Origin: Acidobacteriota bacterium
GTDB taxonomy: Bacteria; Acidobacteriota; UBA890; WLXD01
Assembly (NCBI GenBank): GCA_965205505.1
Contig: CBDBHB010000006.1
Location: 1-64,000 of the forward strand
Direction of reading: 5' to 3'
DNA length: 64,000 bases
How positions within the stretch are numbered: the stretch's first letter is position 1; every line of letters begins with the position of its first letter. Both the position numbers and the translations under genes were made by a program. Positions 1-64,000 of this stretch are shown one piece after another. A model generated the notes under the pieces. The model made no database searches and had not been told where the DNA came from. It worked only from the letters and a program-made list of their open reading frames with translations.

Positions 1-649
1 GCAGGATCGGATCGCCTGCCAGGTTGCCGTTTGCCACGGAGGCGCCGATTGCCGCGAGGCTCGTCGTCCCGACGACGGCGTAGATCAGCGAGAGCGCATA
101 GATGAAAATGCCCGAGGACAGGCCGCCAAGGATGAAGTACTTCAGGCCTCCCTCGTTCGAGCGCTTATCTTTCTTGAGGTAGCCAACCAGCACGTAGACC
201 GACAACGCCTGCAGCTCGAGCCCCACAAAGATGCTGATCAGGTCGGCGCCGCGTGCCATGATCATCATGCCGACGAGCGCTACCAGCATGAAGAAGTAGT
301 ACTCGGGAAGGTGTGCGTCCTCGTCTTCCAAGAATCGGGCCGAGGCGGCAATGGTGAGGGCCGCGGTTACAAGAAAAAGCACCGCGAAGAAGCTCCCGAA
401 GGCGTCGACGGCTAGCTGACCGGAGAACGCCGCGGTAACGCCCCGCTCGATCTGCGGCGATATCCCGAAGACAACCCCGGCGAGAGCGCCGAGCACCGTG
501 AGCAGCGTCACCCACGCGAACATCCGCCCAGTAGACCGTGTTCGAGCCGCGCAGGCACCCCACACCAACACGACGAGCGATCCGATCGTCAGGGTTATCT
601 CGGCGTTCAGCGACGCCAGGTCGGAGGTCGAAATCGGGAAGCTGTTCAT
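1..649 (-). CDS. nuoN: NADH-quinone oxidoreductase subunit N (5' part; runs off window)
   Basis: Manual translation from ATG at 649: MNSFPISTSDLASLNAEITL...GLELQALSVYVLVGYLKKDKRSNEGGLKYFILGG, NuoN-type motif; follows nuoM. Confidence 0.92.
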   Translation of the reverse strand, partial: MNSFPISTSDLASLNAEITLTIGSLVVLVWGACAARTRSTGRMFAWVTLLTVLGALAGVVFGISPQIERGVTAAFSGQLAVDAFGSFFAVLFLVTAALTIAASARFLEDEDAHLPEYYFFMLVALVGMMIMARGADLISIFVGLELQALSVYVLVGYLKKDKRSNEGGLKYFILGGLSSGIFIYALSLIYAVVGTTSLAAIGASVANGNLAGDPIL

Positions 650-652
650 GCC

Positions 653-2264
653 CTAGCGTTCCTCGGTCGCCGCCTGAGCAACGGGCTCGTCGATCCGCGC
701 CAGGTCGTCGATTCCGTCGGCGATGCGCAGCGCCTCGAGGCTGGGCAAGGCGGGCGTCGGAATCCCACTGCCCTCGAAGTAGCCGGGTCGTACACGCTCG
801 ACGATGGCGTTGACCGGCGGCTCGAGCGTGTTGAGTACCGGCGTCGGGTACAGCCCCATCCACACCGCGAGGACGACTAGCGGCACCAGCGTGGCCACCT
901 CGCGCATGCTGAGGTCGCTGAGGTTGGCGATCTTGTCGTCTTTGACTTCGCCGAACATGACTCGTTGGAAGAGCCACAGCAGGTAGGCCGCGGCGAGCAC
1001 GATGCCCCAGACCGACCAATAGACATAAACCGGGTTCCACTCGAACGCGCCGATCAGAATCAAGAACTCGCCGACGAAGCCGTTGAGCCCCGGAAGGCCC
1101 ATCGACGACAGCGCGATGATGGCGAACAGCACCGTGAACACCGGCATGACCTTGGCCAGCCCCGAGAACGCGGCGATCTCTCGTGTGTGCGTGCGTTCGT
1201 ACATCAAGCCCACGATCAGGAACAGCCCACCGGTGGAGACTCCGTGATTGAGCATCTGCAGAACGCTGCCCTGCACGCCGATCGGGTTGAGGGCGAAGAT
1301 CCCCAACGTGATGAAGCCCATGTGCGAGACCGACGAATACGCCACCAGGCTCTTCCAGTCCTTTTGCATCAGCGCCACCAGGGCACCGTAGATGATCGCG
1401 ATGATCGACAGCACGGCGATCATCGGCGCGAACTGCACCGATGCCTGCGGCATGATCGGCAGCGACAGGCGTACGAATCCGTAGGCGCCCATCTTCAGCA
1501 GCACGGCCGCCAGGATCACCGAAGCGGCGGTGGGGGCCTGCACGTGGGCGTCGGGGAGCCAGGTGTGGAAGGGCCACATCGGCACCTTGATCGCGAAGGC
1601 GAGGAAGAAGCCCAGGAATACCCACCACTGCATGTCAGCGGGTACCGACAGCTGTAGTAGGCCAGGATGTTGGTGGTCCACTCACCGGTGACGCTGTGGT
1701 TGTAGAAGTACAGCGCCAGGATACCGACCAGCATCAGCACCGAGCCGGCCAACGTGTACAGGAAAAACTTGATGGCCGCGTACAGACGGTTCTTGTCGCC
1801 CCAGATACCGATGAGGAAGTACATCGGCACCAGCATGACTTCCCAGAAGATATAGAAGAGGAAGAAGTCGAAGGCGATGAACACGCCCAGCATGCCGCTC
1901 TGCAGGACCATCAAGTAGGCGTAATATTCCTTGTTCCGCGTCTCGATGTAGTTCCACGATGACAGGCAAGCGATCGAGCCGAGCAGCGTCGTCAGCAGAA
2001 TGAGGCACAGGGAGATGCCATCGATGCCGGTGAAGTACTCCACACCGATCGAAGGGATCCACGGCAACCGCGTTACGTGCTGCAACTCGGCGGTCCCGAA
2101 ATCGAAGCCCTGTAGTAGTAGCAACGAGAGCAGGAAATCGACGAACAGGACGATGTTCGCGGTCCACTTGATGGCGTTGTCGCGTTCCTTACCAAGCAGG
2201 AGCGCGATCGCGAGCGCGCCCACCGCCGGCAGGAAGACGACCAGGTGAGGAGATTTCCGCTCAT
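653..2264 (-). CDS. nuoM: NADH-quinone oxidoreductase subunit M (two apparent 1-nt frameshifts, ~2243 and ~1655)
   Basis: Split over three frames: MSGNLLT | LVVFLPAVG...FYIFWEVMLVPMYFLIGIWG...ILAYY | QLSVPADMQWW...AIKVPMWPFHTWLPDAHVQAPT; adding one C at each junction restores a full NuoM. Confidence 0.92.
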
Positions 2265-2278
2265 TGGTGCCTCGTTCT

Positions 2279-4498
2279 CTACAAGAACATGTAGACGCTG
2301 ACCAGCACGAACAGCCCGAGGGCGATGACCAGCGCGTAGTTCTGTACGTAACCGGTTTGCAGGGCGCGGAAGATCCACGAACCTGCCCAGAACGTGTTTC
2401 CGACTCCGTTGACCGCGCCGTCGACGACGCGATCGTCGAACTCGGTCGCCGCAGTTGCAGCCTGTTTCGTAGACTCGGCGACACCGTTGACGATGCCGTC
2501 GACAACTGCGTCGTCGAGCACCCACAGGCCGGTCCCGAGGTCCTTCGTGCGGTTGACGAACAGCGCGTCATAGAGCTCGTCGACCCAGTACTTGTTCCAC
2601 AGCGTTCGGTGGATCCCGGAGAAGCGAGCTAGCGGCTCCTGGCTCACGCCGGCTCCGTACGTCCGGTAGGCAATCCCCATGCCCGCCAGCGCCACCGCCA
2701 CAGAGGTCAGCATCAAGATCCACTCGAGCCTCGTGTGATCCTCCCCGTCCTCCGCAGCCACCTGGGCGGCCGATGCCTCGGTGGCCAGCACCGCACTGGC
2801 GGCAACGATGCGGCCGTCGCCGTCGAGCGTTCCGAGTACTTGTGTCTCGGCATTCGCCATCGCCGCCGCGTGTTCGGCTACTTCGGCAGAGTCACCGTGA
2901 TCGGCTTCGCCGTGGCCACCGGTGATCGGCTCGAGCCAGCGCCCGATATCGATGCTGTCGTGCAACGCTCCGAGCGGGCCTACCTGCAGGTTGGCGGGGA
3001 TTCCCACGTAGCCACCGACGACCGCTAGTACCGCCAGGGCTACCAGCGGCACGGTGATCAGGCGCGAGCTCTCGTGGGCGTGCGCCTCGACGTGCTCGTC
3101 CATGCGCGACTCCCCGTAGAACGTCACCAGCAGCATGCGCATCATGTAGAACGCGGTCATGCCGGCGACCAGCGTCCCCACGGCCCAGAGCCAGGGGGAG
3201 CCGTTGGGGCCGGTCCAGGCGTACCACAACACCTCGTCCTTGGAGAAGAAGCCCGCCAACCCCGGGATACCGGCGATGGCCAGAGTACCTACCAGGAACG
3301 TCTTGTGGGTTACCGGCATGTACTTGCGGACATTGCCCATCTTCCACATGTCGAGCTCGCCTCTCAGGGCATGCATCACCGAGCCCGCCGCGAGGAACAG
3401 CAGCGCCTTGAAGAAGGCGTGCGTCATCAGGTGGAACACACCGACCGCGTACGCCCCGACGCCGCAAGCCAGGAACATGTACCCGAGCTGACTGATCGTG
3501 GAATAGGCGAGCACGCGTTTGATGTCGTTCTGGACCATTGCGATGGAGGCCGCAAATAGTGCTGTGAGCGCGCCGATGACCGCCACGATGGTCATGACCG
3601 TTGGCGACATCGAGAACAGCACGTTGGAGCGCACCACCATGTAAACGCCCGCGGTCACCATCGTCGCGGCGTGGATCAGGGCCGACACCGGTGTCGGGCC
3701 CTCCATGGCGTCAGGCAGCCACGTAAACAGTGGGATTTGTGCGCTCTTGCCGGTGGCGCCGATGAACAGCATCAGGGTGATGAAGGTGATCACCCCGGCC
3801 CCGACCTCGTAGTTGGCGGAGGCGAGCTCGAAGACGTCGTCGTAGTCGAGCGTGCCGAAGGTGAAGAAGATGGTGAACATGCCGAGCAGGAAAGCGGCAT
3901 CGCCGACGCGGTTCACCACGAACGCCTTCTTGGCAGCGTCGCCGGCCGACTTCTTGGTGTAGTAGTAGCCGATCAGCAAGTAGGAGCACAGCCCGACGCC
4001 CTCCCAACCGATGAACATCATGGCGTAGGAGTTGCCCAGCACGAGCACCAGCATGAAGGCGGCGAACAGGTTCAGGTAGGTGAAGAACCTGTAGAACCCC
4101 GGGTCGGGCGGATCATGCGCCATGTATCCGATGGCGTAGATATGGATCAAGAAGCCGACCCCGGTGATCACCAGCACCATGAGGGCCGACAGCGGGTCGA
4201 ACTGGAAACCGAAGGGCACCACGAACCGGGCCGCGTCGACCCCGGCGTCGTTGTCGTGCATGTGGCCCCACGAGGCGTCTATCCAGTCGTACAGGACCAC
4301 CTCCACGTGGCGGTCTGCGGGCTCCATGCCGGCGAGGCCGAGGAACGAGCCGGCGCCGATGATGAACGCCAGCAGCATGCACACGCTGGCAAGGCTGCCG
4401 GTGATTATCTCGGAGCGGATGAAACGCGACCCCAGCAGCCCGTTAACCAGCATGCCGGCAAGTGGCAGAAGCGGGATGAGCCAGAAGTACTCGATCAC
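2279..4498 (-). CDS. nuoL: NADH-quinone oxidoreductase subunit L
   Basis: GTG start overlapping nuoK stop; GWEGVGLCSYLLIG, GKSAQIPLFTWLPDAMEGPTPVSALIHAATMV, HAFFKALLF motifs. Confidence 0.96.
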   Translation of the reverse strand: MIEYFWLIPLLPLAGMLVNGLLGSRFIRSEIITGSLASVCMLLAFIIGAGSFLGLAGMEPADRHVEVVLYDWIDASWGHMHDNDAGVDAARFVVPFGFQFDPLSALMVLVITGVGFLIHIYAIGYMAHDPPDPGFYRFFTYLNLFAAFMLVLVLGNSYAMMFIGWEGVGLCSYLLIGYYYTKKSAGDAAKKAFVVNRVGDAAFLLGMFTIFFTFGTLDYDDVFELASANYEVGAGVITFITLMLFIGATGKSAQIPLFTWLPDAMEGPTPVSALIHAATMVTAGVYMVVRSNVLFSMSPTVMTIVAVIGALTALFAASIAMVQNDIKRVLAYSTISQLGYMFLACGVGAYAVGVFHLMTHAFFKALLFLAAGSVMHALRGELDMWKMGNVRKYMPVTHKTFLVGTLAIAGIPGLAGFFSKDEVLWYAWTGPNGSPWLWAVGTLVAGMTAFYMMRMLLVTFYGESRMDEHVEAHAHESSRLITVPLVALAVLAVVGGYVGIPANLQVGPLGALHDSIDIGRWLEPITGGHGEADHGDSAEVAEHAAAMANAETQVLGTLDGDGRIVAASAVLATEASAAQVAAEDGEDHTRLEWILMLTSVAVALAGMGIAYRTYGAGVSQEPLARFSGIHRTLWNKYWVDELYDALFVNRTKDLGTGLWVLDDAVVDGIVNGVAESTKQAATAATEFDDRVVDGAVNGVGNTFWAGSWIFRALQTGYVQNYALVIALGLFVLVSVYMFL

Positions 4499-4815
4499 GG
4501 CGCCGCTATCCCCTCCAGCCGGTGTACGTCGTCGACGTTCACCGTCTGCGCGTTGCGGAACATCGCGATCACCAGGCCCAGCCCGATCGCCGCCTCGGCG
4601 GCGGCGACGGTGATCGTGAAGATCGTGAAGATCTGCCCGGCGAGATCCGGTCGGTAGCGGGCCACGGCCACCAGGTTGATGTTGGCGGCATTGAAGATCA
4701 GCTCGAGGCACATCAACACCATGATGACGTTGCGGCGTGCGAGTACGCCGATCACGCCGATGCCGAACAGCACCGCCGACAGCAGCAAGTAGTGGCCTAG
4801 CCCCAGCGTACCCAC
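4495..4815 (-). CDS. nuoK: NADH-quinone oxidoreductase subunit K
   Basis: RRNVIMVLMCLELIFNA and VAAAEAAIGL motifs. Confidence 0.96.
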   Translation of the reverse strand: MGTLGLGHYLLLSAVLFGIGVIGVLARRNVIMVLMCLELIFNAANINLVAVARYRPDLAGQIFTIFTITVAAAEAAIGLGLVIAMFRNAQTVNVDDVHRLEGIAAP

Positions 4816-4816
4816 G

Positions 4817-5332
4817 TCAGACTCGCTTCTGAGCCAAGTAGATTGCGCCGATCATCGCCACCAGCAGCAACATCGATGCGATCTCGAAGGGCAACAGATA
4901 GTCGGTGTAGAGCGTCATCCCGATCGTCTCGGTGTTGCCCTGTTCGACGGCGCGTAGAATGGTCTCGGCCTGCTCGGGCGCTACCGTAAGCGCGCCGGCA
5001 CCGCCCCAGAGCAAGTAGCCGATCTGCACTACCAAGACCAACAACATCGCTCCGGCTGGCATCCACTGCCGGTGCAGATACTCACCCTCGTTGACCTCGT
5101 TGAGGTTCACCAGCATGACCACGAACAAGAACAGCACCACGATGCCGCCGGCATAAACCAAGATCTGTACCGCGGCCACGAACTCCGCCTGCAACAGAAT
5201 GAACAGCGCGCCTACGCCTATGAACGACACCACCATGTAGACGATGGAGTGCACCAACTGGCGGCTCATGACCATGAGCAGGGCGCTCACGATCACGATC
5301 GAGGCGATGATATAGAAGGCGATGCTTTCCAT
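4817..5332 (-). CDS. nuoJ: NADH-quinone oxidoreductase subunit J
   Basis: Start MESIAFYII; AEFVAAVQILVYAGGIVVLFLFVVML and YLLPFEIAS motifs. Confidence 0.95.
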   Translation of the reverse strand: MESIAFYIIASIVIVSALLMVMSRQLVHSIVYMVVSFIGVGALFILLQAEFVAAVQILVYAGGIVVLFLFVVMLVNLNEVNEGEYLHRQWMPAGAMLLVLVVQIGYLLWGGAGALTVAPEQAETILRAVEQGNTETIGMTLYTDYLLPFEIASMLLLVAMIGAIYLAQKRV

Positions 5333-5340
5333 ACGGCAGG

Positions 5341-5829
5341 CTAACGCTCGTAGTGCACGATGTGGTGGCCGCTGTCGAGGATGCGAAGATCGTGAATCGA
5401 GTCCGCGCGGTTGTAGACCGCGGCCTCGAACTCGTTGCTGTGGTAGATCGAATCGACCGGGCAAATCTCTTCGCACAGGCCGCAGAACAGACAGCGCCCG
5501 TGGTCGATGTAGAAGAAGGTGGCGTACTTACCACCCTTGCCCTTGACGTAGCCGCGCTCACCGTCGAGCACGATGCAGTTATCCGGGCAAATCTTCTCGC
5601 ACAGATAGCAGGCGATGCAGGTGGACTCGTCGACACGCAGGATGCCGCGGTAATTCGGATGGACCGACTCGCGCTCCAGCGGATACTGCACCGTGACCTT
5701 GGGGCGGAACGTGTACTTGAGCGTGAGCCACATTCCCTTGAGCAGTTCCACCAGCAGGAAGCTACTCAGGAGGCTCTTCTTGGGTGCCGAGGACATGGTT
5801 GCCGCCTGTGACGAATCGTGAGCGGGCAT
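5341..5829 (-). CDS. nuoI: NADH-quinone oxidoreductase subunit I (2x[4Fe-4S])
   Basis: TVQYP, CIACYLCEKICP and CLFCGLCEEICP; start at 5829 (overlaps nuoH stop) or 5796. Confidence 0.95.
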   Translation of the reverse strand: MPAHDSSQAATMSSAPKKSLLSSFLLVELLKGMWLTLKYTFRPKVTVQYPLERESVHPNYRGILRVDESTCIACYLCEKICPDNCIVLDGERGYVKGKGGKYATFFYIDHGRCLFCGLCEEICPVDSIYHSNEFEAAVYNRADSIHDLRILDSGHHIVHYER

Positions 5830-6863
5830 CAGCCTACCAGAAGCATGACAAGCCCGGTCACGAGCAGATTTGCGATTGCCAGCGGGATAAGGGACTTCCA
5901 GTTCAGCCGCATCAGCTGATCGTAGCGGTAGCGTGGGAAGGTGCCGCGGATCCAGATGTAGACGAACAGGAACGTGGCGACCTTGAGAATGAACCAGGCA
6001 CCGCTGGGGACCAGATCGAGGAAGGCGAGCGCCTCGACACTCGGGAACGGTCGCAGCCAGCCGCCCCAGAAGAGCGTCACGTTGGCCGCTGCCATCACCA
6101 GCATCGCCGTGTACTCGCCAAGGAAGAAAAGCGCCCAACGCATTCCGGAGTACTCGGTGAAGAACCCGGCGACGAGCTCCGAATCGGCCTCCGCCATGTC
6201 GAACGGGGCTCGGTTGGTCTCGGCCACCATGGCGATCGTGAAGATTCCCCAGGCCAGCGGCTGCACGAACACGAACCAGACCCCCATGTCGCGCTGTGCT
6301 TCAACGATGCCCACCATCGACAGCGTACCGGCGACCATTAACCCCGATATCACGGCAAAGGTCAGCGCTATCTCGTACGACACCATCTGTGCGGCGGCGC
6401 GTAGCGCTCCCAGCAGTGGGTACTTCGAGTTGCTCGACCAACCGCCGAGGATGACGCCGTAAGTGGCCAGGCCGCTGATCCCGAAAACTAGCAGGATGCC
6501 GACATTGACGTCGGCGATCACGCCCGGGATGTGGTATCCGAAAAGCGTGATCCCTTCGCCGAACGGCACCAGTGCCAAGGTAGTGAAGGCCGCGACCACC
6601 ACGATGATCGGCGAGATCAGGAATATCGCCTTGTTTACCCCGCTGGGGATCAAGTCTTCCTTGAGCAGCAACTTGACTACGTCGGCGATGGGCTGCAAGA
6701 GTCCGTGGGGTCCCACCCGCATCGGCCCCAGGCGACTCTGGATAAAGGCCAGAATCTTGCGCTCGGCAAGAACGATGTAGCCTGTTGCCAGGCCGAGGAT
6801 CCCCAGCAAGACACCGATCTGGAAGAGCGGGATGAGCACGTTGACGATCACGAAGTCGCTCAT
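5829..6863 (-). CDS. nuoH: NADH-quinone oxidoreductase subunit H
   Basis: ERKILAFIQSRLGP, GLLQPIADVVKLLLKE, ETNRAPFDMAEADSEL, PRYRYDQLM. Confidence 0.96.
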   Translation of the reverse strand: MSDFVIVNVLIPLFQIGVLLGILGLATGYIVLAERKILAFIQSRLGPMRVGPHGLLQPIADVVKLLLKEDLIPSGVNKAIFLISPIIVVVAAFTTLALVPFGEGITLFGYHIPGVIADVNVGILLVFGISGLATYGVILGGWSSNSKYPLLGALRAAAQMVSYEIALTFAVISGLMVAGTLSMVGIVEAQRDMGVWFVFVQPLAWGIFTIAMVAETNRAPFDMAEADSELVAGFFTEYSGMRWALFFLGEYTAMLVMAAANVTLFWGGWLRPFPSVEALAFLDLVPSGAWFILKVATFLFVYIWIRGTFPRYRYDQLMRLNWKSLIPLAIANLLVTGLVMLLVG

Positions 6864-7960
6864 CGGTCGACGTCTCCGAGCACGATATCGACGCTTCCGA
6901 TGATGGTGACGACATCGGCGATCAGGTGGCCCTTGCTCAGAGGAGCAATCGCCTGCAGGTTGCAGAAGCTGGGTGCCCGGATCTTGCACTTGTAGGGCGT
7001 GTCGCCGTTGCCACCGATGATGTAGTAGCCGAGCTCGCCACGCGGGCTCTCGACGATGTGGTACGCTTCTACCGAATCCTTGATCCGCATCGACTTGGGC
7101 ACCTTCGCGGTGATCGGCCCTTCGGGCAACTTCGCGAGCGCTTGCTGGACTATGCGCACCGACTGCCGCATCTCTTCCATGCGCACGAGATAGCGCGCGT
7201 AAGAGTCGCCGTCGGGGAACACCGGCACATCAAAGTCCACCTGGTCGTAGCCGCCGTAGGGCAGTGCTTTGCGGATATCGTAGTCGACTCCGGAGCCACG
7301 AATCATTGGCCCCGAGAGTCCGAGCGCAGCGGCGTCTTCGCCGCTGATTACCCCGACGCCGACGGTGCGCTCGAGCCAAATCCGGTTGGCGCTCAGCAAC
7401 GTTTCGTATTCCTCGATGCGCTGCGGAAAGCTGCTGCAGAAGTTGAGCACCGCATCGGTCCAACCTTCGGGGAGGTCGCGGCGCAGCCCGCCGGGGCGAA
7501 ACGCCGAAGTGGTCAGGCGGTCTCCCAGCGCAGCCTCGAAGAAATCGAGAATCACCTCGCGCTCGCGCGTACACCAGAAGAGCATCGTTTGCGCGCCAAT
7601 ATCGAGCGCGTGGGTCGCCAGCCAGAAGAGATGGCTGGCGATGCGACTTAGCTCGACAATTGCGAGACGGGCGTAGAGGGCGCGCTCCGATACCTCCCAG
7701 CCCCCGAGGCGCTCGACGGTTTCGACGTACCCCAGGTTGTTGTAGGGCGCCGCCAGGTAGTCGGTGCGGTCGGTGAACGGCACGTTCTGGTAGTAGTTGC
7801 GTGTCTCGCAGAGCTTCTCGGTACCGCGATGCAGGTACCCCATGACGGTCTCGATGTCGACGATGGTCTCCCCATCGAGATACAGCACCAGTCGCAACAC
7901 GCCGTGCGTAGACGGGTGCTGGGGACCCATGTTGAGCTCGAACTCCTTCGTTTCCAGCAT
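6860..7960 (-). CDS. nuoD: NADH-quinone oxidoreductase subunit D
   Basis: LNMGPQHPSTHGVLRL, GYLHRGTEK, C-terminal DIVLGDVDR; no NiFe-ligating CxxC. Confidence 0.96.
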   Translation of the reverse strand: MLETKEFELNMGPQHPSTHGVLRLVLYLDGETIVDIETVMGYLHRGTEKLCETRNYYQNVPFTDRTDYLAAPYNNLGYVETVERLGGWEVSERALYARLAIVELSRIASHLFWLATHALDIGAQTMLFWCTREREVILDFFEAALGDRLTTSAFRPGGLRRDLPEGWTDAVLNFCSSFPQRIEEYETLLSANRIWLERTVGVGVISGEDAAALGLSGPMIRGSGVDYDIRKALPYGGYDQVDFDVPVFPDGDSYARYLVRMEEMRQSVRIVQQALAKLPEGPITAKVPKSMRIKDSVEAYHIVESPRGELGYYIIGGNGDTPYKCKIRAPSFCNLQAIAPLSKGHLIADVVTIIGSVDIVLGDVDR

Positions 7961-7963
7961 GGC

Positions 7964-8800
7964 TCAGTGTGACCCGGGTTCGTCGCCTGGCGCTGCGTCA
8001 GGCTCGGGGTCGGGGGGCTCGTCGGGCTGCGGTGTCCACAGGGCCCCGACAACGCCGGGACCAGCCATCTCGCGCTCCTGCTCGTTGATCTCGTACTCGC
8101 CCCGGATGCGGTCGAAGCGACCCCCACGAAACGCCGCTTGCTGACGGGTCAGCAGTTCGAGGTTGGGTCCTTCGAGGGGATAATCCTTGCGTAGAGGGAA
8201 GCCCTCCCAGTCCTCTGGCATGAAGATGCGGCGTAGGTCCGGGTGGCCGAGAAACTCGATGCCGTAAAGGTCGTATGTCTCGCGCTCCAACCAATTGGCC
8301 GCCGGCCACACGTCGACCGCGCTAGGCACCCCCTCGCCGTCCGCGCAGCCGGTCTTCACGGTCAGCCGGTGATTCTTCGGTAGGGAGTAGACATGGAACA
8401 CCACGTCGAAGCGGGGAACGCGATCGGTCCAGTCGATCGCCGTGACGCTCGACAGGTAGTTGAAGTCCATCGCCTCGTCGTCGCGCAGCCAGTTCAATAC
8501 CTCGGTGAGGTCGCCGGCGTCGACGCGCGCGATCGGCGTCCCGAGCTTGTCGGCGCCCTCGTCGGTGATCTTTTCGCCGAAGCGAGCCGTGAGCGCTGCC
8601 ACCACCGGATGTGGCTCGGGCTCGGGCTCGGGTTCCGGCTCTGCCGTGTCTGCCTCTGCCGACGCAGGCTGTGGCTCGACTGCCTCGACCGCCTTTTCCG
8701 ACCCCGCTGACTGAGCCTCAGTGGACTCGCCTTCGACCGGCTGAGCCTGCGGCTCATCAGTCTTGTCGGCGTCGTCGGTGTCGAGCGGTTCGTCTGCCAT
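7964..8800 (-). CDS. nuoC: NADH-quinone oxidoreductase subunit C with acidic N- and C-terminal extensions
   Basis: ANWLERETYDLYGIEFLGHPDLRRIFMPEDWEGFPLRKDYP. Confidence 0.94.
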   Translation of the reverse strand: MADEPLDTDDADKTDEPQAQPVEGESTEAQSAGSEKAVEAVEPQPASAEADTAEPEPEPEPEPHPVVAALTARFGEKITDEGADKLGTPIARVDAGDLTEVLNWLRDDEAMDFNYLSSVTAIDWTDRVPRFDVVFHVYSLPKNHRLTVKTGCADGEGVPSAVDVWPAANWLERETYDLYGIEFLGHPDLRRIFMPEDWEGFPLRKDYPLEGPNLELLTRQQAAFRGGRFDRIRGEYEINEQEREMAGPGVVGALWTPQPDEPPDPEPDAAPGDEPGSH

Positions 8801-8831
8801 CGAGTCAGGTCTCGGGTCGGCTGGTTGCGGT

Positions 8832-9311
8832 CTACTTCCGCACCACCTTCATTTCGTCGATCTTGTCCTGCAGCCGCAATAGGCCGTAGAGCAGGGCTTC
8901 CGGACGCGGCGGGCAACCGGGCACGTACACATCGACCGGAACAATTCGATCGACCCCCTGGAGCACGCTGTAGGTCGGATAGGGCCCGCCGCAAGTAGCA
9001 CACGATCCCATCGACATCACCCATTTCGGGTCTGGCATCTGATCGTAGAGTCGCTTGATGACAGGAGCCATCTTCAATGTCACCGTGCCGGCGACGATCA
9101 TGAGATCGGCTTGGCGCGGTGTGGCGCGGAATACCTCCGCGCCGAAACGTGCCATGTCGAAACGCGAGCAAGTCGTGACGATCATTTCGATGGCGCAGCA
9201 CGCGAGGCCGAAGGTAAGCGGCCAGATCGCCGACTTGCGACCCCAGTTGATGATGCTATCGACGGTCGTGGTCAGGACGTTGTCCGGGAGCTTATGCTCG
9301 ACTAGACCCAT
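8832..9311 (-). CDS. nuoB: NADH-quinone oxidoreductase subunit B
   Basis: Start MGLVEHKL; [29 protein letters not shown]. Confidence 0.96.
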
Positions 9312-9658
9312 TCGAGTGCCCCGCGTTTCCAGGCGTAAACGTAGCCCAGGATCAAGATCGCCAAGAAGATGAGCATTTCGATGAACCCGAACAACGCCAA
9401 GGCCCGATATCGTATGGCCCACGGGAACATGAACACGGTTTCGACGTCGAAGACGAGGAAAAGCATCGCCACGATGTAGAAGCGGATCGGGAAGCGTTTG
9501 TGAGCGTCACGGATGGGCTCGACGCCGCATTCGTAGGGAGCCAGCTTCCCCTCGCTTGCGGGCGGAGTCGGCCGCACGAAGCGACCCACGATGAGCGGGA
9601 GCACCGCGAAGACGATCGCGACCGCCAGAAAAATCGCTATCGGAAGGTAGACGACCAT
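9302..9658 (-). CDS. nuoA: NADH-quinone oxidoreductase subunit A
   Basis: [29 protein letters not shown]. Confidence 0.96.
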
Positions 9659-9712
9659 ACAGCCCTGATCCGGGGTTGTGTCGCTGCGCCCGCCGATGCG
9701 CGGGCAAGGTCA

Positions 9713-9741
9713 TTTCTATCCGTTGCCCGGTGGGCTGTCAA
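9713..9741 (-). promoter_or_regulatory. Candidate sigma70 promoter of nuo operon
   Basis: Minus strand TTGACA-N17-TAGAAA, ~55 bp upstream of nuoA. Confidence 0.55.
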
Positions 9742-9817
9742 ACTGCGGTGGTGTGATACCGGTCGCGCCGGCCGCGGGCCGCGAGGAACGGGAGTTGCAC
9801 CACTGCTCAGCACCCTG

Positions 9818-10192
9818 CTAGAAGCGCATTGCCCATAGAAGCGGTAGCCAGAGCTCCATCGTCATCGGCAGTCGGCGCCCGTTGAACTGCGCGTCGGTCT
9901 CTCTTGAAGGGTCCTCGCCGATGAGCTGAAAGAGCTGAAACAACGGCTCGATCTGATCGAGAGTGAAGGTGGCCCGGTGACGAGGCTCATCGTCCACGTC
10001 GCGCACGTCGGTAGTGACTTCGAACTCGGCTGCTTGCGCGGTCAACTCGCGCTCGCGCTCCGCCTCCTCGCCTTGCAGCGGCGCGTACATGAGGCTGATT
10101 CGGGTAGGCTCGCTGAAGCGATCCGGGAAGAGCAGCCGCAGGCTCTCTTCATCGAGGCTTTCGAGGAGCAGTTTTCTGATTTCCTCCGACAT
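9818..10192 (-). CDS. Hypothetical protein (124 aa)
   Basis: Protein-like composition, fills gap between nuoA and selA; no family recognised. Confidence 0.7.
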   Translation of the reverse strand: MSEEIRKLLLESLDEESLRLLFPDRFSEPTRISLMYAPLQGEEAERERELTAQAAEFEVTTDVRDVDDEPRHRATFTLDQIEPLFQLFQLIGEDPSRETDAQFNGRRLPMTMELWLPLLWAMRF

Positions 10193-10354
10193 TCGTCACC
10201 CTGAGCCGGGATTCAATCCCATCGTGCCGACGCTGCACGCTACGATGCTACCAGCCCACGGGCAGATTTGTAGATGGACTGCAGCGAGCTGAACTTGAGT
10301 TTCCCCGGCACGGTGCCGGGCCTGCGAGCTCCAAGCGTAGTTCGAACGGATCCA

Positions 10355-11767
10355 ATGAGCCCAATTGAAGCGCTGCTTCGTCGTCTGCCGAGCATGAACG
10401 CGGTTCTGGAGGACGAGGAGGTACGACGTCGTATTGCCGCAGAGGGTTGGAGCCGGGGATTCGCCCGCCAGGTCGCGGCCGCGTTGCTCGATCGCCTGAG
10501 AAACGAGATCTTGGCCGGCGACCTCGACGGCGGTGAGCTCGGTGTGCTGCTCGGCTCGGTCGCCGACGACGTGATGCAAACGGGCGCAGCAATGCTGCGA
10601 ACGCGCTTGCGGCGGGTGGTGAATGGTACCGGCGTCGTCGTGCACACCAACCTGGGTCGATCGCCCTGGAGCGCAGCTGCCGCCGCCCGCGTCGCAGACC
10701 TGGCAACCGCCTACCTGAACCTCGAGTACGACCTGTCGGGCGGTTCGCGCGGCGGGCGCGATCGCCCCGTGGCCAGCTTGCTCGAGCGCTTGCTGCCTGG
10801 TGTAGACGTGGCGGTGGTGAACAACAACGCCGCCGCCGTACTGCTCGTCCTCAACACCTTCGCTCAGGGGCGCGAGGTGGTGGTATCGCGTGGCCAGTTG
10901 GTCGAGATCGGCGGCTCGTTTCGCATCCCGGAGGTAATGGAGAAGGGTTTTTGCCGTCTGCGCGAAGTGGGCACCACGAACCGTACGCGTATCGAGGATT
11001 TCCGCCAGGCAATTGGCTCCGAGACCGGGCTGCTGTTGGCTGTGCATCCGAGTAACTATCGTGTCGTAGGCTTTACCGAGAGCGTGCCGCTCGAGCAGTT
11101 GGTCGCTTTGGGACGCGAGACTGGCGTGCCGGTGGTGGAGGATCTCGGGAGCGGCAACCTCGTCGACCTCGGGGTGGTCGGCGTCGGCGATCCGACCGTC
11201 GGTCAGCGCCTCGCCACCGGCGTCGATCTGGTGACTTTCTCAGGCGACAAGCTGCTCGGTGGTCCGCAAGCGGGCCTCATTGCCGGTCGGCCTGAAGCTG
11301 TCGAGCGTGCCCGCGCGAACCCATTGTATCGGGCGCTACGACTCGACAAGGTGACATTCCTGGCCCTTGAGGCAACGCTGATCGACTACTTGGCGGGCCG
11401 ATCCGACGCCATACCGACCTTGGCGATGCTTCGCCAGGAACCCTCACGGTTACAGGCGCGCGCCGAGTCCCTGGCGGCGCTGGTCGACGCGATCGACGGC
11501 GTCAACACCGAGGTATTGCAGCTCGAATCGCGCGTCGGCGGCGGAGCAGCCCCGGACGCCACGCTGCCATCGTGGGGAATTGCCGTTGCTACGCCGCTAA
11601 CCCCCGACCAGTTGGTGCGCCGCTTGCTGGGCACCGAGCCCGCCCTGGTAGGCCGCGTGGTCGCCGATCGCCTCGTCCTCGACGTGCGCACGTTGCTCGC
11701 AGGCGACGACGAGCGAATCGACACCGCGCTGCGCCAGGCGTTAGGCCACTTCTATGAGAAGGCCTAG
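10355..11767 (+). CDS. selA: L-seryl-tRNA(Sec) selenium transferase
   Basis: VNGTGVVVHTNLGRS, VVNNNAAAV, SRGQLVEIGGSFRIP, EVGTTNRT, FSGDKLLGGPQAG (PLP Lys); last four codons come from the IS end. Confidence 0.95.
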   Translation: MSPIEALLRRLPSMNAVLEDEEVRRRIAAEGWSRGFARQVAAALLDRLRNEILAGDLDGGELGVLLGSVADDVMQTGAAMLRTRLRRVVNGTGVVVHTNLGRSPWSAAAAARVADLATAYLNLEYDLSGGSRGGRDRPVASLLERLLPGVDVAVVNNNAAAVLLVLNTFAQGREVVVSRGQLVEIGGSFRIPEVMEKGFCRLREVGTTNRTRIEDFRQAIGSETGLLLAVHPSNYRVVGFTESVPLEQLVALGRETGVPVVEDLGSGNLVDLGVVGVGDPTVGQRLATGVDLVTFSGDKLLGGPQAGLIAGRPEAVERARANPLYRALRLDKVTFLALEATLIDYLAGRSDAIPTLAMLRQEPSRLQARAESLAALVDAIDGVNTEVLQLESRVGGGAAPDATLPSWGIAVATPLTPDQLVRRLLGTEPALVGRVVADRLVLDVRTLLAGDDERIDTALRQALGHFYEKA

Positions 11768-11776
11768 TTCGGTCAA

Positions 11777-12010
11777 GGGCAATGTGGTGGCCAGCGAAGA
11801 ATCGATCTGCACGCCATGCTCCTATTCGCACTCTGGTGGACGAGGATTCAGGTCGTCCGGTGCATTCTGGGGTCCGTCCCGATTCGAGGCGCTGCAATCT
11901 AGCTGCCGAGCTCGAAGCTCGTAGTGACCTTCGCAGTCGCCCGGACCGGGCGGTCAGATCGATAACCGTTGGGTCGCGTCGCCCTACCGACCTCCTGGTT
12001 GCGGGTTAGT
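11777..12010 (-). ncRNA. Putative bridge RNA / seekRNA of the IS110 element
   Basis: Internal-loop stem structure whose two arms match the insertion-site flanks (11898-11904, 11923-11930); second loop resembles the circle junction; ends approximate. Confidence 0.75.
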
Positions 12011-13057
12011 TCATGCTGCTGAAACCTCTACAGGTGCGCGCAACGGTTCGTACTCGTCTCCACTCAGCCACAGTCGGTGCAGCACAACGGCGAGCTTACG
12101 GGCGACAGCAACTGCTGCCTTTTTGTTGCCATGAGGACCACCGCGTCCGGCCAGCTTGAGCCCCCAGCGTCTGAGCTCAGTATCGGGCCCGAAGGGGCCC
12201 AGGATGTAATGCGCCGAGCCCACCAACAGGCGTCGGAGCATTTTGTCGCCCGCCTTGGTTATTCGTAGCGCAGGGTCCTTGTCCCCCGACTGCCGTTTCT
12301 TCGGTCTCAGTCCCAGGTACGGGCCCACGGCTCTGGAGGTATTGAACCGCTCCGGCTCCTCGAGCGTCAGCACATACGCCAGTGCGGTCAGAGCTCCGAC
12401 CCCGGCCACTTGCTGGAGCTGCTGTGTCTCCGGGTATCGCCCCTGGCACAGCTGCGCGATCTGACGCTCGTATTGCTGGATGTTGCCCGTCAGCATGGCG
12501 ATCGTTTCAAGCACCGGCTCGAGCGCTCCCTTGAGCCGCTCCGGTATGTGCTCTGGCGCGGTGCGCGCGAACGCCGGCGTCGAGCACCTGGGAATACGAC
12601 AACCGGCCGACTTGACCGCACCACGCACATGGCTCACCAACTGCGTGCGGCTCTTTACCAGAGCATCTCGGCTCCGAATCACGGCTAGATCCGCTCGCGC
12701 TTGTCTGCCTCGATGCTGCACCGTCTTAAGCAGCTTTGGGTCCATTCTGCCCACTCGTGCCAGGTGCTCGGCATCCAACCGGTCGGTCTTGTCGTGCTCG
12801 CCATAGATCAGCTTCAGCCGCCTCGGGTTAGCCACCAGCACCTCATGACCCAGTTGCTTCAACTGCTCACTCATCCACGGCGAGTGCGTTCCAACCTCCA
12901 GCACTACTCGAGCGGGCTCCTCGCACCCGAACCGCCTCGCCAGCCCCTCCGGGCTCGTCCTCACCCGCCCTTCCTCCATCACCCTGCCCTTACTGTCGAG
13001 CACGCACATACGGCTGTACCGGTCGCTTACGTCCAGTCCAATCGTTACACTCCTCAT
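12011..13057 (-). CDS. IS110-family transposase/recombinase (DEDD RuvC-like + Tnp domain)
   Basis: IGLDVS, VVLEVG, KTDRLDA, VAGVGALTA, RQSG, RITKAGD, VAVARKLAVVL; AGGAGG RBS. Confidence 0.96.
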   Translation of the reverse strand: MRSVTIGLDVSDRYSRMCVLDSKGRVMEEGRVRTSPEGLARRFGCEEPARVVLEVGTHSPWMSEQLKQLGHEVLVANPRRLKLIYGEHDKTDRLDAEHLARVGRMDPKLLKTVQHRGRQARADLAVIRSRDALVKSRTQLVSHVRGAVKSAGCRIPRCSTPAFARTAPEHIPERLKGALEPVLETIAMLTGNIQQYERQIAQLCQGRYPETQQLQQVAGVGALTALAYVLTLEEPERFNTSRAVGPYLGLRPKKRQSGDKDPALRITKAGDKMLRRLLVGSAHYILGPFGPDTELRRWGLKLAGRGGPHGNKKAAVAVARKLAVVLHRLWLSGDEYEPLRAPVEVSAA

Positions 13058-13158
13058 CGGCCAACCTCCTTGGGCTTCGAGCCCGTTACGTTTGAAGAAA
13101 CGTTTGCAGAGCCGTCAGGCTACTGCGTTCAGGAGGTTGGCCTTCTCATCTCATCTAG

Positions 13159-15811
13159 CTAGAAGCCGAACCCCAACAACAGGTAGACGGCTGTTTGCTC
13201 GTCGCTCTTGGCGACGTAGATCCGTATCGCGTTGGTGAGATTCCAGGGTGCCCACCAGAGCCCGCCACCGTATCCGGTGTGCCAGGTGTCGGAGTCCTCG
13301 CCGTCGAGCCAGACGCGGCCGCTGTCGGCACGTACGAAGACGCCCCAGCGTCCGGGCAATACGATCGAAAAGCGACCGACGCGCGCCAGCAGCTCGACAT
13401 TGCCGTAGGCGGAAGACTCGCCGGCGAAGCGGTTGGCGCGGAGACCACGCACCGTGCTGCCGCCGATGAACGCCGCGTCGTAGTAGGGAAAGGCGCCGAA
13501 GTTCTGTTGCCCGCCGACGCGGAAGCCGATGCCGAGCCCCTGGCTCGGTGGCCAGAACGACGCCGTCGCGGCGCCGCGAACCACTGTGTACTCGTCGACA
13601 AGAGCTCCGAGGCGCGGATAGTACGTGGCATCGACATCGAGTGTGTAGCCTGCGCCTACCGGAGCCGGCCCCCAACGCAGGGTGTCGTCGGTCGCATCGA
13701 CGGTGCGGGTTCCGGGATAGCGCCGGGTGTTGATGCTGAACCCGCCCACCCAGCCCACTTGAGCGATGTTCTCGACGCCGTAGGGCCGTTGGCGCGAGAT
13801 CACGCGATCATCGTTCAGATCGGTGGTCGTGTACCGAGCCACCGGCCCGGTCGACACCGACGCGTTGTCGCCCAGGCGCAAGACCAAACGCGACTCGACC
13901 ATTGCGGCGGCCTGCTGCACGCGCCGCAGCGCGCTGGTATCCACGTTCGGCGATTCGTTGCCAAAGCCGTAGAAGTTGAGTGTCTCGATTCCGGAGATCA
14001 GAGCGCGCACGCTCCAGTAGTGGCTGCGGTTCTCGGATCTAAACTCGGCACTGTAGTCGAGCCGCGGGCGCAGCGCGCCGGTGCTGAATCCGAGACGAAT
14101 CTGGTGGCGCGATCCGTACGGGCGCTTGCGGAAGCCGAAGCTCTCGATGGCGATGCCCGAGCCGATGAAGGCCCCCAAATCCGGCCCGTAGCCGAACCAC
14201 GGAGTCCGGTAGCTGGTGCTGCCCCAATCACGGCGCGCATCGGCAGCAGCGCCCTGGCCCTCTTCAGGCGTACCGGTCGCCTCGATCGGCTCCGACGGTG
14301 CAATGCGCAGTCCATCGGAGATCGTGACGCCTCGACCTGAACGGCCCTCGGTGGAGCTGTCGAAGCTGACTTGCCGGTCAGCGGCAGAGTCACACAGTCT
14401 GTTGTTTCCCGTCCCGCCCACGATCACGATGGAGATCGCCTTGCTCGGTGGACCCGACACTGCGACGCGATCGTCGCCGCCGCCGGTGTACACGCGAAGT
14501 TGCTCGGTCTCCCCCGGCTCGAAGCGCCGGGTGAAGAACGGTTCACCGGTTGTCGTAGGTGCATCACACGTGCCGCTTCCCGGCGCCACGGCAACCGACA
14601 CGGAGCCGCCCTGGTGGCGCTCGATGGTGATCACCTCGGCGCTGTTGGTCGTGTAGATGTTGACCAGCTCGGACAGAACCAGATAAAAGCACCTCGCTTC
14701 GTCGAGCAAAGCGTCACGGCGCGCGCGGAGCTTGGCCGTGAGCTCCGTGCCATGCAGCTCGTAGTACTCCGCCGGCATGTGACGTGCTGCGGTCTCGATG
14801 ACGGCATCCGTGAGCCGCGTCTGGACGTCGCGCGCTGCTTGTTCCCAGCTCGACCGATCGAGGCCCGATAACAGTCGCCGATCCAGCGATCGCGCGTTCC
14901 ACGTGAGCCCTTCGAGCCCCTGGTAGTCGCGCCGGAACGAGTCGAATTTGGGCTCGCGATCACGCGCGATGGATAGGGCGATGCCTTCGTAGCGTGAGAA
15001 TGCCTGGTCGCGGTCTTCGGCGATCGGCTGCAGCCCCGCCGTCCCGGGTATGCGTGCCCAGCGCCATTGCTCGACGTGGCGGTCCCAGTCGCCCATTAGC
15101 AGGTCCACCAGGCGTGCCCGCAGGAACGCCTCGGGGTTGATGACCACGCTCGAGCTGCGGGTGATGTGGTCGAAGAGCTCGCGTCCGCCGATGATCTCGG
15201 TGGCACCGAACGTGCCGCCGTCGTCGGCCGCGGTTGGAAACTCCTCGATCGTGCCGAGCATGCCGGCAAACTCTTCCCGAAACTCGCCCAAGCGCGCATC
15301 ATCGGGCATGACGACGAGCCGCGGCAACGACTGCATCACGCCGGCGGCGCGCGCCAACGGCGCGGCGACTAGCGAGCCTGCGGGGAAACTTGCCGAGATC
15401 TGGTCCTGAGCGATATCGGCGATCGGCGTGCCCTGGAGCTCCTCGGGCAGGATCAGCGTAGGGTCCTTGGCGACGCCTCGGAACGTGTAGCTGCGTCCGT
15501 CGGCTCCGCGCAGAGCCAACCCGGCGGTTTGCAATCCGCCGACCCGTCGTAGGGGCTCGATGCCGCCGGCCTCCCGGGCTAGGTCGAGCAGCTCGACCTG
15601 GATCGAGAGAGTCCAGATGTCGCGATACGCGTTGCCGAAGACGAGCTTCTTCAAGGCCCCGGCAGAGTAGTTTGCGCCAGCGACCATGGTCCGCGTTTGA
15701 TTGGTAGGTTGCGTCGGCGAATCCTGCGCCCACAACGTGGCGGGGCACAGTCCCGAGGAGCAGCGCGATGCCCGCGCTGGTGGCAGCGAGGCGACAGCGG
15801 GTCCGTGTCAT
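13159..15811 (-). CDS. Omp85/BamA-TamA-type outer-membrane protein with N-terminal kinase-like domain (apparent +1 frameshift ~15743)
   Basis: Signal peptide MTRTRCRLAATSAGIALLLGTVP(A)TLWAQ after removing one C from a C4 run; VRGLRANRFAG (Omp85 VRGF/Y-like), terminal LGFGF; GDWDRHVEQW...PIAEDRDQAF in the N-half. Confidence 0.8.
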
Positions 15812-15948
15812 CGGGAGTTCCTCCACGGGGTACAGCACGTCGAGACGCGAATCGTAACAGGTAACTCCGGCCCTGCGACGTGCCCGTAGAGCCTGCTCGG
15901 TACGCTCGCACACGTAGTGGATCGCCTTCGGCAAGCGAGCTGTGTCGG

Positions 15949-17478
15949 TCAGAGGTTGGCGACCTCGAACTGCTCCTGGTGCAGCATCTGGTCGGACACC
16001 ACATTCACCGGCGCCTGCACGATCTCGCGAATGCCCTGTAATACCGAGCGGTGGTCACCGTGCAGGGCGCGGTTGATTACCGGGTTGGCTCGCACCACCA
16101 CATCGCGCCCACGTAGCTGTTTCCGCAGGCGGTTCACCTCGCGCAGTATCTCCAGACAGACGGTGTCGACGGATTTCACCCGGCCGCTCGAGTGGCAATA
16201 GGGACACTCCTGCGTGAGGGTATTCTCGAGGCTTTGTTTGACGCGCTGGCGGGTGAGCTCGACGAGGCCGAACTCGGAAATCTGCAACAGCTGCGTCTTG
16301 GCGCGGTCCTTCTCGAGCTCCTCCTGGAGCACTTCGACCACCTTGCGTCGGTTCGCCGTCTCCTCCATGTCGATGAAGTCGATGACGATAATGCCGCCCA
16401 GGTCCCGCAGGCGGATCTGGCGAACGATCTCGCGCACCGCCTCGAGATTGGTTTGCAGCACGGTATCTTCCAGGCGTCGCTTGCCGACGTACTTACCGGT
16501 GTTGATGTCGATCGCTACCAGCGCCTCTGTCTGGTTGATGACCAGATAGGCGCCCGACTTGAGCCATACCTTCGACTCGAGCGCTTTGTGGATCTGCGGC
16601 TCGATTTCGAACTGGTCGAAGATCGGACGGTCCGAGCGATGGTGCTGAATACGATCCGCCACGTCTGGGTTGATCGCCTCGAGGAAGCGCTTGGCACGCT
16701 CGTACTCGGTCTGGTCGTCAATCACAACGCGGCTGTAATCCTTGGTGAACAGGTCGCGCAGCAGCCTCAGTAGCACCGACAGATCGCGGTGTATGACAGC
16801 TGGCGCCTCCGCCTGCTCGCTGCGACGCTTGAGCTCTTCCCAGAGCTCGTGCAGAAACCGCATGTCATCGGCGAACTCCTGCTGGCTACGTCCGACCCCT
16901 GCGGTACGAACGATAAAGCCGCCCATCCCCTTCTGACGTGCCTTCTGGGTGATGCGCTTCAATCGGTGGCGCTCCGCACGGTTCTCGATCTTGCGCGACA
17001 CCCCGACATGATCGACCGATGGCATGTACACGAGATAACGGCCGGGCAATGAAACGTTGGTGGTGATGCGCGCACCCTTCGTGCCCAGCGGTGCCTTGGA
17101 GATCTGTACCAGGATCTCGTCGCCGCGGCTCAGCAGCTTGTCGATCTTTTGCGATTCGCGCGACCGCCGGCTCTGGCGGCGTTGCGGCTTGGGGGTACCG
17201 TCGCCGTTGCCTTCGTCGTCATCGAGCCACGAAGTATAGGCATCGATATCCGGTAGAACATCGGAAACGTACAGGAAGCCGTCGCGCGTCAGCCCTATGT
17301 TGACGAAGGCCGACTGCATACCGGGAAGGACCCGGTTTACGCGCCCCTTATAGATGTTGCCGGCGGTTCCGCGGGTGCTCTCCCGCTCGATGAATACTTC
17401 CTGAAGCTGTCCGTCTTCGAGTATCGCCACGCGGGTCTCGCTGTCCCCGCAATTGGCGATGATCTCTTTGCGTGCCAT
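15949..17478 (-). CDS. rng: Ribonuclease G (Rne/Rng family, catalytic domain only)
   Basis: GNIYKGRVNRVLPGMQSAFVNIG, AIDINTG, LRDLGGIIVIDFIDM, CPYC. Confidence 0.92.
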   Translation of the reverse strand: MARKEIIANCGDSETRVAILEDGQLQEVFIERESTRGTAGNIYKGRVNRVLPGMQSAFVNIGLTRDGFLYVSDVLPDIDAYTSWLDDDEGNGDGTPKPQRRQSRRSRESQKIDKLLSRGDEILVQISKAPLGTKGARITTNVSLPGRYLVYMPSVDHVGVSRKIENRAERHRLKRITQKARQKGMGGFIVRTAGVGRSQQEFADDMRFLHELWEELKRRSEQAEAPAVIHRDLSVLLRLLRDLFTKDYSRVVIDDQTEYERAKRFLEAINPDVADRIQHHRSDRPIFDQFEIEPQIHKALESKVWLKSGAYLVINQTEALVAIDINTGKYVGKRRLEDTVLQTNLEAVREIVRQIRLRDLGGIIVIDFIDMEETANRRKVVEVLQEELEKDRAKTQLLQISEFGLVELTRQRVKQSLENTLTQECPYCHSSGRVKSVDTVCLEILREVNRLRKQLRGRDVVVRANPVINRALHGDHRSVLQGIREIVQAPVNVVSDQMLHQEQFEVANL

Positions 17479-17986
17479 GTAGTACTCCCCTGCGCGCGCC
17501 CGGGCTCGGAGGAGCCGACCAATGGTCGTACGGACGCTGCGGCGGAATGGGCGCACGCGGAGCAGTCGTGTGGATCGAGCCAGGCCCGCTCCACCGGATC
17601 TCCGCTTGACGTGCTGTTAGTTGGGCGCCCATCGGCGGTTTCCTGACGACGCCGCCGTGGACAGCGGCGCCGGAATGTCGTGATACCGAACTTTCCAAAA
17701 AAACCTTGCGTCCCGTGCGGGTTGGCGGCGATGGAATCGCCGCTCGGTCAACCGCATTTACCTACCGGGAGAATCGTCGACCCAATACAGGCCGCAGCTG
17801 CGCCCGGCGAGAACGGCCGGACTGCACCACATTTGATCGATTCCCCGGAACCGACGGGGGGGTCGTGTGTGTCCCGAACTGCAGGACACTCTGTATCCTA
17901 CCGGAATTGGACCCGAGTCACGAATCAGCCCAGAGCCTCGTTTCATGCGGACGCGCAGTCCTGGGCCGGATCCGTCCCGGCCTGGT

Positions 17987-19078
17987 CTAGACGACGAAGC
18001 GCCGACTGCGCACCGAGATCACCAGTCCGATCGCGATGCACGTTGCCAGTGCTGACGAACCACCGTACGACAGCAGTGGGAGGGGGATTCCGGTGATCGG
18101 CAGATAGCCGATGACCATACCAGCGTTGACGGCCAGGTGGAACGTCAGTAGCCCTGCCACGCCGACGCAAATGTAGGCTCCGGCGCGATCCCGGGCCACG
18201 TGCGCGCCGCGCAACAGCCGTAGGATCAGCGCCAAGTAGAGCAGCAGCACGGCGGCCACGCCGAAGAAGCCGATCTCCTCGCCAAGCAGAGCGACGATGA
18301 AATCGTTCTCCTGCTCGGGCAGAAAGTTCAGCTGACTCTGGGTACCTGAGAACAAGCCCTTGCCCATGAGCCCTCCAGAGCCCACAGCGATCTTGCTCTG
18401 CACCAGTTGATAGCCTGCGCCCAGGGGGTCGGCCTCAGGCGCCAAGAAGCTCGTGAGCCGGGTCTGCTGATATGGGTGCAAGCTCAAGTACCATAGCGGC
18501 GCCGTCACCAGCGTGGTCCCAGTGACAATGCCGATCGTCCGAAGATGCAGCCCGGCCGCCCAGGCTGCTGCGGCGAGGATAGGCAGATAGGTAATCGCTG
18601 TACCCTGGTCTGGTTGCAGCGCCGTCAGCCCGAAAGGAACGGCCACGATCACCATCGGCATGACGAGGCCGCGGGGCCCGAAGGGACGTGGCTCACGGTC
18701 AGCGAACAGCCGCGCCAATGCCAAGATGATCGCTACCTTGGCGAGCTCTGACGGCTGGATACCGACGCTCCCGACGCGAAGCCACGACCTCGCGCCGGAG
18801 ATCTGCGGCCCTAGCACGAGCACCAGACCCAGCATCGCGACACATATTCCCCAGAGCACGTAGGCGTTGTCGGTGAAGTGGCGGTAGTTGAGGAACCCCA
18901 GCCCAATGGTCAGTAGCAGGCCGACCGCCACCCAGATGCCCTGGCGCCTTTCCAGATCGAGTTCCTGTCCGGCCGAGGCGGAGGCAACCAGCAACATCCC
19001 AATGCCCAGGAGTGCGGCTAGGATCAGCAGCGTACCGGTATCAAACCAGCGCACCAGACGGCGATCGAACAGGGTCAT
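17987..19078 (-). CDS. rodA: Rod shape-determining protein RodA
   Basis: IQPSELAK, LQPDQGT, QSKIAVGSGG, GIPLPLLSYGGSS; follows PBP2. Confidence 0.95.
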   Translation of the reverse strand: MTLFDRRLVRWFDTGTLLILAALLGIGMLLVASASAGQELDLERRQGIWVAVGLLLTIGLGFLNYRHFTDNAYVLWGICVAMLGLVLVLGPQISGARSWLRVGSVGIQPSELAKVAIILALARLFADREPRPFGPRGLVMPMVIVAVPFGLTALQPDQGTAITYLPILAAAAWAAGLHLRTIGIVTGTTLVTAPLWYLSLHPYQQTRLTSFLAPEADPLGAGYQLVQSKIAVGSGGLMGKGLFSGTQSQLNFLPEQENDFIVALLGEEIGFFGVAAVLLLYLALILRLLRGAHVARDRAGAYICVGVAGLLTFHLAVNAGMVIGYLPITGIPLPLLSYGGSSALATCIAIGLVISVRSRRFVV

Positions 19079-21048
19079 CGTTCGCCCTCGGGATCGACGC
19101 CGGTCGTTGTCTCCGTCTCATTCCCCGGTTCGTCGATCGGCAGCCGCCGGTATTCATCCTTTTCCACTGGCTTTCCGAAGTAGCTGGCCAGGATCTCGCC
19201 GCCAATGGGTGCCGCAGCCCTGCCGCCGGATCCGCCATGTTCCAGATATATGGCCACCGCCACCTCGGGGTCGTCGATGGGCGCCACGGCAACGAACCAG
19301 GCGTGGTTGCGCAGGTGCTCGGGGCGATCCTCATCGTTCGCTGCCACTCGGGCCGAGGACGCCACTTGCGCCGTACCAGTCTTGCCACCGACGGCGATTG
19401 TGGGCAGCCGTGCTCGCCACGACGACCCGTAGGCCACCGACCCCGCCATACCTCGCGTCACCAGCTCGCGGGTGGCTCTGCTGAGCGGCGCCGGTTGCTG
19501 GTCGCCCAAGTACGAGCGCGTCCCGCCGCTGCTAGCGCCCTCGATGCTCATCAGTAGGCGCGGCTGGCGGATGACACCGGTGGCGATGGTAGCGGCAACA
19601 TTGGCAAGCTGCAGTGGGCTGACCGCCAACGGCCCCTGGCCGATCGACAGCGAAACCGTCTCGCCAGGGTAATAGCGGCGGCCGTTGGTCGCGAGCCATT
19701 CGTCGCTGGGAACAATGCCGCCCTGCTCTTCGGTAAGGTCGATACCGGACGTTGCGCCGAGGCCGAACCGCTGCGCCCATCGCACAATACGTTCGCGTCC
19801 CAGCTTGACGCCGAGCTCGTAGAAGAAGCTATTACAGGAACGTGCCACGGCTTGCACCACGTTGACGTTCCCGTGTTTTCCTTCGCAACTGAAGAAGCGG
19901 CCATAGAAGGTTTTCCCGCCCGGACAGAAATAGGTCGTGCTCGGCGAGATGACGCCTTCCTCGAGCCCCGCAGTGGCGAGTACGAGCTTGAAGATCGAGC
20001 CTGGAGGCTGACCGGCTCGAACGCTGCGGTTGTGTAGCGGTTTGGCCGGGTCGCGCAGCAGAGACTCCCACTCCTCTACCGAGAAACGTTCGGCGAACGC
20101 GTTCGGGTCGAAGGCTGGCGAGCTCGCCAGCGCCAGGACGCCGCCGTTCGTAGTGTCGAGGACCACGGCCGCGCCACGGCGGTCGCCGAGGAGCTCCTCG
20201 ACGCGTTGTTGTAGCTTGATATCGAGTGCGAGAATGATAGTCTGCCCTGGTTGGGGAGCCGCCTCGCTTTCCAGCCGGATCTCGCGCCCCGATGAGTTCA
20301 CCACCGCCAGACGGCTCCCGGCCTGTCCGGCGAGGTCGCTGTTGTAGATCGACTCCACGCCGAGCTGCCCTACGATGTCGCCCAGGCTGAACCGTTCGCC
20401 ACGAGCCTCGAGCTGTTGCGGCGAGATCTCGCCCACGTAACCCAGCACGTGAGCCGCAGCCGTGCCGTGCGGATAGAACCGCTGCGCGTGAATCTGAACC
20501 GCGACCCCAGGATGTTCCAGCCGTCGTGCCTCTATACGTACGACGTGCTCCTTGGAAACCCCCGAGGCCACGACGACAGGCCTGAATCGAGCTGTGTTTC
20601 GTTGTCGATCGAGCCGCTGGCGAAGAACCTCGTGCGGCTCCTCCAGCACCGAGCTCAGCCAACGGAGGGTGTCCTCCTCGTCGATGACTAACTCGCGAAT
20701 GAGGGCAACCTCGTACGACGGTCGATTGGTCGCAAGGATCTCGCCGTTCCGATCGAGGATGAGCCCGCGACTCGGGCGCACGCGCGAGCGCTTCCAGACG
20801 TTGTCCTCAGCGAGACTGGCGTACTCCGCACCATGGATAACCTGCGTTTGCCAGAAGCCAAGCAGCAGCGCCAGCACCAGCACGACGGCGAATCCCTCGA
20901 GCACGCGCACGCGGTCGGTGATGCGCCGACGATCGGCCGCGGTTTCCAGCGCTCGCGGGCCAAGTAACGGAGCCCGGCGGACGGACCGCCCCAGAGGCGG
21001 TTTCTGGTCGGCGCTACCATCGTCGTTGGGACGCCAGGGGCCCGTCAT
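19075..21048 (-). CDS. mrdA: Penicillin-binding protein 2
   Basis: RGLILDRNG, PPGSIFK (SxxK), SCN, GKTGTAQ; in mre operon. Confidence 0.95.
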   Translation of the reverse strand: MTGPWRPNDDGSADQKPPLGRSVRRAPLLGPRALETAADRRRITDRVRVLEGFAVVLVLALLLGFWQTQVIHGAEYASLAEDNVWKRSRVRPSRGLILDRNGEILATNRPSYEVALIRELVIDEEDTLRWLSSVLEEPHEVLRQRLDRQRNTARFRPVVVASGVSKEHVVRIEARRLEHPGVAVQIHAQRFYPHGTAAAHVLGYVGEISPQQLEARGERFSLGDIVGQLGVESIYNSDLAGQAGSRLAVVNSSGREIRLESEAAPQPGQTIILALDIKLQQRVEELLGDRRGAAVVLDTTNGGVLALASSPAFDPNAFAERFSVEEWESLLRDPAKPLHNRSVRAGQPPGSIFKLVLATAGLEEGVISPSTTYFCPGGKTFYGRFFSCEGKHGNVNVVQAVARSCNSFFYELGVKLGRERIVRWAQRFGLGATSGIDLTEEQGGIVPSDEWLATNGRRYYPGETVSLSIGQGPLAVSPLQLANVAATIATGVIRQPRLLMSIEGASSGGTRSYLGDQQPAPLSRATRELVTRGMAGSVAYGSSWRARLPTIAVGGKTGTAQVASSARVAANDEDRPEHLRNHAWFVAVAPIDDPEVAVAIYLEHGGSGGRAAAPIGGEILASYFGKPVEKDEYRRLPIDEPGNETETTTGVDPEGER

Positions 21049-21094
21049 GAGCGAGTCTTCCGATCAGCGGTTTGTTGCATTGGCGCTCGGTCGG

Positions 21095-21607
21095 TCATCT
21101 TCGTCTCGGCGACAAACGAGATCGCCTTCGTCTACTGTGCCAGCCTACTACGAAGCGCGGGCTGCCCACGGTGATCACGCCACAGACCATTGCTGTAGCG
21201 CCACCGCGCGCAGCAACCGTTCCAAAGGTCTCCACGCCCGGCCAGGCGAAGAAGCCGAGTAGACTCATGACGATCATGCTCTCGATCATCGCAGCGGCTC
21301 CGATGACGATCGCCTCGGCGAGTTGCCCGCGAACCACGATGACGTTCCCCAGCGAGGTGATCAGAGCCGCCACGACGGTCTTCGCAAAAGCGTGGAGTCC
21401 GACGATGCCACCGGACAGGCTGTCCTGGACGAACCCCGCCAGCGCGCCGATGAGCACGGAAGCGGCGAAAGTTTGCCGCAACGCTAGCAGTCCGGTTGCC
21501 ACCATCAGCCCGTCGACCAGGCCCAGAGGCGGCACCATTTGCGTCAAGGTTGTCTGGACCGCGCCAACCACGAGCATTAGGACGATGATGCGGAAAACTG
21601 ATTTCAT
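21095..21607 (-). CDS. mreD: Rod shape-determining protein MreD
   Basis: Hydrophobic, GFVQDSLSGGIVG, between mreC and mrdA. Confidence 0.88.
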   Translation of the reverse strand: MKSVFRIIVLMLVVGAVQTTLTQMVPPLGLVDGLMVATGLLALRQTFAASVLIGALAGFVQDSLSGGIVGLHAFAKTVVAALITSLGNVIVVRGQLAEAIVIGAAAMIESMIVMSLLGFFAWPGVETFGTVAARGGATAMVCGVITVGSPRFVVGWHSRRRRSRLSPRRR

Positions 21608-21621
21608 CGGTTACGCCGGGA

Positions 21622-22482
21622 TCAGGAGTCGGGGTCGTGGCGCAGCACCAACACATCCTCGAGGCGCATCATATCGACGCGTGGCTGAACCTCGATCTGC
21701 ATGAACAGCGCCGTCTCGTCGCGCCAAAGAGGTACCGCAGGCGTTCCCGGCAACGTCGGGCCTACACCGGCACGGGTCACGTCTCCGACCGGGATCCCGG
21801 CCGGGTAGATACCATCCTCGCCCGAGGTTTCCACGAGCTCTCCAACGGTCACGTCGTCGAGCGTTTGGATGAAGCGCAGTTCGAGTAACGGACCGTCTGC
21901 ACCGGCCAGCAGGCCGCTCGCACGGGACTCGCTGAGCCGAGCCCCGACGCCGCTCAGGGCATCGGTAAACAGCTGCACAGCGCATGTCCATCGCGAGACT
22001 TGGATCACGCGCCCGACAAGGGCCCCGTTGGGCGAGATCACGGCGTCGTCCACGCCGATGCCGTCCGCCGAGCCGCGATTGAGCTGAAGCGACTGATAGC
22101 GATGCGCGAGGTCTCGACCCACGACCCTGGCAGCAGTCCAAGACCCTGGCACGCTCTTGGTGACGCGCAGCATTGCTCGCAGGCGCTTGTTCTCGTGCCG
22201 CGCCGCCGCCGCAGATGCCAGCTGGCGCTGTAGCTGCGCGTTCTCCTGGCGCAGACGGTCGAACTCGTCTGCGGAACCGAGGAGTGCGACGTATCGGCTC
22301 CAGGCGGAGCGCACCCCACCGACGGCGGAGCTCGCGATTCGTTGGAACGGCGATACCACACCGGTCACGGCGCTTCGCGCCGTCGCCAGCGTGCGCGTGC
22401 GGTTGATCTGATACGACATCAGGAAAAAGAAGAAGGCCAACAGGCCGAAAACGAGCGCCGCGCTGCGCGCAGTTCGCGTCAT
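21622..22482 (-). CDS. mreC: Rod shape-determining protein MreC
   Basis: TM + coiled coil (LRQEN...ENKRLRAML), ETSGEDGIYPAGIPVG. Confidence 0.92.
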   Translation of the reverse strand: MTRTARSAALVFGLLAFFFFLMSYQINRTRTLATARSAVTGVVSPFQRIASSAVGGVRSAWSRYVALLGSADEFDRLRQENAQLQRQLASAAAARHENKRLRAMLRVTKSVPGSWTAARVVGRDLAHRYQSLQLNRGSADGIGVDDAVISPNGALVGRVIQVSRWTCAVQLFTDALSGVGARLSESRASGLLAGADGPLLELRFIQTLDDVTVGELVETSGEDGIYPAGIPVGDVTRAGVGPTLPGTPAVPLWRDETALFMQIEVQPRVDMMRLEDVLVLRHDPDS

Positions 22483-22555
22483 CGTTTCTTCGCCGCTCCT
22501 TGGTGTCGTTCCGAGTGCGCTCGCCGCATTAAAATACGATGGGTAGCTGACAGAG

Positions 22556-23569
22556 CTAGGGCAGACAGACCCGTCGTAACAGGTCCATGTCATAGAGCAT
22601 GCGCCCGACACCGAGCACGACTGTCGACAACGGATCCTCGGTAATCGTAACCGGGACGCCGGTCTCCTCACGAAGCCGCACGTCCATATTGCGAATCAAC
22701 GCGCCGCCGCCGGTCAGCACCAGGCCACGATCGACGAAGTCGGCCGATAGCTCCGGTGGTGTTCGCTCGAGCGCCATGCGCACCGCCTCGACGATCGTGC
22801 CGACCGGCTCGCTCAGCGCTTCGCGGATCTCGCGATCCGTGATGGTGATCGTCTTCGGGATGCCCTCGACCAGGTCGCGCCCCTTGATCTCCATTGTCAT
22901 CTCTTCGTCCAACGGGTAGGCGGAGCCGATCTCCATCTTGATCGATTCCGCTGTCCGTTCGCCAATCAGCAAGTTGTAGTTGCGCTTGACGTAGTTGATG
23001 ATCGCTTCGTCGAGCTCGTTTCCGCCGATACGCACGGAGCGCGAGTACACGATCCCGGCCATCGAGATTACGGCGACGTCAGTGGTTCCGCCGCCGATGT
23101 CGACGATGAGATTGCCGGATGGCTCGGTGATAGGTAGCCCCGCGCCAATCGCCGCGGACATCGCCTCTTCGATCAGATAGACCTCAGACGCCTTGGCGCG
23201 GTAGGCGGTGTCGCGCACCGCCCTCTCCTCAACTTTGGTAATGCCGCTTGGGACGCCAATGAGGATCCGCGGTCGCACCAGGAAGCGCCGATTGTGCACG
23301 CGACGGATGAAGTAGGAGAGCATCTGTTCGGTGACTTCGAAGTCCGCGATCACGCCGTCCTTCAGCGGACGTACGGCGACAATGTGGCCCGGCGTTCGCC
23401 CGAGCATCTCCTTGGCCTCTTTCCCGACCGCCTCGACTTTGTTCGTGTTCTTGTTGATGGCGACGATCGACGGCTCGCGCACCACGACCCCTTTGTTGCG
23501 CATGAACACGAGAGTGTTCGACGTGCCGAGATCGATGGCGATGTCGTTGGAGAAGGCTGAGAAGAACAT
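22556..23569 (-). CDS. mreB: Actin-like protein MreB
   Basis: IAIDLGTSNT, RPLKDGVIADF, VDIGGGTT, LTGGGAL. Confidence 0.97.
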   Translation of the reverse strand: MFFSAFSNDIAIDLGTSNTLVFMRNKGVVVREPSIVAINKNTNKVEAVGKEAKEMLGRTPGHIVAVRPLKDGVIADFEVTEQMLSYFIRRVHNRRFLVRPRILIGVPSGITKVEERAVRDTAYRAKASEVYLIEEAMSAAIGAGLPITEPSGNLIVDIGGGTTDVAVISMAGIVYSRSVRIGGNELDEAIINYVKRNYNLLIGERTAESIKMEIGSAYPLDEEMTMEIKGRDLVEGIPKTITITDREIREALSEPVGTIVEAVRMALERTPPELSADFVDRGLVLTGGGALIRNMDVRLREETGVPVTITEDPLSTVVLGVGRMLYDMDLLRRVCLP

Positions 23570-23895
23570 GCACCTACAATGCCGATGGCTGGGCCGCGAC
23601 AGTGGAAGCCGTTGTCGCGACGGCGCGCGGCAGGACAGACGGGAGGTGAATTCGAAATGACCCAAACGCGCCACGGAGGAGGCCGAGGCCAGCGGCAAGC
23701 CGTCGCCACTTGCCGGAGCGCAGCACACAAGCATGGTACCACGGGGCCCAACCTTGTCGGGGCGAGCCGCAGACAGGTACCATATTGTCTCCCCGTCAAC
23801 GACGAACAGATTAGAGAATCATCCACCGTCGCCTGTCGCTGGCGCCTGCTGTCCGCGGCCCTGAGCCGCGGCGACTTCGCTCGGAGTAAGTAATC

Positions 23896-25803
23896 GTGCT
23901 GCATACCCTGCGCCGGAACGTGCGGCGCCTGTCGTGGACGCTTTGGCTCGTCATCGTGGCTTTCATCGCCTTGTATCTGCCCGCCTTGTTCACCGGCGGC
24001 GCGGCGAATGTTGTCGCACGAGTCAACGGCGAGCCGATCGAGGCGGCGGAGTTTCAGAGCGCCATGAACGAGCAAATGCAATACTACCGCGGTCTGAACC
24101 AGGGCGAGCTGCCAGACAACTTCATCCAGCAAATGCAGCTCCAGAGTGTCGTCTTGGAGCAGCTCATCCGACGACGGCTGATCGTGGCGTCGGCCGAAGA
24201 TCAGGGATTCGCGATCGCTCGCCAGGAGCTCAAGGACCGGATGATGCAGTACCCGGCGTTTCGTCGCGAGGACGGACGTTGGATCGGCGATGAGGAGTAC
24301 CGCACGATCCTGCTACGCAACGGGCTGGACGTCGTCTCCTTCGAGGAGTCGATCGTGGACGACCTCCTCGTTGAGCGCGTCACCGGGCTGATCACCGAGA
24401 GCATTGCGGTGAGCGATCGTGAGGTCGAAGACGCGTACCAACGCCAAAGCGAAAAGGTACGCTTCGATTTCGTGCAGATTCGCCCCACCGCGTATCGTCT
24501 CGAGGTCGACGGAGAGGTTACCGACGCAGACATTCGCGCCGCCTACGATGCCGACCCCGACGCCTATCGACTTCCGGAGCAGCGGCGGGTTTCCTACGCC
24601 CTCGTCGACACCGAAGGATTGCGCAACAGTGTCGAGATCTCGGCCGATGCGCTCTTGGCCGAGTACCAGGCCAGCCTTGACGAGTTCACCGTCGAGGAAC
24701 AGGTGAAGGCGCGGCAGATCATGCTGCGCGTGCCTCCTACGGCCAGCGACGAGGAAAAGGTCGGCATTCGAGGCCGTGCCGAGGAAGTACTGCAACGCCT
24801 GAACGCGGGCGCTGACTTCAGCGACCTAGCCGAAGAAGTCTCTGATGATCCTACGTCCGCGACGGGTGGCGATCTCGGCTGGGTTACGCGCGGCCGGCAG
24901 GTCGAGGGTTTCGACGAAGCGGCGTTCGTGCTGCAGCCTGGCGAGACATCGGAGATCGTCGAGACCGCGTTCGGTTTCCACATTGTGCGCGTCGACGAGC
25001 GTCGCGACGAGCACGCGCAGCTCTTCGAAGAGGTGCGTGGCCAGCTCGAGCAGCGGCTCGCCTGGGACCAAGCCGAGGCGCAGGCCGAGACTACGTCGGA
25101 GCAGATACGTCGTGACGTGTTGCGCGGCGATGCGCTAGAGAATGTGGCCGAGCGGTACGGCCTGACGATCGAGGTCAGCCCGCTCTTCGCGCAGGAGACT
25201 GGGTTCGGCGAGTTCATCACCATCGACCTCACCAGCCGGATATTCACTCTCGGCGCTGGTCGAGTCGCCGAGCCCGTCCGGGTGCGCCGGGGCTATCTCG
25301 TGTTCCGGGTCGACGACATCGCGGCTCCCCATGTGCCCGAGTACGACATTGTGGTCAACGAGGTTCGCTCCGACGTGGTCGAGCGCCGCGCCGACGAACG
25401 CGCCGCTGAGCGCGCCCGCGAATACGCTGGGCGGCTGGCGGCCGGCGAAGATCTTGCGGCCATCGCGCCGGAGGCGGGCGCTGCGGTCGAATCCAGCGAG
25501 CTTGTCGCACGTGAGGAGATCGTCCCGGTGCTGGGTAGCGCGCCAGCTCTTCTGCAGGCGGCTTTCCAACTCGCAGCGGGCGAGACCGGTGGCCCGGTGA
25601 AGCTCGATGATCGATTCGTCGTGTTTCGAGTGGTGGAGCACGTTCAGCCTGACTGGGCGTTGTTTGCCGAGCAGAAGGAGCCGCTGCGCGAGCAGGAGGC
25701 CGTGCTACGCCGCAACCGGCTCTTCGAGGCCTACCTCCAATCGCTACGCGAGAGTTACTCGGTGACCGTAGATCAGGCAGCCATCGATACCATCGTCAGC
25801 TGA
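23896..25803 (+). CDS. ppiD: PpiD-type membrane-anchored parvulin PPIase/chaperone
   Basis: N-terminal TM, SurA-like domain, FSDLAEEVSDDPTSATGGDLGW, ETAFGFHIV. Confidence 0.85.
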   Translation: MLHTLRRNVRRLSWTLWLVIVAFIALYLPALFTGGAANVVARVNGEPIEAAEFQSAMNEQMQYYRGLNQGELPDNFIQQMQLQSVVLEQLIRRRLIVASAEDQGFAIARQELKDRMMQYPAFRREDGRWIGDEEYRTILLRNGLDVVSFEESIVDDLLVERVTGLITESIAVSDREVEDAYQRQSEKVRFDFVQIRPTAYRLEVDGEVTDADIRAAYDADPDAYRLPEQRRVSYALVDTEGLRNSVEISADALLAEYQASLDEFTVEEQVKARQIMLRVPPTASDEEKVGIRGRAEEVLQRLNAGADFSDLAEEVSDDPTSATGGDLGWVTRGRQVEGFDEAAFVLQPGETSEIVETAFGFHIVRVDERRDEHAQLFEEVRGQLEQRLAWDQAEAQAETTSEQIRRDVLRGDALENVAERYGLTIEVSPLFAQETGFGEFITIDLTSRIFTLGAGRVAEPVRVRRGYLVFRVDDIAAPHVPEYDIVVNEVRSDVVERRADERAAERAREYAGRLAAGEDLAAIAPEAGAAVESSELVAREEIVPVLGSAPALLQAAFQLAAGETGGPVKLDDRFVVFRVVEHVQPDWALFAEQKEPLREQEAVLRRNRLFEAYLQSLRESYSVTVDQAAIDTIVS

Positions 25804-25830
25804 TCCACCTCGGCCTGCTAGCATTCGGGT

Positions 25831-26571
25831 ATGGATGCTGAGCAACTCGCGGGTCAGTTGGCCGTCTGGTTGCGGGCGGAAACCGAGTCCGCCGGCGCAC
25901 GCGGCATCGTCTTCGGTCTTTCCGGAGGCGTCGACTCGGCCGTGCTGGCACAGCTGGCGCGGCGGGCGTTTCCGGAGACGCACCTGGCGTTGATCCTGCC
26001 GGTCCACTCCGACCCTCGAGATATCGACCACGCGCGGCGGGTGGTCGATGAATTCCGACTCAACTCCAAGCTAATGGAGTTGGACTCCGTCTACGAGGGT
26101 TTTGCTCGTTTGCTGGGCGCCGACCCCGAACCTGATGAGCCGCCCGATTTGCCCCTCGCGAACCTCAAGGCCCGACTGTGGATGACGGCTCTCTACTATC
26201 ATGCCAACAAGTTCCGCTATCTGGTGGCCGGGACGGGAAATCGCTCGGAGATGTCCCTTGGCTATTTCACCAAGTACGGTGACGGGGGGGTTGATTTGCT
26301 GCCCTTGGGACACCTGGTGAAAAGCGAAGTGGTGACGCTGGCCGAACACCTGCAGGTTCCCCGCGAGATTATCGACAAGCCGCCCTCGGCGGGAATTTGG
26401 CGCGGCCAGACCGACGAGAAAGAGCTCGGGTTCAGCTATGAGCAGCTAGAAGAGTACGTGCTCGGTGGGCTCGAGGATCAGGAGCTACGCCAGCGCGTCG
26501 AATCTCGCCGTCTGGCCAATGCCCACAAGCTTCGTCCACCCAGGCTGCCGCCGCCGCCCTCGGCGATGTGA
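25831..26571 (+). CDS. nadE: NH3-dependent NAD+ synthetase
   Basis: GLSGGVDSA, NLKARL, GYFTKYGDG, KPPSAG, QTDEKELG. Confidence 0.94.
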   Translation: MDAEQLAGQLAVWLRAETESAGARGIVFGLSGGVDSAVLAQLARRAFPETHLALILPVHSDPRDIDHARRVVDEFRLNSKLMELDSVYEGFARLLGADPEPDEPPDLPLANLKARLWMTALYYHANKFRYLVAGTGNRSEMSLGYFTKYGDGGVDLLPLGHLVKSEVVTLAEHLQVPREIIDKPPSAGIWRGQTDEKELGFSYEQLEEYVLGGLEDQELRQRVESRRLANAHKLRPPRLPPPPSAM

Positions 26572-27170
26572 CGATGACCGACGCTGGGGCATCCATGCGT
26601 CTAGATCCGGACGAATATCTGGCCGATTGTTTTCGGCTCGCCAAGAAGATCTGGGACGACGGCTATCGGCCCGATTTTCTCGTCGCGCTTTGGCGCGGCG
26701 GCGCCCCACCTGGCATCGCCATCCACGAGTTATTCCGTTGCAAGGGGCACGACTTCTATCACACCGCGATTCGTACGCAGTCGCTGGAAGGGATCTCGCA
26801 AGGCAATGGCTTCGACATTCGTGGCCTCAAGCATGTCGCCGACGAGGTGGAGTCGGGGCAACAGATGTTGATCGTCGACGATTTGTTCGATACCGGACGA
26901 ACCATGTACGAGGTGATCGAATATCTGCGCCGCCGCGCGCGACGCAATATGCCGGAGATTCGCGTTGCCACGGTGTACTTTCGCCCGGAGCGCCGGGCCT
27001 TTCTGGTCGGTCCGCACTACTATCTTCATAGCGTGTCGGAACGGCCCGTCTTTCCGCATCAGCTGACCGCCCTGGCGTCGGAACGGCTGGCGGAGACTGA
27101 CCCCGAGCTGTGCGAGGCGATCTGGGGCGAAACACAGCCCGATCCGGCGGTGACCGGCGGCTCGCAATGA
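26568..27170 (+). CDS. Type I phosphoribosyltransferase (purine salvage-like)
   Basis: LWRGG and PRPP motif LIVDDLFDTGRT. Confidence 0.85.
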   Translation: MTMTDAGASMRLDPDEYLADCFRLAKKIWDDGYRPDFLVALWRGGAPPGIAIHELFRCKGHDFYHTAIRTQSLEGISQGNGFDIRGLKHVADEVESGQQMLIVDDLFDTGRTMYEVIEYLRRRARRNMPEIRVATVYFRPERRAFLVGPHYYLHSVSERPVFPHQLTALASERLAETDPELCEAIWGETQPDPAVTGGSQ

Positions 27171-28601
27171 GGGGTACTGGTGGCGTCGCGGTTGTGGCGC
27201 TCCTGGCCGCCTTGGCCTGCTGTCAATCCGGTGACCGGCAGGCGCGAGCTGATGCTCCTCTCACAGGAGCAGGAGATTCAGCTCGGTCGCGAGAACGACG
27301 AGCTCGTAATAGCCGAATATGGCCTGTATGACGACCCCGAGCTGGCCGGCTGGATCGAGCAGACCGGGCACACGATGGCTGCCGCAAGTGAGCGTCCACA
27401 GCTGCCCTGGACGTTTCGCGTTGTGGACGACACCATCGTCAACGCCTTTGCGCTGCCAGGCGGCTACATCTATATGACGCGGGGTATCCTTGTCTACATG
27501 AACTCGGAGGCCGAGGTCGCGGGGGTGCTCGGGCACGAGATCGGCCATGTGACGGCGCGCCATGGAGCACAGCGCTACACGGGCGCCTCGCTGGCGCAGA
27601 TCGGGCTGGGAGCGGGCAGTATTCTGTCGTCCGAGGTGCGCGCCCTCGGCGGCATCCTGCAGACGGGCGTGGGCCTACTGTTTCTCAAGTTCGGCCGCGA
27701 CGAGGAGCTACAGTCCGATCAGCTGGGGGTTCGCTATGCCGTCGGCGCGGGGTACGATCCGCGTCGCCTGGCGGCGTTCTTTCGGACGATCTCGCTGATG
27801 TCCGAATCTGGCGGTGGGCGTCTTCCCACCTGGCTGTCGACGCACCCGTCGCCCGAGAATCGGGTTGAGCGGGTTCTGGCGAGTTCCGAGCCTCTGGTTG
27901 CCGGACGTACCGATCTTCGCATCGGTCGAGACGCGTACTTGCGCCGTGTCGACGGCATCGTGTTCGGTCCGAATCCGCGTCAGGGTGTGGTCGTCGACGG
28001 GACGTTCAAGCATCCTGACCTTCTATTCCAGGTCGACTTTCCTGACGGATGGCAGCTGCAGAACGGTAAGCAGGCGGTGGTCTCGGCTCCCGACGACGGC
28101 GATGTGATCGTTGGGCTGACTGTCGGGGCAATGCAAGGGGCAAGCCTGGAGGCGCATGCCAACGCGGCCATGCAAGCGCGATCCGCTACCTCGGTGGTCG
28201 GTGCTTCCACGTCTGTGGCAGGGCTGCCGGCGTACCGAGCGCACTATGACAGCACCGTCAACGAAGTCGTGGTTCGTGCTAGCGATGTCTTCATTCACTA
28301 TGGCGATTTGATATACGACCTGATCGGCTACAGCCGAGCAACCGTCTTCGGGCGCCATGCGGGTACCATCGATTCCTGGCAGCGGAGCTTCCGACGCCTG
28401 CCGCGGAACGAGGCAGACCGCTACAACCCCGATCGACTGGAGGTGTTCGCGGCGCCGCGAGCCGGCCCACTAGCCTCGCTCGTGGACGCGGGGCCAGCGG
28501 CCAGCATCGATACGCTCGCGCTGCTGAATGGCGTGGCCGCCGACGCTCGCATAGAGCGCGGCACGCTGATCAAGCGAGCGCGCGCCGGGTACCGCCGCTA
28601 A
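27167..28601 (+). CDS. M48-family Zn metallopeptidase lipoprotein (apparent frameshift ~27218)
   Basis: MRGTGGVAVVALLAALAC then AVNPVTG in another frame; VNAFALPGG, HEIGH, LSTHP. Confidence 0.88.
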
Positions 28602-28619
28602 TCGGAGCCGGCTGCCCGC

Positions 28620-28826
28620 TTAGTCGAGCGCATCCTCTAGCTCGCGCTGCTGCTCCTCGAACCAGTCCACGAGGCGTTCCTTCTTGAACCGCCACTGGCC
28701 GGCAACTTTGTTGCCCGGGAGCTTCCCCTCGCGCGCCATCCGGTAGACCGTCGACTTGTGCAGGCGGAGGTACCGGGCGACCTCATCCAGCGTCATGATC
28801 GTCGGACGCGTTTCGCGTTCGGCCAT
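28620..28826 (-). CDS. Excisionase-like (HTH_17/BldC-like) DNA-binding protein, paralogue 0
   Basis: MTLDEVARYLRLHKSTVYRMAREGKLPGNKVAGQWRF; GGAGG RBS. Confidence 0.92.
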   Translation of the reverse strand: MAERETRPTIMTLDEVARYLRLHKSTVYRMAREGKLPGNKVAGQWRFKKERLVDWFEEQQRELEDALD

Positions 28827-28949
28827 CGTGTCCCTCCTCGAATCCCGCAAGGTAGCTCCGGGTCATCGGTCCGGGGCGGCATCGCGGTCAGCGCCGACCA
28901 AGTCTCGCCAGAACTAGCGAATCCTAACTCAGCGTAGGCAACGTTCATC

Positions 28950-28978
28950 ACTCTACGCGCTGCGAGACAGACTGTCAA
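28950..28978 (-). promoter_or_regulatory. Sigma70 promoter for HTH paralogue 0
   Basis: Minus strand TTGACA-N17-TAGAGT. Confidence 0.7.
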
Positions 28979-29190
28979 GGCGGTACGCTGTGCAATTCTG
29001 TGCGTTACTATCTTGGCATCCCCGGGGCAGTTGTTGTCTTGACGTCTCGGGTGCAGCTGCTACCTTCCGACTCCGCTGCAGTCGCTATCGTGGCGTCGCC
29101 ATAGCGGCGTGCCTTCGCGCGAGCTGCTCAGCCATGGTGCGTTTCGCCACACCGCTTGCCAGTGTCCCAACGAACCTCTGTTACGGGACA

Positions 29191-30042
29191 CTAGAAGTAG
29201 ACGCGGTCCTCGCCGATGATCTCTGTGCCGCTGGTGGTACGAAACACGAGACGCACCACGCCTTCGTCGCCGATGGGCTCCTGATCGAAGATCGAATAGT
29301 GGATCGGGCCGAGCGTTACCGCCGGCGGCGTGTAGTCGGTGTTCTTGAACCCGATCTGGCGGTTCGAGTAATCGCGCCCGCCAACGTCGAAGCGCCGCGC
29401 ATAAAGAGTGTTGAGCGGGCGCTGCACGCTGCCCCCCGCGAAGGCGCGGGGCCGTTCGCGCTCGATAATGTAGAGGTCGACGATGCCGGAGGCAGTCACG
29501 GGACGACCTTCCCAATCCTCCAGAACGAAGAACACCTCGAGGCGCCGCAACCCGTCGACGAACGCGGCGACGGTGCGAAACTTGTAAGGCTCATCGGCCC
29601 ACCAGGCCGACGGCGCCCCGAGAGCTTCGGCGACCAGGTCGAGGTTGGCGTTGTCGATATAGCCAGTTTGTTGTAGCAACGCGTCCGAGCCCGGCCCGAT
29701 CTGACCGCTGACCCAGTCCTCGTGGACGGTCCGTCCTTGCGAGTCGACGAAGTCGAGCTTTACCTTCACGACGACGGCGCGCGAGTTCGGGTTCGATACT
29801 CGCGTGCTCCAGTCGTACGGAACGCTGCCATTCGAGGCATCTCCCCAGTTGATCGCCGGGGTCGTGACGCTCACCTGAGGACCAATCGCCCCGGAGGTCA
29901 CTTGCTGCACGGACCCGCTGGGGTGCGAGCCACGAAGGGCGCTCGGTAGCGGCTGAGACTGCGCCTCGGGCGCATTACCGACGATTCCGGCCATCAGCAT
30001 GGTGGAGCAACAAAAGGCCAAGGCGGCGTTTTTTCGCATCAT
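29191..30042 (-). CDS. Secreted hypothetical protein, beta-rich (possible Ig-like/FxLYD-like domain)
   Basis: Signal peptide; VSNPNSRAVVVKVKLDFVDSQGRTV...QIGPG pattern; divergent from histidine kinase. Confidence 0.65.
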   Translation of the reverse strand: MMRKNAALAFCCSTMLMAGIVGNAPEAQSQPLPSALRGSHPSGSVQQVTSGAIGPQVSVTTPAINWGDASNGSVPYDWSTRVSNPNSRAVVVKVKLDFVDSQGRTVHEDWVSGQIGPGSDALLQQTGYIDNANLDLVAEALGAPSAWWADEPYKFRTVAAFVDGLRRLEVFFVLEDWEGRPVTASGIVDLYIIERERPRAFAGGSVQRPLNTLYARRFDVGGRDYSNRQIGFKNTDYTPPAVTLGPIHYSIFDQEPIGDEGVVRLVFRTTSGTEIIGEDRVYF

Positions 30043-30278
30043 GGTCTCTCGAACGGGATCAGAGGAGTCTTGTATAACGCGATGGTAGTCAGTGTGAACA
30101 GGTCAAGTCAGCCCTAAAAGATCGTCTTGTATGTTTTAAATTGACAACATGGTCAAATCCGGCCTAAACAGTGCTATAGCGACGGATAAAAGCGTTTTCG
30201 CTTCGACAGTAACTCGCGCCTCGCTAGAATCGAGCTTGTCAATTCTGGGTTCCGCCTTCCCGTTGCTCTGGAGCAGGG

Positions 30279-31781
30279 ATGCTCGATCGTTGGCCTGGTG
30301 CGCTCAAGGGCGTCAGGCGCGGTATTAGCCGGAAGCTGCACATGCGGCTCGCGGTGGCGTTGCCATTCGTAACGGCGTTGCTGGCGCTCGGGGTCGGGCT
30401 CTATGCGTTCGAAGTCGGGCGCACCGATGCCACGCGCCTGATGTCGCCGCGCCATGCCGCTCTTGTCTGGGCGACGCTGCCGGCGTCATGGCTTTGGCTC
30501 CTGGGCCTGACTGCGTTCGGTGCCTGTATCGGCCTGTCGATCGCGCTGGCGTTTACTAGTCAGCTGCGCACGCTTACCAAACGGACCGAGTTCCTGGCGC
30601 GCCGGAACTTCAGCTTCCCGGTGGAGTTGGAGGCCGACGGCGAGGTCGCGCCCTTGGTGAGCGCCATCAACGATCTGCTGGAATCGGTACGCGGATACGC
30701 TCGTAGCTCGGTTGTCGAGGGCCTGATCTCGTTCGCGCGCGACGGACGCGTGCTGTCGATCAATTCACGCGCCGCCGTGGCGCTGGGTGTAGACGCCGAT
30801 CTGACGATCGGCTGCGAATTCTCCGAGCTGATCGCGGACGTGCCCGACAATGTCGAGCTGACCCGGGCGCTCGTGGGAGCTCTGGAGCGCAGCGAGCCGT
30901 TCGACTTGCGCGGCTTGGCCTGGGTCAACCGGCGCGGACAGCGGCTGATGGTCGATCTCCAGGGAACAGTGCTTGCTGGCGAGGAGTCGATCATCTCGGT
31001 ACTGATCGTGTTCGAGCGTGCGGCCGACACCGAGAAGGTACAGCGTCAGGTTAGCCGTGCGCATCGCCTGATGGTCATCGGCGGATTTGCCGCCGAGTTG
31101 GCGCACGAGATCCGCAACCCGTTGAGCTCGGTTCTCGGCCTCGTCCAGTTGCTGCACGAGCGCCTACCTCCAGGCGATGAGGGGCATCGTCACCTGGATG
31201 TTCTGTCGCGAGCGTCTCAGCGCATCGAGCGACTAGTGGGGCAGCTCCTCGATCTGGTGCCCACCGAGATCCACGATCTCCAGCAACGCGATATCAGCTT
31301 GTTGGTCCACGACACCGTCGAGTTCGTGAAAATGAGCCGGACCGAAGACGATGACGTTGTTCTCTCCGAGAGCTTCGCGCCCGAGCTCCCCCCTTGCATG
31401 GTTGATCCGGAGCGACTCGGCCGCGCCATCGAGAACCTGGTACGCAACGCCTACGCTCACACTCCGGCCGGCGGGCGCATCGAGGTGGCCACCCGAGTTC
31501 GCGATACGCAGCTGGAGGTGAGGGTTGCGAACACGGGGTCGTTTGTCGCGCCTGAAGACCGCGAGCGCATCTTCCAACCGTTTGTTTCGGGACGCGGCGG
31601 TACTGGCCTGGGTTTGGCCATCGCGCAGCAGATCGTCTACGCCCATGGTGGATCGATCGATGTCGATAGCACGCCTGGGAGCGGCACCGAATTCATCCTG
31701 CGACTGCCTCTTGGCGCGGCCAGCTTTGTGGACCCGACCCAGGTCCCTGCCGACGAGCAGCTAGCGGCGGGAGCGGCGTAG
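30279..31781 (+). CDS. Membrane sensor histidine kinase (2 TM, HAMP, PAS, HisKA, HATPase), PilS/AtoS-like
   Basis: LAHEIRNPL, NLVRNA, IFQPFVS, GTGLGLAI. Confidence 0.93.
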   Translation: MLDRWPGALKGVRRGISRKLHMRLAVALPFVTALLALGVGLYAFEVGRTDATRLMSPRHAALVWATLPASWLWLLGLTAFGACIGLSIALAFTSQLRTLTKRTEFLARRNFSFPVELEADGEVAPLVSAINDLLESVRGYARSSVVEGLISFARDGRVLSINSRAAVALGVDADLTIGCEFSELIADVPDNVELTRALVGALERSEPFDLRGLAWVNRRGQRLMVDLQGTVLAGEESIISVLIVFERAADTEKVQRQVSRAHRLMVIGGFAAELAHEIRNPLSSVLGLVQLLHERLPPGDEGHRHLDVLSRASQRIERLVGQLLDLVPTEIHDLQQRDISLLVHDTVEFVKMSRTEDDDVVLSESFAPELPPCMVDPERLGRAIENLVRNAYAHTPAGGRIEVATRVRDTQLEVRVANTGSFVAPEDRERIFQPFVSGRGGTGLGLAIAQQIVYAHGGSIDVDSTPGSGTEFILRLPLGAASFVDPTQVPADEQLAAGAA

Positions 31782-33176
31782 ATGGTGGAAACGAAGCGAC
31801 TGCTGATCATCGATGATGATCCCGAGGTGCGGTACACGCTCCGTGCAGCGTTGGCTGGCGAAGGCCTCACGATCGATGAGGCCGAGACCGCGGCCGAGGG
31901 GCTCGAGCTGCTGGCTGAGCCCGACTCCGGATACGAGTTCGTACTGCTCGATCAGCGGCTCCCTGACGCCAGCGGGCTGGACATACTCGAGGAGGTGCGG
32001 CGACTTCAGCCAGCCGTTCTGGTAGTGATGATGACCGCCTATGGCAGCCGGCGTACCGCTGCGCTTGCGATTGATCGCGGAGCCTACGACTTCTTCACCA
32101 AGCCGATCCAGATCGACGAGCTGCGCGTCGTCATGGGGCGCGCTCTGGAGCGACGTCGCTTGGCGCGTGAGGGCACCAAACTGCGCGCCCGGGCGGGAGG
32201 TGCCAGCAGTTTCGGCAACATGATCGGCAAGTCGCGGGCTATGCGACAAGTCTTCGAGACCCTAGGAAAAGTCGTGCGGTCGGACACCACCGTCCTCGTG
32301 CTCGGCGAGAGTGGAACTGGCAAGGAACTCGTGGCGGAGGCCATTCACTTCAAGAGCAAGCGGGCCGACGGCCCGTTCGTGAAGCTGAACTGCGTGGCGA
32401 TCCCCCAGACGCTTCTGGAAAGTGAGCTGTTCGGTCACGAACGAGGCTCGTTCACCGGCGCACACCAGCGCAAGATCGGAAAATTCGAGCTCGCAGACCG
32501 CGGCACGATCCTGCTCGACGAGATCGGCGACATGACCCTCGAGACGCAGGCCAAGATCTTGCGCGTGTTGCAGGAGCGTGAGTTCGAGCGAGTTGGTGGA
32601 GTGGCGACCGTGCGGGTTGATGTCCGGGTGGTGGCAGCCACTAACCGCAATCTCGCGCTCGAAGTACGAGAGGGGCGCTTCCGGGAAGACCTCTACTTCC
32701 GTCTCAACGTCGTCACCGTGAATTTGCCGCCTCTGCGCGAGCGCATACAAGACATTCCGCTGCTGACCGAACACTTCATCAACGAGTCCAACGAGGCGCA
32801 CGGCAAGCACCTGGAGCGCATCTCACCGGCGGCGCTCGATGCCGTGGTCGGCTACGCCTGGCCGGGGAACGTGCGACAGCTTCGCCACGCGGTCGAGCGT
32901 GCCGTGATCTGGAGCGAAGGCGACGAGTTGCGGCGACAAGACCTACCGGCAGAGGTCGTGCGTGGATCGCTTGTTGCTGAGCGTGCCGCCCGCACCGGAA
33001 CCGACGATAGTCTGCCGATCACCATGTACCGCATCGAGCGTCAGATTCTGATCGACGCACTACGAAGCTCAAGCGGCGTCCAGGCGACGGCGGCTCGACG
33101 GCTGGGCATCTCCGAGCGCTCGATGTGGCACAAGGTCAAGAAGCACGGCATCGACGTCGAGCGGCTGAAAGGCTGA
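31782..33176 (+). CDS. Sigma54-dependent response regulator (REC-AAA+-Fis HTH), PilR/AtoC-like
   Basis: LLDQRLP, GESGTGKE, ESELFGHERGSFTGA, LLDEIGDM, WPGNVRQL, AARRLGIS. Confidence 0.96.
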   Translation: MVETKRLLIIDDDPEVRYTLRAALAGEGLTIDEAETAAEGLELLAEPDSGYEFVLLDQRLPDASGLDILEEVRRLQPAVLVVMMTAYGSRRTAALAIDRGAYDFFTKPIQIDELRVVMGRALERRRLAREGTKLRARAGGASSFGNMIGKSRAMRQVFETLGKVVRSDTTVLVLGESGTGKELVAEAIHFKSKRADGPFVKLNCVAIPQTLLESELFGHERGSFTGAHQRKIGKFELADRGTILLDEIGDMTLETQAKILRVLQEREFERVGGVATVRVDVRVVAATNRNLALEVREGRFREDLYFRLNVVTVNLPPLRERIQDIPLLTEHFINESNEAHGKHLERISPAALDAVVGYAWPGNVRQLRHAVERAVIWSEGDELRRQDLPAEVVRGSLVAERAARTGTDDSLPITMYRIERQILIDALRSSSGVQATAARRLGISERSMWHKVKKHGIDVERLKG

Positions 33177-33332
33177 GTCGGCGGCCCTGCCGCGCGCCCG
33201 CTTTCGGGGCGACTCTCACCCACTTACACAAGCGGTCGAAGCGCCCCCTGGCCGTTGTGGGCCATGCTTGTCCGCGAGAGTACCCGCCTGTCTGGTGGCG
33301 TCCCCACCTGGCATCGACGATCCCCCCGTAGC

Positions 33333-33370
33333 GTGTAGGAGTTTCTACACGTTTTGTAGGTAAGACGATA
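33333..33370. promoter_or_regulatory. Candidate enhancer (UAS) for the sigma54 activator
   Basis: Palindrome GTGTAG-N6-CTACAC (33333-33350); second TGTAGG half-site 21 bp later. Confidence 0.55.
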
Positions 33371-33380
33371 ACGCTTGTGA

Positions 33381-33393
33381 TATCAGTGAGTTA
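33381..33393 (+). promoter_or_regulatory. Candidate IHF site
   Basis: TATCAG-TGAG-TTA fits WATCAR-N4-TTR, between UAS and -24/-12. Confidence 0.5.
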
Positions 33394-33588
33394 CGGTGCA
33401 AAGATCAGTTTCGATCGGCGTAATGCACGGGCGGACGGGGGAGACGCTACCAGCACCTGGGTGGCCCAAGCTGGCCGGACAGAGGCTTGTAGTCGGTCGG
33501 GAAGTATTCGATAACCCCTTTTGTTGTAGTGACTTATGGTGGCGAAGCGTACTGCGTCCAGTCGCCTCGCGGGGCACGCGCCCGAGTT

Positions 33589-33604
33589 TGGCACGGCGGT
33601 TGCT
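33589..33604 (+). promoter_or_regulatory. Sigma54 (-24/-12) promoter
   Basis: TGGCAC-GGCGG-TTGCT, consensus TGGCAC-N5-TTGC, ~65 bp upstream of HTH paralogue 1. Confidence 0.88.
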
Positions 33605-33670
33605 TACTCCTCGGGTGTCGAGCTCGGCTCGGCGCCTACCCGAACCCCGCCAACATGGGAGTACGCAATC

Positions 33671-33889
33671 GTGCAGAAGCTGTACACCACCGAGACGCTC
33701 GCAGAGCTGCTCCAGGTCTCGCCGCGGACGATCCGTCGCGAGCGCAAGGAGGGCCGACTGCCGTTTGTCCGCGTTCGCGGCCAGATCCGCTATCGCGAAA
33801 GCGATGTGCGCTCATATCTCGAGCGCAACGCCAGTATGTCGCTGGACACGGATACGTTTGCTTCGCAGGCCAACTGGGGCGAGCGCTAG
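33671..33889 (+). CDS. Excisionase-like HTH protein, paralogue 1
   Basis: GTG after GGGAG; YTTETLAELLQVSPRTIRRERKEGRLPFVRVRGQIRYRESDV. Confidence 0.88.
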   Translation: MQKLYTTETLAELLQVSPRTIRRERKEGRLPFVRVRGQIRYRESDVRSYLERNASMSLDTDTFASQANWGER

Positions 33890-33963
33890 GTCCTAACAGG
33901 ATCTGTACTCGCACCGCAGTTGACCGAAACCCCGCAAGGGCGGGGAAAACACGGAGGCAATTA

Positions 33964-34182
33964 ATGCTGGGTCTTCACACGACAGAGTCTCTGGCCGAGT
34001 ACTTGCAGGTTTCGCCCCATACCGTGCGACGAGAGCGTGAGGCCGGCCGGCTACCGTACATTCGCATCCGCGATCTCGTCCGGTACCGCCCGGAGGACGT
34101 GGAGTCGTACTTGCAGAGTCAGTCGCAGGATCGCTACGACGCGACGCCGCCGTTCGGAGAGCGTGTCGCGGCGATTCGCTGA
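33964..34182 (+). CDS. Excisionase-like HTH protein, paralogue 2
   Basis: ATG after GGAGG; HTTESLAEYLQVSPHTVRREREAGRLPYIRIRDLVRYRPEDV. Confidence 0.88.
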   Translation: MLGLHTTESLAEYLQVSPHTVRREREAGRLPYIRIRDLVRYRPEDVESYLQSQSQDRYDATPPFGERVAAIR

Positions 34183-34250
34183 AGATGGCCTGCGTTCTGA
34201 GTCGAGGTGTGGGCGCCGGAAAGCCCCTGCCCTCGCCAAGGGAGAATTCC

Positions 34251-34865
34251 TTGAGCCGTAACGATGGCATGACAATGATCGAGATCACGGTGATTCTCGC
34301 CGTGCTCGGCCTACTGGTGGGGCTGGTTGCTACCGCAGCCGGAGACCTGCTGGAACAATCGCATGCCGTTCGAACCGGAGAGGAAGTTGACCGTATCGGG
34401 CGCGCGATCGTGGAGTTCTATGCCGACACCGGCTACTTCCCGCGCACCAACGATACGTTTGACGGACGGCCCGGCGATCAAGAGATCGGCGCGCTCATCA
34501 GCGCCGCTCAGCTGCCGCGAAGCACCGCCTCGACAGGACTCTGGGTCGAGTCAGACCTTGGACTTCTGGCGGAGCATCTTACCTACAACGGCAAGGGCTA
34601 CCGCGTTCGCAACCCGATTGACAACCGCGGCTGGGCCGGACCCTACCTGCCTCAGGCAGTGGGCGAGGACGGCTGGGCGCACGCCTACATCGTCAACGTT
34701 TTCTGGCTGGATGTCAGAAACGTCGTCGAGGAGGCCGATGGCACACGCCTCGGCGCCGTATGGGTGTTGTCGGCTGGGCCGAACGGGATCATCGAAACCC
34801 CCTATTACCAGCCGCGTGACAATGCTCGGCTCTACGGGGACGACATCGGTTTCCGACTGCAATGA
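34251..34865 (+). CDS. GspG-like prepilin 1
   Basis: TTG after AGGGAG; G|MTMIE class III signal; WAGPYL, DGWAHAY, LSAGPNG, GDD. Confidence 0.88.
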   Translation: MSRNDGMTMIEITVILAVLGLLVGLVATAAGDLLEQSHAVRTGEEVDRIGRAIVEFYADTGYFPRTNDTFDGRPGDQEIGALISAAQLPRSTASTGLWVESDLGLLAEHLTYNGKGYRVRNPIDNRGWAGPYLPQAVGEDGWAHAYIVNVFWLDVRNVVEEADGTRLGAVWVLSAGPNGIIETPYYQPRDNARLYGDDIGFRLQ

Positions 34866-35719
34866 GAAGCATGGACAAGATCCGAAATAGCCGCGGCTTC
34901 ACGCTTGTGGAGGTATCGATCATCCTCATGGTCGTCGTTGTTCTGTCGGCCGCCATCGCACCGGTGCTCAGCAGCGTCGTCGCCAACGCGAGGCTGACCA
35001 CGGCGCGAGCCGAGATGATCGTCATCGGCCGGGCGCTGCAGCAGTTCATCGAAGATATTGGCTGCGTCTTTGTGCCGCAGAACGAAGCCTATCAGTCCAC
35101 CTCGAGTTCGGTGGGCGCGAAGCGCACCAGCGGGCGTAGCCGAAGCGCGGCCAGCAATGTCGTCATTGCGCCGGCTTCGACGACGCCGGCTCTACCGCCC
35201 GGCGGCGGCAGGTTGGAGGGCGGTTTCGTCGACACGAAAGCGCTGGGCACAGGATGCGGCAACCCTGACCTGTGCTACGGCGACGCCGTCGAGATTCTAG
35301 TTACCGCCGGCGACATCCCGGCCTTGGGCCCCGAAGGCGGAGAGCGCTGGGCAGAGCCGGTCGACGGTACGTGGGTGGACTTCTTCGAGTACTACCTGAT
35401 CTCCAACACACCCGGAAACGATCCCGGCCGCGCATTCGCGAGCCTGGCCGAGTGTGGCGATCCGGTAGCCAACACGCTCTCGCAGTTGCATGCCTGGGGC
35501 GGCGCCTACCTGAACATCGGTCACGGCGACCCGTGGGGCAACCGCTACGCCGCCAACGTTTATTTCCTGAGCCAGACGGACGGCATTGATGTGGTGGTGT
35601 TGTCGGCGGGACCGGATCAGGAAATCGATTCGAGATTCGAAATGGACGGGTTCGTACCCGGGGACGACGACATCGCGGTGTTGTTCTCGACTGGGCCCGA
35701 CAGCGTGCCGGGACGATGA
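34862..35719 (+). CDS. GspG-like prepilin 2
   Basis: RG|FTLVE; WGGAYL, DPWGNRY, LSAGPD, GDDD. Confidence 0.9.
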   Translation: MRSMDKIRNSRGFTLVEVSIILMVVVVLSAAIAPVLSSVVANARLTTARAEMIVIGRALQQFIEDIGCVFVPQNEAYQSTSSSVGAKRTSGRSRSAASNVVIAPASTTPALPPGGGRLEGGFVDTKALGTGCGNPDLCYGDAVEILVTAGDIPALGPEGGERWAEPVDGTWVDFFEYYLISNTPGNDPGRAFASLAECGDPVANTLSQLHAWGGAYLNIGHGDPWGNRYAANVYFLSQTDGIDVVVLSAGPDQEIDSRFEMDGFVPGDDDIAVLFSTGPDSVPGR

Positions 35720-35763
35720 CGATGCGTCGAGCCGGCCACGCCCGCAACCGCAGGGAGAAAGCG

Positions 35764-36618
35764 ATGACGAAACTGGGCCAGGGACGGCACCAGAATCACG
35801 TCGGTGAGCGCGGATTCACTCTGGTCGAGGTGTCGATCATCGTGATGGCCCTCGCGATCTTGTCGGCCATTCTGCTGCCGCAGGTTGGTGTTTTCTTGCG
35901 CGACGCGCGCTTCGCCCGCGTCCGCGAGGACGTTGCCGTGATCGGCGCTGCCATGATGCACATGCTGAAAGACACCGGCGAGAGCTCGTTCCACTCCAAA
36001 CCCATGGGTGGCTCCAGCTGGCGCTCGCCCGAGCGCTACTCCGAGGGCGGTGACGCTCCGCCGATTGGCCTGCTCATCGGCGATGGCGACACGCCGGATG
36101 GTCGTAGCGAGTTCTACGAGTGGCGGGAGCCGCTGGGCTCGACGGTGGGCGACGCCGGCACCGACCTTCCCAACGTGTGGTTGAGCGGCGGAATTGTCGA
36201 CACCTTTGCCAATCACCTGATCCAGAACTACCCGGGCGACCTTGCCGACGGCGGTACTGGCCCCGACTGGAAGCGGTATCGGACCCCCGCCGACATGGTC
36301 TCGGGCGATCACAGCTCGGGTGTACCTGGCGGATTGCACTTTGACGGCAGCAGTGGCCAGGGCTTCAACTCGGAGTTCGCCTGGCGCGGCCCCTATCTCG
36401 ACGCCGCGCGTCCGGATCCGTGGGGCAATCGCTACATGGCCAACGTCGCTTGGCTGACGGTGCCTCAGGGTGGCGACTCGGTCGGCTTTATCCGGCCAGT
36501 GTTCGTGATCTCGGCGGGTCCAGACGAAGAGCTCGATACGCCGTTCGGTTCCGTCGGCGGCTTCGTGCTCGGCGACGACGACATCGCCTTCCCGGTTTCC
36601 TACGGTTCCTTGCGCTGA
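35764..36618 (+). CDS. GspG-like prepilin 3
   Basis: RG|FTLVE; FAWRGPYL, DPWGNRY, ISAGPD, GDDD. Confidence 0.9.
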   Translation: MTKLGQGRHQNHVGERGFTLVEVSIIVMALAILSAILLPQVGVFLRDARFARVREDVAVIGAAMMHMLKDTGESSFHSKPMGGSSWRSPERYSEGGDAPPIGLLIGDGDTPDGRSEFYEWREPLGSTVGDAGTDLPNVWLSGGIVDTFANHLIQNYPGDLADGGTGPDWKRYRTPADMVSGDHSSGVPGGLHFDGSSGQGFNSEFAWRGPYLDAARPDPWGNRYMANVAWLTVPQGGDSVGFIRPVFVISAGPDEELDTPFGSVGGFVLGDDDIAFPVSYGSLR

Positions 36619-36628
36619 AGAGACTTCG

Positions 36629-37432
36629 ATGACCCGCACTCACCTCACGACGACGCGCACCGCACGGATGGGATTACTCCCGGCGAGCGCCAGCGGCTTC
36701 ACCTTGGTGGAGGTCACGATCATCCTCATAGTGCTGACCGTGCTGAGCCTCATCCTCCTTCCTGGGATCGGGAACTACCTGCGGGACGCGCGCCTGGCGC
36801 GTGCTCGGCAAGATATCGGCACGATCCAGGAGGCTATTCTGGTGTTCATGCGTGATACCGGAGAGGGTGTCTTCCGCCGTCTCGGCAAGGCCAACAGGGA
36901 TACGTCCTCCGGAGAGGACTACGAGCCCTCGAACCCCGACCCGTTCTTCACGGTGGGAATGCTGGTCAACGACGGTGACACTCCTGACGAGGGCAACGGC
37001 GACGACCTCTGGCTCTGGCGACGCCCGTACGATGGGCACGTGGTCGACACTCTTGCCAACCATCTCGTGCAGAACACGCCGGGCAACGAGCCGTCGGCGA
37101 GCTACCGGACTCCCGAGCACATGATCGCCGATGTGCCCTCCCGGAACGCTCCGTTTGCCAACCAGCAAGGGTTTGGCGCGCACTTTGCTTGGCGCGGCCC
37201 CTACGTGTCGGCGCCGGTGCGATCCGATCCCTGGGGAAATCGTTATGCGGTGAACGTTCTGTACCTGGATCCAATCGCCGACAGCGCCACCGAGGACAAC
37301 GCCGGCTACCGCTTCGATATCTTCGTGATGTCTGCGGGCCCGGACGAGCAGGTCGATACGCCGTTCGAGATCGACGGCGTGGTAGCTGGCGACGACGACT
37401 TAATCCGCGTGGTGTCCGGGGGCAGCCGATGA
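36629..37432 (+). CDS. GspG-like prepilin 4
   Basis: SG|FTLVE; FAWRGPYV, DPWGNRY, MSAGPD, GDDD. Confidence 0.9.
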   Translation: MTRTHLTTTRTARMGLLPASASGFTLVEVTIILIVLTVLSLILLPGIGNYLRDARLARARQDIGTIQEAILVFMRDTGEGVFRRLGKANRDTSSGEDYEPSNPDPFFTVGMLVNDGDTPDEGNGDDLWLWRRPYDGHVVDTLANHLVQNTPGNEPSASYRTPEHMIADVPSRNAPFANQQGFGAHFAWRGPYVSAPVRSDPWGNRYAVNVLYLDPIADSATEDNAGYRFDIFVMSAGPDEQVDTPFEIDGVVAGDDDLIRVVSGGSR

Positions 37433-38109
37433 ACCCAGTGCTGGAAGCCGATGGCGGCCACGCGCGGGCTCGCGGTGCGCGCGGTTTCACGCTGCTGGAG
37501 ATCACCATCATCCTGGCGGTGATCGCCATTCTCGGTCTGATCCTTGCTCCGTCGGTCTTCAATTTCTTGAACCAATCGCGGCTCGCACGAGCGCAAAATG
37601 ACGTGCGAATCCTGGCCGACTCGGTCTTCGAGTTCTTTCGGGACAGCGGATTTCACGCCCAGTTCGGCGACGGCCAGCGGCAGAGCCACATCGCCCTGCT
37701 GGTCTCGCCCGGCGCCGTTGGCGAGGCGCGTCCCGGTGCAGAACCGTGGCTGAATACAGACCCCACCATGGTCGATTTCATCTCCAACCAGTTGGTCAAT
37801 AATCGGCCCTCGTCAGGGGACATCGGCTATCCGTTGAAGACGGCACTCAGCGGCTCGGGTTGGAACGGCCCCTACCTCAACGCGCACATGCAGAGCGATC
37901 CATGGGGCAACCGCTACGCCATCAACGTGGAGTACCTGTCGGTGAACCCCGGTGCCTTCGAGGCCGGCGGCGTGCAGCAGAAGCGGGCCGTATGGGCTCT
38001 GTCGGCAGGCCCTGATGGTGTCTTCGACACCCTGTACCCGTCGGCCGACGCGCAGCTGCTCGGCAACGCCGCTGCCAGCCCCCTCGACATCAGCGCCCGG
38101 ATCCAATGA
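37429..38109 (+). CDS. GspG-like prepilin 5
   Basis: ATG overlapping previous stop; RG|FTLLE; WNGPYL, DPWGNRY, LSAGPD. Confidence 0.9.
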   Translation: MNPVLEADGGHARARGARGFTLLEITIILAVIAILGLILAPSVFNFLNQSRLARAQNDVRILADSVFEFFRDSGFHAQFGDGQRQSHIALLVSPGAVGEARPGAEPWLNTDPTMVDFISNQLVNNRPSSGDIGYPLKTALSGSGWNGPYLNAHMQSDPWGNRYAINVEYLSVNPGAFEAGGVQQKRAVWALSAGPDGVFDTLYPSADAQLLGNAAASPLDISARIQ

Positions 38110-38320
38110 GGCGAGCTTCGCTCACCATACTGCAACCTAGCCAGCGCGATCGACGCCTCCAGGACCACCGCTATCGATCTTCTGATCGGAACGCGCGTTT
38201 TCGCCGGACATGGCGGGCCACCGCGCAGCGGCGCCGTTTGCGTACATTGTTAACGAACGGTAGGGTCGAGTCCAACGTACAGAGATCGAGCGAATGAGCC
38301 CAACAATAGGGTCGACGCAG

Positions 38321-38551
38321 ATGGCGGATACAACCCTCTTCACCACCTTCTCACTGGCCGAGTACTTGCAGGTCAGCGCGAGGACGGTGCAGCGCGAGGT
38401 GGCTCGCGGCCGTCTCCCGTTCGTCATGGTCGGAGGACGCCGGCGCTATCGAAAGGCCGACGTCGAGTCCTACTTGCGCTCCCGCCTGCAGCGCTCGCGC
38501 TTCCGTGTGATTCAAGGCGGCCGAAGCCGGCACGCCTCCTCCTCGCTCTGA
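38321..38551 (+). CDS. Excisionase-like HTH protein, paralogue 3
   Basis: FTTFSLAEYLQVSARTVQREVARGRLPFVMVGGRRRYRKADV; start could be 38294. Confidence 0.86.
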   Translation: MADTTLFTTFSLAEYLQVSARTVQREVARGRLPFVMVGGRRRYRKADVESYLRSRLQRSRFRVIQGGRSRHASSSL

Positions 38552-38770
38552 GGCGCGCGGCGGTCGGCGGCTCGCAGCCGGCCACCGCTACGAACGTTCG
38601 GCGGTGTCTGATGCTTTCCCGCGCGTCCCTTTGCTACCCGTCTTTGCGGTTCCGTCAGAGGTCGGTGGACCTCTGTGGCCAAGGCCGGACTCTATCTGTT
38701 GCGCGTACGCAGCGCTCGCTTCATGCTCTCCACCAAACAAGGCAAGTCCCTGAACCCCCGGTTGTGAGCA

Positions 38771-39031
38771 ATGAAGCGGCAGCGCCTCGAGACCGTCGAA
38801 ACTTTGGCAGAACGCTTCGGCCTGCCCCGCCGAACCATCGAGCGTGAGGTCAAACGTTGTCGGCTTCCCTACGTCAGCGTTGCGGGCAACTGGCGCTTTC
38901 GCGAACGCGACATCGAGCTCTGGCTGCAACGTGCGGGCGGATTGCCTAGGCTGCAGCTGATGCGGGGAGGGCTTCCGGACCGTCTTCCCGTCGTACCGTG
39001 GACAACGGAAGCCGAGAGCGGCAGTAGCTGA
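38771..39031 (+). CDS. Excisionase-like HTH protein, paralogue 4
   Basis: ETVETLAERFGLPRRTIEREVKRCRLPYVSVAGNWRFRERDI. Confidence 0.85.
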   Translation: MKRQRLETVETLAERFGLPRRTIEREVKRCRLPYVSVAGNWRFRERDIELWLQRAGGLPRLQLMRGGLPDRLPVVPWTTEAESGSS

Positions 39032-39142
39032 ATCGACCGGACAGGAGCGGCCAACACCGGCCACGCGTCGTTGAGCTCCTGCGGTGGCCCGCATACGCTC
39101 CACCCAATTGTTAACCAAGCCTGGACCAGTTGGGGATCTCAC

Positions 39143-39358
39143 GTGGAAAGCAGCATTCGCGTCGAGACGGTTGCGACCCTGGCCTTGCGCCTCGAGATGA
39201 CTCGCGACGCCGTGGTGCGCGAGGTCGTCGAGGGCCGACTGCCGTACGTTAGCGTTGGTGGCCACTGGCGGTTCCGCGAAATGGACATCGCGCACTGGCA
39301 GAAGAACTATGGTGGCGACGCCGGTCTCAAGCTCGTAGGCGAACGCGATTCCGGTTGA
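39143..39358 (+). CDS. Excisionase-like HTH protein, paralogue 5
   Basis: GTG after GGGGA; ETVATLALRLEMTRDAVVREVVEGRLPYVSVGGHWRFREMDI. Confidence 0.82.
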   Translation: MESSIRVETVATLALRLEMTRDAVVREVVEGRLPYVSVGGHWRFREMDIAHWQKNYGGDAGLKLVGERDSG

Positions 39359-39759
39359 CGTTCGTCAAAAGTGTCGGCAACCATGCGCGCCCGCCGACGC
39401 ACCGGGGCCCGATTATGGCCGCCGATGTCCTGATTTGCGAATGGTGGGCGGCGCTGGCGATCTACCGCCAGGCTGTGGCTCGCAGGCGCGCGTTGAGCCG
39501 CCGGCCGGCAAGCTCTGGCATAGGCTGGCTGCTGCTGCCAGGGTCGACGCCGCCAGGGCACGACCGGCGGGCCAAACGCGGCCGCTGGGCGCGAATGGGT
39601 TTGGCCAAGCGCTCCTGTTGACTCTACACTGGGACCACGTAAACGACGTGGCTCATGTCGCCAGCTCTCGGCATACCGGCGCACAACGCGTTCGCCCGGT
39701 AGGTGGCGCCCGGCGCTTGCAAGAGACAGACGACGTGGCCCTTAACGAGGCCCAAGCCG

Positions 39760-40527
39760 ATGGTTTCACCCAAGGTCGCGCGCCGACGATTCTCACCAGA
39801 GAACCCATCCGAGCGGGGGTTTACCCTCGTCGAGGTCACCATCATTCTGCTTGTCCTGGTGATCTTGAGCACGATCATGCTGCCGCAGATCGGCGGCTTT
39901 AACCGGCGCGCCCGATTCGTCCGCGTCAAGGAGGATCTCGGCGCCATATGCTCACTGATCAAGGCGATGCTCGACGACGTCGGAGAAGGCGCCGTCTCCG
40001 AGGAGGCTGGCTACGATCACCCCCCGATCCGAACCTGGGCCACCGGCCTGTTGATCGGCGAGGGGGACAAGCCGAGCGGCCCGGACGGCGACTCGGACGG
40101 TCGATCCAAATGGCGGCTCGACTTCTTTGACATGTTCGACGTCGAGACCGCCACCGGCAAGGAGATCTCGTTTCAGGTCGATAGGCTCGGCAACCACCTG
40201 ATCTCCAACACACCGATGGATGATGCGGGCAACCGCTAGCGTACCCCCAACGACATGGAGCAGGGGTTCAGCAGCCTGTTCGCCTGGCGCGGCCCCTACA
40301 TGAACGACCAAATCTCCCCCGACCCGTGGGGCAACCGCTACGCAGTGAACGTGTTTGCCCTCTACAGCCCACCCCGGGTGGGGCCGCTCGATCGGTTCAG
40401 CTCCGCCGTGGTGTGCTTCAGTGCCGGGCCCGATGGCAACGTGGATACGGACTTCAACCAACCTTTTGGCTGGACCACCGGCGACGACGATCTCACCGCG
40501 CTGCTACAGGCCGGCGGACCGATGTAG
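39760..40527 (+). pseudogene. GspG-like prepilin 6 interrupted by an in-frame TAG (40237-40239)
   Basis: RG|FTLVE N-terminus and FAWRGPYM...DPWGNRY...FSAGPD C-terminus are in one frame, separated by a single TAG; may be a sequencing error. Confidence 0.8.
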
Positions 40528-41136
40528 CTTCGTGGCTTCAGGACCGGGCCATCGGAGGATCGATCGCCAGACCGCGCGACCATCAGCGTCGATCTTCCTG
40601 AATGAGGGCGAGGTGCTCAGGCGCCTCGCCCTTCGCTCGTCCGAGGTCGGAAACTCGACCCCTCGACAGCAGAGCAGGCTCCACCCGTTGGGTTGGCAAC
40701 GCTGGTAACGACGACTGGACGCGCCTGACCTCTACAGCTAGGTCGGGAGCCCGGTCGCATAGCTCCGGCTGCCACTGGCTGCGGCTGCCACGGGTGTACA
40801 CGAAAACGCAGTTCGCAGGCGACAACAGCGGCCAGTAGTGAGACGGGCAGGTTGGGGGTGACTCCGTCGATTCCCTACGATTCCCTTACGACACGTGCTC
40901 GGGCGCCGTCTCCCCCGACGCACCGCATTACAGGGAGGCCCAAAACAATGCGACTTCGCGAGGACCATCGCGGAGTTACCCTTATCGAGGTCTGGCCCAG
41001 GGATGATTGGTCGATGGCGCTGGCGGTGCCGGGAGACGCCGCCGGCTCCGCTCCTTTCGTCGCTGCAAGGTCTCGGTCCGGATGCGACACCAACCAAGCG
41101 GGCGTGACGCGAGCCCGCCGGCACGCGGAGGCCGAG

Positions 41137-42075
41137 ATGCAACTCTTCAAGCAGATGTGCAAGAGACGACAAGGCGCCCAGGGTCCCGAGGGGAGACGCG
41201 GTGCCCAGGATGGCTTCACGCTGGTCGAGGTGGCGACGATTCTGCTGGCGCTCGGCGTGATGGCCGGCATGCTGGTGCCAAGCATCGGCCAGTTCAACTC
41301 TCTGGCGCGCCGGGTTCGTCTGAGCGAGGACCTCGGTGTGCTATGCACGGCCCTCAAGATGATGCTCGACGATGTCGGCGAGAGCACTTTCTGGGGAAGC
41401 TACGGTCGCAGCTATCAGACCGGCTACGCGGTCTCCGGTTACGGCGCTACGAGCGGCGGGCAGTCGAGCCCAGGTATGGCGAACGCTTATTCGACCGGCG
41501 TGAGCTACAACAGCGGCGGCTCCTACCAGGCGGCCGGGTTGCTGGTCGGCAACGGAGATATTCCAGCCTCGGCGATCGGCGCCACCCAGTGGCAGCTGCA
41601 GCGCGGCGCCACGTTCATCGCCGACACCGACGCGTACTATCAGGTCGGCCTGAGCTTCGTGGTCGACGGATTCGCGGACCAGCTCATCCACCATGGCGTG
41701 GTGACCACGTCCGACGCTATCGATGCTGGCGGCTATGGCTACAGTGGCCCACACAACCTGGGTCGCTACCCTGGGACGGTGGACTCCATGGACATGTTCC
41801 ACTGGCGCGGTCCGTACATCGCCGATCGCATCAATGCCGATCCGTGGGGCAACCGCTACATGGCAAATGTCTTCGCCCTGCACCTGCCGCCGGCTACGCT
41901 GTACAACACCCATGCGTACTGGCGCCGCCATCAGCCGTTCTTCAGCTCGGCCGTGGTCTGTTACTCGGCGGGGCCGAACGAGCAGATCGAGACCGCCTTC
42001 GACCAGCCCTGGGGCTGGTACACGGGTGGCGACGATCAAACCGCCGTGCTGGCAGGGGTAGGCGGGATCCGGTAA
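41137..42075 (+). CDS. GspG-like prepilin 7 with Gly/Ser/Tyr-rich insert
   Basis: ATG after GGAGG; DG|FTLVE; FHWRGPYI, DPWGNRY, YSAGPN, GDD. Confidence 0.9.
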   Translation: MQLFKQMCKRRQGAQGPEGRRGAQDGFTLVEVATILLALGVMAGMLVPSIGQFNSLARRVRLSEDLGVLCTALKMMLDDVGESTFWGSYGRSYQTGYAVSGYGATSGGQSSPGMANAYSTGVSYNSGGSYQAAGLLVGNGDIPASAIGATQWQLQRGATFIADTDAYYQVGLSFVVDGFADQLIHHGVVTTSDAIDAGGYGYSGPHNLGRYPGTVDSMDMFHWRGPYIADRINADPWGNRYMANVFALHLPPATLYNTHAYWRRHQPFFSSAVVCYSAGPNEQIETAFDQPWGWYTGGDDQTAVLAGVGGIR

Positions 42076-42298
42076 TCCGGTAATTAGTCACCTCAAGCTA
42101 TTTTTGGCCATTCTTGACCGCTCAGGATATGACAAGGACGGCCATGGACGGACAAGTGCTGTCATGGGAATGAAAAAATTGCTTATGTCATTATGAGCTA
42201 GCATCGATCTGTCCGGATTAGCGAAGATTTGGCCGTCGGGAGGCTGCGAATAACCTCCCGGCGGCTTTTCTCGTCTGTCCTTCCACCCCGGACGTTCG

Positions 42299-43270
42299 AT
42301 GATCCACATCGAGAATCTGACCAAGTGCTTCGGTTCGGTCGCCGCCCTGGACCGCGTCTCGTTCGACGTCGCTGCCGGCGAGGTTGTCGGGCTGCTGGGT
42401 CCGAACGGCGCTGGCAAGACCACCACCATGCGTATCCTGACGGGTGCGATGCCCCCCACCTCGGGCTTAGTCCAGGTTGCCGGGCGTGACGTCGCGCGCC
42501 AGCCCTTGGCGGTGAAGCGGCACGTCGGCTATCTGCCCGAGGTTCCGCCGCTCTATCCGGAGATGCGCGTCCGCGCGTACCTGATGTTCGTGGCCGAGCT
42601 CAAGGGTTTGCGCAAGTCGGAGCGCGCCGCCGCGGTCGAGCGCGCCCTCACCCTGTGCTGGCTCGAGGATCGAGCCGGGCAGCCAATCGAGCAGCTTTCC
42701 AAAGGCTACAGGCAACGCGTCGGGCTGGCGCAGGCGATCCTGCACTCACCTGACCTGCTGGTTCTCGACGAGCCGACCTCTGGGCTCGACCCGCGTCAGA
42801 TCATCGAGGTACGCCAGCTCATTCGCGAGCTCGCCGGCGAGCACACGGTGATTCTGTCGAGCCACATCCTCAACGAGATCGCCGCGTCCTGCGAGCGGCT
42901 CGTCGTGCTGCACCGGGGAGCGGTCGTTGCCACCGATACGGTGGCGGCGCTGACCAAGCGATTCAGCGGTGGCCAGAAGATCGTATTGCAGGCTCGCGGC
43001 GACGTCGACGCGATGCGTCGCGCGCTTCGGACCGTCGCCGGCGCCGACAACGTCGCCCTGGTCGACGACACCGAGCCCGGTTGCTGGCGCTGCGAGGTTG
43101 CGACGCCGGCCGACAGAGACCTCCGCCCGCAACTCGCGGCGGCGATTGTTAACGGCGGCTGGGAGCTTGTCGGCATAAGCCGTATCGAGCTCAGCCTCGA
43201 GCAAATTTTCCTACGACTTACCGAGGAGCCCGATTCTGATGACGTCGACGAAGAGCCGCGTGTAGCCTGA
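42299..43270 (+). CDS. ABC transporter ATP-binding protein (GldA-like)
   Basis: GPNGAGKTT, LSKGYRQR, LDEPT, SSH. Confidence 0.93.
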   Translation: MIHIENLTKCFGSVAALDRVSFDVAAGEVVGLLGPNGAGKTTTMRILTGAMPPTSGLVQVAGRDVARQPLAVKRHVGYLPEVPPLYPEMRVRAYLMFVAELKGLRKSERAAAVERALTLCWLEDRAGQPIEQLSKGYRQRVGLAQAILHSPDLLVLDEPTSGLDPRQIIEVRQLIRELAGEHTVILSSHILNEIAASCERLVVLHRGAVVATDTVAALTKRFSGGQKIVLQARGDVDAMRRALRTVAGADNVALVDDTEPGCWRCEVATPADRDLRPQLAAAIVNGGWELVGISRIELSLEQIFLRLTEEPDSDDVDEEPRVA

Positions 43271-43285
43271 CGGAAAAGGAGAAGG

Positions 43286-44083
43286 TTGATGCGCGGAGCC
43301 TGGGCAATCTGCAAGCGTGAGCTACACAGCTATTTCGTGTCGCCGGTAGCGTACGCACTCATGGCGGTGTTCTGGCTCGCCGAGTCAGTGTTCTTCATTT
43401 CCATTCTGAACTATTGGGCGGTGCAAGGACGCAGCGCCGACGTTCGGGCCGAGCAACTCGGGCCGCAAGGCAACTTGCTCAACGTGCCGGCAATGATCGG
43501 CACCAGCTTCCTCGATATCACGGCGTGGCTGCTGGTGTTCATACTGCCGATCGTGGCGATGGCGCTGCTGGCGGAAGAGAAGCGACGCCGCACCATGGAG
43601 CTACTGCTCACCTCACCGGTCACCAATGCCGGCATCATGTGGGGCAAGTTCTTCGGCGCCTATCTGTTCTTGGTGGCGTTGCTGGCACCGACCTTCTGTT
43701 TCCAATACGTGCTCGCGTACTTCGGCGCCAACGAGCCGGCGGTCTGGATTACCGGTTACCTCGGGCTGCTGCTGCTGGCCGCGGCCATGCTGGCCGCGAC
43801 GCTGTGGGTATCGGCGCTAACCGAGAGCCAGGTTGTGGCGGCGTTCGGCGGCTATGGCCTGCTGCTGATCTTCTGGTTCGTCGACGCGCCCGCGAACCTG
43901 CTGCCCAGCATCTGGCAGGACGGCGTTCGCTGGCTGTCATTGCATCACCACTTCGGCGACTTCCGCGTCGGTGTGATCAGCCTGCCAGACGCCAACTACT
44001 TGCTCTGGTTCACCGCCTTCTTCTTGTTCATGACCCACCTGGCTCTCGAGAGCTTGCGGTGGCGAGGAGTGCGCAGCTCATGA
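43286..44083 (+). CDS. ABC-2 permease (GldF-like)
   Basis: KRELHSYFVSPVAY, AEEKRRRTMELLLTSPV, GKF; multiple TMs. Confidence 0.88.
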   Translation: MMRGAWAICKRELHSYFVSPVAYALMAVFWLAESVFFISILNYWAVQGRSADVRAEQLGPQGNLLNVPAMIGTSFLDITAWLLVFILPIVAMALLAEEKRRRTMELLLTSPVTNAGIMWGKFFGAYLFLVALLAPTFCFQYVLAYFGANEPAVWITGYLGLLLLAAAMLAATLWVSALTESQVVAAFGGYGLLLIFWFVDAPANLLPSIWQDGVRWLSLHHHFGDFRVGVISLPDANYLLWFTAFFLFMTHLALESLRWRGVRSS

Positions 44084-45516
44084 GCGCCGCCGTCAACCCC
44101 GAGCCACGCCTGCAACGGCTTCGGCAGCTGTTCGCTACCAGCCTGCGAGTGACCGAGTGGACGTTCGCTGGCCTGCGCCTTGTGCTGTTTCTGGTCTGTG
44201 CGTTCCTAGTGAGCTGGGTGGTCACCTACAACCCGCTGACCTGGGACTTCACCGAAGCACAGCTGTTCAGTCTGTCGGCTTCCAGCCGAGCGGCGCTGAA
44301 CACGCTCGATCAGCCGGTGACCCTGACGGCGTTTGTCCAGGGCGCCAAGGATCCGAGTGTCGAGCGTCTGTTGAAAGCCTACGCCGACGGTTCTTCCATC
44401 GAGTATCGGCTGGTCGACCCTGAGGCTGAGCCGGCGCTCGCCCAGGCGCACCAGGTACGCACGTATGGGACATTGATCATCGAGGCCGGCGACTCCGTTC
44501 GCCGCGCCGACGGTCCGAGCGAGCCGGCGATCACCAACGCCATCCTCGCGGCGACGCGGGGCGATGCGGTGCCCGTCTGCTTCTTGTCGGGGCACGGCGA
44601 GCGGGTACCTGTCGACAAGGGTCGCGGCGGCTTCTCGGCTGCCGTCACCGCATTGAGGCAGGTCAACTACGAGCCACTTCAGCTCAACCTGGCCATGGGT
44701 CAGGCGGCCGACGACTGCCGCGTCATCCTCATCGCCGGGCCGAGCACCGACCTGCTGTCGGAGGAGCGCGCCGCCCTGGAATCCTATCTACAGAACGGCG
44801 GCCGGCTGATGGCGATGCTCGAGAGCAATACCGACCTGCCCGAGATCGAGGCCTTGGTCGCCGCCTATGGCCTTCAGATCAACGCCGATTTCATCATCGA
44901 TACCGGGCGCAACGGACAGGACTTTGGCCTCGGCGTACAGGTGCCGATGGTCGATCGGTACGAGCCCCACCCGATTACCGACGGCTTCGGCGCCATGACG
45001 CTATTCAGCATGCCGCGATCGATCACCATCGACACATTGCCCGAAGGCATCGACGCCCGCGCCCTGGCCAGTAGCACCCCGTCGTCGTGGGGCGAGACCG
45101 ATTTCGAGCGCGCGTCGATGGCGCGCTGGGACGAGGGGGTGGATCGTCAGGGTCCGCTGCCGCTCGTCGTGGCGGTGTCGGAGTTGCTCGACGAGACGCC
45201 CCGAGCGTTCCGCGAGCGTCAGCGCACCGGCGAGCCGGCACCGGTGGGTGAGCCGATCCTGGTCGCCATCGGTGACGTCGAGTTCGCCACCAACGCCTTC
45301 TTCAATTGGCAGGGCAACGGCGACCTGTTCGTGAATTTGGTGAGCTGGTTGGCCGGGCAGGAGGAGCTCATCTCGATCCTTCCGAAGGAGGTATCGAACA
45401 AGCGCGTCCTGCTGACCGAAGGGCAAAAGGCCCTCACCTTCGCACTGCTGGTGATCCTGCTCCCCGCCGTACCTGCCGTTGCCGGCGTCGTCATGATGGT
45501 CAAGAGGGTTAAATAA
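44080..45516 (+). CDS. GldG-like ABC auxiliary periplasmic protein
   Basis: WDFTEAQLFSLS, FLSGHGE, YLQNGG, GNGDLFVNLVSWL; N- and C-terminal TMs. Confidence 0.82.
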   Translation: MSAAVNPEPRLQRLRQLFATSLRVTEWTFAGLRLVLFLVCAFLVSWVVTYNPLTWDFTEAQLFSLSASSRAALNTLDQPVTLTAFVQGAKDPSVERLLKAYADGSSIEYRLVDPEAEPALAQAHQVRTYGTLIIEAGDSVRRADGPSEPAITNAILAATRGDAVPVCFLSGHGERVPVDKGRGGFSAAVTALRQVNYEPLQLNLAMGQAADDCRVILIAGPSTDLLSEERAALESYLQNGGRLMAMLESNTDLPEIEALVAAYGLQINADFIIDTGRNGQDFGLGVQVPMVDRYEPHPITDGFGAMTLFSMPRSITIDTLPEGIDARALASSTPSSWGETDFERASMARWDEGVDRQGPLPLVVAVSELLDETPRAFRERQRTGEPAPVGEPILVAIGDVEFATNAFFNWQGNGDLFVNLVSWLAGQEELISILPKEVSNKRVLLTEGQKALTFALLVILLPAVPAVAGVVMMVKRVK

Positions 45517-45606
45517 GGTTTTCGAGAATGTTCTACAATGTTATTCTGTGAAATATTAACTAATACAGTTTATTAAAGGCCAACGTAGTCTCTCAGAGGT
45601 CCGAAC

Positions 45607-47361
45607 ATGCAGCACGTAGACAACCAGAACGCCTACGGTGGCTCCAATGGGCATTCGCCCAGTGGCCCTGTGTCGGTGCGTCTCGGCGACTATCTCGTCG
45701 ATCGCCGCCAGCTGACGCGCCAGCAGCTCGATGACGTGCTGGCGCGGCAGATTGCCGGCGATGGTGCGCTTCTCGGACAGGTACTGGTTAATCAGGGCCT
45801 GCTCACCGAGGAGACGCTGGCGCGTGCCCTCGCTGACATGGCCGGCGTTGCCTTCCGCGAGTTCCGGCCGGATGAGGTCGAGAACGCCGCCGTGCAGGCG
45901 GTACCGCGCGACGTACCACCACGCTTTCAGGTCATGCCCGTGGCCGTTTCCGGCAGCAGCCTGCTGGTCGCCTGTGCGGATCCGTTCGACATCCTCGCCA
46001 TTGACGAGATCGAGCGTCGTACAAACTTCCAGGTGAAGCAGTTCTGCGCCACCGAGGGCGACGTTCGCCGCGCCATCGACCGGTATTACGGCGGTGCCGG
46101 CGTGCTGGAGGGCCTGGTCAGCGAGACGGTGCAGCGACAGGACGCCGAGCGCCAGAACGTGGCGCGCGGCGGCATCTTCGTTTCCGACCCCGGCGCCTCC
46201 GCCGATGAGCCGATGGTGCGCCTGGTCGACGAGATCCTCAACCAGGGGCTACGCCTGCGCGCCACCGATGTTCACATCGACCCTGAGGAAGAGATCGTAC
46301 GGGTGCGCTATCGCGTCGATGGGCTCCTGCAGCAAGGACCGTTGCTTCCGAAGCAGATCCAGCACTCGCTGATTTCGCGCATCAAGATCATCGCCAGTCT
46401 CGATATCGCCGAGCAACGACTGCCGCAGGAAGGCCATCTTACCTACCGCGTTGCCTCCAAAGAGGTCGATCTTCGTGTCTCCTGCTTCCCGACGGTGTTC
46501 GGCGAGAAGGTTGCCCTGCGTCTGCTCGAGCGGCAGATGCTATTCCGCGGGCTGGGCGAGCTCGGCCTCGAGGGCTCCACGCTGGAGATGCTCGAGGACT
46601 CCGTGAAGCGAACCAAGGGAATCGTGCTGCTCACCGGGCCGACTGGCTCGGGTAAGACGACGACCCTCTACACGATGCTGTCGCACCTCGACATGCTCGC
46701 TAACAACATCGTGACGCTCGAGGATCCGGTCGAGTATCGCATTCCGGAGATCCGCCAGAGCCAGATCAACACCCGTGCCGGCTTCACTTTTGCGACCGGT
46801 ATGCGTTCGGTGCTGCGGCAGGATCCAGACGTCATTCTGCTCGGTGAGATTCGCGATCCGGAGACCGCAGGGCTGGCCATGCGAGCCGCGTTGACCGGCA
46901 TCCTGGTGCTCTCGACGCTGCATACCAACGAGGCGGCGGGCACGTTCCCGCGCCTCATCGATATGGGGCTCGAGCCCTATCTGATCGGCTCCACGATGAT
47001 CTCCACCGTTGCCGAGCGGCTGGTACGCAAGGTGTGCAAGCACTGCGCCGAGGTCGTACAGCCCGACATGGGGATGCTCGTGCGGCTTGGCCTCGAGGGT
47101 GAGCCACTGGATGGCGAATGGTTGCGCGGCGCCGGCTGCCACCTCTGCGGAGATAGTGGCTACGTTGGTCGCACCGGCATCTTCGAGATCCTGATGGTCA
47201 GCGACGCGATTCGCGAAACGATCAAGCACCAGGCAGATACGCGGGCGATTCGCGAGATCGCCATGCGGGAAGGAATGCGCACGCTCATGCAGCACGGCCT
47301 CGAGGTCGTGCGGCGTGGCCAGACTACTTTGGAGGAGCTCGGGCGCGTCGGGCGCGAGTAA
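45607..47361 (+). CDS. pilB: PilB/GspE/MshE assembly ATPase with MshEN-like N-domain
   Basis: RLGDYLV...LARQ; ATDVHIDP, GPTGSGKTTT, EDPVE, LRQDPDVILLGEIRD, STLHTN, CKHC/CHLC. Confidence 0.93.
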   Translation: MQHVDNQNAYGGSNGHSPSGPVSVRLGDYLVDRRQLTRQQLDDVLARQIAGDGALLGQVLVNQGLLTEETLARALADMAGVAFREFRPDEVENAAVQAVPRDVPPRFQVMPVAVSGSSLLVACADPFDILAIDEIERRTNFQVKQFCATEGDVRRAIDRYYGGAGVLEGLVSETVQRQDAERQNVARGGIFVSDPGASADEPMVRLVDEILNQGLRLRATDVHIDPEEEIVRVRYRVDGLLQQGPLLPKQIQHSLISRIKIIASLDIAEQRLPQEGHLTYRVASKEVDLRVSCFPTVFGEKVALRLLERQMLFRGLGELGLEGSTLEMLEDSVKRTKGIVLLTGPTGSGKTTTLYTMLSHLDMLANNIVTLEDPVEYRIPEIRQSQINTRAGFTFATGMRSVLRQDPDVILLGEIRDPETAGLAMRAALTGILVLSTLHTNEAAGTFPRLIDMGLEPYLIGSTMISTVAERLVRKVCKHCAEVVQPDMGMLVRLGLEGEPLDGEWLRGAGCHLCGDSGYVGRTGIFEILMVSDAIRETIKHQADTRAIREIAMREGMRTLMQHGLEVVRRGQTTLEELGRVGRE

Positions 47362-47365
47362 GCAC

Positions 47366-48571
47366 ATGCCGAGGTTCAACTACGTCGCCAAGAACGAGGC
47401 CGGCGCCACGATCAAGGGGATCGAGAGCGCCGCGTCGCGCGAGCGCCTGGCCGATCAGCTCGCTGGTCGCGGCCTGTACCTGGTGCGCGCCCAAGGCGGC
47501 GACCTGTCAAGCATCCACATCGAGCTCATTACCAAGAAGGATCTGGTGCTGTTCACATCGCAGCTCATCCCCATCGTTGCGACTGGCGTGCCGATGTTGA
47601 CGGGACTCAAGGACCTCGAGGAAGCGGTCCAGAAACAGAAGCTCAAGAGCGTCGTGCGCGGTCTGCGCGCCGGACTCGAGCGAGGCGAAAGCCTGTCGGG
47701 TGCGATGGTGCGTTATCCGAACGTCTTCTCCGAAGTCTACGTAAACACGGTGCGCGCCGGCGAGGAGTCTGGACATCTCGAGGCATCGCTGGTCGAGTTG
47801 CGCGACTTTCTCGAGTGGAACCTCGACATGCGGCAGCGCATTCAAAACATCCTCGCGTATCCGCTGCTGGTTGTCTTCGCGCTCATCGGCCTGAACGTCG
47901 TGCTGGTGACGTTCGCGATCCCGAGATTCGAGCAGCTATATACATCGTTGCAGACCAACGAGGACTTCGCGCTGCCTCTACCGACCCGGATCGTGATGGC
48001 CTACAGTCGGCTGTTTACCGACTTCTGGCCGGCGGTGCTCCTGGTGCTACTGGGCGCAACGATCGCTTTTCTCGTGTGGACGAGCACGCGGGCTGGCCGC
48101 ATCGGTTGGGATCGCCTGAAGCTGCGGCTGCCGATCATTGGCGGTCTGCTGCGCAAGGTCTGCTTTTCGCGTTTCGCCCACCACTTCGGAACCATGCACT
48201 CGTCTGGAGTGGGCGTGACCCGGGCGCTCGAAGTGGTCAAGGGCGCGGTGGGGAACGAGTATCTCGCCAGCGTGGTCGAGTACGTCAACCGCCGCGTGCG
48301 TAGCGGCCAAGGGCTGGCGTCGGCGATGCGCGAGACAAACGAGTTCCCGAGCGTCGTGGTGCAAATGGTATCGACTGCCGAGCGCACCGGAAAGATGCAG
48401 GAGGCGCTCGCCAACGTCATCCGGTTCTTCGATCGCGAGGTCGACGCCGCAGTACGCCGCGTGACCACTTATATGGGCCCGATCCTGCTGATCGTCCTGG
48501 CAGCGGTCCTCGTGCTCATGGGTACGGCGTTCTACCTACCGCTCCTCAGATTGGTGACCACGATCCAATGA
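47366..48571 (+). CDS. pilC: PilC/GspF platform protein
   Basis: GESLS, AGEESGHL, LAYP, LPLPTRIV, AERTG; three TMs. Confidence 0.93.
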   Translation: MPRFNYVAKNEAGATIKGIESAASRERLADQLAGRGLYLVRAQGGDLSSIHIELITKKDLVLFTSQLIPIVATGVPMLTGLKDLEEAVQKQKLKSVVRGLRAGLERGESLSGAMVRYPNVFSEVYVNTVRAGEESGHLEASLVELRDFLEWNLDMRQRIQNILAYPLLVVFALIGLNVVLVTFAIPRFEQLYTSLQTNEDFALPLPTRIVMAYSRLFTDFWPAVLLVLLGATIAFLVWTSTRAGRIGWDRLKLRLPIIGGLLRKVCFSRFAHHFGTMHSSGVGVTRALEVVKGAVGNEYLASVVEYVNRRVRSGQGLASAMRETNEFPSVVVQMVSTAERTGKMQEALANVIRFFDREVDAAVRRVTTYMGPILLIVLAAVLVLMGTAFYLPLLRLVTTIQ

Positions 48572-49434
48572 GCATGATCGAGCTGAAATCGAGCCTCAGG
48601 CGAGCGCCGGGATCCGAGCACGGCATCGGCATGCTCGAGATGACGCTGTTGCTCGGCGCCATGGTGATTCTCGCCGCCGCCGTCGCCCCGTCGTTGCTAC
48701 GCGTCTTGCAAGACCAGCGCCACGAGCAGGTGATGGACGAGTTGAAGGCCATCCACACTGCCGTCAACGGTGACGAGTCCGACAAGACCTTCGGCTTCGT
48801 TGGCGATATCGGCCGCTTCCCGGTGCAGTTGACCGAGCTCGTCGAGGCCGTCGATCTCCAGCCCTTCCGTATCTCCGAGGAGACCGCAGTTGGCTACGGC
48901 TGGAGCGGGCCCTACCTGAATCGTGGGATCGGTACCGAGGACTGGGCCACCGATGCATGGGGCAACCGCTACGACATCGGCGCTGTTGGCGACGGCCAGG
49001 TTCGCAGCGCCGGCCCGAACGGCAAATACGACGACGACGATGACCTCGTCTACCCGCCCGGTCCGGTGAACCCGTATGGCAACGTCGTGGTGACCATCCG
49101 CGGCCATGGCGATGGTGCCATCGTCAGCGACCCCGAGGGCTGTGGCGTCATCCTGTTCTATTCGGAGGAGGGCGAGGAGGCTCAGGTGGTCGACGAGACG
49201 GCTCCCTACTCGTTCACCAACGTGCACCGCGGTGTCCACGCCGTCTACATCGCTTGCGATCGACACGACGGTGGTGTGGCCGAGGAGATCGGCATCGTCA
49301 CGGTCCGGGGCGGTGGCTCGCAGCAAGTAGTCGAGCTCCACGCCGCGCTCGGCGACACGGTCATCGACGACGCCGAACCCGCGGACGACGCGTCTGAACT
49401 CAACCGGCAGCGGCCGGTCAACGGCCAGAGGTGA
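48568..49434 (+). CDS. GspG-like prepilin 8 with C-terminal beta-sandwich extension
   Basis: HG|IGMLE; WSGPYL, DAWGNRY, RSAGPNGKYDDDDD; extra ~120-aa C-domain (YSFTNVHRGVH). Confidence 0.82.
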   Translation: MSMIELKSSLRRAPGSEHGIGMLEMTLLLGAMVILAAAVAPSLLRVLQDQRHEQVMDELKAIHTAVNGDESDKTFGFVGDIGRFPVQLTELVEAVDLQPFRISEETAVGYGWSGPYLNRGIGTEDWATDAWGNRYDIGAVGDGQVRSAGPNGKYDDDDDLVYPPGPVNPYGNVVVTIRGHGDGAIVSDPEGCGVILFYSEEGEEAQVVDETAPYSFTNVHRGVHAVYIACDRHDGGVAEEIGIVTVRGGGSQQVVELHAALGDTVIDDAEPADDASELNRQRPVNGQR

Positions 49435-51242
49435 TCATGGGTTTCATGGATAAGCTGCGCGGCGGCGGTCGCGTCGGCATCGAGCTCGGACGCAGCGTGG
49501 CTGCCGCTGAGCTGCGAAGCGACCCGCCGCGTGTGGTCGGTGCCGGCCATGCCGCTCACGCCGGCTTCAGCGGTCGCGAGCTGGGGCAGTGGATTCGCCG
49601 TTGGTTCGAGACCGTGGGCATTGGCAGCCGAGCTGCGCGCGCCGTGGTGGTCGACGGCGATATCTACCACTACCTGGTCAACATGCCCGAGATGTCGGAT
49701 AGCGAGCGCCACTTGGCCGCAGGTGCCGAGGTGCGCAAGCTGGCGCCGGTTCCGGAGAGCCAGCTCGTGTACTCGCACATGGCGGTTGGCCATGTGACCG
49801 AGGGTGGGGTCGTCAAGCAGAAAGTACTGATCTCGGCGATCGACAAGTCGACGATGCGCAATGCCATCGACGCTGTCGAGGCTGCCGGCCTCAGCGCCGA
49901 TGCAGTGACCACGGTACCCGCAGCGTTGGCGCAGGCGATGGAGCTGTTACCGCCGATCGCCGGCGGCACCGCGATCGCTTACCTGTCGGCCGGCCGCTCC
50001 TACCTGTTGGTCTTCCAGGACGGCACCCTCGAGCTGGTGCGCGACTTTGCCCTGCGCGGCGAATCCGATTCGATGGCCGATCTGGTGGCCACCGAGCTGC
50101 GTCGCTCGTTTCTTTACTTCGGGCAGCGTGCCCAAGGCGCTACCGTGCAGCGGCTGGTGCTCGCCGGGCCCATGGAGGATCTCACCAACCTGGCGTCCCA
50201 CCTACGCGAGTCCCTTGGTGTAAACGTCGAGCTGTTCGATGTCAGCGACCACGTTGATCTGAACGGCGCCATTGACCCGATCGAGCAGCCGGCACTTGCG
50301 GTGGCTTTCGGGGCGGCGTCGATGGCCCGGAAAGACAGCGGCAACCTGGTGTCTCCCGAACAGGTCAACGAGGACCGCACCCGTCGGGTGATGTCGGTCG
50401 GCCGTGTGGCCGCCGCCGCTTTGTTGCTCTTCCTGGTGGGCTGGGGGGTGCTTGCCCTGCTGAACTCCGCAGTCAACAGCAATCGCATGGCGCAGGTACA
50501 GGAACAGGTTTCGCAGCGGCAGCTGGAGCTACGAGAGGTCCGCGCCACGGCGCAGGAGCGTTCGAATCACGCCGCACGGCGAGCACTGCTGGAGCAGCGC
50601 TCGCTCGAGACAACGCTGATGGGCGCAGTTCTGCAACGTCTCAGCCAGCGGGCCCCGGAAGAGCTCGTCATCGAGAACGTCACATGGCATCCGGTCGCCG
50701 GCCCGCGCGGTGAGCGCTACTGGGATGCCGTCGTCCAGGGCCTGGTGCTGGGCGACTCGCGCTCGGGCTCGCAGGCTGTCTTCAACCGTTTCTACAGCAT
50801 CATGGTGAGCGATCCGATCGTCCACGACGTGCATCTGATCGAACCGCTGGTGATCGGGTCGGAGGGCGCGCGCAGCGGCCCGGCGGTGTTGCAGCAGGCC
50901 CGACAGTTGAGCGCTCAGGGCGGCCGCTCCGCTTCCGGGGGAGCGTCATTCAACCGCAACTTCCAACGCGGCCCCGGCGCATTCGGTCCAATTCGGTCAC
51001 GGTCGTTCAATGACAGATCGTTCAGCAACGGGCGACCCGCGGTGACGCGCGACGATCGCAATAGCAGCCTGTGGCTGTTTGATCGACAGTGGCCCGGCCG
51101 CGGCGCGGTAACGAGTGGTCGCCGTGATCAGCAACCTCTACGTACCACGCTGGATGAACTGCCGGCCTTCGGCCCGACGGCAACGTCGGTCGGTTTCAAG
51201 GTCGCGGTTCAGCTCAGGTCGATCGCCGGAGGCGGACAATGA
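49431..51242 (+). CDS. PilM-PilN fusion (GspL/MshI-like alignment protein)
   Basis: Actin-like N-part (VGIELG, ELRRSFLYF, LVLAG), NLV motif, one TM, coiled coil, periplasmic domain. Confidence 0.72.
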   Translation: MIMGFMDKLRGGGRVGIELGRSVAAAELRSDPPRVVGAGHAAHAGFSGRELGQWIRRWFETVGIGSRAARAVVVDGDIYHYLVNMPEMSDSERHLAAGAEVRKLAPVPESQLVYSHMAVGHVTEGGVVKQKVLISAIDKSTMRNAIDAVEAAGLSADAVTTVPAALAQAMELLPPIAGGTAIAYLSAGRSYLLVFQDGTLELVRDFALRGESDSMADLVATELRRSFLYFGQRAQGATVQRLVLAGPMEDLTNLASHLRESLGVNVELFDVSDHVDLNGAIDPIEQPALAVAFGAASMARKDSGNLVSPEQVNEDRTRRVMSVGRVAAAALLLFLVGWGVLALLNSAVNSNRMAQVQEQVSQRQLELREVRATAQERSNHAARRALLEQRSLETTLMGAVLQRLSQRAPEELVIENVTWHPVAGPRGERYWDAVVQGLVLGDSRSGSQAVFNRFYSIMVSDPIVHDVHLIEPLVIGSEGARSGPAVLQQARQLSAQGGRSASGGASFNRNFQRGPGAFGPIRSRSFNDRSFSNGRPAVTRDDRNSSLWLFDRQWPGRGAVTSGRRDQQPLRTTLDELPAFGPTATSVGFKVAVQLRSIAGGGQ

Positions 51243-51904
51243 GTTGGTCGGATCTGCAACCCCAGGTTCGCGCTGCCATTCTCGGCATGGCGGTCCTGTT
51301 TGTGGCGCTCTTGCTCTGGTTGTGGTTCGTACAGCCGATGCGCGCGCGCGCCACAGCGGCCACCAACGACATCGAGGCGGCCGAATCACGGCTCGACCAG
51401 ATAGAGCGTGAGATCGAGAGCATTCCGCCCGCTGCACCGGCCGAGCGCGCCGCCTGGCAGAGCTCTAACGACGAGTTGATGAGCCGCCTCGGCCCGGAGT
51501 CGGAGCTCACCCTGCTAATCGAGTCGCTCGTACGAATGGGGGAGGCCGAGGGGATAGAGCTGTTCATCACCAGTGAGAGCGCCGCGCCGGTGGCCGGGAC
51601 CGGTGGTGCACCGCCGGAGTCTGCCCGCGTGATCGGCGCCGTGCCGGGCGCCAGTTACGTGCCGCTCAACTGCCGTGTGTTCGGCGACTTTATCGCCACG
51701 AGCCGCTTCATTGCTCAGGTCGGACGTCTCGGTTGGGTTGTAGAGGTGGCGGGCCTGGAGATGCAGCGCGCCTTCCCTGAAGTAGTTACCGATCTACGTC
51801 TACTCGTTTACTTCCGCCCCAGCACCACGGATGCCTCGTCTGGCGACGCGAATCCAGGTCGCTCCCGCGGACCCGTCGGAGCTCAGGGAGGCGGCAATGG
51901 GTAG
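51239..51904 (+). CDS. PilO/GspM-like protein
   Basis: WSDLQPQVR, TM, coiled coil, GDFIATSRFIAQV; position after PilMN. Confidence 0.7.
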   Translation: MSWSDLQPQVRAAILGMAVLFVALLLWLWFVQPMRARATAATNDIEAAESRLDQIEREIESIPPAAPAERAAWQSSNDELMSRLGPESELTLLIESLVRMGEAEGIELFITSESAAPVAGTGGAPPESARVIGAVPGASYVPLNCRVFGDFIATSRFIAQVGRLGWVVEVAGLEMQRAFPEVVTDLRLLVYFRPSTTDASSGDANPGRSRGPVGAQGGGNG

Positions 51905-52484
51905 CCGAAACATCCTGACCGTGCTGATCATCGTCTTCGTGGCCGTGCTGCTGTACAACGCGCTCTACTTCACTGGAGTGGTGGGAACCTTCGGCGGCGA
52001 CACTGAGATCGGACCACTGACCCAGGATCCCAACCTGAGCCCACCGGGCTTTGAGCAGCCGGGGGCTACGCCCGGTCAGCGGCCGGTGCCGAGCTCACCG
52101 CGATCGCCGACCCAAGCGACGCAGCGCCGCGGCGAGTTGACCGCCGCCGATCTGACGATCGACTCGAACTGGGGTCGCAATCCATTTTTCACGCCGCGCG
52201 AGATCTGGGCGCTCGACAACTTCGCCCCGGTCTATGTCGATGCTGGCGTCAGGATGGATGAGGGCCTGTACTTGTCAGCGATCGTGACCGATAGCACTGG
52301 CCGCCGCGTAGCAGTGATCAACAACGAAGTCGTGACCGTCGGCGACAACATCGCCGGCATGCAGGTAGTCGAGGTAACCGATGAGACCGTGGTCTTCGCC
52401 TCTGGAGGACAACGGCATGTCTTGAGAATGGCTGACGCCGCGATCGGTCTGAGCTCGCGCAGCGGCACCGTCGGGAGGTACTGA
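51897..52484 (+). CDS. PilP/MshK-like protein
   Basis: TM, Pro-rich linker, RNPF, LSAIV...AVINNEVVTVGDNIAGMQVVEV. Confidence 0.68.
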   Translation: MGSRNILTVLIIVFVAVLLYNALYFTGVVGTFGGDTEIGPLTQDPNLSPPGFEQPGATPGQRPVPSSPRSPTQATQRRGELTAADLTIDSNWGRNPFFTPREIWALDNFAPVYVDAGVRMDEGLYLSAIVTDSTGRRVAVINNEVVTVGDNIAGMQVVEVTDETVVFASGGQRHVLRMADAAIGLSSRSGTVGRY

Positions 52485-54283
52485 TGAGCCCGCTGAGAGA
52501 TGGATTGAGGAGATCTGGGATGACAAGCCGAAGCGTACGAACGTCCCGTTGGAAGACGGCCGCCGCACTGCTACTTGCCGTTGCCGTGATTCCGGGTTGC
52601 GTGTCGCGTGGGTACAACAACGCCCAGGCAGCGCCGGCCACATCGGTAGCTGCAGCGCCCTCGCCGCCCAGCTCGGACGAGCCCGGGCGCCCGTCGTTCG
52701 ACGAGCTGAGTCCGCATGCGCAGATCGCCGAAGCACCGGCCACGTCGATCGAGGAGTCGCTCGACGACACCGGCTACGACCCCGGCCGCGCCTATAGCCT
52801 CAGGGTGCGCGAGACCGACGTGCGCGCCGTCTTGCTGGCGGTGGCGCGCGAGTCTGATTTGTCGATAGTCATCGAGCCGGATGTGTCCGGCGTAGTGACG
52901 CAGGACATCGTCAACGTGACGCTGCCGGTTCTGCTGGACAGCTTGCTGACCCCGCTCGGGCTCCAATACCGAGTCGAGAACGGGGTGCTGAAGATCCGGC
53001 TTCGGCAGATGGAGACACGCTTCTTCTTCCTCGATATCGTGCAGACCGACCGGAACGGCTCGCGTACGATCGGCGTAAGCACCGGTGGCCAGGGTAACAA
53101 TGGTGGCTTCAACGGTGGTGCCAACGGGGGCGCCGGTGGTATTGGCGGTGGTATTGGCGGTGGTCGACGCGGCGGCGGCGCCGCCAGCGGCGGCGGCTCC
53201 GCCTCCGTGCAGTCGAGGGATCCGAGCTTCATCTGGGACGACATTACTGAGGGAACTCTTTTTCTCATGGGCTCCGGATACGGCGGCGGTTTTGCCGGCG
53301 GTGGGTTCGATCCGCTTGATCCCAACCGCCAGCGGCTGCGCGGTGGGCTCGGTGGCTTCGGTGGCGGCGCGGGCTTCGGCAGCGCCGATGGCCCTGCGTT
53401 GCACGTCAATCGCAGCGCCGGCACGATCATGGTGCGTCATTATCCCGACGTGCTCGACGAGATCGGTGAGTACTTGGCGATGGTCGAGGAGATTGCCCAG
53501 CGACAGGTGCTGATCGAGGCGAAGATCGTCGAGGTGTTGATGCACCAGGAGTTTGCCGCCGGCGTCGATTGGAGTGCCGTGTTCACCGATCTTGGTCTGA
53601 CCGCTAGCCAGACGGTTGGCGCCAGCGGCCTGAACATCTTCCAGGCCAGTGTCCAGCGCCAGAACTTCAACGCCATCCTCGGTGCGATGTCGAATCAGGG
53701 CGATGTCGACGTGCTGTCGTCGCCGTCCGTCGTGACCCTGAACAACCAGGTCGCGCTGCTGAGCGTCGGTACGCAGGAGGTGTTCTTCACCACGCAGACC
53801 GTGTTCAACGCCCAGGGGGGACTGGCTCAGACGGTGACCAACCCCGGCACCGTCACCAACGGCGTCATCCTCTCGGTTACGCCGCAGATCTCGGCCGATG
53901 GTTGGATCACGATGAGCATCCAACCGGCGATCACCAGCCTCGCGGGCGAGGCGATTTCGCCCAACGGCGATCGCTTCCCGATCATGGACGTGCGTGTGAC
54001 CGACAACGTCATCCGTGTTCGGGAGGGCGAGACCATCTTTATCGGCGGTCTCCTTGAGGACGTCGCACGCGAGAGCGTGTCCAAGACCCCGATACTTGGA
54101 GACATCCCGATCCTGGGCGCGTTGTTCAGGCGCCAGGATCGCAGCACCCGCAAGTCAGACCTCATTGTGATGATCACCCCGACGATACTCAACGGCGACC
54201 GCATACGCGAGATCATGCGTGACCAGCTGCAGCGCCTCGAGATGCGCCGCCGCTCCCGCGCGGGTGCGCGTCGCGGGCAGTAA
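52484..54283 (+). CDS. Secretin (MshL/GspD type), probable lipoprotein
   Basis: Lipobox VIPGC; QVLIEAKIVEV, GVDW, LSSP, VTPQI, PILGDIPILGALFR. Confidence 0.92.
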   Translation: MSPLRDGLRRSGMTSRSVRTSRWKTAAALLLAVAVIPGCVSRGYNNAQAAPATSVAAAPSPPSSDEPGRPSFDELSPHAQIAEAPATSIEESLDDTGYDPGRAYSLRVRETDVRAVLLAVARESDLSIVIEPDVSGVVTQDIVNVTLPVLLDSLLTPLGLQYRVENGVLKIRLRQMETRFFFLDIVQTDRNGSRTIGVSTGGQGNNGGFNGGANGGAGGIGGGIGGGRRGGGAASGGGSASVQSRDPSFIWDDITEGTLFLMGSGYGGGFAGGGFDPLDPNRQRLRGGLGGFGGGAGFGSADGPALHVNRSAGTIMVRHYPDVLDEIGEYLAMVEEIAQRQVLIEAKIVEVLMHQEFAAGVDWSAVFTDLGLTASQTVGASGLNIFQASVQRQNFNAILGAMSNQGDVDVLSSPSVVTLNNQVALLSVGTQEVFFTTQTVFNAQGGLAQTVTNPGTVTNGVILSVTPQISADGWITMSIQPAITSLAGEAISPNGDRFPIMDVRVTDNVIRVREGETIFIGGLLEDVARESVSKTPILGDIPILGALFRRQDRSTRKSDLIVMITPTILNGDRIREIMRDQLQRLEMRRRSRAGARRGQ

Positions 54284-54302
54284 TGGATTTCGGAGGCCAG
54301 CA

Positions 54303-55664
54303 ATGTATCTAGACTTCCACGGGCTCATCGAGAAGCCCTTCAGCCTGACCCCCGACCCGAAGTACTTCTTCGCCTCGGGGTGCCACGCGGAGGCACGCGA
54401 TTTGCTGCGCTACGGTGTGCGTGAGCGCGAGGGCTTCATGTGCTTCGTCGGGGCAGCTGGCACTGGCAAGACGACGCTGCTGCGCACCGTGCTCGATGGC
54501 TTCGGCGACGACATCGTTACGGCGATCGTCCTGAACCCGTACCTGTCCGAGCAGGACTTGCTGCGCATTATCCTGCAGGACTTCGGCGTTGCCACGCGGG
54601 CCGAGTTCGAGGGTGGGCAGAGTCGGGAAGCGAGCAAACAGGAGCTCGTCGATCGGCTGAACGATTATCTGATCGGTCTCAGCATGCAGGGTCGCGCCGC
54701 GGTCCTCGTCGTGGACGAGGCGCAGAACTTGCCGCTGCCGGTCATGGAGCAGATCCGCCTGCTGTCGAATCTCGAGACCTCGAAGCAGAAGCTGCTGCAG
54801 ATTGTCCTCGCCGGGCAGCTCGGCCTGCGGCGGTTGCTCGCCTCCCCCGAGCTCAGCCAGCTGGCACAGCGGGTTTCCGTTCGCTACACGCTGCAGCCCT
54901 TCGGGCGTGACGAGGTCGGCCGCTACATCGACCATCGACTTCGCATCGCCGGCAGCGATGGCGACGTGGTGTTCGACGACGCGGCCCTCGACAGTCTGTA
55001 TCGTTATACGGAAGGTGTGCCACGCTTGGTCAACCTGTTGGGCGACCGCGCTTTGCTTGCCGGTTACGCGCAGCAGACTCGACTGATCGATGCCGGCATC
55101 ATCGATCGAGCCGCCGCCACACTCGATTTGACCGAGATGGGAGCAGCGCCGATCGAGCGGCCGCAGCCCATGCAAATGGTCTCGCAGCCGCAGGCACGGG
55201 AGCGGTCGGCGAAGCCAGTGCAGGCGCTCGCCGGCATCGTGCTGGCTGCTGCGGTCAGCGCCGGCGGCTACGCTGCCTGGAACGCAAACCAGACCACAGC
55301 GCTCGCCGATCCGCCGCCGCCGCGCGCCGAGGGCAGCCTCAGCGCGGCACCGAACGACGTGACCTTCGGGAGCGGCAATGTAGTCGTCGATCTGGCGATG
55401 CCGCAGAAACCCTTCACCGTTTATCTGAGCTCATTCCGGCAGCCCGACGATGACTACCTCGTCGAGCTGCGCGGACGTCTGAACGAAGCTGGGTACGTCC
55501 ACTTCCTGATCGGAGCCGACGTTCCCAGCATGGGCACGATGTATCGACTCACCGTAGGTGAATTCGACGATCAGGCCGCGGCACGCGAGACCGCCTCGAA
55601 GCTGAAGGAGTCGGGGCTCGCCCACGCCGAGGCAGTCGCTGTCGCCGACGCCACCGGGAGCTAG
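54303..55664 (+). CDS. ExeA/MshM AAA ATPase with C-terminal SPOR-like domain
   Basis: MYLDFHGLIEKPFSLTPDP, GAAGTGKTT, VDEAQNL, GVPRLVN; YLSSF...YRLTVGEF. Confidence 0.9.
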   Translation: MYLDFHGLIEKPFSLTPDPKYFFASGCHAEARDLLRYGVREREGFMCFVGAAGTGKTTLLRTVLDGFGDDIVTAIVLNPYLSEQDLLRIILQDFGVATRAEFEGGQSREASKQELVDRLNDYLIGLSMQGRAAVLVVDEAQNLPLPVMEQIRLLSNLETSKQKLLQIVLAGQLGLRRLLASPELSQLAQRVSVRYTLQPFGRDEVGRYIDHRLRIAGSDGDVVFDDAALDSLYRYTEGVPRLVNLLGDRALLAGYAQQTRLIDAGIIDRAAATLDLTEMGAAPIERPQPMQMVSQPQARERSAKPVQALAGIVLAAAVSAGGYAAWNANQTTALADPPPPRAEGSLSAAPNDVTFGSGNVVVDLAMPQKPFTVYLSSFRQPDDDYLVELRGRLNEAGYVHFLIGADVPSMGTMYRLTVGEFDDQAAARETASKLKESGLAHAEAVAVADATGS

Positions 55665-55672
55665 GAAAGCCA

Positions 55673-56971
55673 ATGAGTGTCATCCTCGATGCCTTGAAGC
55701 GGGTGCAGGACGAGAACCGGCGCCGCGGCGCTGCACCAGTGGTGCCGGATCCGGGTCCGATGCACGGCTCGAACGCGCTGTTGCGCCGACTGAGAGCTCC
55801 CGAGGCCCCGCGGGTGTCCGTGCGTCGCCGGCCTGGACCAGCTGTTTGGATCGGGGCATTGGCCGCTACCGGCATCGCTGTCGTGGCGACGGTGCTGTGG
55901 TGGATGCAGCCGAGCTTCTCCGGCCCGCGAGCCAACGACGGCCGCGCGCTGTTGACGGATCTCACTGCGAGCCCGCGTGATTCGGTGCGTTTCCCGCCGC
56001 CGGACGCGGCCCGTGGTGGCGCTCTCGAGTCGTCCGGCGGCGACCTCGGCACGGGCGCTCTGATGGCGGGTGCGGAGCCGCTGCCGGGCGCGGCAGCCAA
56101 CCGCGAGATGAACGACCTTTCGGCCAACCTGCCCGAGATGCCGGCGGCGTCCGCGAATGCGAGCGAACGCCAACCCGAGCCCAGCTTCAGTCTCGAGGTG
56201 GAGGACCGAGCCGCAGCTTCGAGCAGCGGAAGCAACATCGACCTGACCTCGAACCGCCCCGCCGCCCCCAGCGCCAGGCGTGCGGCGCCCGGCCGCAGCA
56301 CGGCATCGGCTGGTGCAAACGTGGCTGCCGATCGCGGTCGTGGCGTGCCCCCTGCGAGCAAGACGCTCGTCGATCCAGGAGTCCGTGATGCCTTCGCGGC
56401 GGGCGTGCGTGCCCAGAAAGAGGGCGCGCTGGCTCGCGCCGAGGAGGCCTACAAGCGAGCGCTGCGGCAAGATCCGCACAACGCCAAAGTCAACGCAAAC
56501 CTGGGCGTTCTGTACGAGCAACAAGGGCGTTTGGAGGCGGCTGAGCGTCACTTGCGAGAGGCTACATCGGTCGAGCCCAACAATGCGTCGGTGCACAACA
56601 ACCTGGGCGTGGTGCTGTACCGCAAAGGCAACTACGATGGCGCGCTGATCGAGTTCAATCGCACCCTGTCGCTGGATCCGGAACGCCTCGATGCCTATAC
56701 CAACAAGGGTTTGATCTTCACTCGATGGGGACGCTACGAGGACGCAGAGCGCGCCTTCATGCAGGTACTGGCGCTGAATCCCGACGATCCGTTGGCCAAC
56801 TACAACCTGGCTCTGGTCTACGAGGAAGTCGGCGACGCCAGCCGCGCCGTCGACCACTATTATCGATTCCTCGCGGCTGGCGGAGCCAATCACCCGAAGA
56901 TTGCCCGCTACCTCTCTCAGCATCTCTCGTGGCTCGAGGGTCGCCTGAATGGTGGTGCCCAGCGTCGCTAG
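55673..56971 (+). CDS. MshN/ExeB-like TPR protein
   Basis: MSVILDALKRV N-terminus, TM, low-complexity linker, about five TPRs. Confidence 0.8.
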   Translation: MSVILDALKRVQDENRRRGAAPVVPDPGPMHGSNALLRRLRAPEAPRVSVRRRPGPAVWIGALAATGIAVVATVLWWMQPSFSGPRANDGRALLTDLTASPRDSVRFPPPDAARGGALESSGGDLGTGALMAGAEPLPGAAANREMNDLSANLPEMPAASANASERQPEPSFSLEVEDRAAASSSGSNIDLTSNRPAAPSARRAAPGRSTASAGANVAADRGRGVPPASKTLVDPGVRDAFAAGVRAQKEGALARAEEAYKRALRQDPHNAKVNANLGVLYEQQGRLEAAERHLREATSVEPNNASVHNNLGVVLYRKGNYDGALIEFNRTLSLDPERLDAYTNKGLIFTRWGRYEDAERAFMQVLALNPDDPLANYNLALVYEEVGDASRAVDHYYRFLAAGGANHPKIARYLSQHLSWLEGRLNGGAQRR

Positions 56972-57578
56972 TCGCGTCGGCAGGCTTTCTTGTCTGATGG
57001 CGCTCATGGTCTGTGTGGCCTCAACGGCCGTGCTCGCCCAGGGCATGTCGGAGCCCTGCGTCTATACCGCCGACGATGGCGCCATGGTGATTACCGACAG
57101 CGCCACGGACTCGAGCTGCCACCGCCGGTTGCCTACGATCTTCCGGCCGCCGGGTCGTCTGCGCCTTACGTTCGCTGTTGCGGAGCTCATCTCCTTGAGT
57201 CATGACGTCGCCGAGCGTGGTGGCGTCGACCACCGGCTCGTCGAGTCGCTGGTCGAGATGGAATCGGGGTTCAACCCGCGCGCCGTGTCCCGCAAGGGCG
57301 CCATGGGACTCATGCAGCTCATGCCGAACGTCGCCCGCCAGTACGGCGTCGACACGTCCTTCGATCCGTGGCAGAACCTGGATGCTGGCGTGCGCCACCT
57401 GCGCGGGCTGTTGCAGAGATACGACGGAGATCTCGAGCGCTCGCTAGCGGCCTACAACGCCGGTGAGGGCGCGGTGCGTCGCTACGGCGGCATACCGCCA
57501 TACGCCGAAACCCAGAACTACGTGCGCCGCGTTCTCTACAGGTATCGGCAGCGCGTTGAGGGTGTTCGCCTGCACTAG
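56949..57578 (+). CDS. Lytic transglycosylase (SLT domain)
   Basis: MESGFNPRAVSRKGAMGLMQLMP, AAYNAG, ETQNYV. Confidence 0.93.
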   Translation: MVVPSVASRVGRLSCLMALMVCVASTAVLAQGMSEPCVYTADDGAMVITDSATDSSCHRRLPTIFRPPGRLRLTFAVAELISLSHDVAERGGVDHRLVESLVEMESGFNPRAVSRKGAMGLMQLMPNVARQYGVDTSFDPWQNLDAGVRHLRGLLQRYDGDLERSLAAYNAGEGAVRRYGGIPPYAETQNYVRRVLYRYRQRVEGVRLH

Positions 57579-57934
57579 TGGCCTGTAACAGATGATCGTT
57601 GCATATCGTGGTGGCGAAATGGGACCGGATGCCAGGCGCGACGACGAGACGATGTTTGCCCATCTTGGAGGAGGAGCAACGCCGCAGACGCGCCGTTGGC
57701 GGCGTAACCCGTAGGGCAAGTGGGAGTCACGGGCGATGGCGGCGTCTCTCCTCCTCGACGATGGCTCCAGCATCGCCTCATCGTCGATCCTTGCCCTAGC
57801 CCGTGAGTCCCACTTGCCAGACCCACCACACTTCCATCACGGCCTGCTAGCATCGACATCCTCGCCGCGCCTTGATCTCACCCGCAAATCCTATCTGCGA
57901 TATGCAACGATCATCTGTTACAGGCCACTAGTGC
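57572..57934. mobile_element. Non-autonomous fold-back element (MITE-like, IS630-like ends)
   Basis: Perfect 37-bp inverted repeat (57572-57608 / 57898-57934) with CTAG at both ends; nested internal inverted repeats; no transposase. Confidence 0.8.
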
Positions 57935-57997
57935 CCCCGTAACAGGCCGTGCCAACTGCTTTCGCACGGCACGCTGGGGCGCTGTAGAGTTATTGAC

Positions 57998-58699
57998 GTG
58001 CTCGGACTCCGCAGTCGCGTTGTGGTGCCTGAGGTCATGGATCAGCCAGGCCTCGACCCAAGTTCCCATCGACAGGCCCTCGCTGGGTTGGCTCGCGTGA
58101 ATCGGTTTTCGCGCGTGCCATCCACGATATGGCGCTCGGTGTCTCAGTCGCTCGATCGATCGAACGAGCTCAGCGTGCTCGACCTGGGCTGTGCTTCTGG
58201 CGATGTAGCGCTGGGGCTGTACCAGTGCGCCCTGGCCGCTGGGGTTCGACTTCGAGTCGAAGGTTGGGACATGAGCCCGTTGGCGATTGATCAAGCACGA
58301 AGAGCGGCAGAACGGTTGCGCACTCCGGCGCGCTTTCGCGTCGCTGATGTCCTTGTCGACGAATTGCCGAGTGGTTACGACGTTGTCATGAGCAACCTAC
58401 TGATCCACCATCTCGACGACGCTGACGCGGTTCGCCTGCTGGCGCGCATGCGCCAGGCCGCTGGTCGACTCGTGGTAGTCGACGATCTCGTGCGCGGGGC
58501 AGCCGGATATCTCCTCGCGTTCGTCGGAACACGCGTTCTGAGCCGGTCGAGCATCGTGCACACCGACGGGCCGCGCTCGGTACACGCCGCGTTCAAACCG
58601 GCCGAAGTTGTCGCGCGGGCACGCTCAGCGGGCCTGCGGCACGTGCGCATCCGCCGACACTGGCCGCGCCGATACCTGTTGCTGGCCGCGCCTCGATGA
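57998..58699 (+). CDS. SAM-dependent methyltransferase (type III PKS-associated)
   Basis: PEVMD, VLDLGCASGD, LIHHL, DGPRSV. Confidence 0.87.
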   Translation: MLGLRSRVVVPEVMDQPGLDPSSHRQALAGLARVNRFSRVPSTIWRSVSQSLDRSNELSVLDLGCASGDVALGLYQCALAAGVRLRVEGWDMSPLAIDQARRAAERLRTPARFRVADVLVDELPSGYDVVMSNLLIHHLDDADAVRLLARMRQAAGRLVVVDDLVRGAAGYLLAFVGTRVLSRSSIVHTDGPRSVHAAFKPAEVVARARSAGLRHVRIRRHWPRRYLLLAAPR

Positions 58700-59841
58700 C
58701 CAGCGCGGCCCTGACGGTGCCGACCGTGCCAATGCCCGGATCAGAGGAGCTCTGGGACGTGGTGGTCATCGGCGCGGGACCCGCCGGGTGCGCGGCGGCG
58801 ATCGCCGCGCGACGCAACGGCATGCGCGTGTTGCTCGTGGAGCGGTCAAAGCTGCCGCGCTACAAGGTCTGTGGCTGCTGCCTGTCGCCCAGGTGCCTAG
58901 CTCACCTGCGTTCCCTCGAGATCCCTGTCGATGCTGTTGGAGAGCCGCTTCGGGCAGTAACCATCGGTGGCTGGGGCCACCAAGCCGAGCTACAGCTCTG
59001 CGATGAGGTCGCCGTATCACGCGCCTGGCTCGACGCGAGCCTCGCACGGCGGGCCGTGGCGGCCGGGGTCGCTGTACTGCACCCCGCCACGGCGCGCCTG
59101 GATGATGAAGACGCCGTGCACCGGCGGCGTGTCACGTTGCGATCTTCGGTTGGTTCGCGGAAGGTAAGGACGCGCCTGGTGATCGCGGCGGACGGGCTTG
59201 CGGGTGCCACCCTCGACCGTATGCCGGCGCGGAAGCCGCCTTACGTCGGGGTGGGTGCGACTTTCGCCGCCGACACGGAAGGATTTGAACCCGGCACGGT
59301 CTACCTGGCGGTTGGCGGCGCCGGCTACGCAGGTGCCGTTCGTCTCGCCGATGGCATGGTCAACGTCGCCGCCTCCTTGCGAAGCCGGGCCGTGGCCGAG
59401 GCCGACTTCGTCGCCGTAACGAACCAGCTGTTTCGCGACGCCGGAATGCCCCGATTGCCGGACGGAGGTGTATGGCGCGGCACCCCGGGATTACGGTTCC
59501 GGCCGGCGCGCGCTACCCGGCAGCGGGTCATCGCCGCGGGCGACGCAGCGGGATTCTGGGAGCCTTTCACCGGAGAGGGCATCGGCTGGGCGCTCGAGGC
59601 AGGCGGTCGCGCCGGTGCTGCGGCGGCCGAGCTAGCGGGTCGTTGGAGCCAGACACGTGCACGCAGCTGGGCGCGTGAACAGCAGCGCTGGATCAGCCGT
59701 CGTCAGCGGCTTAGCCGTGCCGTCGGACTGCTTGCGGAGTGGCCTTGGATCGGAGCGCTAGCGCTCCGTGCACTGCGTGTGCGGCCGGATCTGGGTCGGT
59801 TCGTGATGCCGGGGCCGCATGCTCCGGCGATAGTGTCGTGA
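58696..59841 (+). CDS. FAD-dependent oxidoreductase (geranylgeranyl reductase/monooxygenase-like)
   Basis: VIGAGPAG, KVCG, AADG, GDAAG, PFTGEGI. Confidence 0.87.
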   Translation: MTSAALTVPTVPMPGSEELWDVVVIGAGPAGCAAAIAARRNGMRVLLVERSKLPRYKVCGCCLSPRCLAHLRSLEIPVDAVGEPLRAVTIGGWGHQAELQLCDEVAVSRAWLDASLARRAVAAGVAVLHPATARLDDEDAVHRRRVTLRSSVGSRKVRTRLVIAADGLAGATLDRMPARKPPYVGVGATFAADTEGFEPGTVYLAVGGAGYAGAVRLADGMVNVAASLRSRAVAEADFVAVTNQLFRDAGMPRLPDGGVWRGTPGLRFRPARATRQRVIAAGDAAGFWEPFTGEGIGWALEAGGRAGAAAAELAGRWSQTRARSWAREQQRWISRRQRLSRAVGLLAEWPWIGALALRALRVRPDLGRFVMPGPHAPAIVS

Positions 59842-60908
59842 ATATCCGCGGTATCGGCACGGCGTTGCCGCGCTTAGCAATCGCACAGGACGACGCTGCG
59901 ACGCTGAGCGCTGGGCTGGTGTGCCGCGACTCGCGACAGGAGCGTGTGTTGCGCACCCTCTTCCGCCGAACAGGGGTCGAACGTCGATACAGCGTCTTGC
60001 TCGAATCAGCGACGATGCCATGGCAGCGGTTCTATCCGCCGCGCCAGGGCGAAGCCTGCCGCGGCCCGTCGACCGGCGATCGGATGGAATCCTACGAGCA
60101 GCACGCGGGCGACTTGGGTGACATCGCTTCACGGCGCGCGCTTGCCGATGGCGATGTATCGCCGGGCGAGATCAGTCATCTGTTGACGGTGTCGTGCACG
60201 GGTCTCTTTGCTCCGGGGCTCGATGCCGGCCTGGTCTCGAGGCTCGGACTCAACCCCGAGGCCACCCGCACCCACCTCGGGTTCATGGGTTGCCACGGCC
60301 TGTTCAACGCGCTGGCGTTGGCGTCCCCGATCGCACGGAGTAGCGCGGAGGCCCGGATACTGGTCTGTGCTGTCGAGTTGTGCAGCCTGCACTACAGCTA
60401 TGCGTGGGATTCCGAGAAGCTGGTTGCCAACGCCCTGTTCGCCGATGGTGCTGCGGCTCTCGTGGTCGGAGGCTCGGGGCCGTCTATTCGCGTGTTGGCG
60501 CAGGGGTCGATACTGCTACCGGACAGCTCCGACGCCATGACCTGGCGGATTCGCGATCACGGGTTCGAGATGACGTTGTCGCCCATCCTACCCACACTGG
60601 TCCGAGATGGCGCCGCCCAGTGGGTGCTCGGCTGGCTCGCGTCGCAGGGTGTTCGTCCTGATGAGGTCGAGACATGGGCCATACATCCGGGTGGCCCACG
60701 CATTCTTGGCGCGTTTGCCGAGGCCCTGGATTTGGACGCCGGAATGCTGGCCCTGTCGCGGAGAGTCCTCGAGCGCCACGGCAACATGTCGTCCGTCACG
60801 ATCGGCTTCATTCTCGCTGCTGCACAGGACCAGAAGCTCACCGGGCCTGGCGTGGCGATCGGTCTAGGACCTGGGCTTACCGTCGAGGCGATGCTATTCG
60901 ATATGTAG
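59838..60908 (+). CDS. Type III polyketide synthase
   Basis: Cys-His-Asn triad: FMGCHG, IHPGG, HGNMSS; LFADG, GPGL. Confidence 0.93.
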   Translation: MNIRGIGTALPRLAIAQDDAATLSAGLVCRDSRQERVLRTLFRRTGVERRYSVLLESATMPWQRFYPPRQGEACRGPSTGDRMESYEQHAGDLGDIASRRALADGDVSPGEISHLLTVSCTGLFAPGLDAGLVSRLGLNPEATRTHLGFMGCHGLFNALALASPIARSSAEARILVCAVELCSLHYSYAWDSEKLVANALFADGAAALVVGGSGPSIRVLAQGSILLPDSSDAMTWRIRDHGFEMTLSPILPTLVRDGAAQWVLGWLASQGVRPDEVETWAIHPGGPRILGAFAEALDLDAGMLALSRRVLERHGNMSSVTIGFILAAAQDQKLTGPGVAIGLGPGLTVEAMLFDM

Positions 60909-60962
60909 CACGCCGATCGAAGCACGGGTGTGGGTACATGCGCGCGGCACGGCGCGCAGCGC

Positions 60963-63218
60963 TCAGAAACTCTGCTGCCGCAGACGCAGCGCGTTGGCAA
61001 CGACCGTCAACGACGACATTGCCATCGCCATCTCGGCAATCACCGGATGTAGAAGCCCAAGCACGGCGATAGGAACGGCCACGATGTTGTAGAAGAAGGC
61101 CCAGAACAGATTCTGGCGGATGATCGTGAACGTCCGGCGTGCGATCCGCACGGCGCGAACGACAGAATCGAGATCGCCGCGCACCACGGTGACGTCGGCC
61201 GCCTCGATCGCGATGTCGGTGCCGGTGCCGATAGCGATGCCGACGTCGGCTTGGGTGAGGGCGGGGGCGTCGTTGATCCCATCGCCCACCATGACGACCT
61301 TCTGGCCTTCCTGCTGATGCCGACGAATCCGTTCCAACTTGGTGTCGGGCAGCAAGCCAGCTTCCACTTCGGTAATGCCGACTCGTGCGGCGATTGCACG
61401 GGCGGTGCGCTCGTTATCGCCAGTAAGCATCAACGGCTCGAGGCCGAGCTGGCGCAACTGCGCGATCGCCGCTGCGGAATTTTCCTTGAGCGGGTCACTG
61501 ATCGCCAGCAATCCGGCCAACTTCCCGTCGATGGCCACGACGATGGCGGTCTCGGCGGCATTCTCCACCCGAGCAGCGTCGGTCTCTAGCGCCTCGAGCG
61601 CAATGCCGCGCTCGAGCATCATGGCCGGGCTCCCGACGACGATCTCTCTGTCGAGCGCTCGAGCCACCACGCCGCGACCGACAACGGCCTCGAAATGGTC
61701 GGCGGGTGGGAGATCGAGGCCGCGCGCACGTGCGGCCTCGACAACCGCCGCGGCCAGGGGGTGTTCCGAGGCGTTTTCTACCGCGGCGGCCAGCCTCAGG
61801 ACCTCGTTCTCATCGTAGTCTGGCGCGACGGTCATGCCGGTCAGTTGGGTGCTGCCGGCCGTCAGCGTGCCGGTCTTGTCGAAGGCAATGACGTCGGCGT
61901 CCACCAGGGCCTGTAGCGCCGCTCCCGAGCGGAATAGGATACCGTTCTCCGCGGCGCGTCCGGTTCCCACCATCAGCGCCGTCGGGGTGGCGAGGCCGAG
62001 AGCGCAGGGGCAGGCGATGACTAGCACGGCGACGGCGGCGAACACGGCTAGCGAGACCACACCCAGATCCGGGTTTACCCAGGGGAGTATGGTTGCTGTG
62101 GCGCGTGCCACGGTGCCGAGAGGTCCCGGTGCTACCACCCAGGCGATGAACGTGAGCGACGCGATCAACAGCGACGTGGGGACGAACACGGCAGTCACGC
62201 GGTCGGCGAGTAGCTGAATCGGAACCCTCGTCGATTGACATTGCTCCACCAACTGGATCACCTGCGCCAGAAAAGTATCGCTGCCGATGCGCGTGGCGCG
62301 CACTCGCAAGCGACCACGCTGGTTGAGCGTCGCGCCGATAACGTCATCGCCCGGTTGCTTGACGACCGGCAGCGGCTCCCCGGTTGCCATGGATTCGTCG
62401 ACGGTGCTGTTTCCTGCGACGACGACGCCGTCCGTAGGCACGCGCTCGCCCGGCCTGACCACCATGACGTCGCCGACCCCGACGTCCCCGATGCTCACCT
62501 CCCGCTCCTGCGCGTCGACCTCGATGCGGGCGCTCTTGGCGCCCAGCTCGACCAATCGTCGGATTGCGTCTGAGGCGCGGCCCCTGGCCTTGGTTTCGAT
62601 GTACCGCCCCGTCAGGTGAAAGGCCATGATCATCGCAGCGATGCCCGAGAAGCTGGTGATCGGTGTGAACAGGGCCAGCAGCCCGGTGGCGTAGGCTGCC
62701 AGTGTGCCGAGCGCGATGAGCACGTCCATGTTGGGGCTGCGACGACCAACCGCCGCCACCGCACTAGACAGCGTCTCGACGCCCACGACGAACAGAACCG
62801 GAAAAGCCAACATCAGCATCAGCAGCTGGTGCAGCAACGGATCGGGCCAGGGGCTGCCGAACGCCCAGCTGCCGGCCATGATCAGCATGATCGGCAAAGT
62901 GAATAGCCACGCGAAGAAGACACGTCCCTGGGCTTCGCGCAGCGCTGCCGGAGCCCTGACTTCGGCAGCGGAGGAGGCCGCGATCGGGGGCTCCGTAACA
63001 AGCTCGAAGCCGGCGGATGACACCGCCTCCGCCAGAGTGGACAGCTCAACGTCGCTGGCGTCGAATTCCACCCGTACCCTTTCGGTCGCCAGGTTGACGG
63101 TCGCATCGTTGACGCCCGGAAGAGCCTGCAGTACCCGGGCGACGTTGCCGGCGCAGGAGGCACAGTGCATGCCGCGTACCGGCAAAGTGCGGACGGTGGT
63201 TGCAGCGCCCGCGATCAC
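60963..63218 (-). CDS. copA: Cu(I)-translocating P1B-type ATPase
   Basis: GMHCASC, TGE, CPCALGL, DKTGT, SEHP, GDGIND, YN, MAMSS. Confidence 0.95.
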
Positions 63219-63499
63219 CTCCCACGCTCCAGCACTTGCATTACCTCGCGCACGCGCTCATCGCGTACACGCCCGCTGCCGCTCTCTGCCGCCTGTATTA
63301 CGCAGTGGAGCAAGTGACGCTCGAGGATCGAGTCGTTCACACGTTGTAGGGCGCGCTGCACGGAGCGTATCTGAGTAAGGATGTCGATACAGTATCGATC
63401 GTCGTCGATCATTCGCTGCAGACCTCGGATTTGCCCCTCGATGCGGCGCAGCCGGCGGATCTCGTCTTGATGTGGCGCTCCATGGGGAGGGCTGCTCAT
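63215..63499 (-). CDS. csoR: CsoR-family copper-sensing repressor
   Basis: [16 protein letters not shown]...YCIDILTQ...HLLHC. Confidence 0.92.
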
Positions 63500-63528
63500 C
63501 ACGTGTCTCGATGCTCTCGGCGATGTGA

Positions 63529-63560
63529 TCTGGATACCATAGGGGGGTATAGTATCCAGA
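63529..63560. promoter_or_regulatory. CsoR operator
   Basis: TCTGGATAC-CATA-GGGGGG-TATA-GTATCCAGA: inverted repeat around a G-tract, 30 bp upstream of csoR. Confidence 0.85.
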
Positions 63561-63625
63561 GAGACACCGGGACACAACACGGGTCCGAGGATCGATAGAG
63601 AAAGGGAGACGGGTGACGGTTCCGA

Positions 63626-64000
63626 TCAGGAAACGGCCGCGTCGATCTCGCCGAACCGCCGGAAGATCTCGGCCTCTTGCTCGTCGCTGAGATAGCGGTC
63701 GGCAACCAGAAAGAGGATCTCATCCTCTTTGAGTAGATGCTCGAGCACGAGGTGGACGATGTAGAGGCCGTAACCCCTCAGCATCTGGGCGGCGAAATGA
63801 TCGTTGGTGCTGCGGCATTCCTCGAGCGTCTGCTTGAACTTACCGCTCATGATCTTGAGGTCTTCGTGATCGGCGATGCGGCCGTCGAGGTGAAGATCCT
63901 CGTCAAGGTAGCCCGCCAGCAAAGGGAAGAGCCCTTCCTCTTCCTTGCGATGATGCGTCGCCATCTCGCGATCGATGTACTGCGCCACCTCCTCGATCCG
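63626..64000 (-). CDS. Hemerythrin/HHE-domain protein (3' part)
   Basis: HHRKEEEGLFP, DHE, HLLKEDEILF. Confidence 0.85.
   Translation of the reverse strand, partial: RIEEVAQYIDREMATHHRKEEEGLFPLLAGYLDEDLHLDGRIADHEDLKIMSGKFKQTLEECRSTNDHFAAQMLRGYGLYIVHLVLEHLLKEDEILFLVADRYLSDEQEAEIFRRFGEIDAAVS

Follow-up and report, generated by a model that had tools for sequence, protein, structure and literature searches.

The locus analysed here encodes five small HTH_17 proteins (HTH1-5) in a chromosomal T2SS/MSHA-like pilus (secretion/pilus) cluster of an uncultured Acidobacteriota bacterium, and raises the question of what these proteins control and where on the DNA they would act. The window, i.e. the whole stretch of DNA that was analysed, comprised 64,000 nucleotides. 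In the best reading, to which we give a probability of about 0.55, HTH1-5 are BldC-like, presumably DNA-binding regulators in a two-tier pilin-gene cascade. Triple repeats with sigma-70-type promoters before HTH3-5, and similar phased repeats across the locus, are the new observations.

HTH_17 genes and their setting

HTH1 (33671-33889, 72 aa, GTG start), HTH2 (33964-34182, 72 aa), HTH3 (starting at 38294 with 85 aa or at 38321 with 76 aa, ending at 38551), HTH4 (38771-39031, 86 aa) and HTH5 (39143-39358, 71 aa, GTG start) are all located on the + strand, spanning 33671-39358 with sizes of 71-86 aa. The start of HTH5 was fixed by its orthologue P0044 and a conserved GGGGA-N7-GTG. The earlier note had described five tandem paralogues; all five are present on this strand and span, but as a pair (HTH1-HTH2) and a trio (HTH3-5), set apart by 4.1 kb with five pseudopilin genes, and not as a single tandem array. 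In the profile searches which it had proposed, all five passed the gathering score of Pfam HTH_17 (PF12728, 27 bits) with 56.5, 44.3, 51.0, 35.6 and 31.5 bits for HTH1 to HTH5 in order, and the cut-off of TIGR01764 (28.8 bits) with 43, 30.9, 48, 28.8 and 29.2 bits, the score of HTH4 being exactly equal to the cut-off. The common residue pattern described before was seen in the five-way alignment, with T6, L10, A11, R23, E24, R29, L30, P31, R40, R42 and D45 invariant; the quoted recognition-helix strings match this alignment, and the wings are split into RY (HTH1-3) and WRF (HTH4 and HTH5) as described. The WRF wing is also found in paralogue 0 (28623-28862, - strand, Pfam HTH_17 62.1 bits). 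This distant HTH_17 protein, encoded at the margin of the conserved locus, is kept in the related loci L001 and L007 and has a long branch of its own in the tree. HTH1-5 and paralogue 0 made up the six matches of a six-frame profile search over the whole window (1034 stop-to-stop frames), in which a seventh HTH_17 protein was not found.

A sensor histidine kinase (30279-31781, + strand; HisKA, HATPase_c and weak PAS_4) is followed by a sigma-54 enhancer-binding response regulator with REC, AAA+ and Fis-type HTH domains (31782-33176, + strand), which matched Response_reg, Sigma54_activat (239.6 bits) and HTH_8 and scored under all NCBIfam equivalog cut-offs. A conserved 283-aa protein with a signal-peptide-like N-terminus (29191-30042, - strand) has orthologues in the same position in L001, L003, L006 and L007 and gave no Pfam or NCBIfam match. 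Between the HTH pair and the trio, five overlapping or abutting genes for GspG-like pseudopilins (pil1-pil5, 34185-38109, + strand) were identified, four of them with N_methyl and/or T2SSG; their TIGR01710 matches were weak and below the cut-off, and their synteny is kept. Two more GspG-like pseudopilins are encoded on the + strand by pil6 (39703-40527, N_methyl and T2SSG in two halves), in which an in-frame TAG (40237-40239) breaks the gene where the orthologues in L001, L006 and L007 have W, and by pil7 (41137-42075, start inferred, weak N_methyl and T2SSG). The assembly machinery, recognized by Pfam matches (45607-57578, + strand), includes an ATPase with an MshEN domain, a platform protein, PilM/GspL-like, T2SSM and T2SSB-like proteins, a secretin, an SLT transglycosylase and an AAA_22+SPOR protein, which we take to be similar to ExeA; the MshE-related c-di-GMP motif NF053729 scored 46.1 there against a cut-off of 38. 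A 461-aa ORF on the - strand (55661-57046), with no Pfam match, is located inside this span.

In related Acidobacteriota genomes, the orthologues of HTH1-5 fall into one group per paralogue, each needing one change in the tree versus a shuffled mean of 4.8-6.5. Purifying selection, proposed earlier as a test, was found for all five, with dN/dS of 0.02-0.24 over all computed pairs (HTH1 0.02-0.13, HTH2 0.06-0.18, HTH3 0.05-0.19, HTH4 0.10-0.24, HTH5 0.10-0.21). HTH1 is the most conserved paralogue, its orthologues being 82-96% identical and its domain showing dN of 0-0.03 versus dS of 0.57-1.6. The order kinase, enhancer-binding protein, HTH1, HTH2, pil1-5, HTH3, HTH4, HTH5, pil6 is kept in all four related loci of sufficient length (L001, L003, L006 and L007), with pil2-3 missing from L003; the short contigs L004 and L005 contain its initial part, and L002 has only the sigma-54 promoter and HTH1, in a different context.

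Promoters and phased repeats

A sigma-54 promoter (-24/-12, TGGCAC-N5-TTGC; 33589-33603, + strand) is located 68 nt ahead of HTH1; of 81 matches in the window, it alone has 0 mismatches. Exactly one such promoter was present at the same place in each of the eight sources, which bears out the sigma-54 involvement proposed in the earlier note. A palindrome, TGTAG-N6-CTACA with a third TGTAG (33334-33359), forms a conserved block in a 7-locus alignment, and this putative upstream activator site would be bound by the enhancer-binding protein. An inverted triple phased repeat (33249-33275, - strand, repeats-only matrix 15.7) with phased pairs at 33250 and 33260 was also found in this region.

Three direct repeats with a 10-bp period, CGGACA-N4-CGGCCA-N4-CGGnCn, precede HTH3, HTH4 and HTH5 in all five full loci and adjoin a sigma-70-type promoter (-35, 17 nt, -10), and each of the three genes is predicted from sequence to have its own promoter. 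In the HTH3 control region (38204-38266, + strand; Gibbs sampling and matrix scan, 21.9), R1 is at 38205-38210, R2 at 38215-38220, R3 is degenerate, and the -35 and -10 are at 38238-38243 and 38261-38266. The HTH4 control region (38665-38727, + strand, matrix 31.3) has R1 to R3 at 38666-38671, 38676-38681 and 38686-38691, followed by the -35 at 38699-38704 and the -10 at 38722-38727. The top site of the window is the HTH5 control region (39037-39099, + strand, matrix 40.5), with repeats at 39038-39043, 39048-39053 and 39058-39063, the -35 at 39071-39076 and the -10 at 39094-39099. The direct repeats that the earlier note led one to expect are present, but the strongest arrays lie in two intergenic regions it had not listed (38552-38770 and 39032-39142) and not at the sigma-54 promoter.

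Gibbs sampling on 15 upstream regions (three genes in five loci) gave one common element of 25.9 bits versus 14.1-14.5 in four shuffles, a value inflated by shared descent because the 15 training sites represent only about two clades. The distance between this element and the start codon is nearly constant, 67-85 nt for 14 of the 15 regions, with 112 nt in the other. A TTGnnn-like hexamer, then nAnnnT after 17-18 nt, could be read by eye in all 15, with TGG as the -35 of HTH5 in L007 (1/15), whereas a generic sigma-70 scan detected none of the proposed HTH3-5 promoter hexamers. Held-out sites before further pilin genes scored 32.2, 21.7, 16.1 and 15.2, and only the first two are clearly beyond chance because the shuffled-window maximum was 16.4. 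The position of the repeats upstream of the -35 fits activation.

Similar phased repeats occur in nearly all other intergenic regions of the locus and nearly nowhere else in the window. The pair [CT]GG[ACT]C-N5-[CT]GG[ACT]C was present 16 times in the window versus a shuffle mean of 15.5, so that its placement alone is unusual: the intergenic DNA of the locus, 2907 nt in all, contains 12 of the 16, seven of which are not in training sites, and a stricter form was found four times, always in locus intergenic DNA. Repeats-only matches were intergenic in 10 of 11 cases in L001, 8 of 8 in L006, 5 of 5 in L007 and 4 of 5 in L003, where the fifth is in unannotated DNA. Upstream of pil6 there is an inverted triple phased repeat (39406-39432, - strand, repeats-only 16.9) and an additional phased pair at 39570 on the - strand. 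The pil6 site in the window is degenerate (matrix below 7, within the shuffle range), and likewise the weak repeat/promoter-like site upstream of pil7 (40818-40856, + strand, matrix 11.0, within the shuffle range; 12.7 for its L001 equivalent). Two facing arrays precede an ABC transporter operon (42095-42154; repeats-only 12.0 on the minus and 12.3 on the plus strand), with phased pairs of the strict form at 42105 and 42139. A single repeat class was seen at the locus, although the recognition helices of HTH1-5 differ.

Comparison with BldC

The earlier assignment to Xis/BldC-type single winged-helix domains agrees with the structure searches, where BldC on DNA was the best PDB match by sequence (6AMA, E 2.7e-5; 6AMK, 4.5e-5) and by fold. 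Chains of BldC on DNA took all of the top seven places in Foldseek (36-37% identity, target-normalised TM 0.69-0.78), with E values of only 1.8e-3 to 2.4e-2, and Xis-type structures were present lower in the list. The AF2 model of HTH1 had a pLDDT of 77. HTH1-5 are real genes, probably expressed, for single-domain winged-helix proteins, candidate DNA binders of a BldC-like branch of HTH_17.

BldC is an activator as well as a repressor. According to the BldC paper, it binds head to tail on direct repeats of 9 bp, AATTCGGAC repeats make up its optimal site, and its guanine-reading Arg30 reads a TpG step. The hexamer CGGAC(A) is common to this site and the locus repeats, and CGGACA had been derived before the comparison with the published site. 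The Arg30 equivalent is invariant in all 74 aligned relatives, and by homology it would read the TpG step represented by the conserved CA of each repeat. BldC requires a minor groove rich in AT and repeats of 9 bp, whereas the locus has GC-rich spacers and a 10-bp period; Trp31 of BldC, which kinks DNA and is in the interface, is changed to Glu, and the wing residue His46 is variable (Q/L/R/N/H). HTH1-5 fell short of the curated NCBIfam BldC model, whose cut-off is 77 bits: HTH1, HTH2 and HTH3 scored 30.9, 21.7 and 29.1 bits, and HTH4 and HTH5 gave no match.

By hand count, 2-7 domains of this kind are joined in one chain in about 65 of the 150 best library representatives, which fits proteins working side by side. 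The mixed oligomers suggested in the earlier note were not supported as stated; a single 149-aa HTH4-HTH5 fusion in one relative and a co-fold of HTH1 with HTH2 (0.34, best of three controls 0.00) point weakly in that direction. Of 157 solved complexes, 116 reach the co-fold mark, as do 2 of 215 mismatched pairs; those that reach it with scores of at most 0.60 are only 18 of the 157 solved complexes, and both passing mismatches. Contacts agreed by at least 89% between runs with a partner pLDDT of at least 78, and the pass may be memory because BldC oligomers have been solved.

Proposed cascade and other explanations

HTH1-5 may be dedicated transcription regulators of the pilus cluster in this lineage. 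The histidine kinase and the enhancer-binding response regulator would activate the single sigma-54 promoter, which would drive HTH1, HTH2 and pil1-5 as one operon, since gaps are short and genes overlap. BldC-like proteins would then be bound head to tail on the triple CGGNCA arrays, with repeat centres near -45, -55 and -65 of the putative sigma-70-type promoters before HTH3, HTH4, HTH5 and later pilin genes, and possibly on the CGGNCA repeats of other intergenic regions too. The triple repeats in front of the promoters point to a cascade of regulators triggered by a sigma-54 sensor system. Its outcome, with a purely conjectural direction, would be a two-tier feed-forward or autoregulatory cascade that might time or select the expression of seven alternative GspG-like pilins.

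It is rather unlikely, yet worth weighing, that the CGGNCA arrays are promoter-upstream elements or are bound by another factor, for instance a response regulator of the OmpR/PhoB type whose gene lies elsewhere. Phased direct repeats next to the -35 are the classic layout of OmpR/PhoB-type regulators, as found here. Five differing recognition helices for one repeat class and scores of HTH1-5 under the BldC subfamily cut-off also argue for another binder, and the discussion of the BldC paper names the same layout. However, Pfam scans revealed no OmpR/PhoB-type regulator in the locus, the repeats are confined to the locus encoding the HTH_17 set, and the hexamer matches the major-groove part of the BldC site, whose reading arginine is invariant. 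With another binder, the HTH_17 proteins would act at other targets or, more generally, as nucleoid-type proteins.

Still less probable is an architectural function at the sigma-54 promoter, where HTH1 and HTH2 would bind 33462-33476 and 33249-33275, bend the DNA and regulate themselves. A site between the activator site and a sigma-54 promoter is usually occupied by IHF, and a phased pair TGGCC-N5-TGGCC (33462-33476, + strand), in columns conserved across the 7-locus alignment, lies between the palindrome and the promoter. Phased pairs occur in the sigma-54 promoter region, and BldC bends DNA by about 50 degrees according to its paper. With the full matrix, however, the inverted array at 33249-33275 reached only 11.6-11.8, in the shuffle range, no match of at least 7 was obtained at the TGGCC pair, and it is at sigma-70-type promoters that arrays are strongest and best conserved. 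The architectural role in sigma-54 looping suggested in the earlier note was not supported as stated, its sole basis being the two repeats of this pair. Such a role is compatible with BldC-like regulators in a pilin-gene cascade, and both could coexist.

AlpA-type proteins have a fold of the same class, and the AlpA family was found on 11% of the members of an Atlas neighbour cluster. In an AlpA/Q-like antitermination, the HTH proteins would load onto RNA polymerase at DNA sites near the promoter and allow read-through of the 110-600 nt gaps; long untranslated intergenic gaps are consistent with this, but it is very improbable, as the seven intrinsic terminators detected in 28000-43000 (8.0 expected) all lie outside these gaps and the repeats are upstream of the -35 rather than downstream of the start.

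That the HTH set are excisionase (recombination directionality factor) remnants of a mobile element is hardly credible: relatives are named 'excisionase family DNA binding protein' in the sources, the TIGR01764 cut-off was reached and Xis-type structures are in the fold list, but no integrase and, as the earlier note had stated, no tyrosine or serine recombinase was found among the scanned ORFs (16 + 21 + 19, mostly at least 200 aa), the neighbouring genes (mreB, rodA, nuo) belong to the chromosomal core, gene order is fixed across several species-level genomes, purifying selection is strong and G+C is flat over the window (0.61-0.68). An IS110-type DEDD transposase is encoded at 12011-13057, 20 kb from the HTH set.

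Five HTH_17 genes and their locus

The five small HTH_17 genes were all encoded on the + strand, at 33671-33889 (HTH1), 33964-34182 (HTH2), 38294/38321-38551 (HTH3), 38771-39031 (HTH4) and 39143-39358 (HTH5), with products of 71-86 aa. An earlier note had read them from the sequence as five tandem paralogues with no recombinase. The copy number was right, but the genes did not form a strict tandem array, since a pair (HTH1, HTH2) and a trio (HTH3-5) flanked five genes for GspG-like pseudopilins (pil1-5, 34185-38109). No tyrosine or serine recombinase was revealed by a Pfam scan of 56 ORFs in the window, and the residue pattern, recognition-helix strings and two wing subtypes listed in the same note were all correct for HTH1-5. 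All five proteins passed the Pfam gathering cut-off of HTH_17 (PF12728, 27 bits), with 56.5, 44.3, 51.0, 35.6 and 31.5 bits for HTH1-5, and also the curated cut-off of TIGR01764, the excisionase-family DNA-binding domain (28.8 bits), with 43, 30.9, 48, 28.8 and 29.2 bits, HTH4 lying exactly at the cut-off. HTH_17 was the sole Pfam domain in these proteins, with a weak MerR_1 match for HTH1. When the profile of the five copies was run against the 1034 stop-to-stop frames of the window, it found HTH1-5 and paralogue 0, a distant sixth copy (28623-28862, - strand), and nothing else.

The five-way profile gave 821 candidates in a set of 5.8 billion proteins, 333 of them at E <= 0.001, which were named, where a name was given, 'helix-turn-helix domain-containing protein [Acidobacteriota bacterium]' or 'excisionase family DNA binding protein'. 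An Atlas search returned generic HTH_17 clusters and nothing more specific. In a maximum-likelihood tree of 31 rows (the truncated HTH1 of locus L003 and the copy of locus L002 were left out), every paralogue formed one group with a single change each, thus the duplications were older than the split of these genomes. HTH1 and HTH2 were joined with HTH3, HTH4 was then placed with HTH5, and paralogue 0 was remote. Purifying selection was evident, with pairwise Nei-Gojobori dN/dS of 0.02-0.24 in all pairs computed (dS above 1 was taken as saturated, and the L003 HTH1 was left out), and the HTH1 domain was almost frozen (dN 0-0.03 vs dS 0.57-1.6). In addition, a common tail motif was observed in HTH3 (RFRVIQGG, 38530-38551), HTH4 (RLQLMRGG, 38940-38960) and HTH5 (GLKLVGE, 39325-39345) and was lacking in HTH1 and HTH2; it may be a contact surface for a partner or RNA polymerase.

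The window was core chromosome, carrying nuo genes, selA, RNase G, rodA, PBP2, mreC and mreB. The locus itself was a complete type II secretion / MSHA-like filament cluster, in which Pfam identified a T2SSE assembly ATPase with the c-di-GMP-binding MshEN domain, a T2SSF platform protein, Secretin, T2SSM, a T2SSB-like protein and a PilM/GspL-like protein, together with an AAA_22+SPOR protein, an SLT transglycosylase and seven GspG-like prepilin genes with N_methyl/T2SSG domains. No prepilin peptidase was seen within the window, and Rfam gave 0 matches there at gathering thresholds. An IS110-family transposase gene (12011-13057), about 20 kb from the HTH set, adjoined selA (selenocysteine synthase, 10274-11767), and neither was tied to the finding.

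A genome scan with the HTH1-orthologue alignment gave 35 pattern matches, from which seven loci (L001-L007) were confirmed, all in Acidobacteriota metagenome-assembled genomes; the survey of the arrangement covered seven species-level genomes. The gene order of the window (kinase, sigma-54 activator, HTH1, HTH2, pil1-5, HTH3, HTH4, HTH5, pil6, more pilins) recurred in all four loci of sufficient length, L001, L003, L006 and L007, with part of the pilin block missing in L003. L004 and L005 were short contigs holding only the first part of this order, and L002 had HTH1 without any other locus gene inside 10 kb. The L002 segment (9590-10280), from a closely related genome, had the HTH1 upstream region (palindrome, TGGCC pair and sigma-54 promoter) and an HTH1 of 94% identity with an altered C-terminus, in unrelated surroundings; it may have arisen by rearrangement, or represent a second copy or a chimera of the assembly. 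A conserved protein of 283 aa (29191-30042, - strand), with a signal-peptide-like start and no family match, was always encoded between paralogue 0 and the kinase, and could serve the system as a substrate or an accessory protein. In pil6 (39703-40527) an in-frame TAG was found at 40237-40239, where the L001, L006 and L007 orthologues have Trp (...AGNRWRTP...), and the L003 copy was also broken, farther upstream. The TAG points either to decay of this pilin gene or to a mistake in the assembly.

Comparison with BldC and other winged-helix proteins

When the five-way profile was searched against the PDB, the best matches were 6AMA and 6AMK (E 2.7e-5 and 4.5e-5), both structures of Streptomyces BldC (Schumacher et al. 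2018, PMC5859096), followed by RacA and MerR-family chains at E > 0.1. HTH1 was modelled with AlphaFold2 from an alignment of 74 rows (pLDDT 77, pTM 0.55); the model had the order helix-helix-strand-strand-helix and a disordered tail. In Foldseek its top seven matches were BldC-DNA chains, at 36-37% identity and a target-normalised TM of 0.69-0.78; the E-values were modest (1.8e-3 to 2.4e-2), which is usual with a domain of this size.

According to the BldC report (PMC5859096), that protein binds head-to-tail on 9-bp direct repeats and bends DNA by about 50 degrees. Its optimal site consists of AATTCGGAC repeats; at the end of a repeat Arg30 recognises the TpG step, the GG is contacted by Lys26, and the wing reads an AT-rich minor groove. 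BldC is also known as activator and repressor both. HTH1-5 resemble BldC in being stand-alone MerR-like winged helices of about 70 aa (71-86 aa here, and so folded in the HTH1 model) without coiled coil or effector domain, and their candidate target is likewise a direct-repeat array with copies about one helical turn apart. The guanine-reading Arg30 corresponds to R23, which was invariant in 74 of 74 aligned relatives. The repeat hexamer CGGAC(A) is identical to that of the BldC optimal site as reported there; CGGACA was derived before the BldC site was known to the analysis, and equals its major-groove part.

Several features differed from BldC. The Lys26 position is R/H/R/R/D in HTH1-5, Trp31 of BldC, with its kink, is replaced by Glu, and the position of the wing residue His46 is Q/L/R/N/H. 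The repeats have a period of 10 bp and GC-rich spacers instead of 9 bp and an AT-rich, wing-read element. In addition, five diverged paralogues lie in one locus, in contrast to a single pleiotropic bldC gene, and the setting is a sigma-54-controlled pilus/secretion cluster of Acidobacteriota. The NCBIfam BldC model (NF033787, cut-off 77 bits) gave 30.9, 21.7 and 29.1 bits for HTH1-3 and no match for HTH4 and HTH5. Because the fold, the arginine and the hexamer are shared, yet these differences exist and NF033787 was failed, HTH1-5 stand outside the curated BldC family and probably act like BldC. Candidate direct repeats for a head-to-tail mode of binding could be read in the control regions.

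Canonical MerR proteins share the winged-helix fold with HTH1-5, which differ from them in having no dimerisation helix or effector domain. Canonical MerR sites are palindromes inside over-long spacers of 19-20 nt, unlike the candidate sites here, which are direct repeats upstream of the -35 with promoter spacers of 17-18 nt. Membership was rejected because the length and the HTH1 model exclude a coiled coil and the direct repeats lie upstream of the -35.

Lambda Xis and other winged-helix recombination directionality factors, among them RdfS, have the fold class in common with HTH1-5, and structures of this class appeared at lower Foldseek ranks. Such factors form oligomers on DNA, and RdfS additionally acts as a promoter regulator (PMC11963761). 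Unlike them, HTH1-5 are chromosomal and vertically kept, are accompanied by neither recombinase nor att site, and have their repeats at promoters. A role as Xis-type recombination directionality factor was rejected because of the lack of a tyrosine or serine recombinase in the 56 scanned ORFs and the conserved chromosomal synteny.

Sigma-54 promoter and repeat arrays

The sequence TGGCAC-N5-TTGC at 33589-33603, 68 nt ahead of the HTH1 start, was the sole zero-mismatch sigma-54 match in the window, where up to two mismatches allowed 81 matches against 64 expected. All of the 8 sources examined carried this promoter once, in the same position. A palindrome TGTAG-N6-CTACA with a third half-site was conserved about 240 nt upstream of it, and is the putative site of the sigma-54 activator. 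A kinase and a REC-AAA-HTH_8 activator were encoded upstream of the promoter, an arrangement of the sigma-54 two-component (PilSR-like) type for pilin control, with the response regulator scoring below every NCBIfam equivalog cut-off. HTH1, HTH2 and pil1-5 were separated by short gaps or had overlapping stop/start codons, and they are predicted to form a single operon.

PilS-PilR exerts sigma-54 control of pilin genes in Pseudomonas, Myxococcus and Geobacter. As there, a kinase and a sigma-54 enhancer-binding regulator lie just upstream of a promoter leading into pilin genes. Unlike there, the promoter leads first into genes for two small regulators, and a second tier consists of three more regulators with sigma-70-type promoters.

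In the HTH1-HTH2 spacer (33886-33966) two small hairpins were observed, with a folding z-score of only -1.9. The second, whose CCCCGC/GCGGGG stem lies some 15 nt ahead of the ribosome-binding site of HTH2, was kept in seven loci with differing loop and stem letters; it may protect the transcript from decay or adjust the HTH1:HTH2 ratio.

Alignments of orthologous intergenic regions contained recurring blocks. The upstream regions of HTH3, HTH4 and HTH5 were taken from five loci, 15 regions in all, and Gibbs sampling of these found one 44-nt element of 25.9 bits, compared with 14.1-14.5 in four shuffled sets, and in 14 of the 15 regions it lay 67-85 nt from the start codon. It is composed of CGGACA, 4 nt, CGGCCA, 4 nt and a weaker CGGnCn, then 7 nt, TTGCGn, 17-18 nt and nAnnnT, the last hexamer being TAGGGT, CATGCT or TACGCT in the window. 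Thus three direct repeats of 10-bp period are centred near -45, -55 and -65 of a sigma-70-type promoter. Read by eye, the -35-like and -10-like hexamers occurred at that spacing in all 15 regions, with a degenerate -35 (TGG) in one, L007 HTH5. The fourth base of the first repeat was A in 12 of 15 and C in none, that of the second was C in 10 of 15, and the third was loose. The CA end of the repeat (TG on the other strand) held the highest information in the matrix. In the window this candidate operator was present as three sharply conserved copies inside 900 bp (38204-38266, 38665-38727 and 39037-39099). A sigma-54 reading of these second-tier sites was rejected, because by hand count the GG and GC lie 2 nt too far apart. 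In a generic scan of the locus, 3 sites resembled sigma-70 promoters (2.2 expected), all of them away from the HTH genes, and 7 resembled terminators (8.0 expected).

The matrix of 15 sites was tested on sites upstream of further pilin genes outside that set, which scored 32.2 (L006 13854), 21.7 (L007 15617), 16.1 (L006 10485) and 15.2 (L001 19986); only the first two were clearly above chance, since the maximum in 20 shuffled windows was 16.4. The pil6 and pil7 (41137-42075) sites of the window were degenerate, and that of pil7 scored 11.0, within noise. A matrix of the repeats only gave nine window matches at 12 or more, eight of them in locus intergenic DNA (shuffles, 0-6), and its matches were also intergenic in 10 of 11 cases in L001, 8 of 8 in L006, 5 of 5 in L007 and 4 of 5 in L003. 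The pattern [CT]GG[ACT]C-N5-[CT]GG[ACT]C had 16 occurrences in the window, close to the 15.5 of the average shuffle, but 12 of these 16 phased pairs fell within the intergenic DNA of the locus (2907 nt), 7 of the 12 outside the training sites. The stricter CA-ended phased pair occurred four times in the window, always in locus intergenic DNA. Two facing arrays (42095-42154) precede an ABC transporter set (ABC ATPase, ABC-2 permease and GldG-like auxiliary, 42299-45516) that separates the pilin genes from the gene of the assembly ATPase, so this set may be in the same regulon.

A proposed two-tier circuit and possible joint action of the paralogues

The best-supported account of these genes, promoters and repeats is a two-tier circuit, of which we infer the binding, its sign and the order of events. 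The sigma-54 two-component system would turn on HTH1, HTH2 and the first pilin operon, and BldC-like binding to the CGGNCA arrays would then control HTH3-5 and the promoters of later pilin genes, with neighbouring operons probably under control of such arrays too. The observation in the earlier note was upheld, and its interpretation, mixed oligomers or architectural factors for sigma-54 looping, was supported in part. A literature search found neither a description of this arrangement nor work on proteins of this kind in Acidobacteria or in any locus for pili or secretion.

Among the rivals, the CGGNCA repeats could be bound by another factor, although their hexamer is that of the reported BldC site. 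The HTH proteins could also bend DNA at the sigma-54 promoter, where the TGGCC pair lies in the HTH1 upstream region, although the strongest arrays are at sigma-70-type promoters. Antitermination by small HTH proteins is a further rival, and the terminator-like sites of the locus did not exceed expectation. Excisionase remnants are the least likely, as the 56 ORFs scanned included no tyrosine or serine recombinase and chromosomal synteny was kept.

Three indirect hints suggest that the paralogues act jointly. A close relative has a natural HTH4-HTH5 fusion of 149 aa (P0001), in which about 49 codons are gone relative to the window, including the HTH5 repeat array (operator) and -35. When 1.84 billion representatives were searched exhaustively with the profile, 11611 matches had E <= 0.001, of which 77 reached <= 1e-10 and one <= 1e-30, and about 65 of the best 150 representatives had 2-7 such domains per chain by hand count, in a whole-protein scoring that favours multi-domain chains. 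HTH1 and HTH2, each given as its orthologue alignment, were co-folded with a score of 0.34 (best of three controls 0.00), which passed a mark that 116 of 157 solved complexes, but also 2 of 215 mismatches, attained; passes with a score of 0.60 or below came from only 18 of the 157 solved complexes and from both passing mismatches. Contact agreement between runs was at least 89% and partner pLDDT at least 78. The model weakly suggests pairing, and the pass may reflect likeness only, because BldC oligomers have already been solved.

If the binding holds, the head-to-tail mode of BldC would extend to GC-rich repeats of 10-bp period, a first handle on surface-filament control in an uncultured Acidobacteriota lineage would be gained, and a natural system would be at hand for asking whether single-domain winged helices form mixed, ordered DNA filaments. 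The case is compact and directly testable, with five paralogues, a defined candidate operator, a sigma-54 input and an output of seven pilins. It is rather unlikely that the paralogues assemble as ordered hetero-oligomers on non-identical repeats, with different paralogues reading different positions of one operator, and so turn the sigma-54 signal into a combinatorial, stepwise choice among the seven alternative major pseudopilins. Such a set would be the split-gene version of natural tandem polypeptides of 3-7 domains. Single polypeptides with 3-7 tandem HTH_17 domains, 221-486 aa long, were observed among the best matches of the profile search (P0121, P0122, P0130 and P0133).
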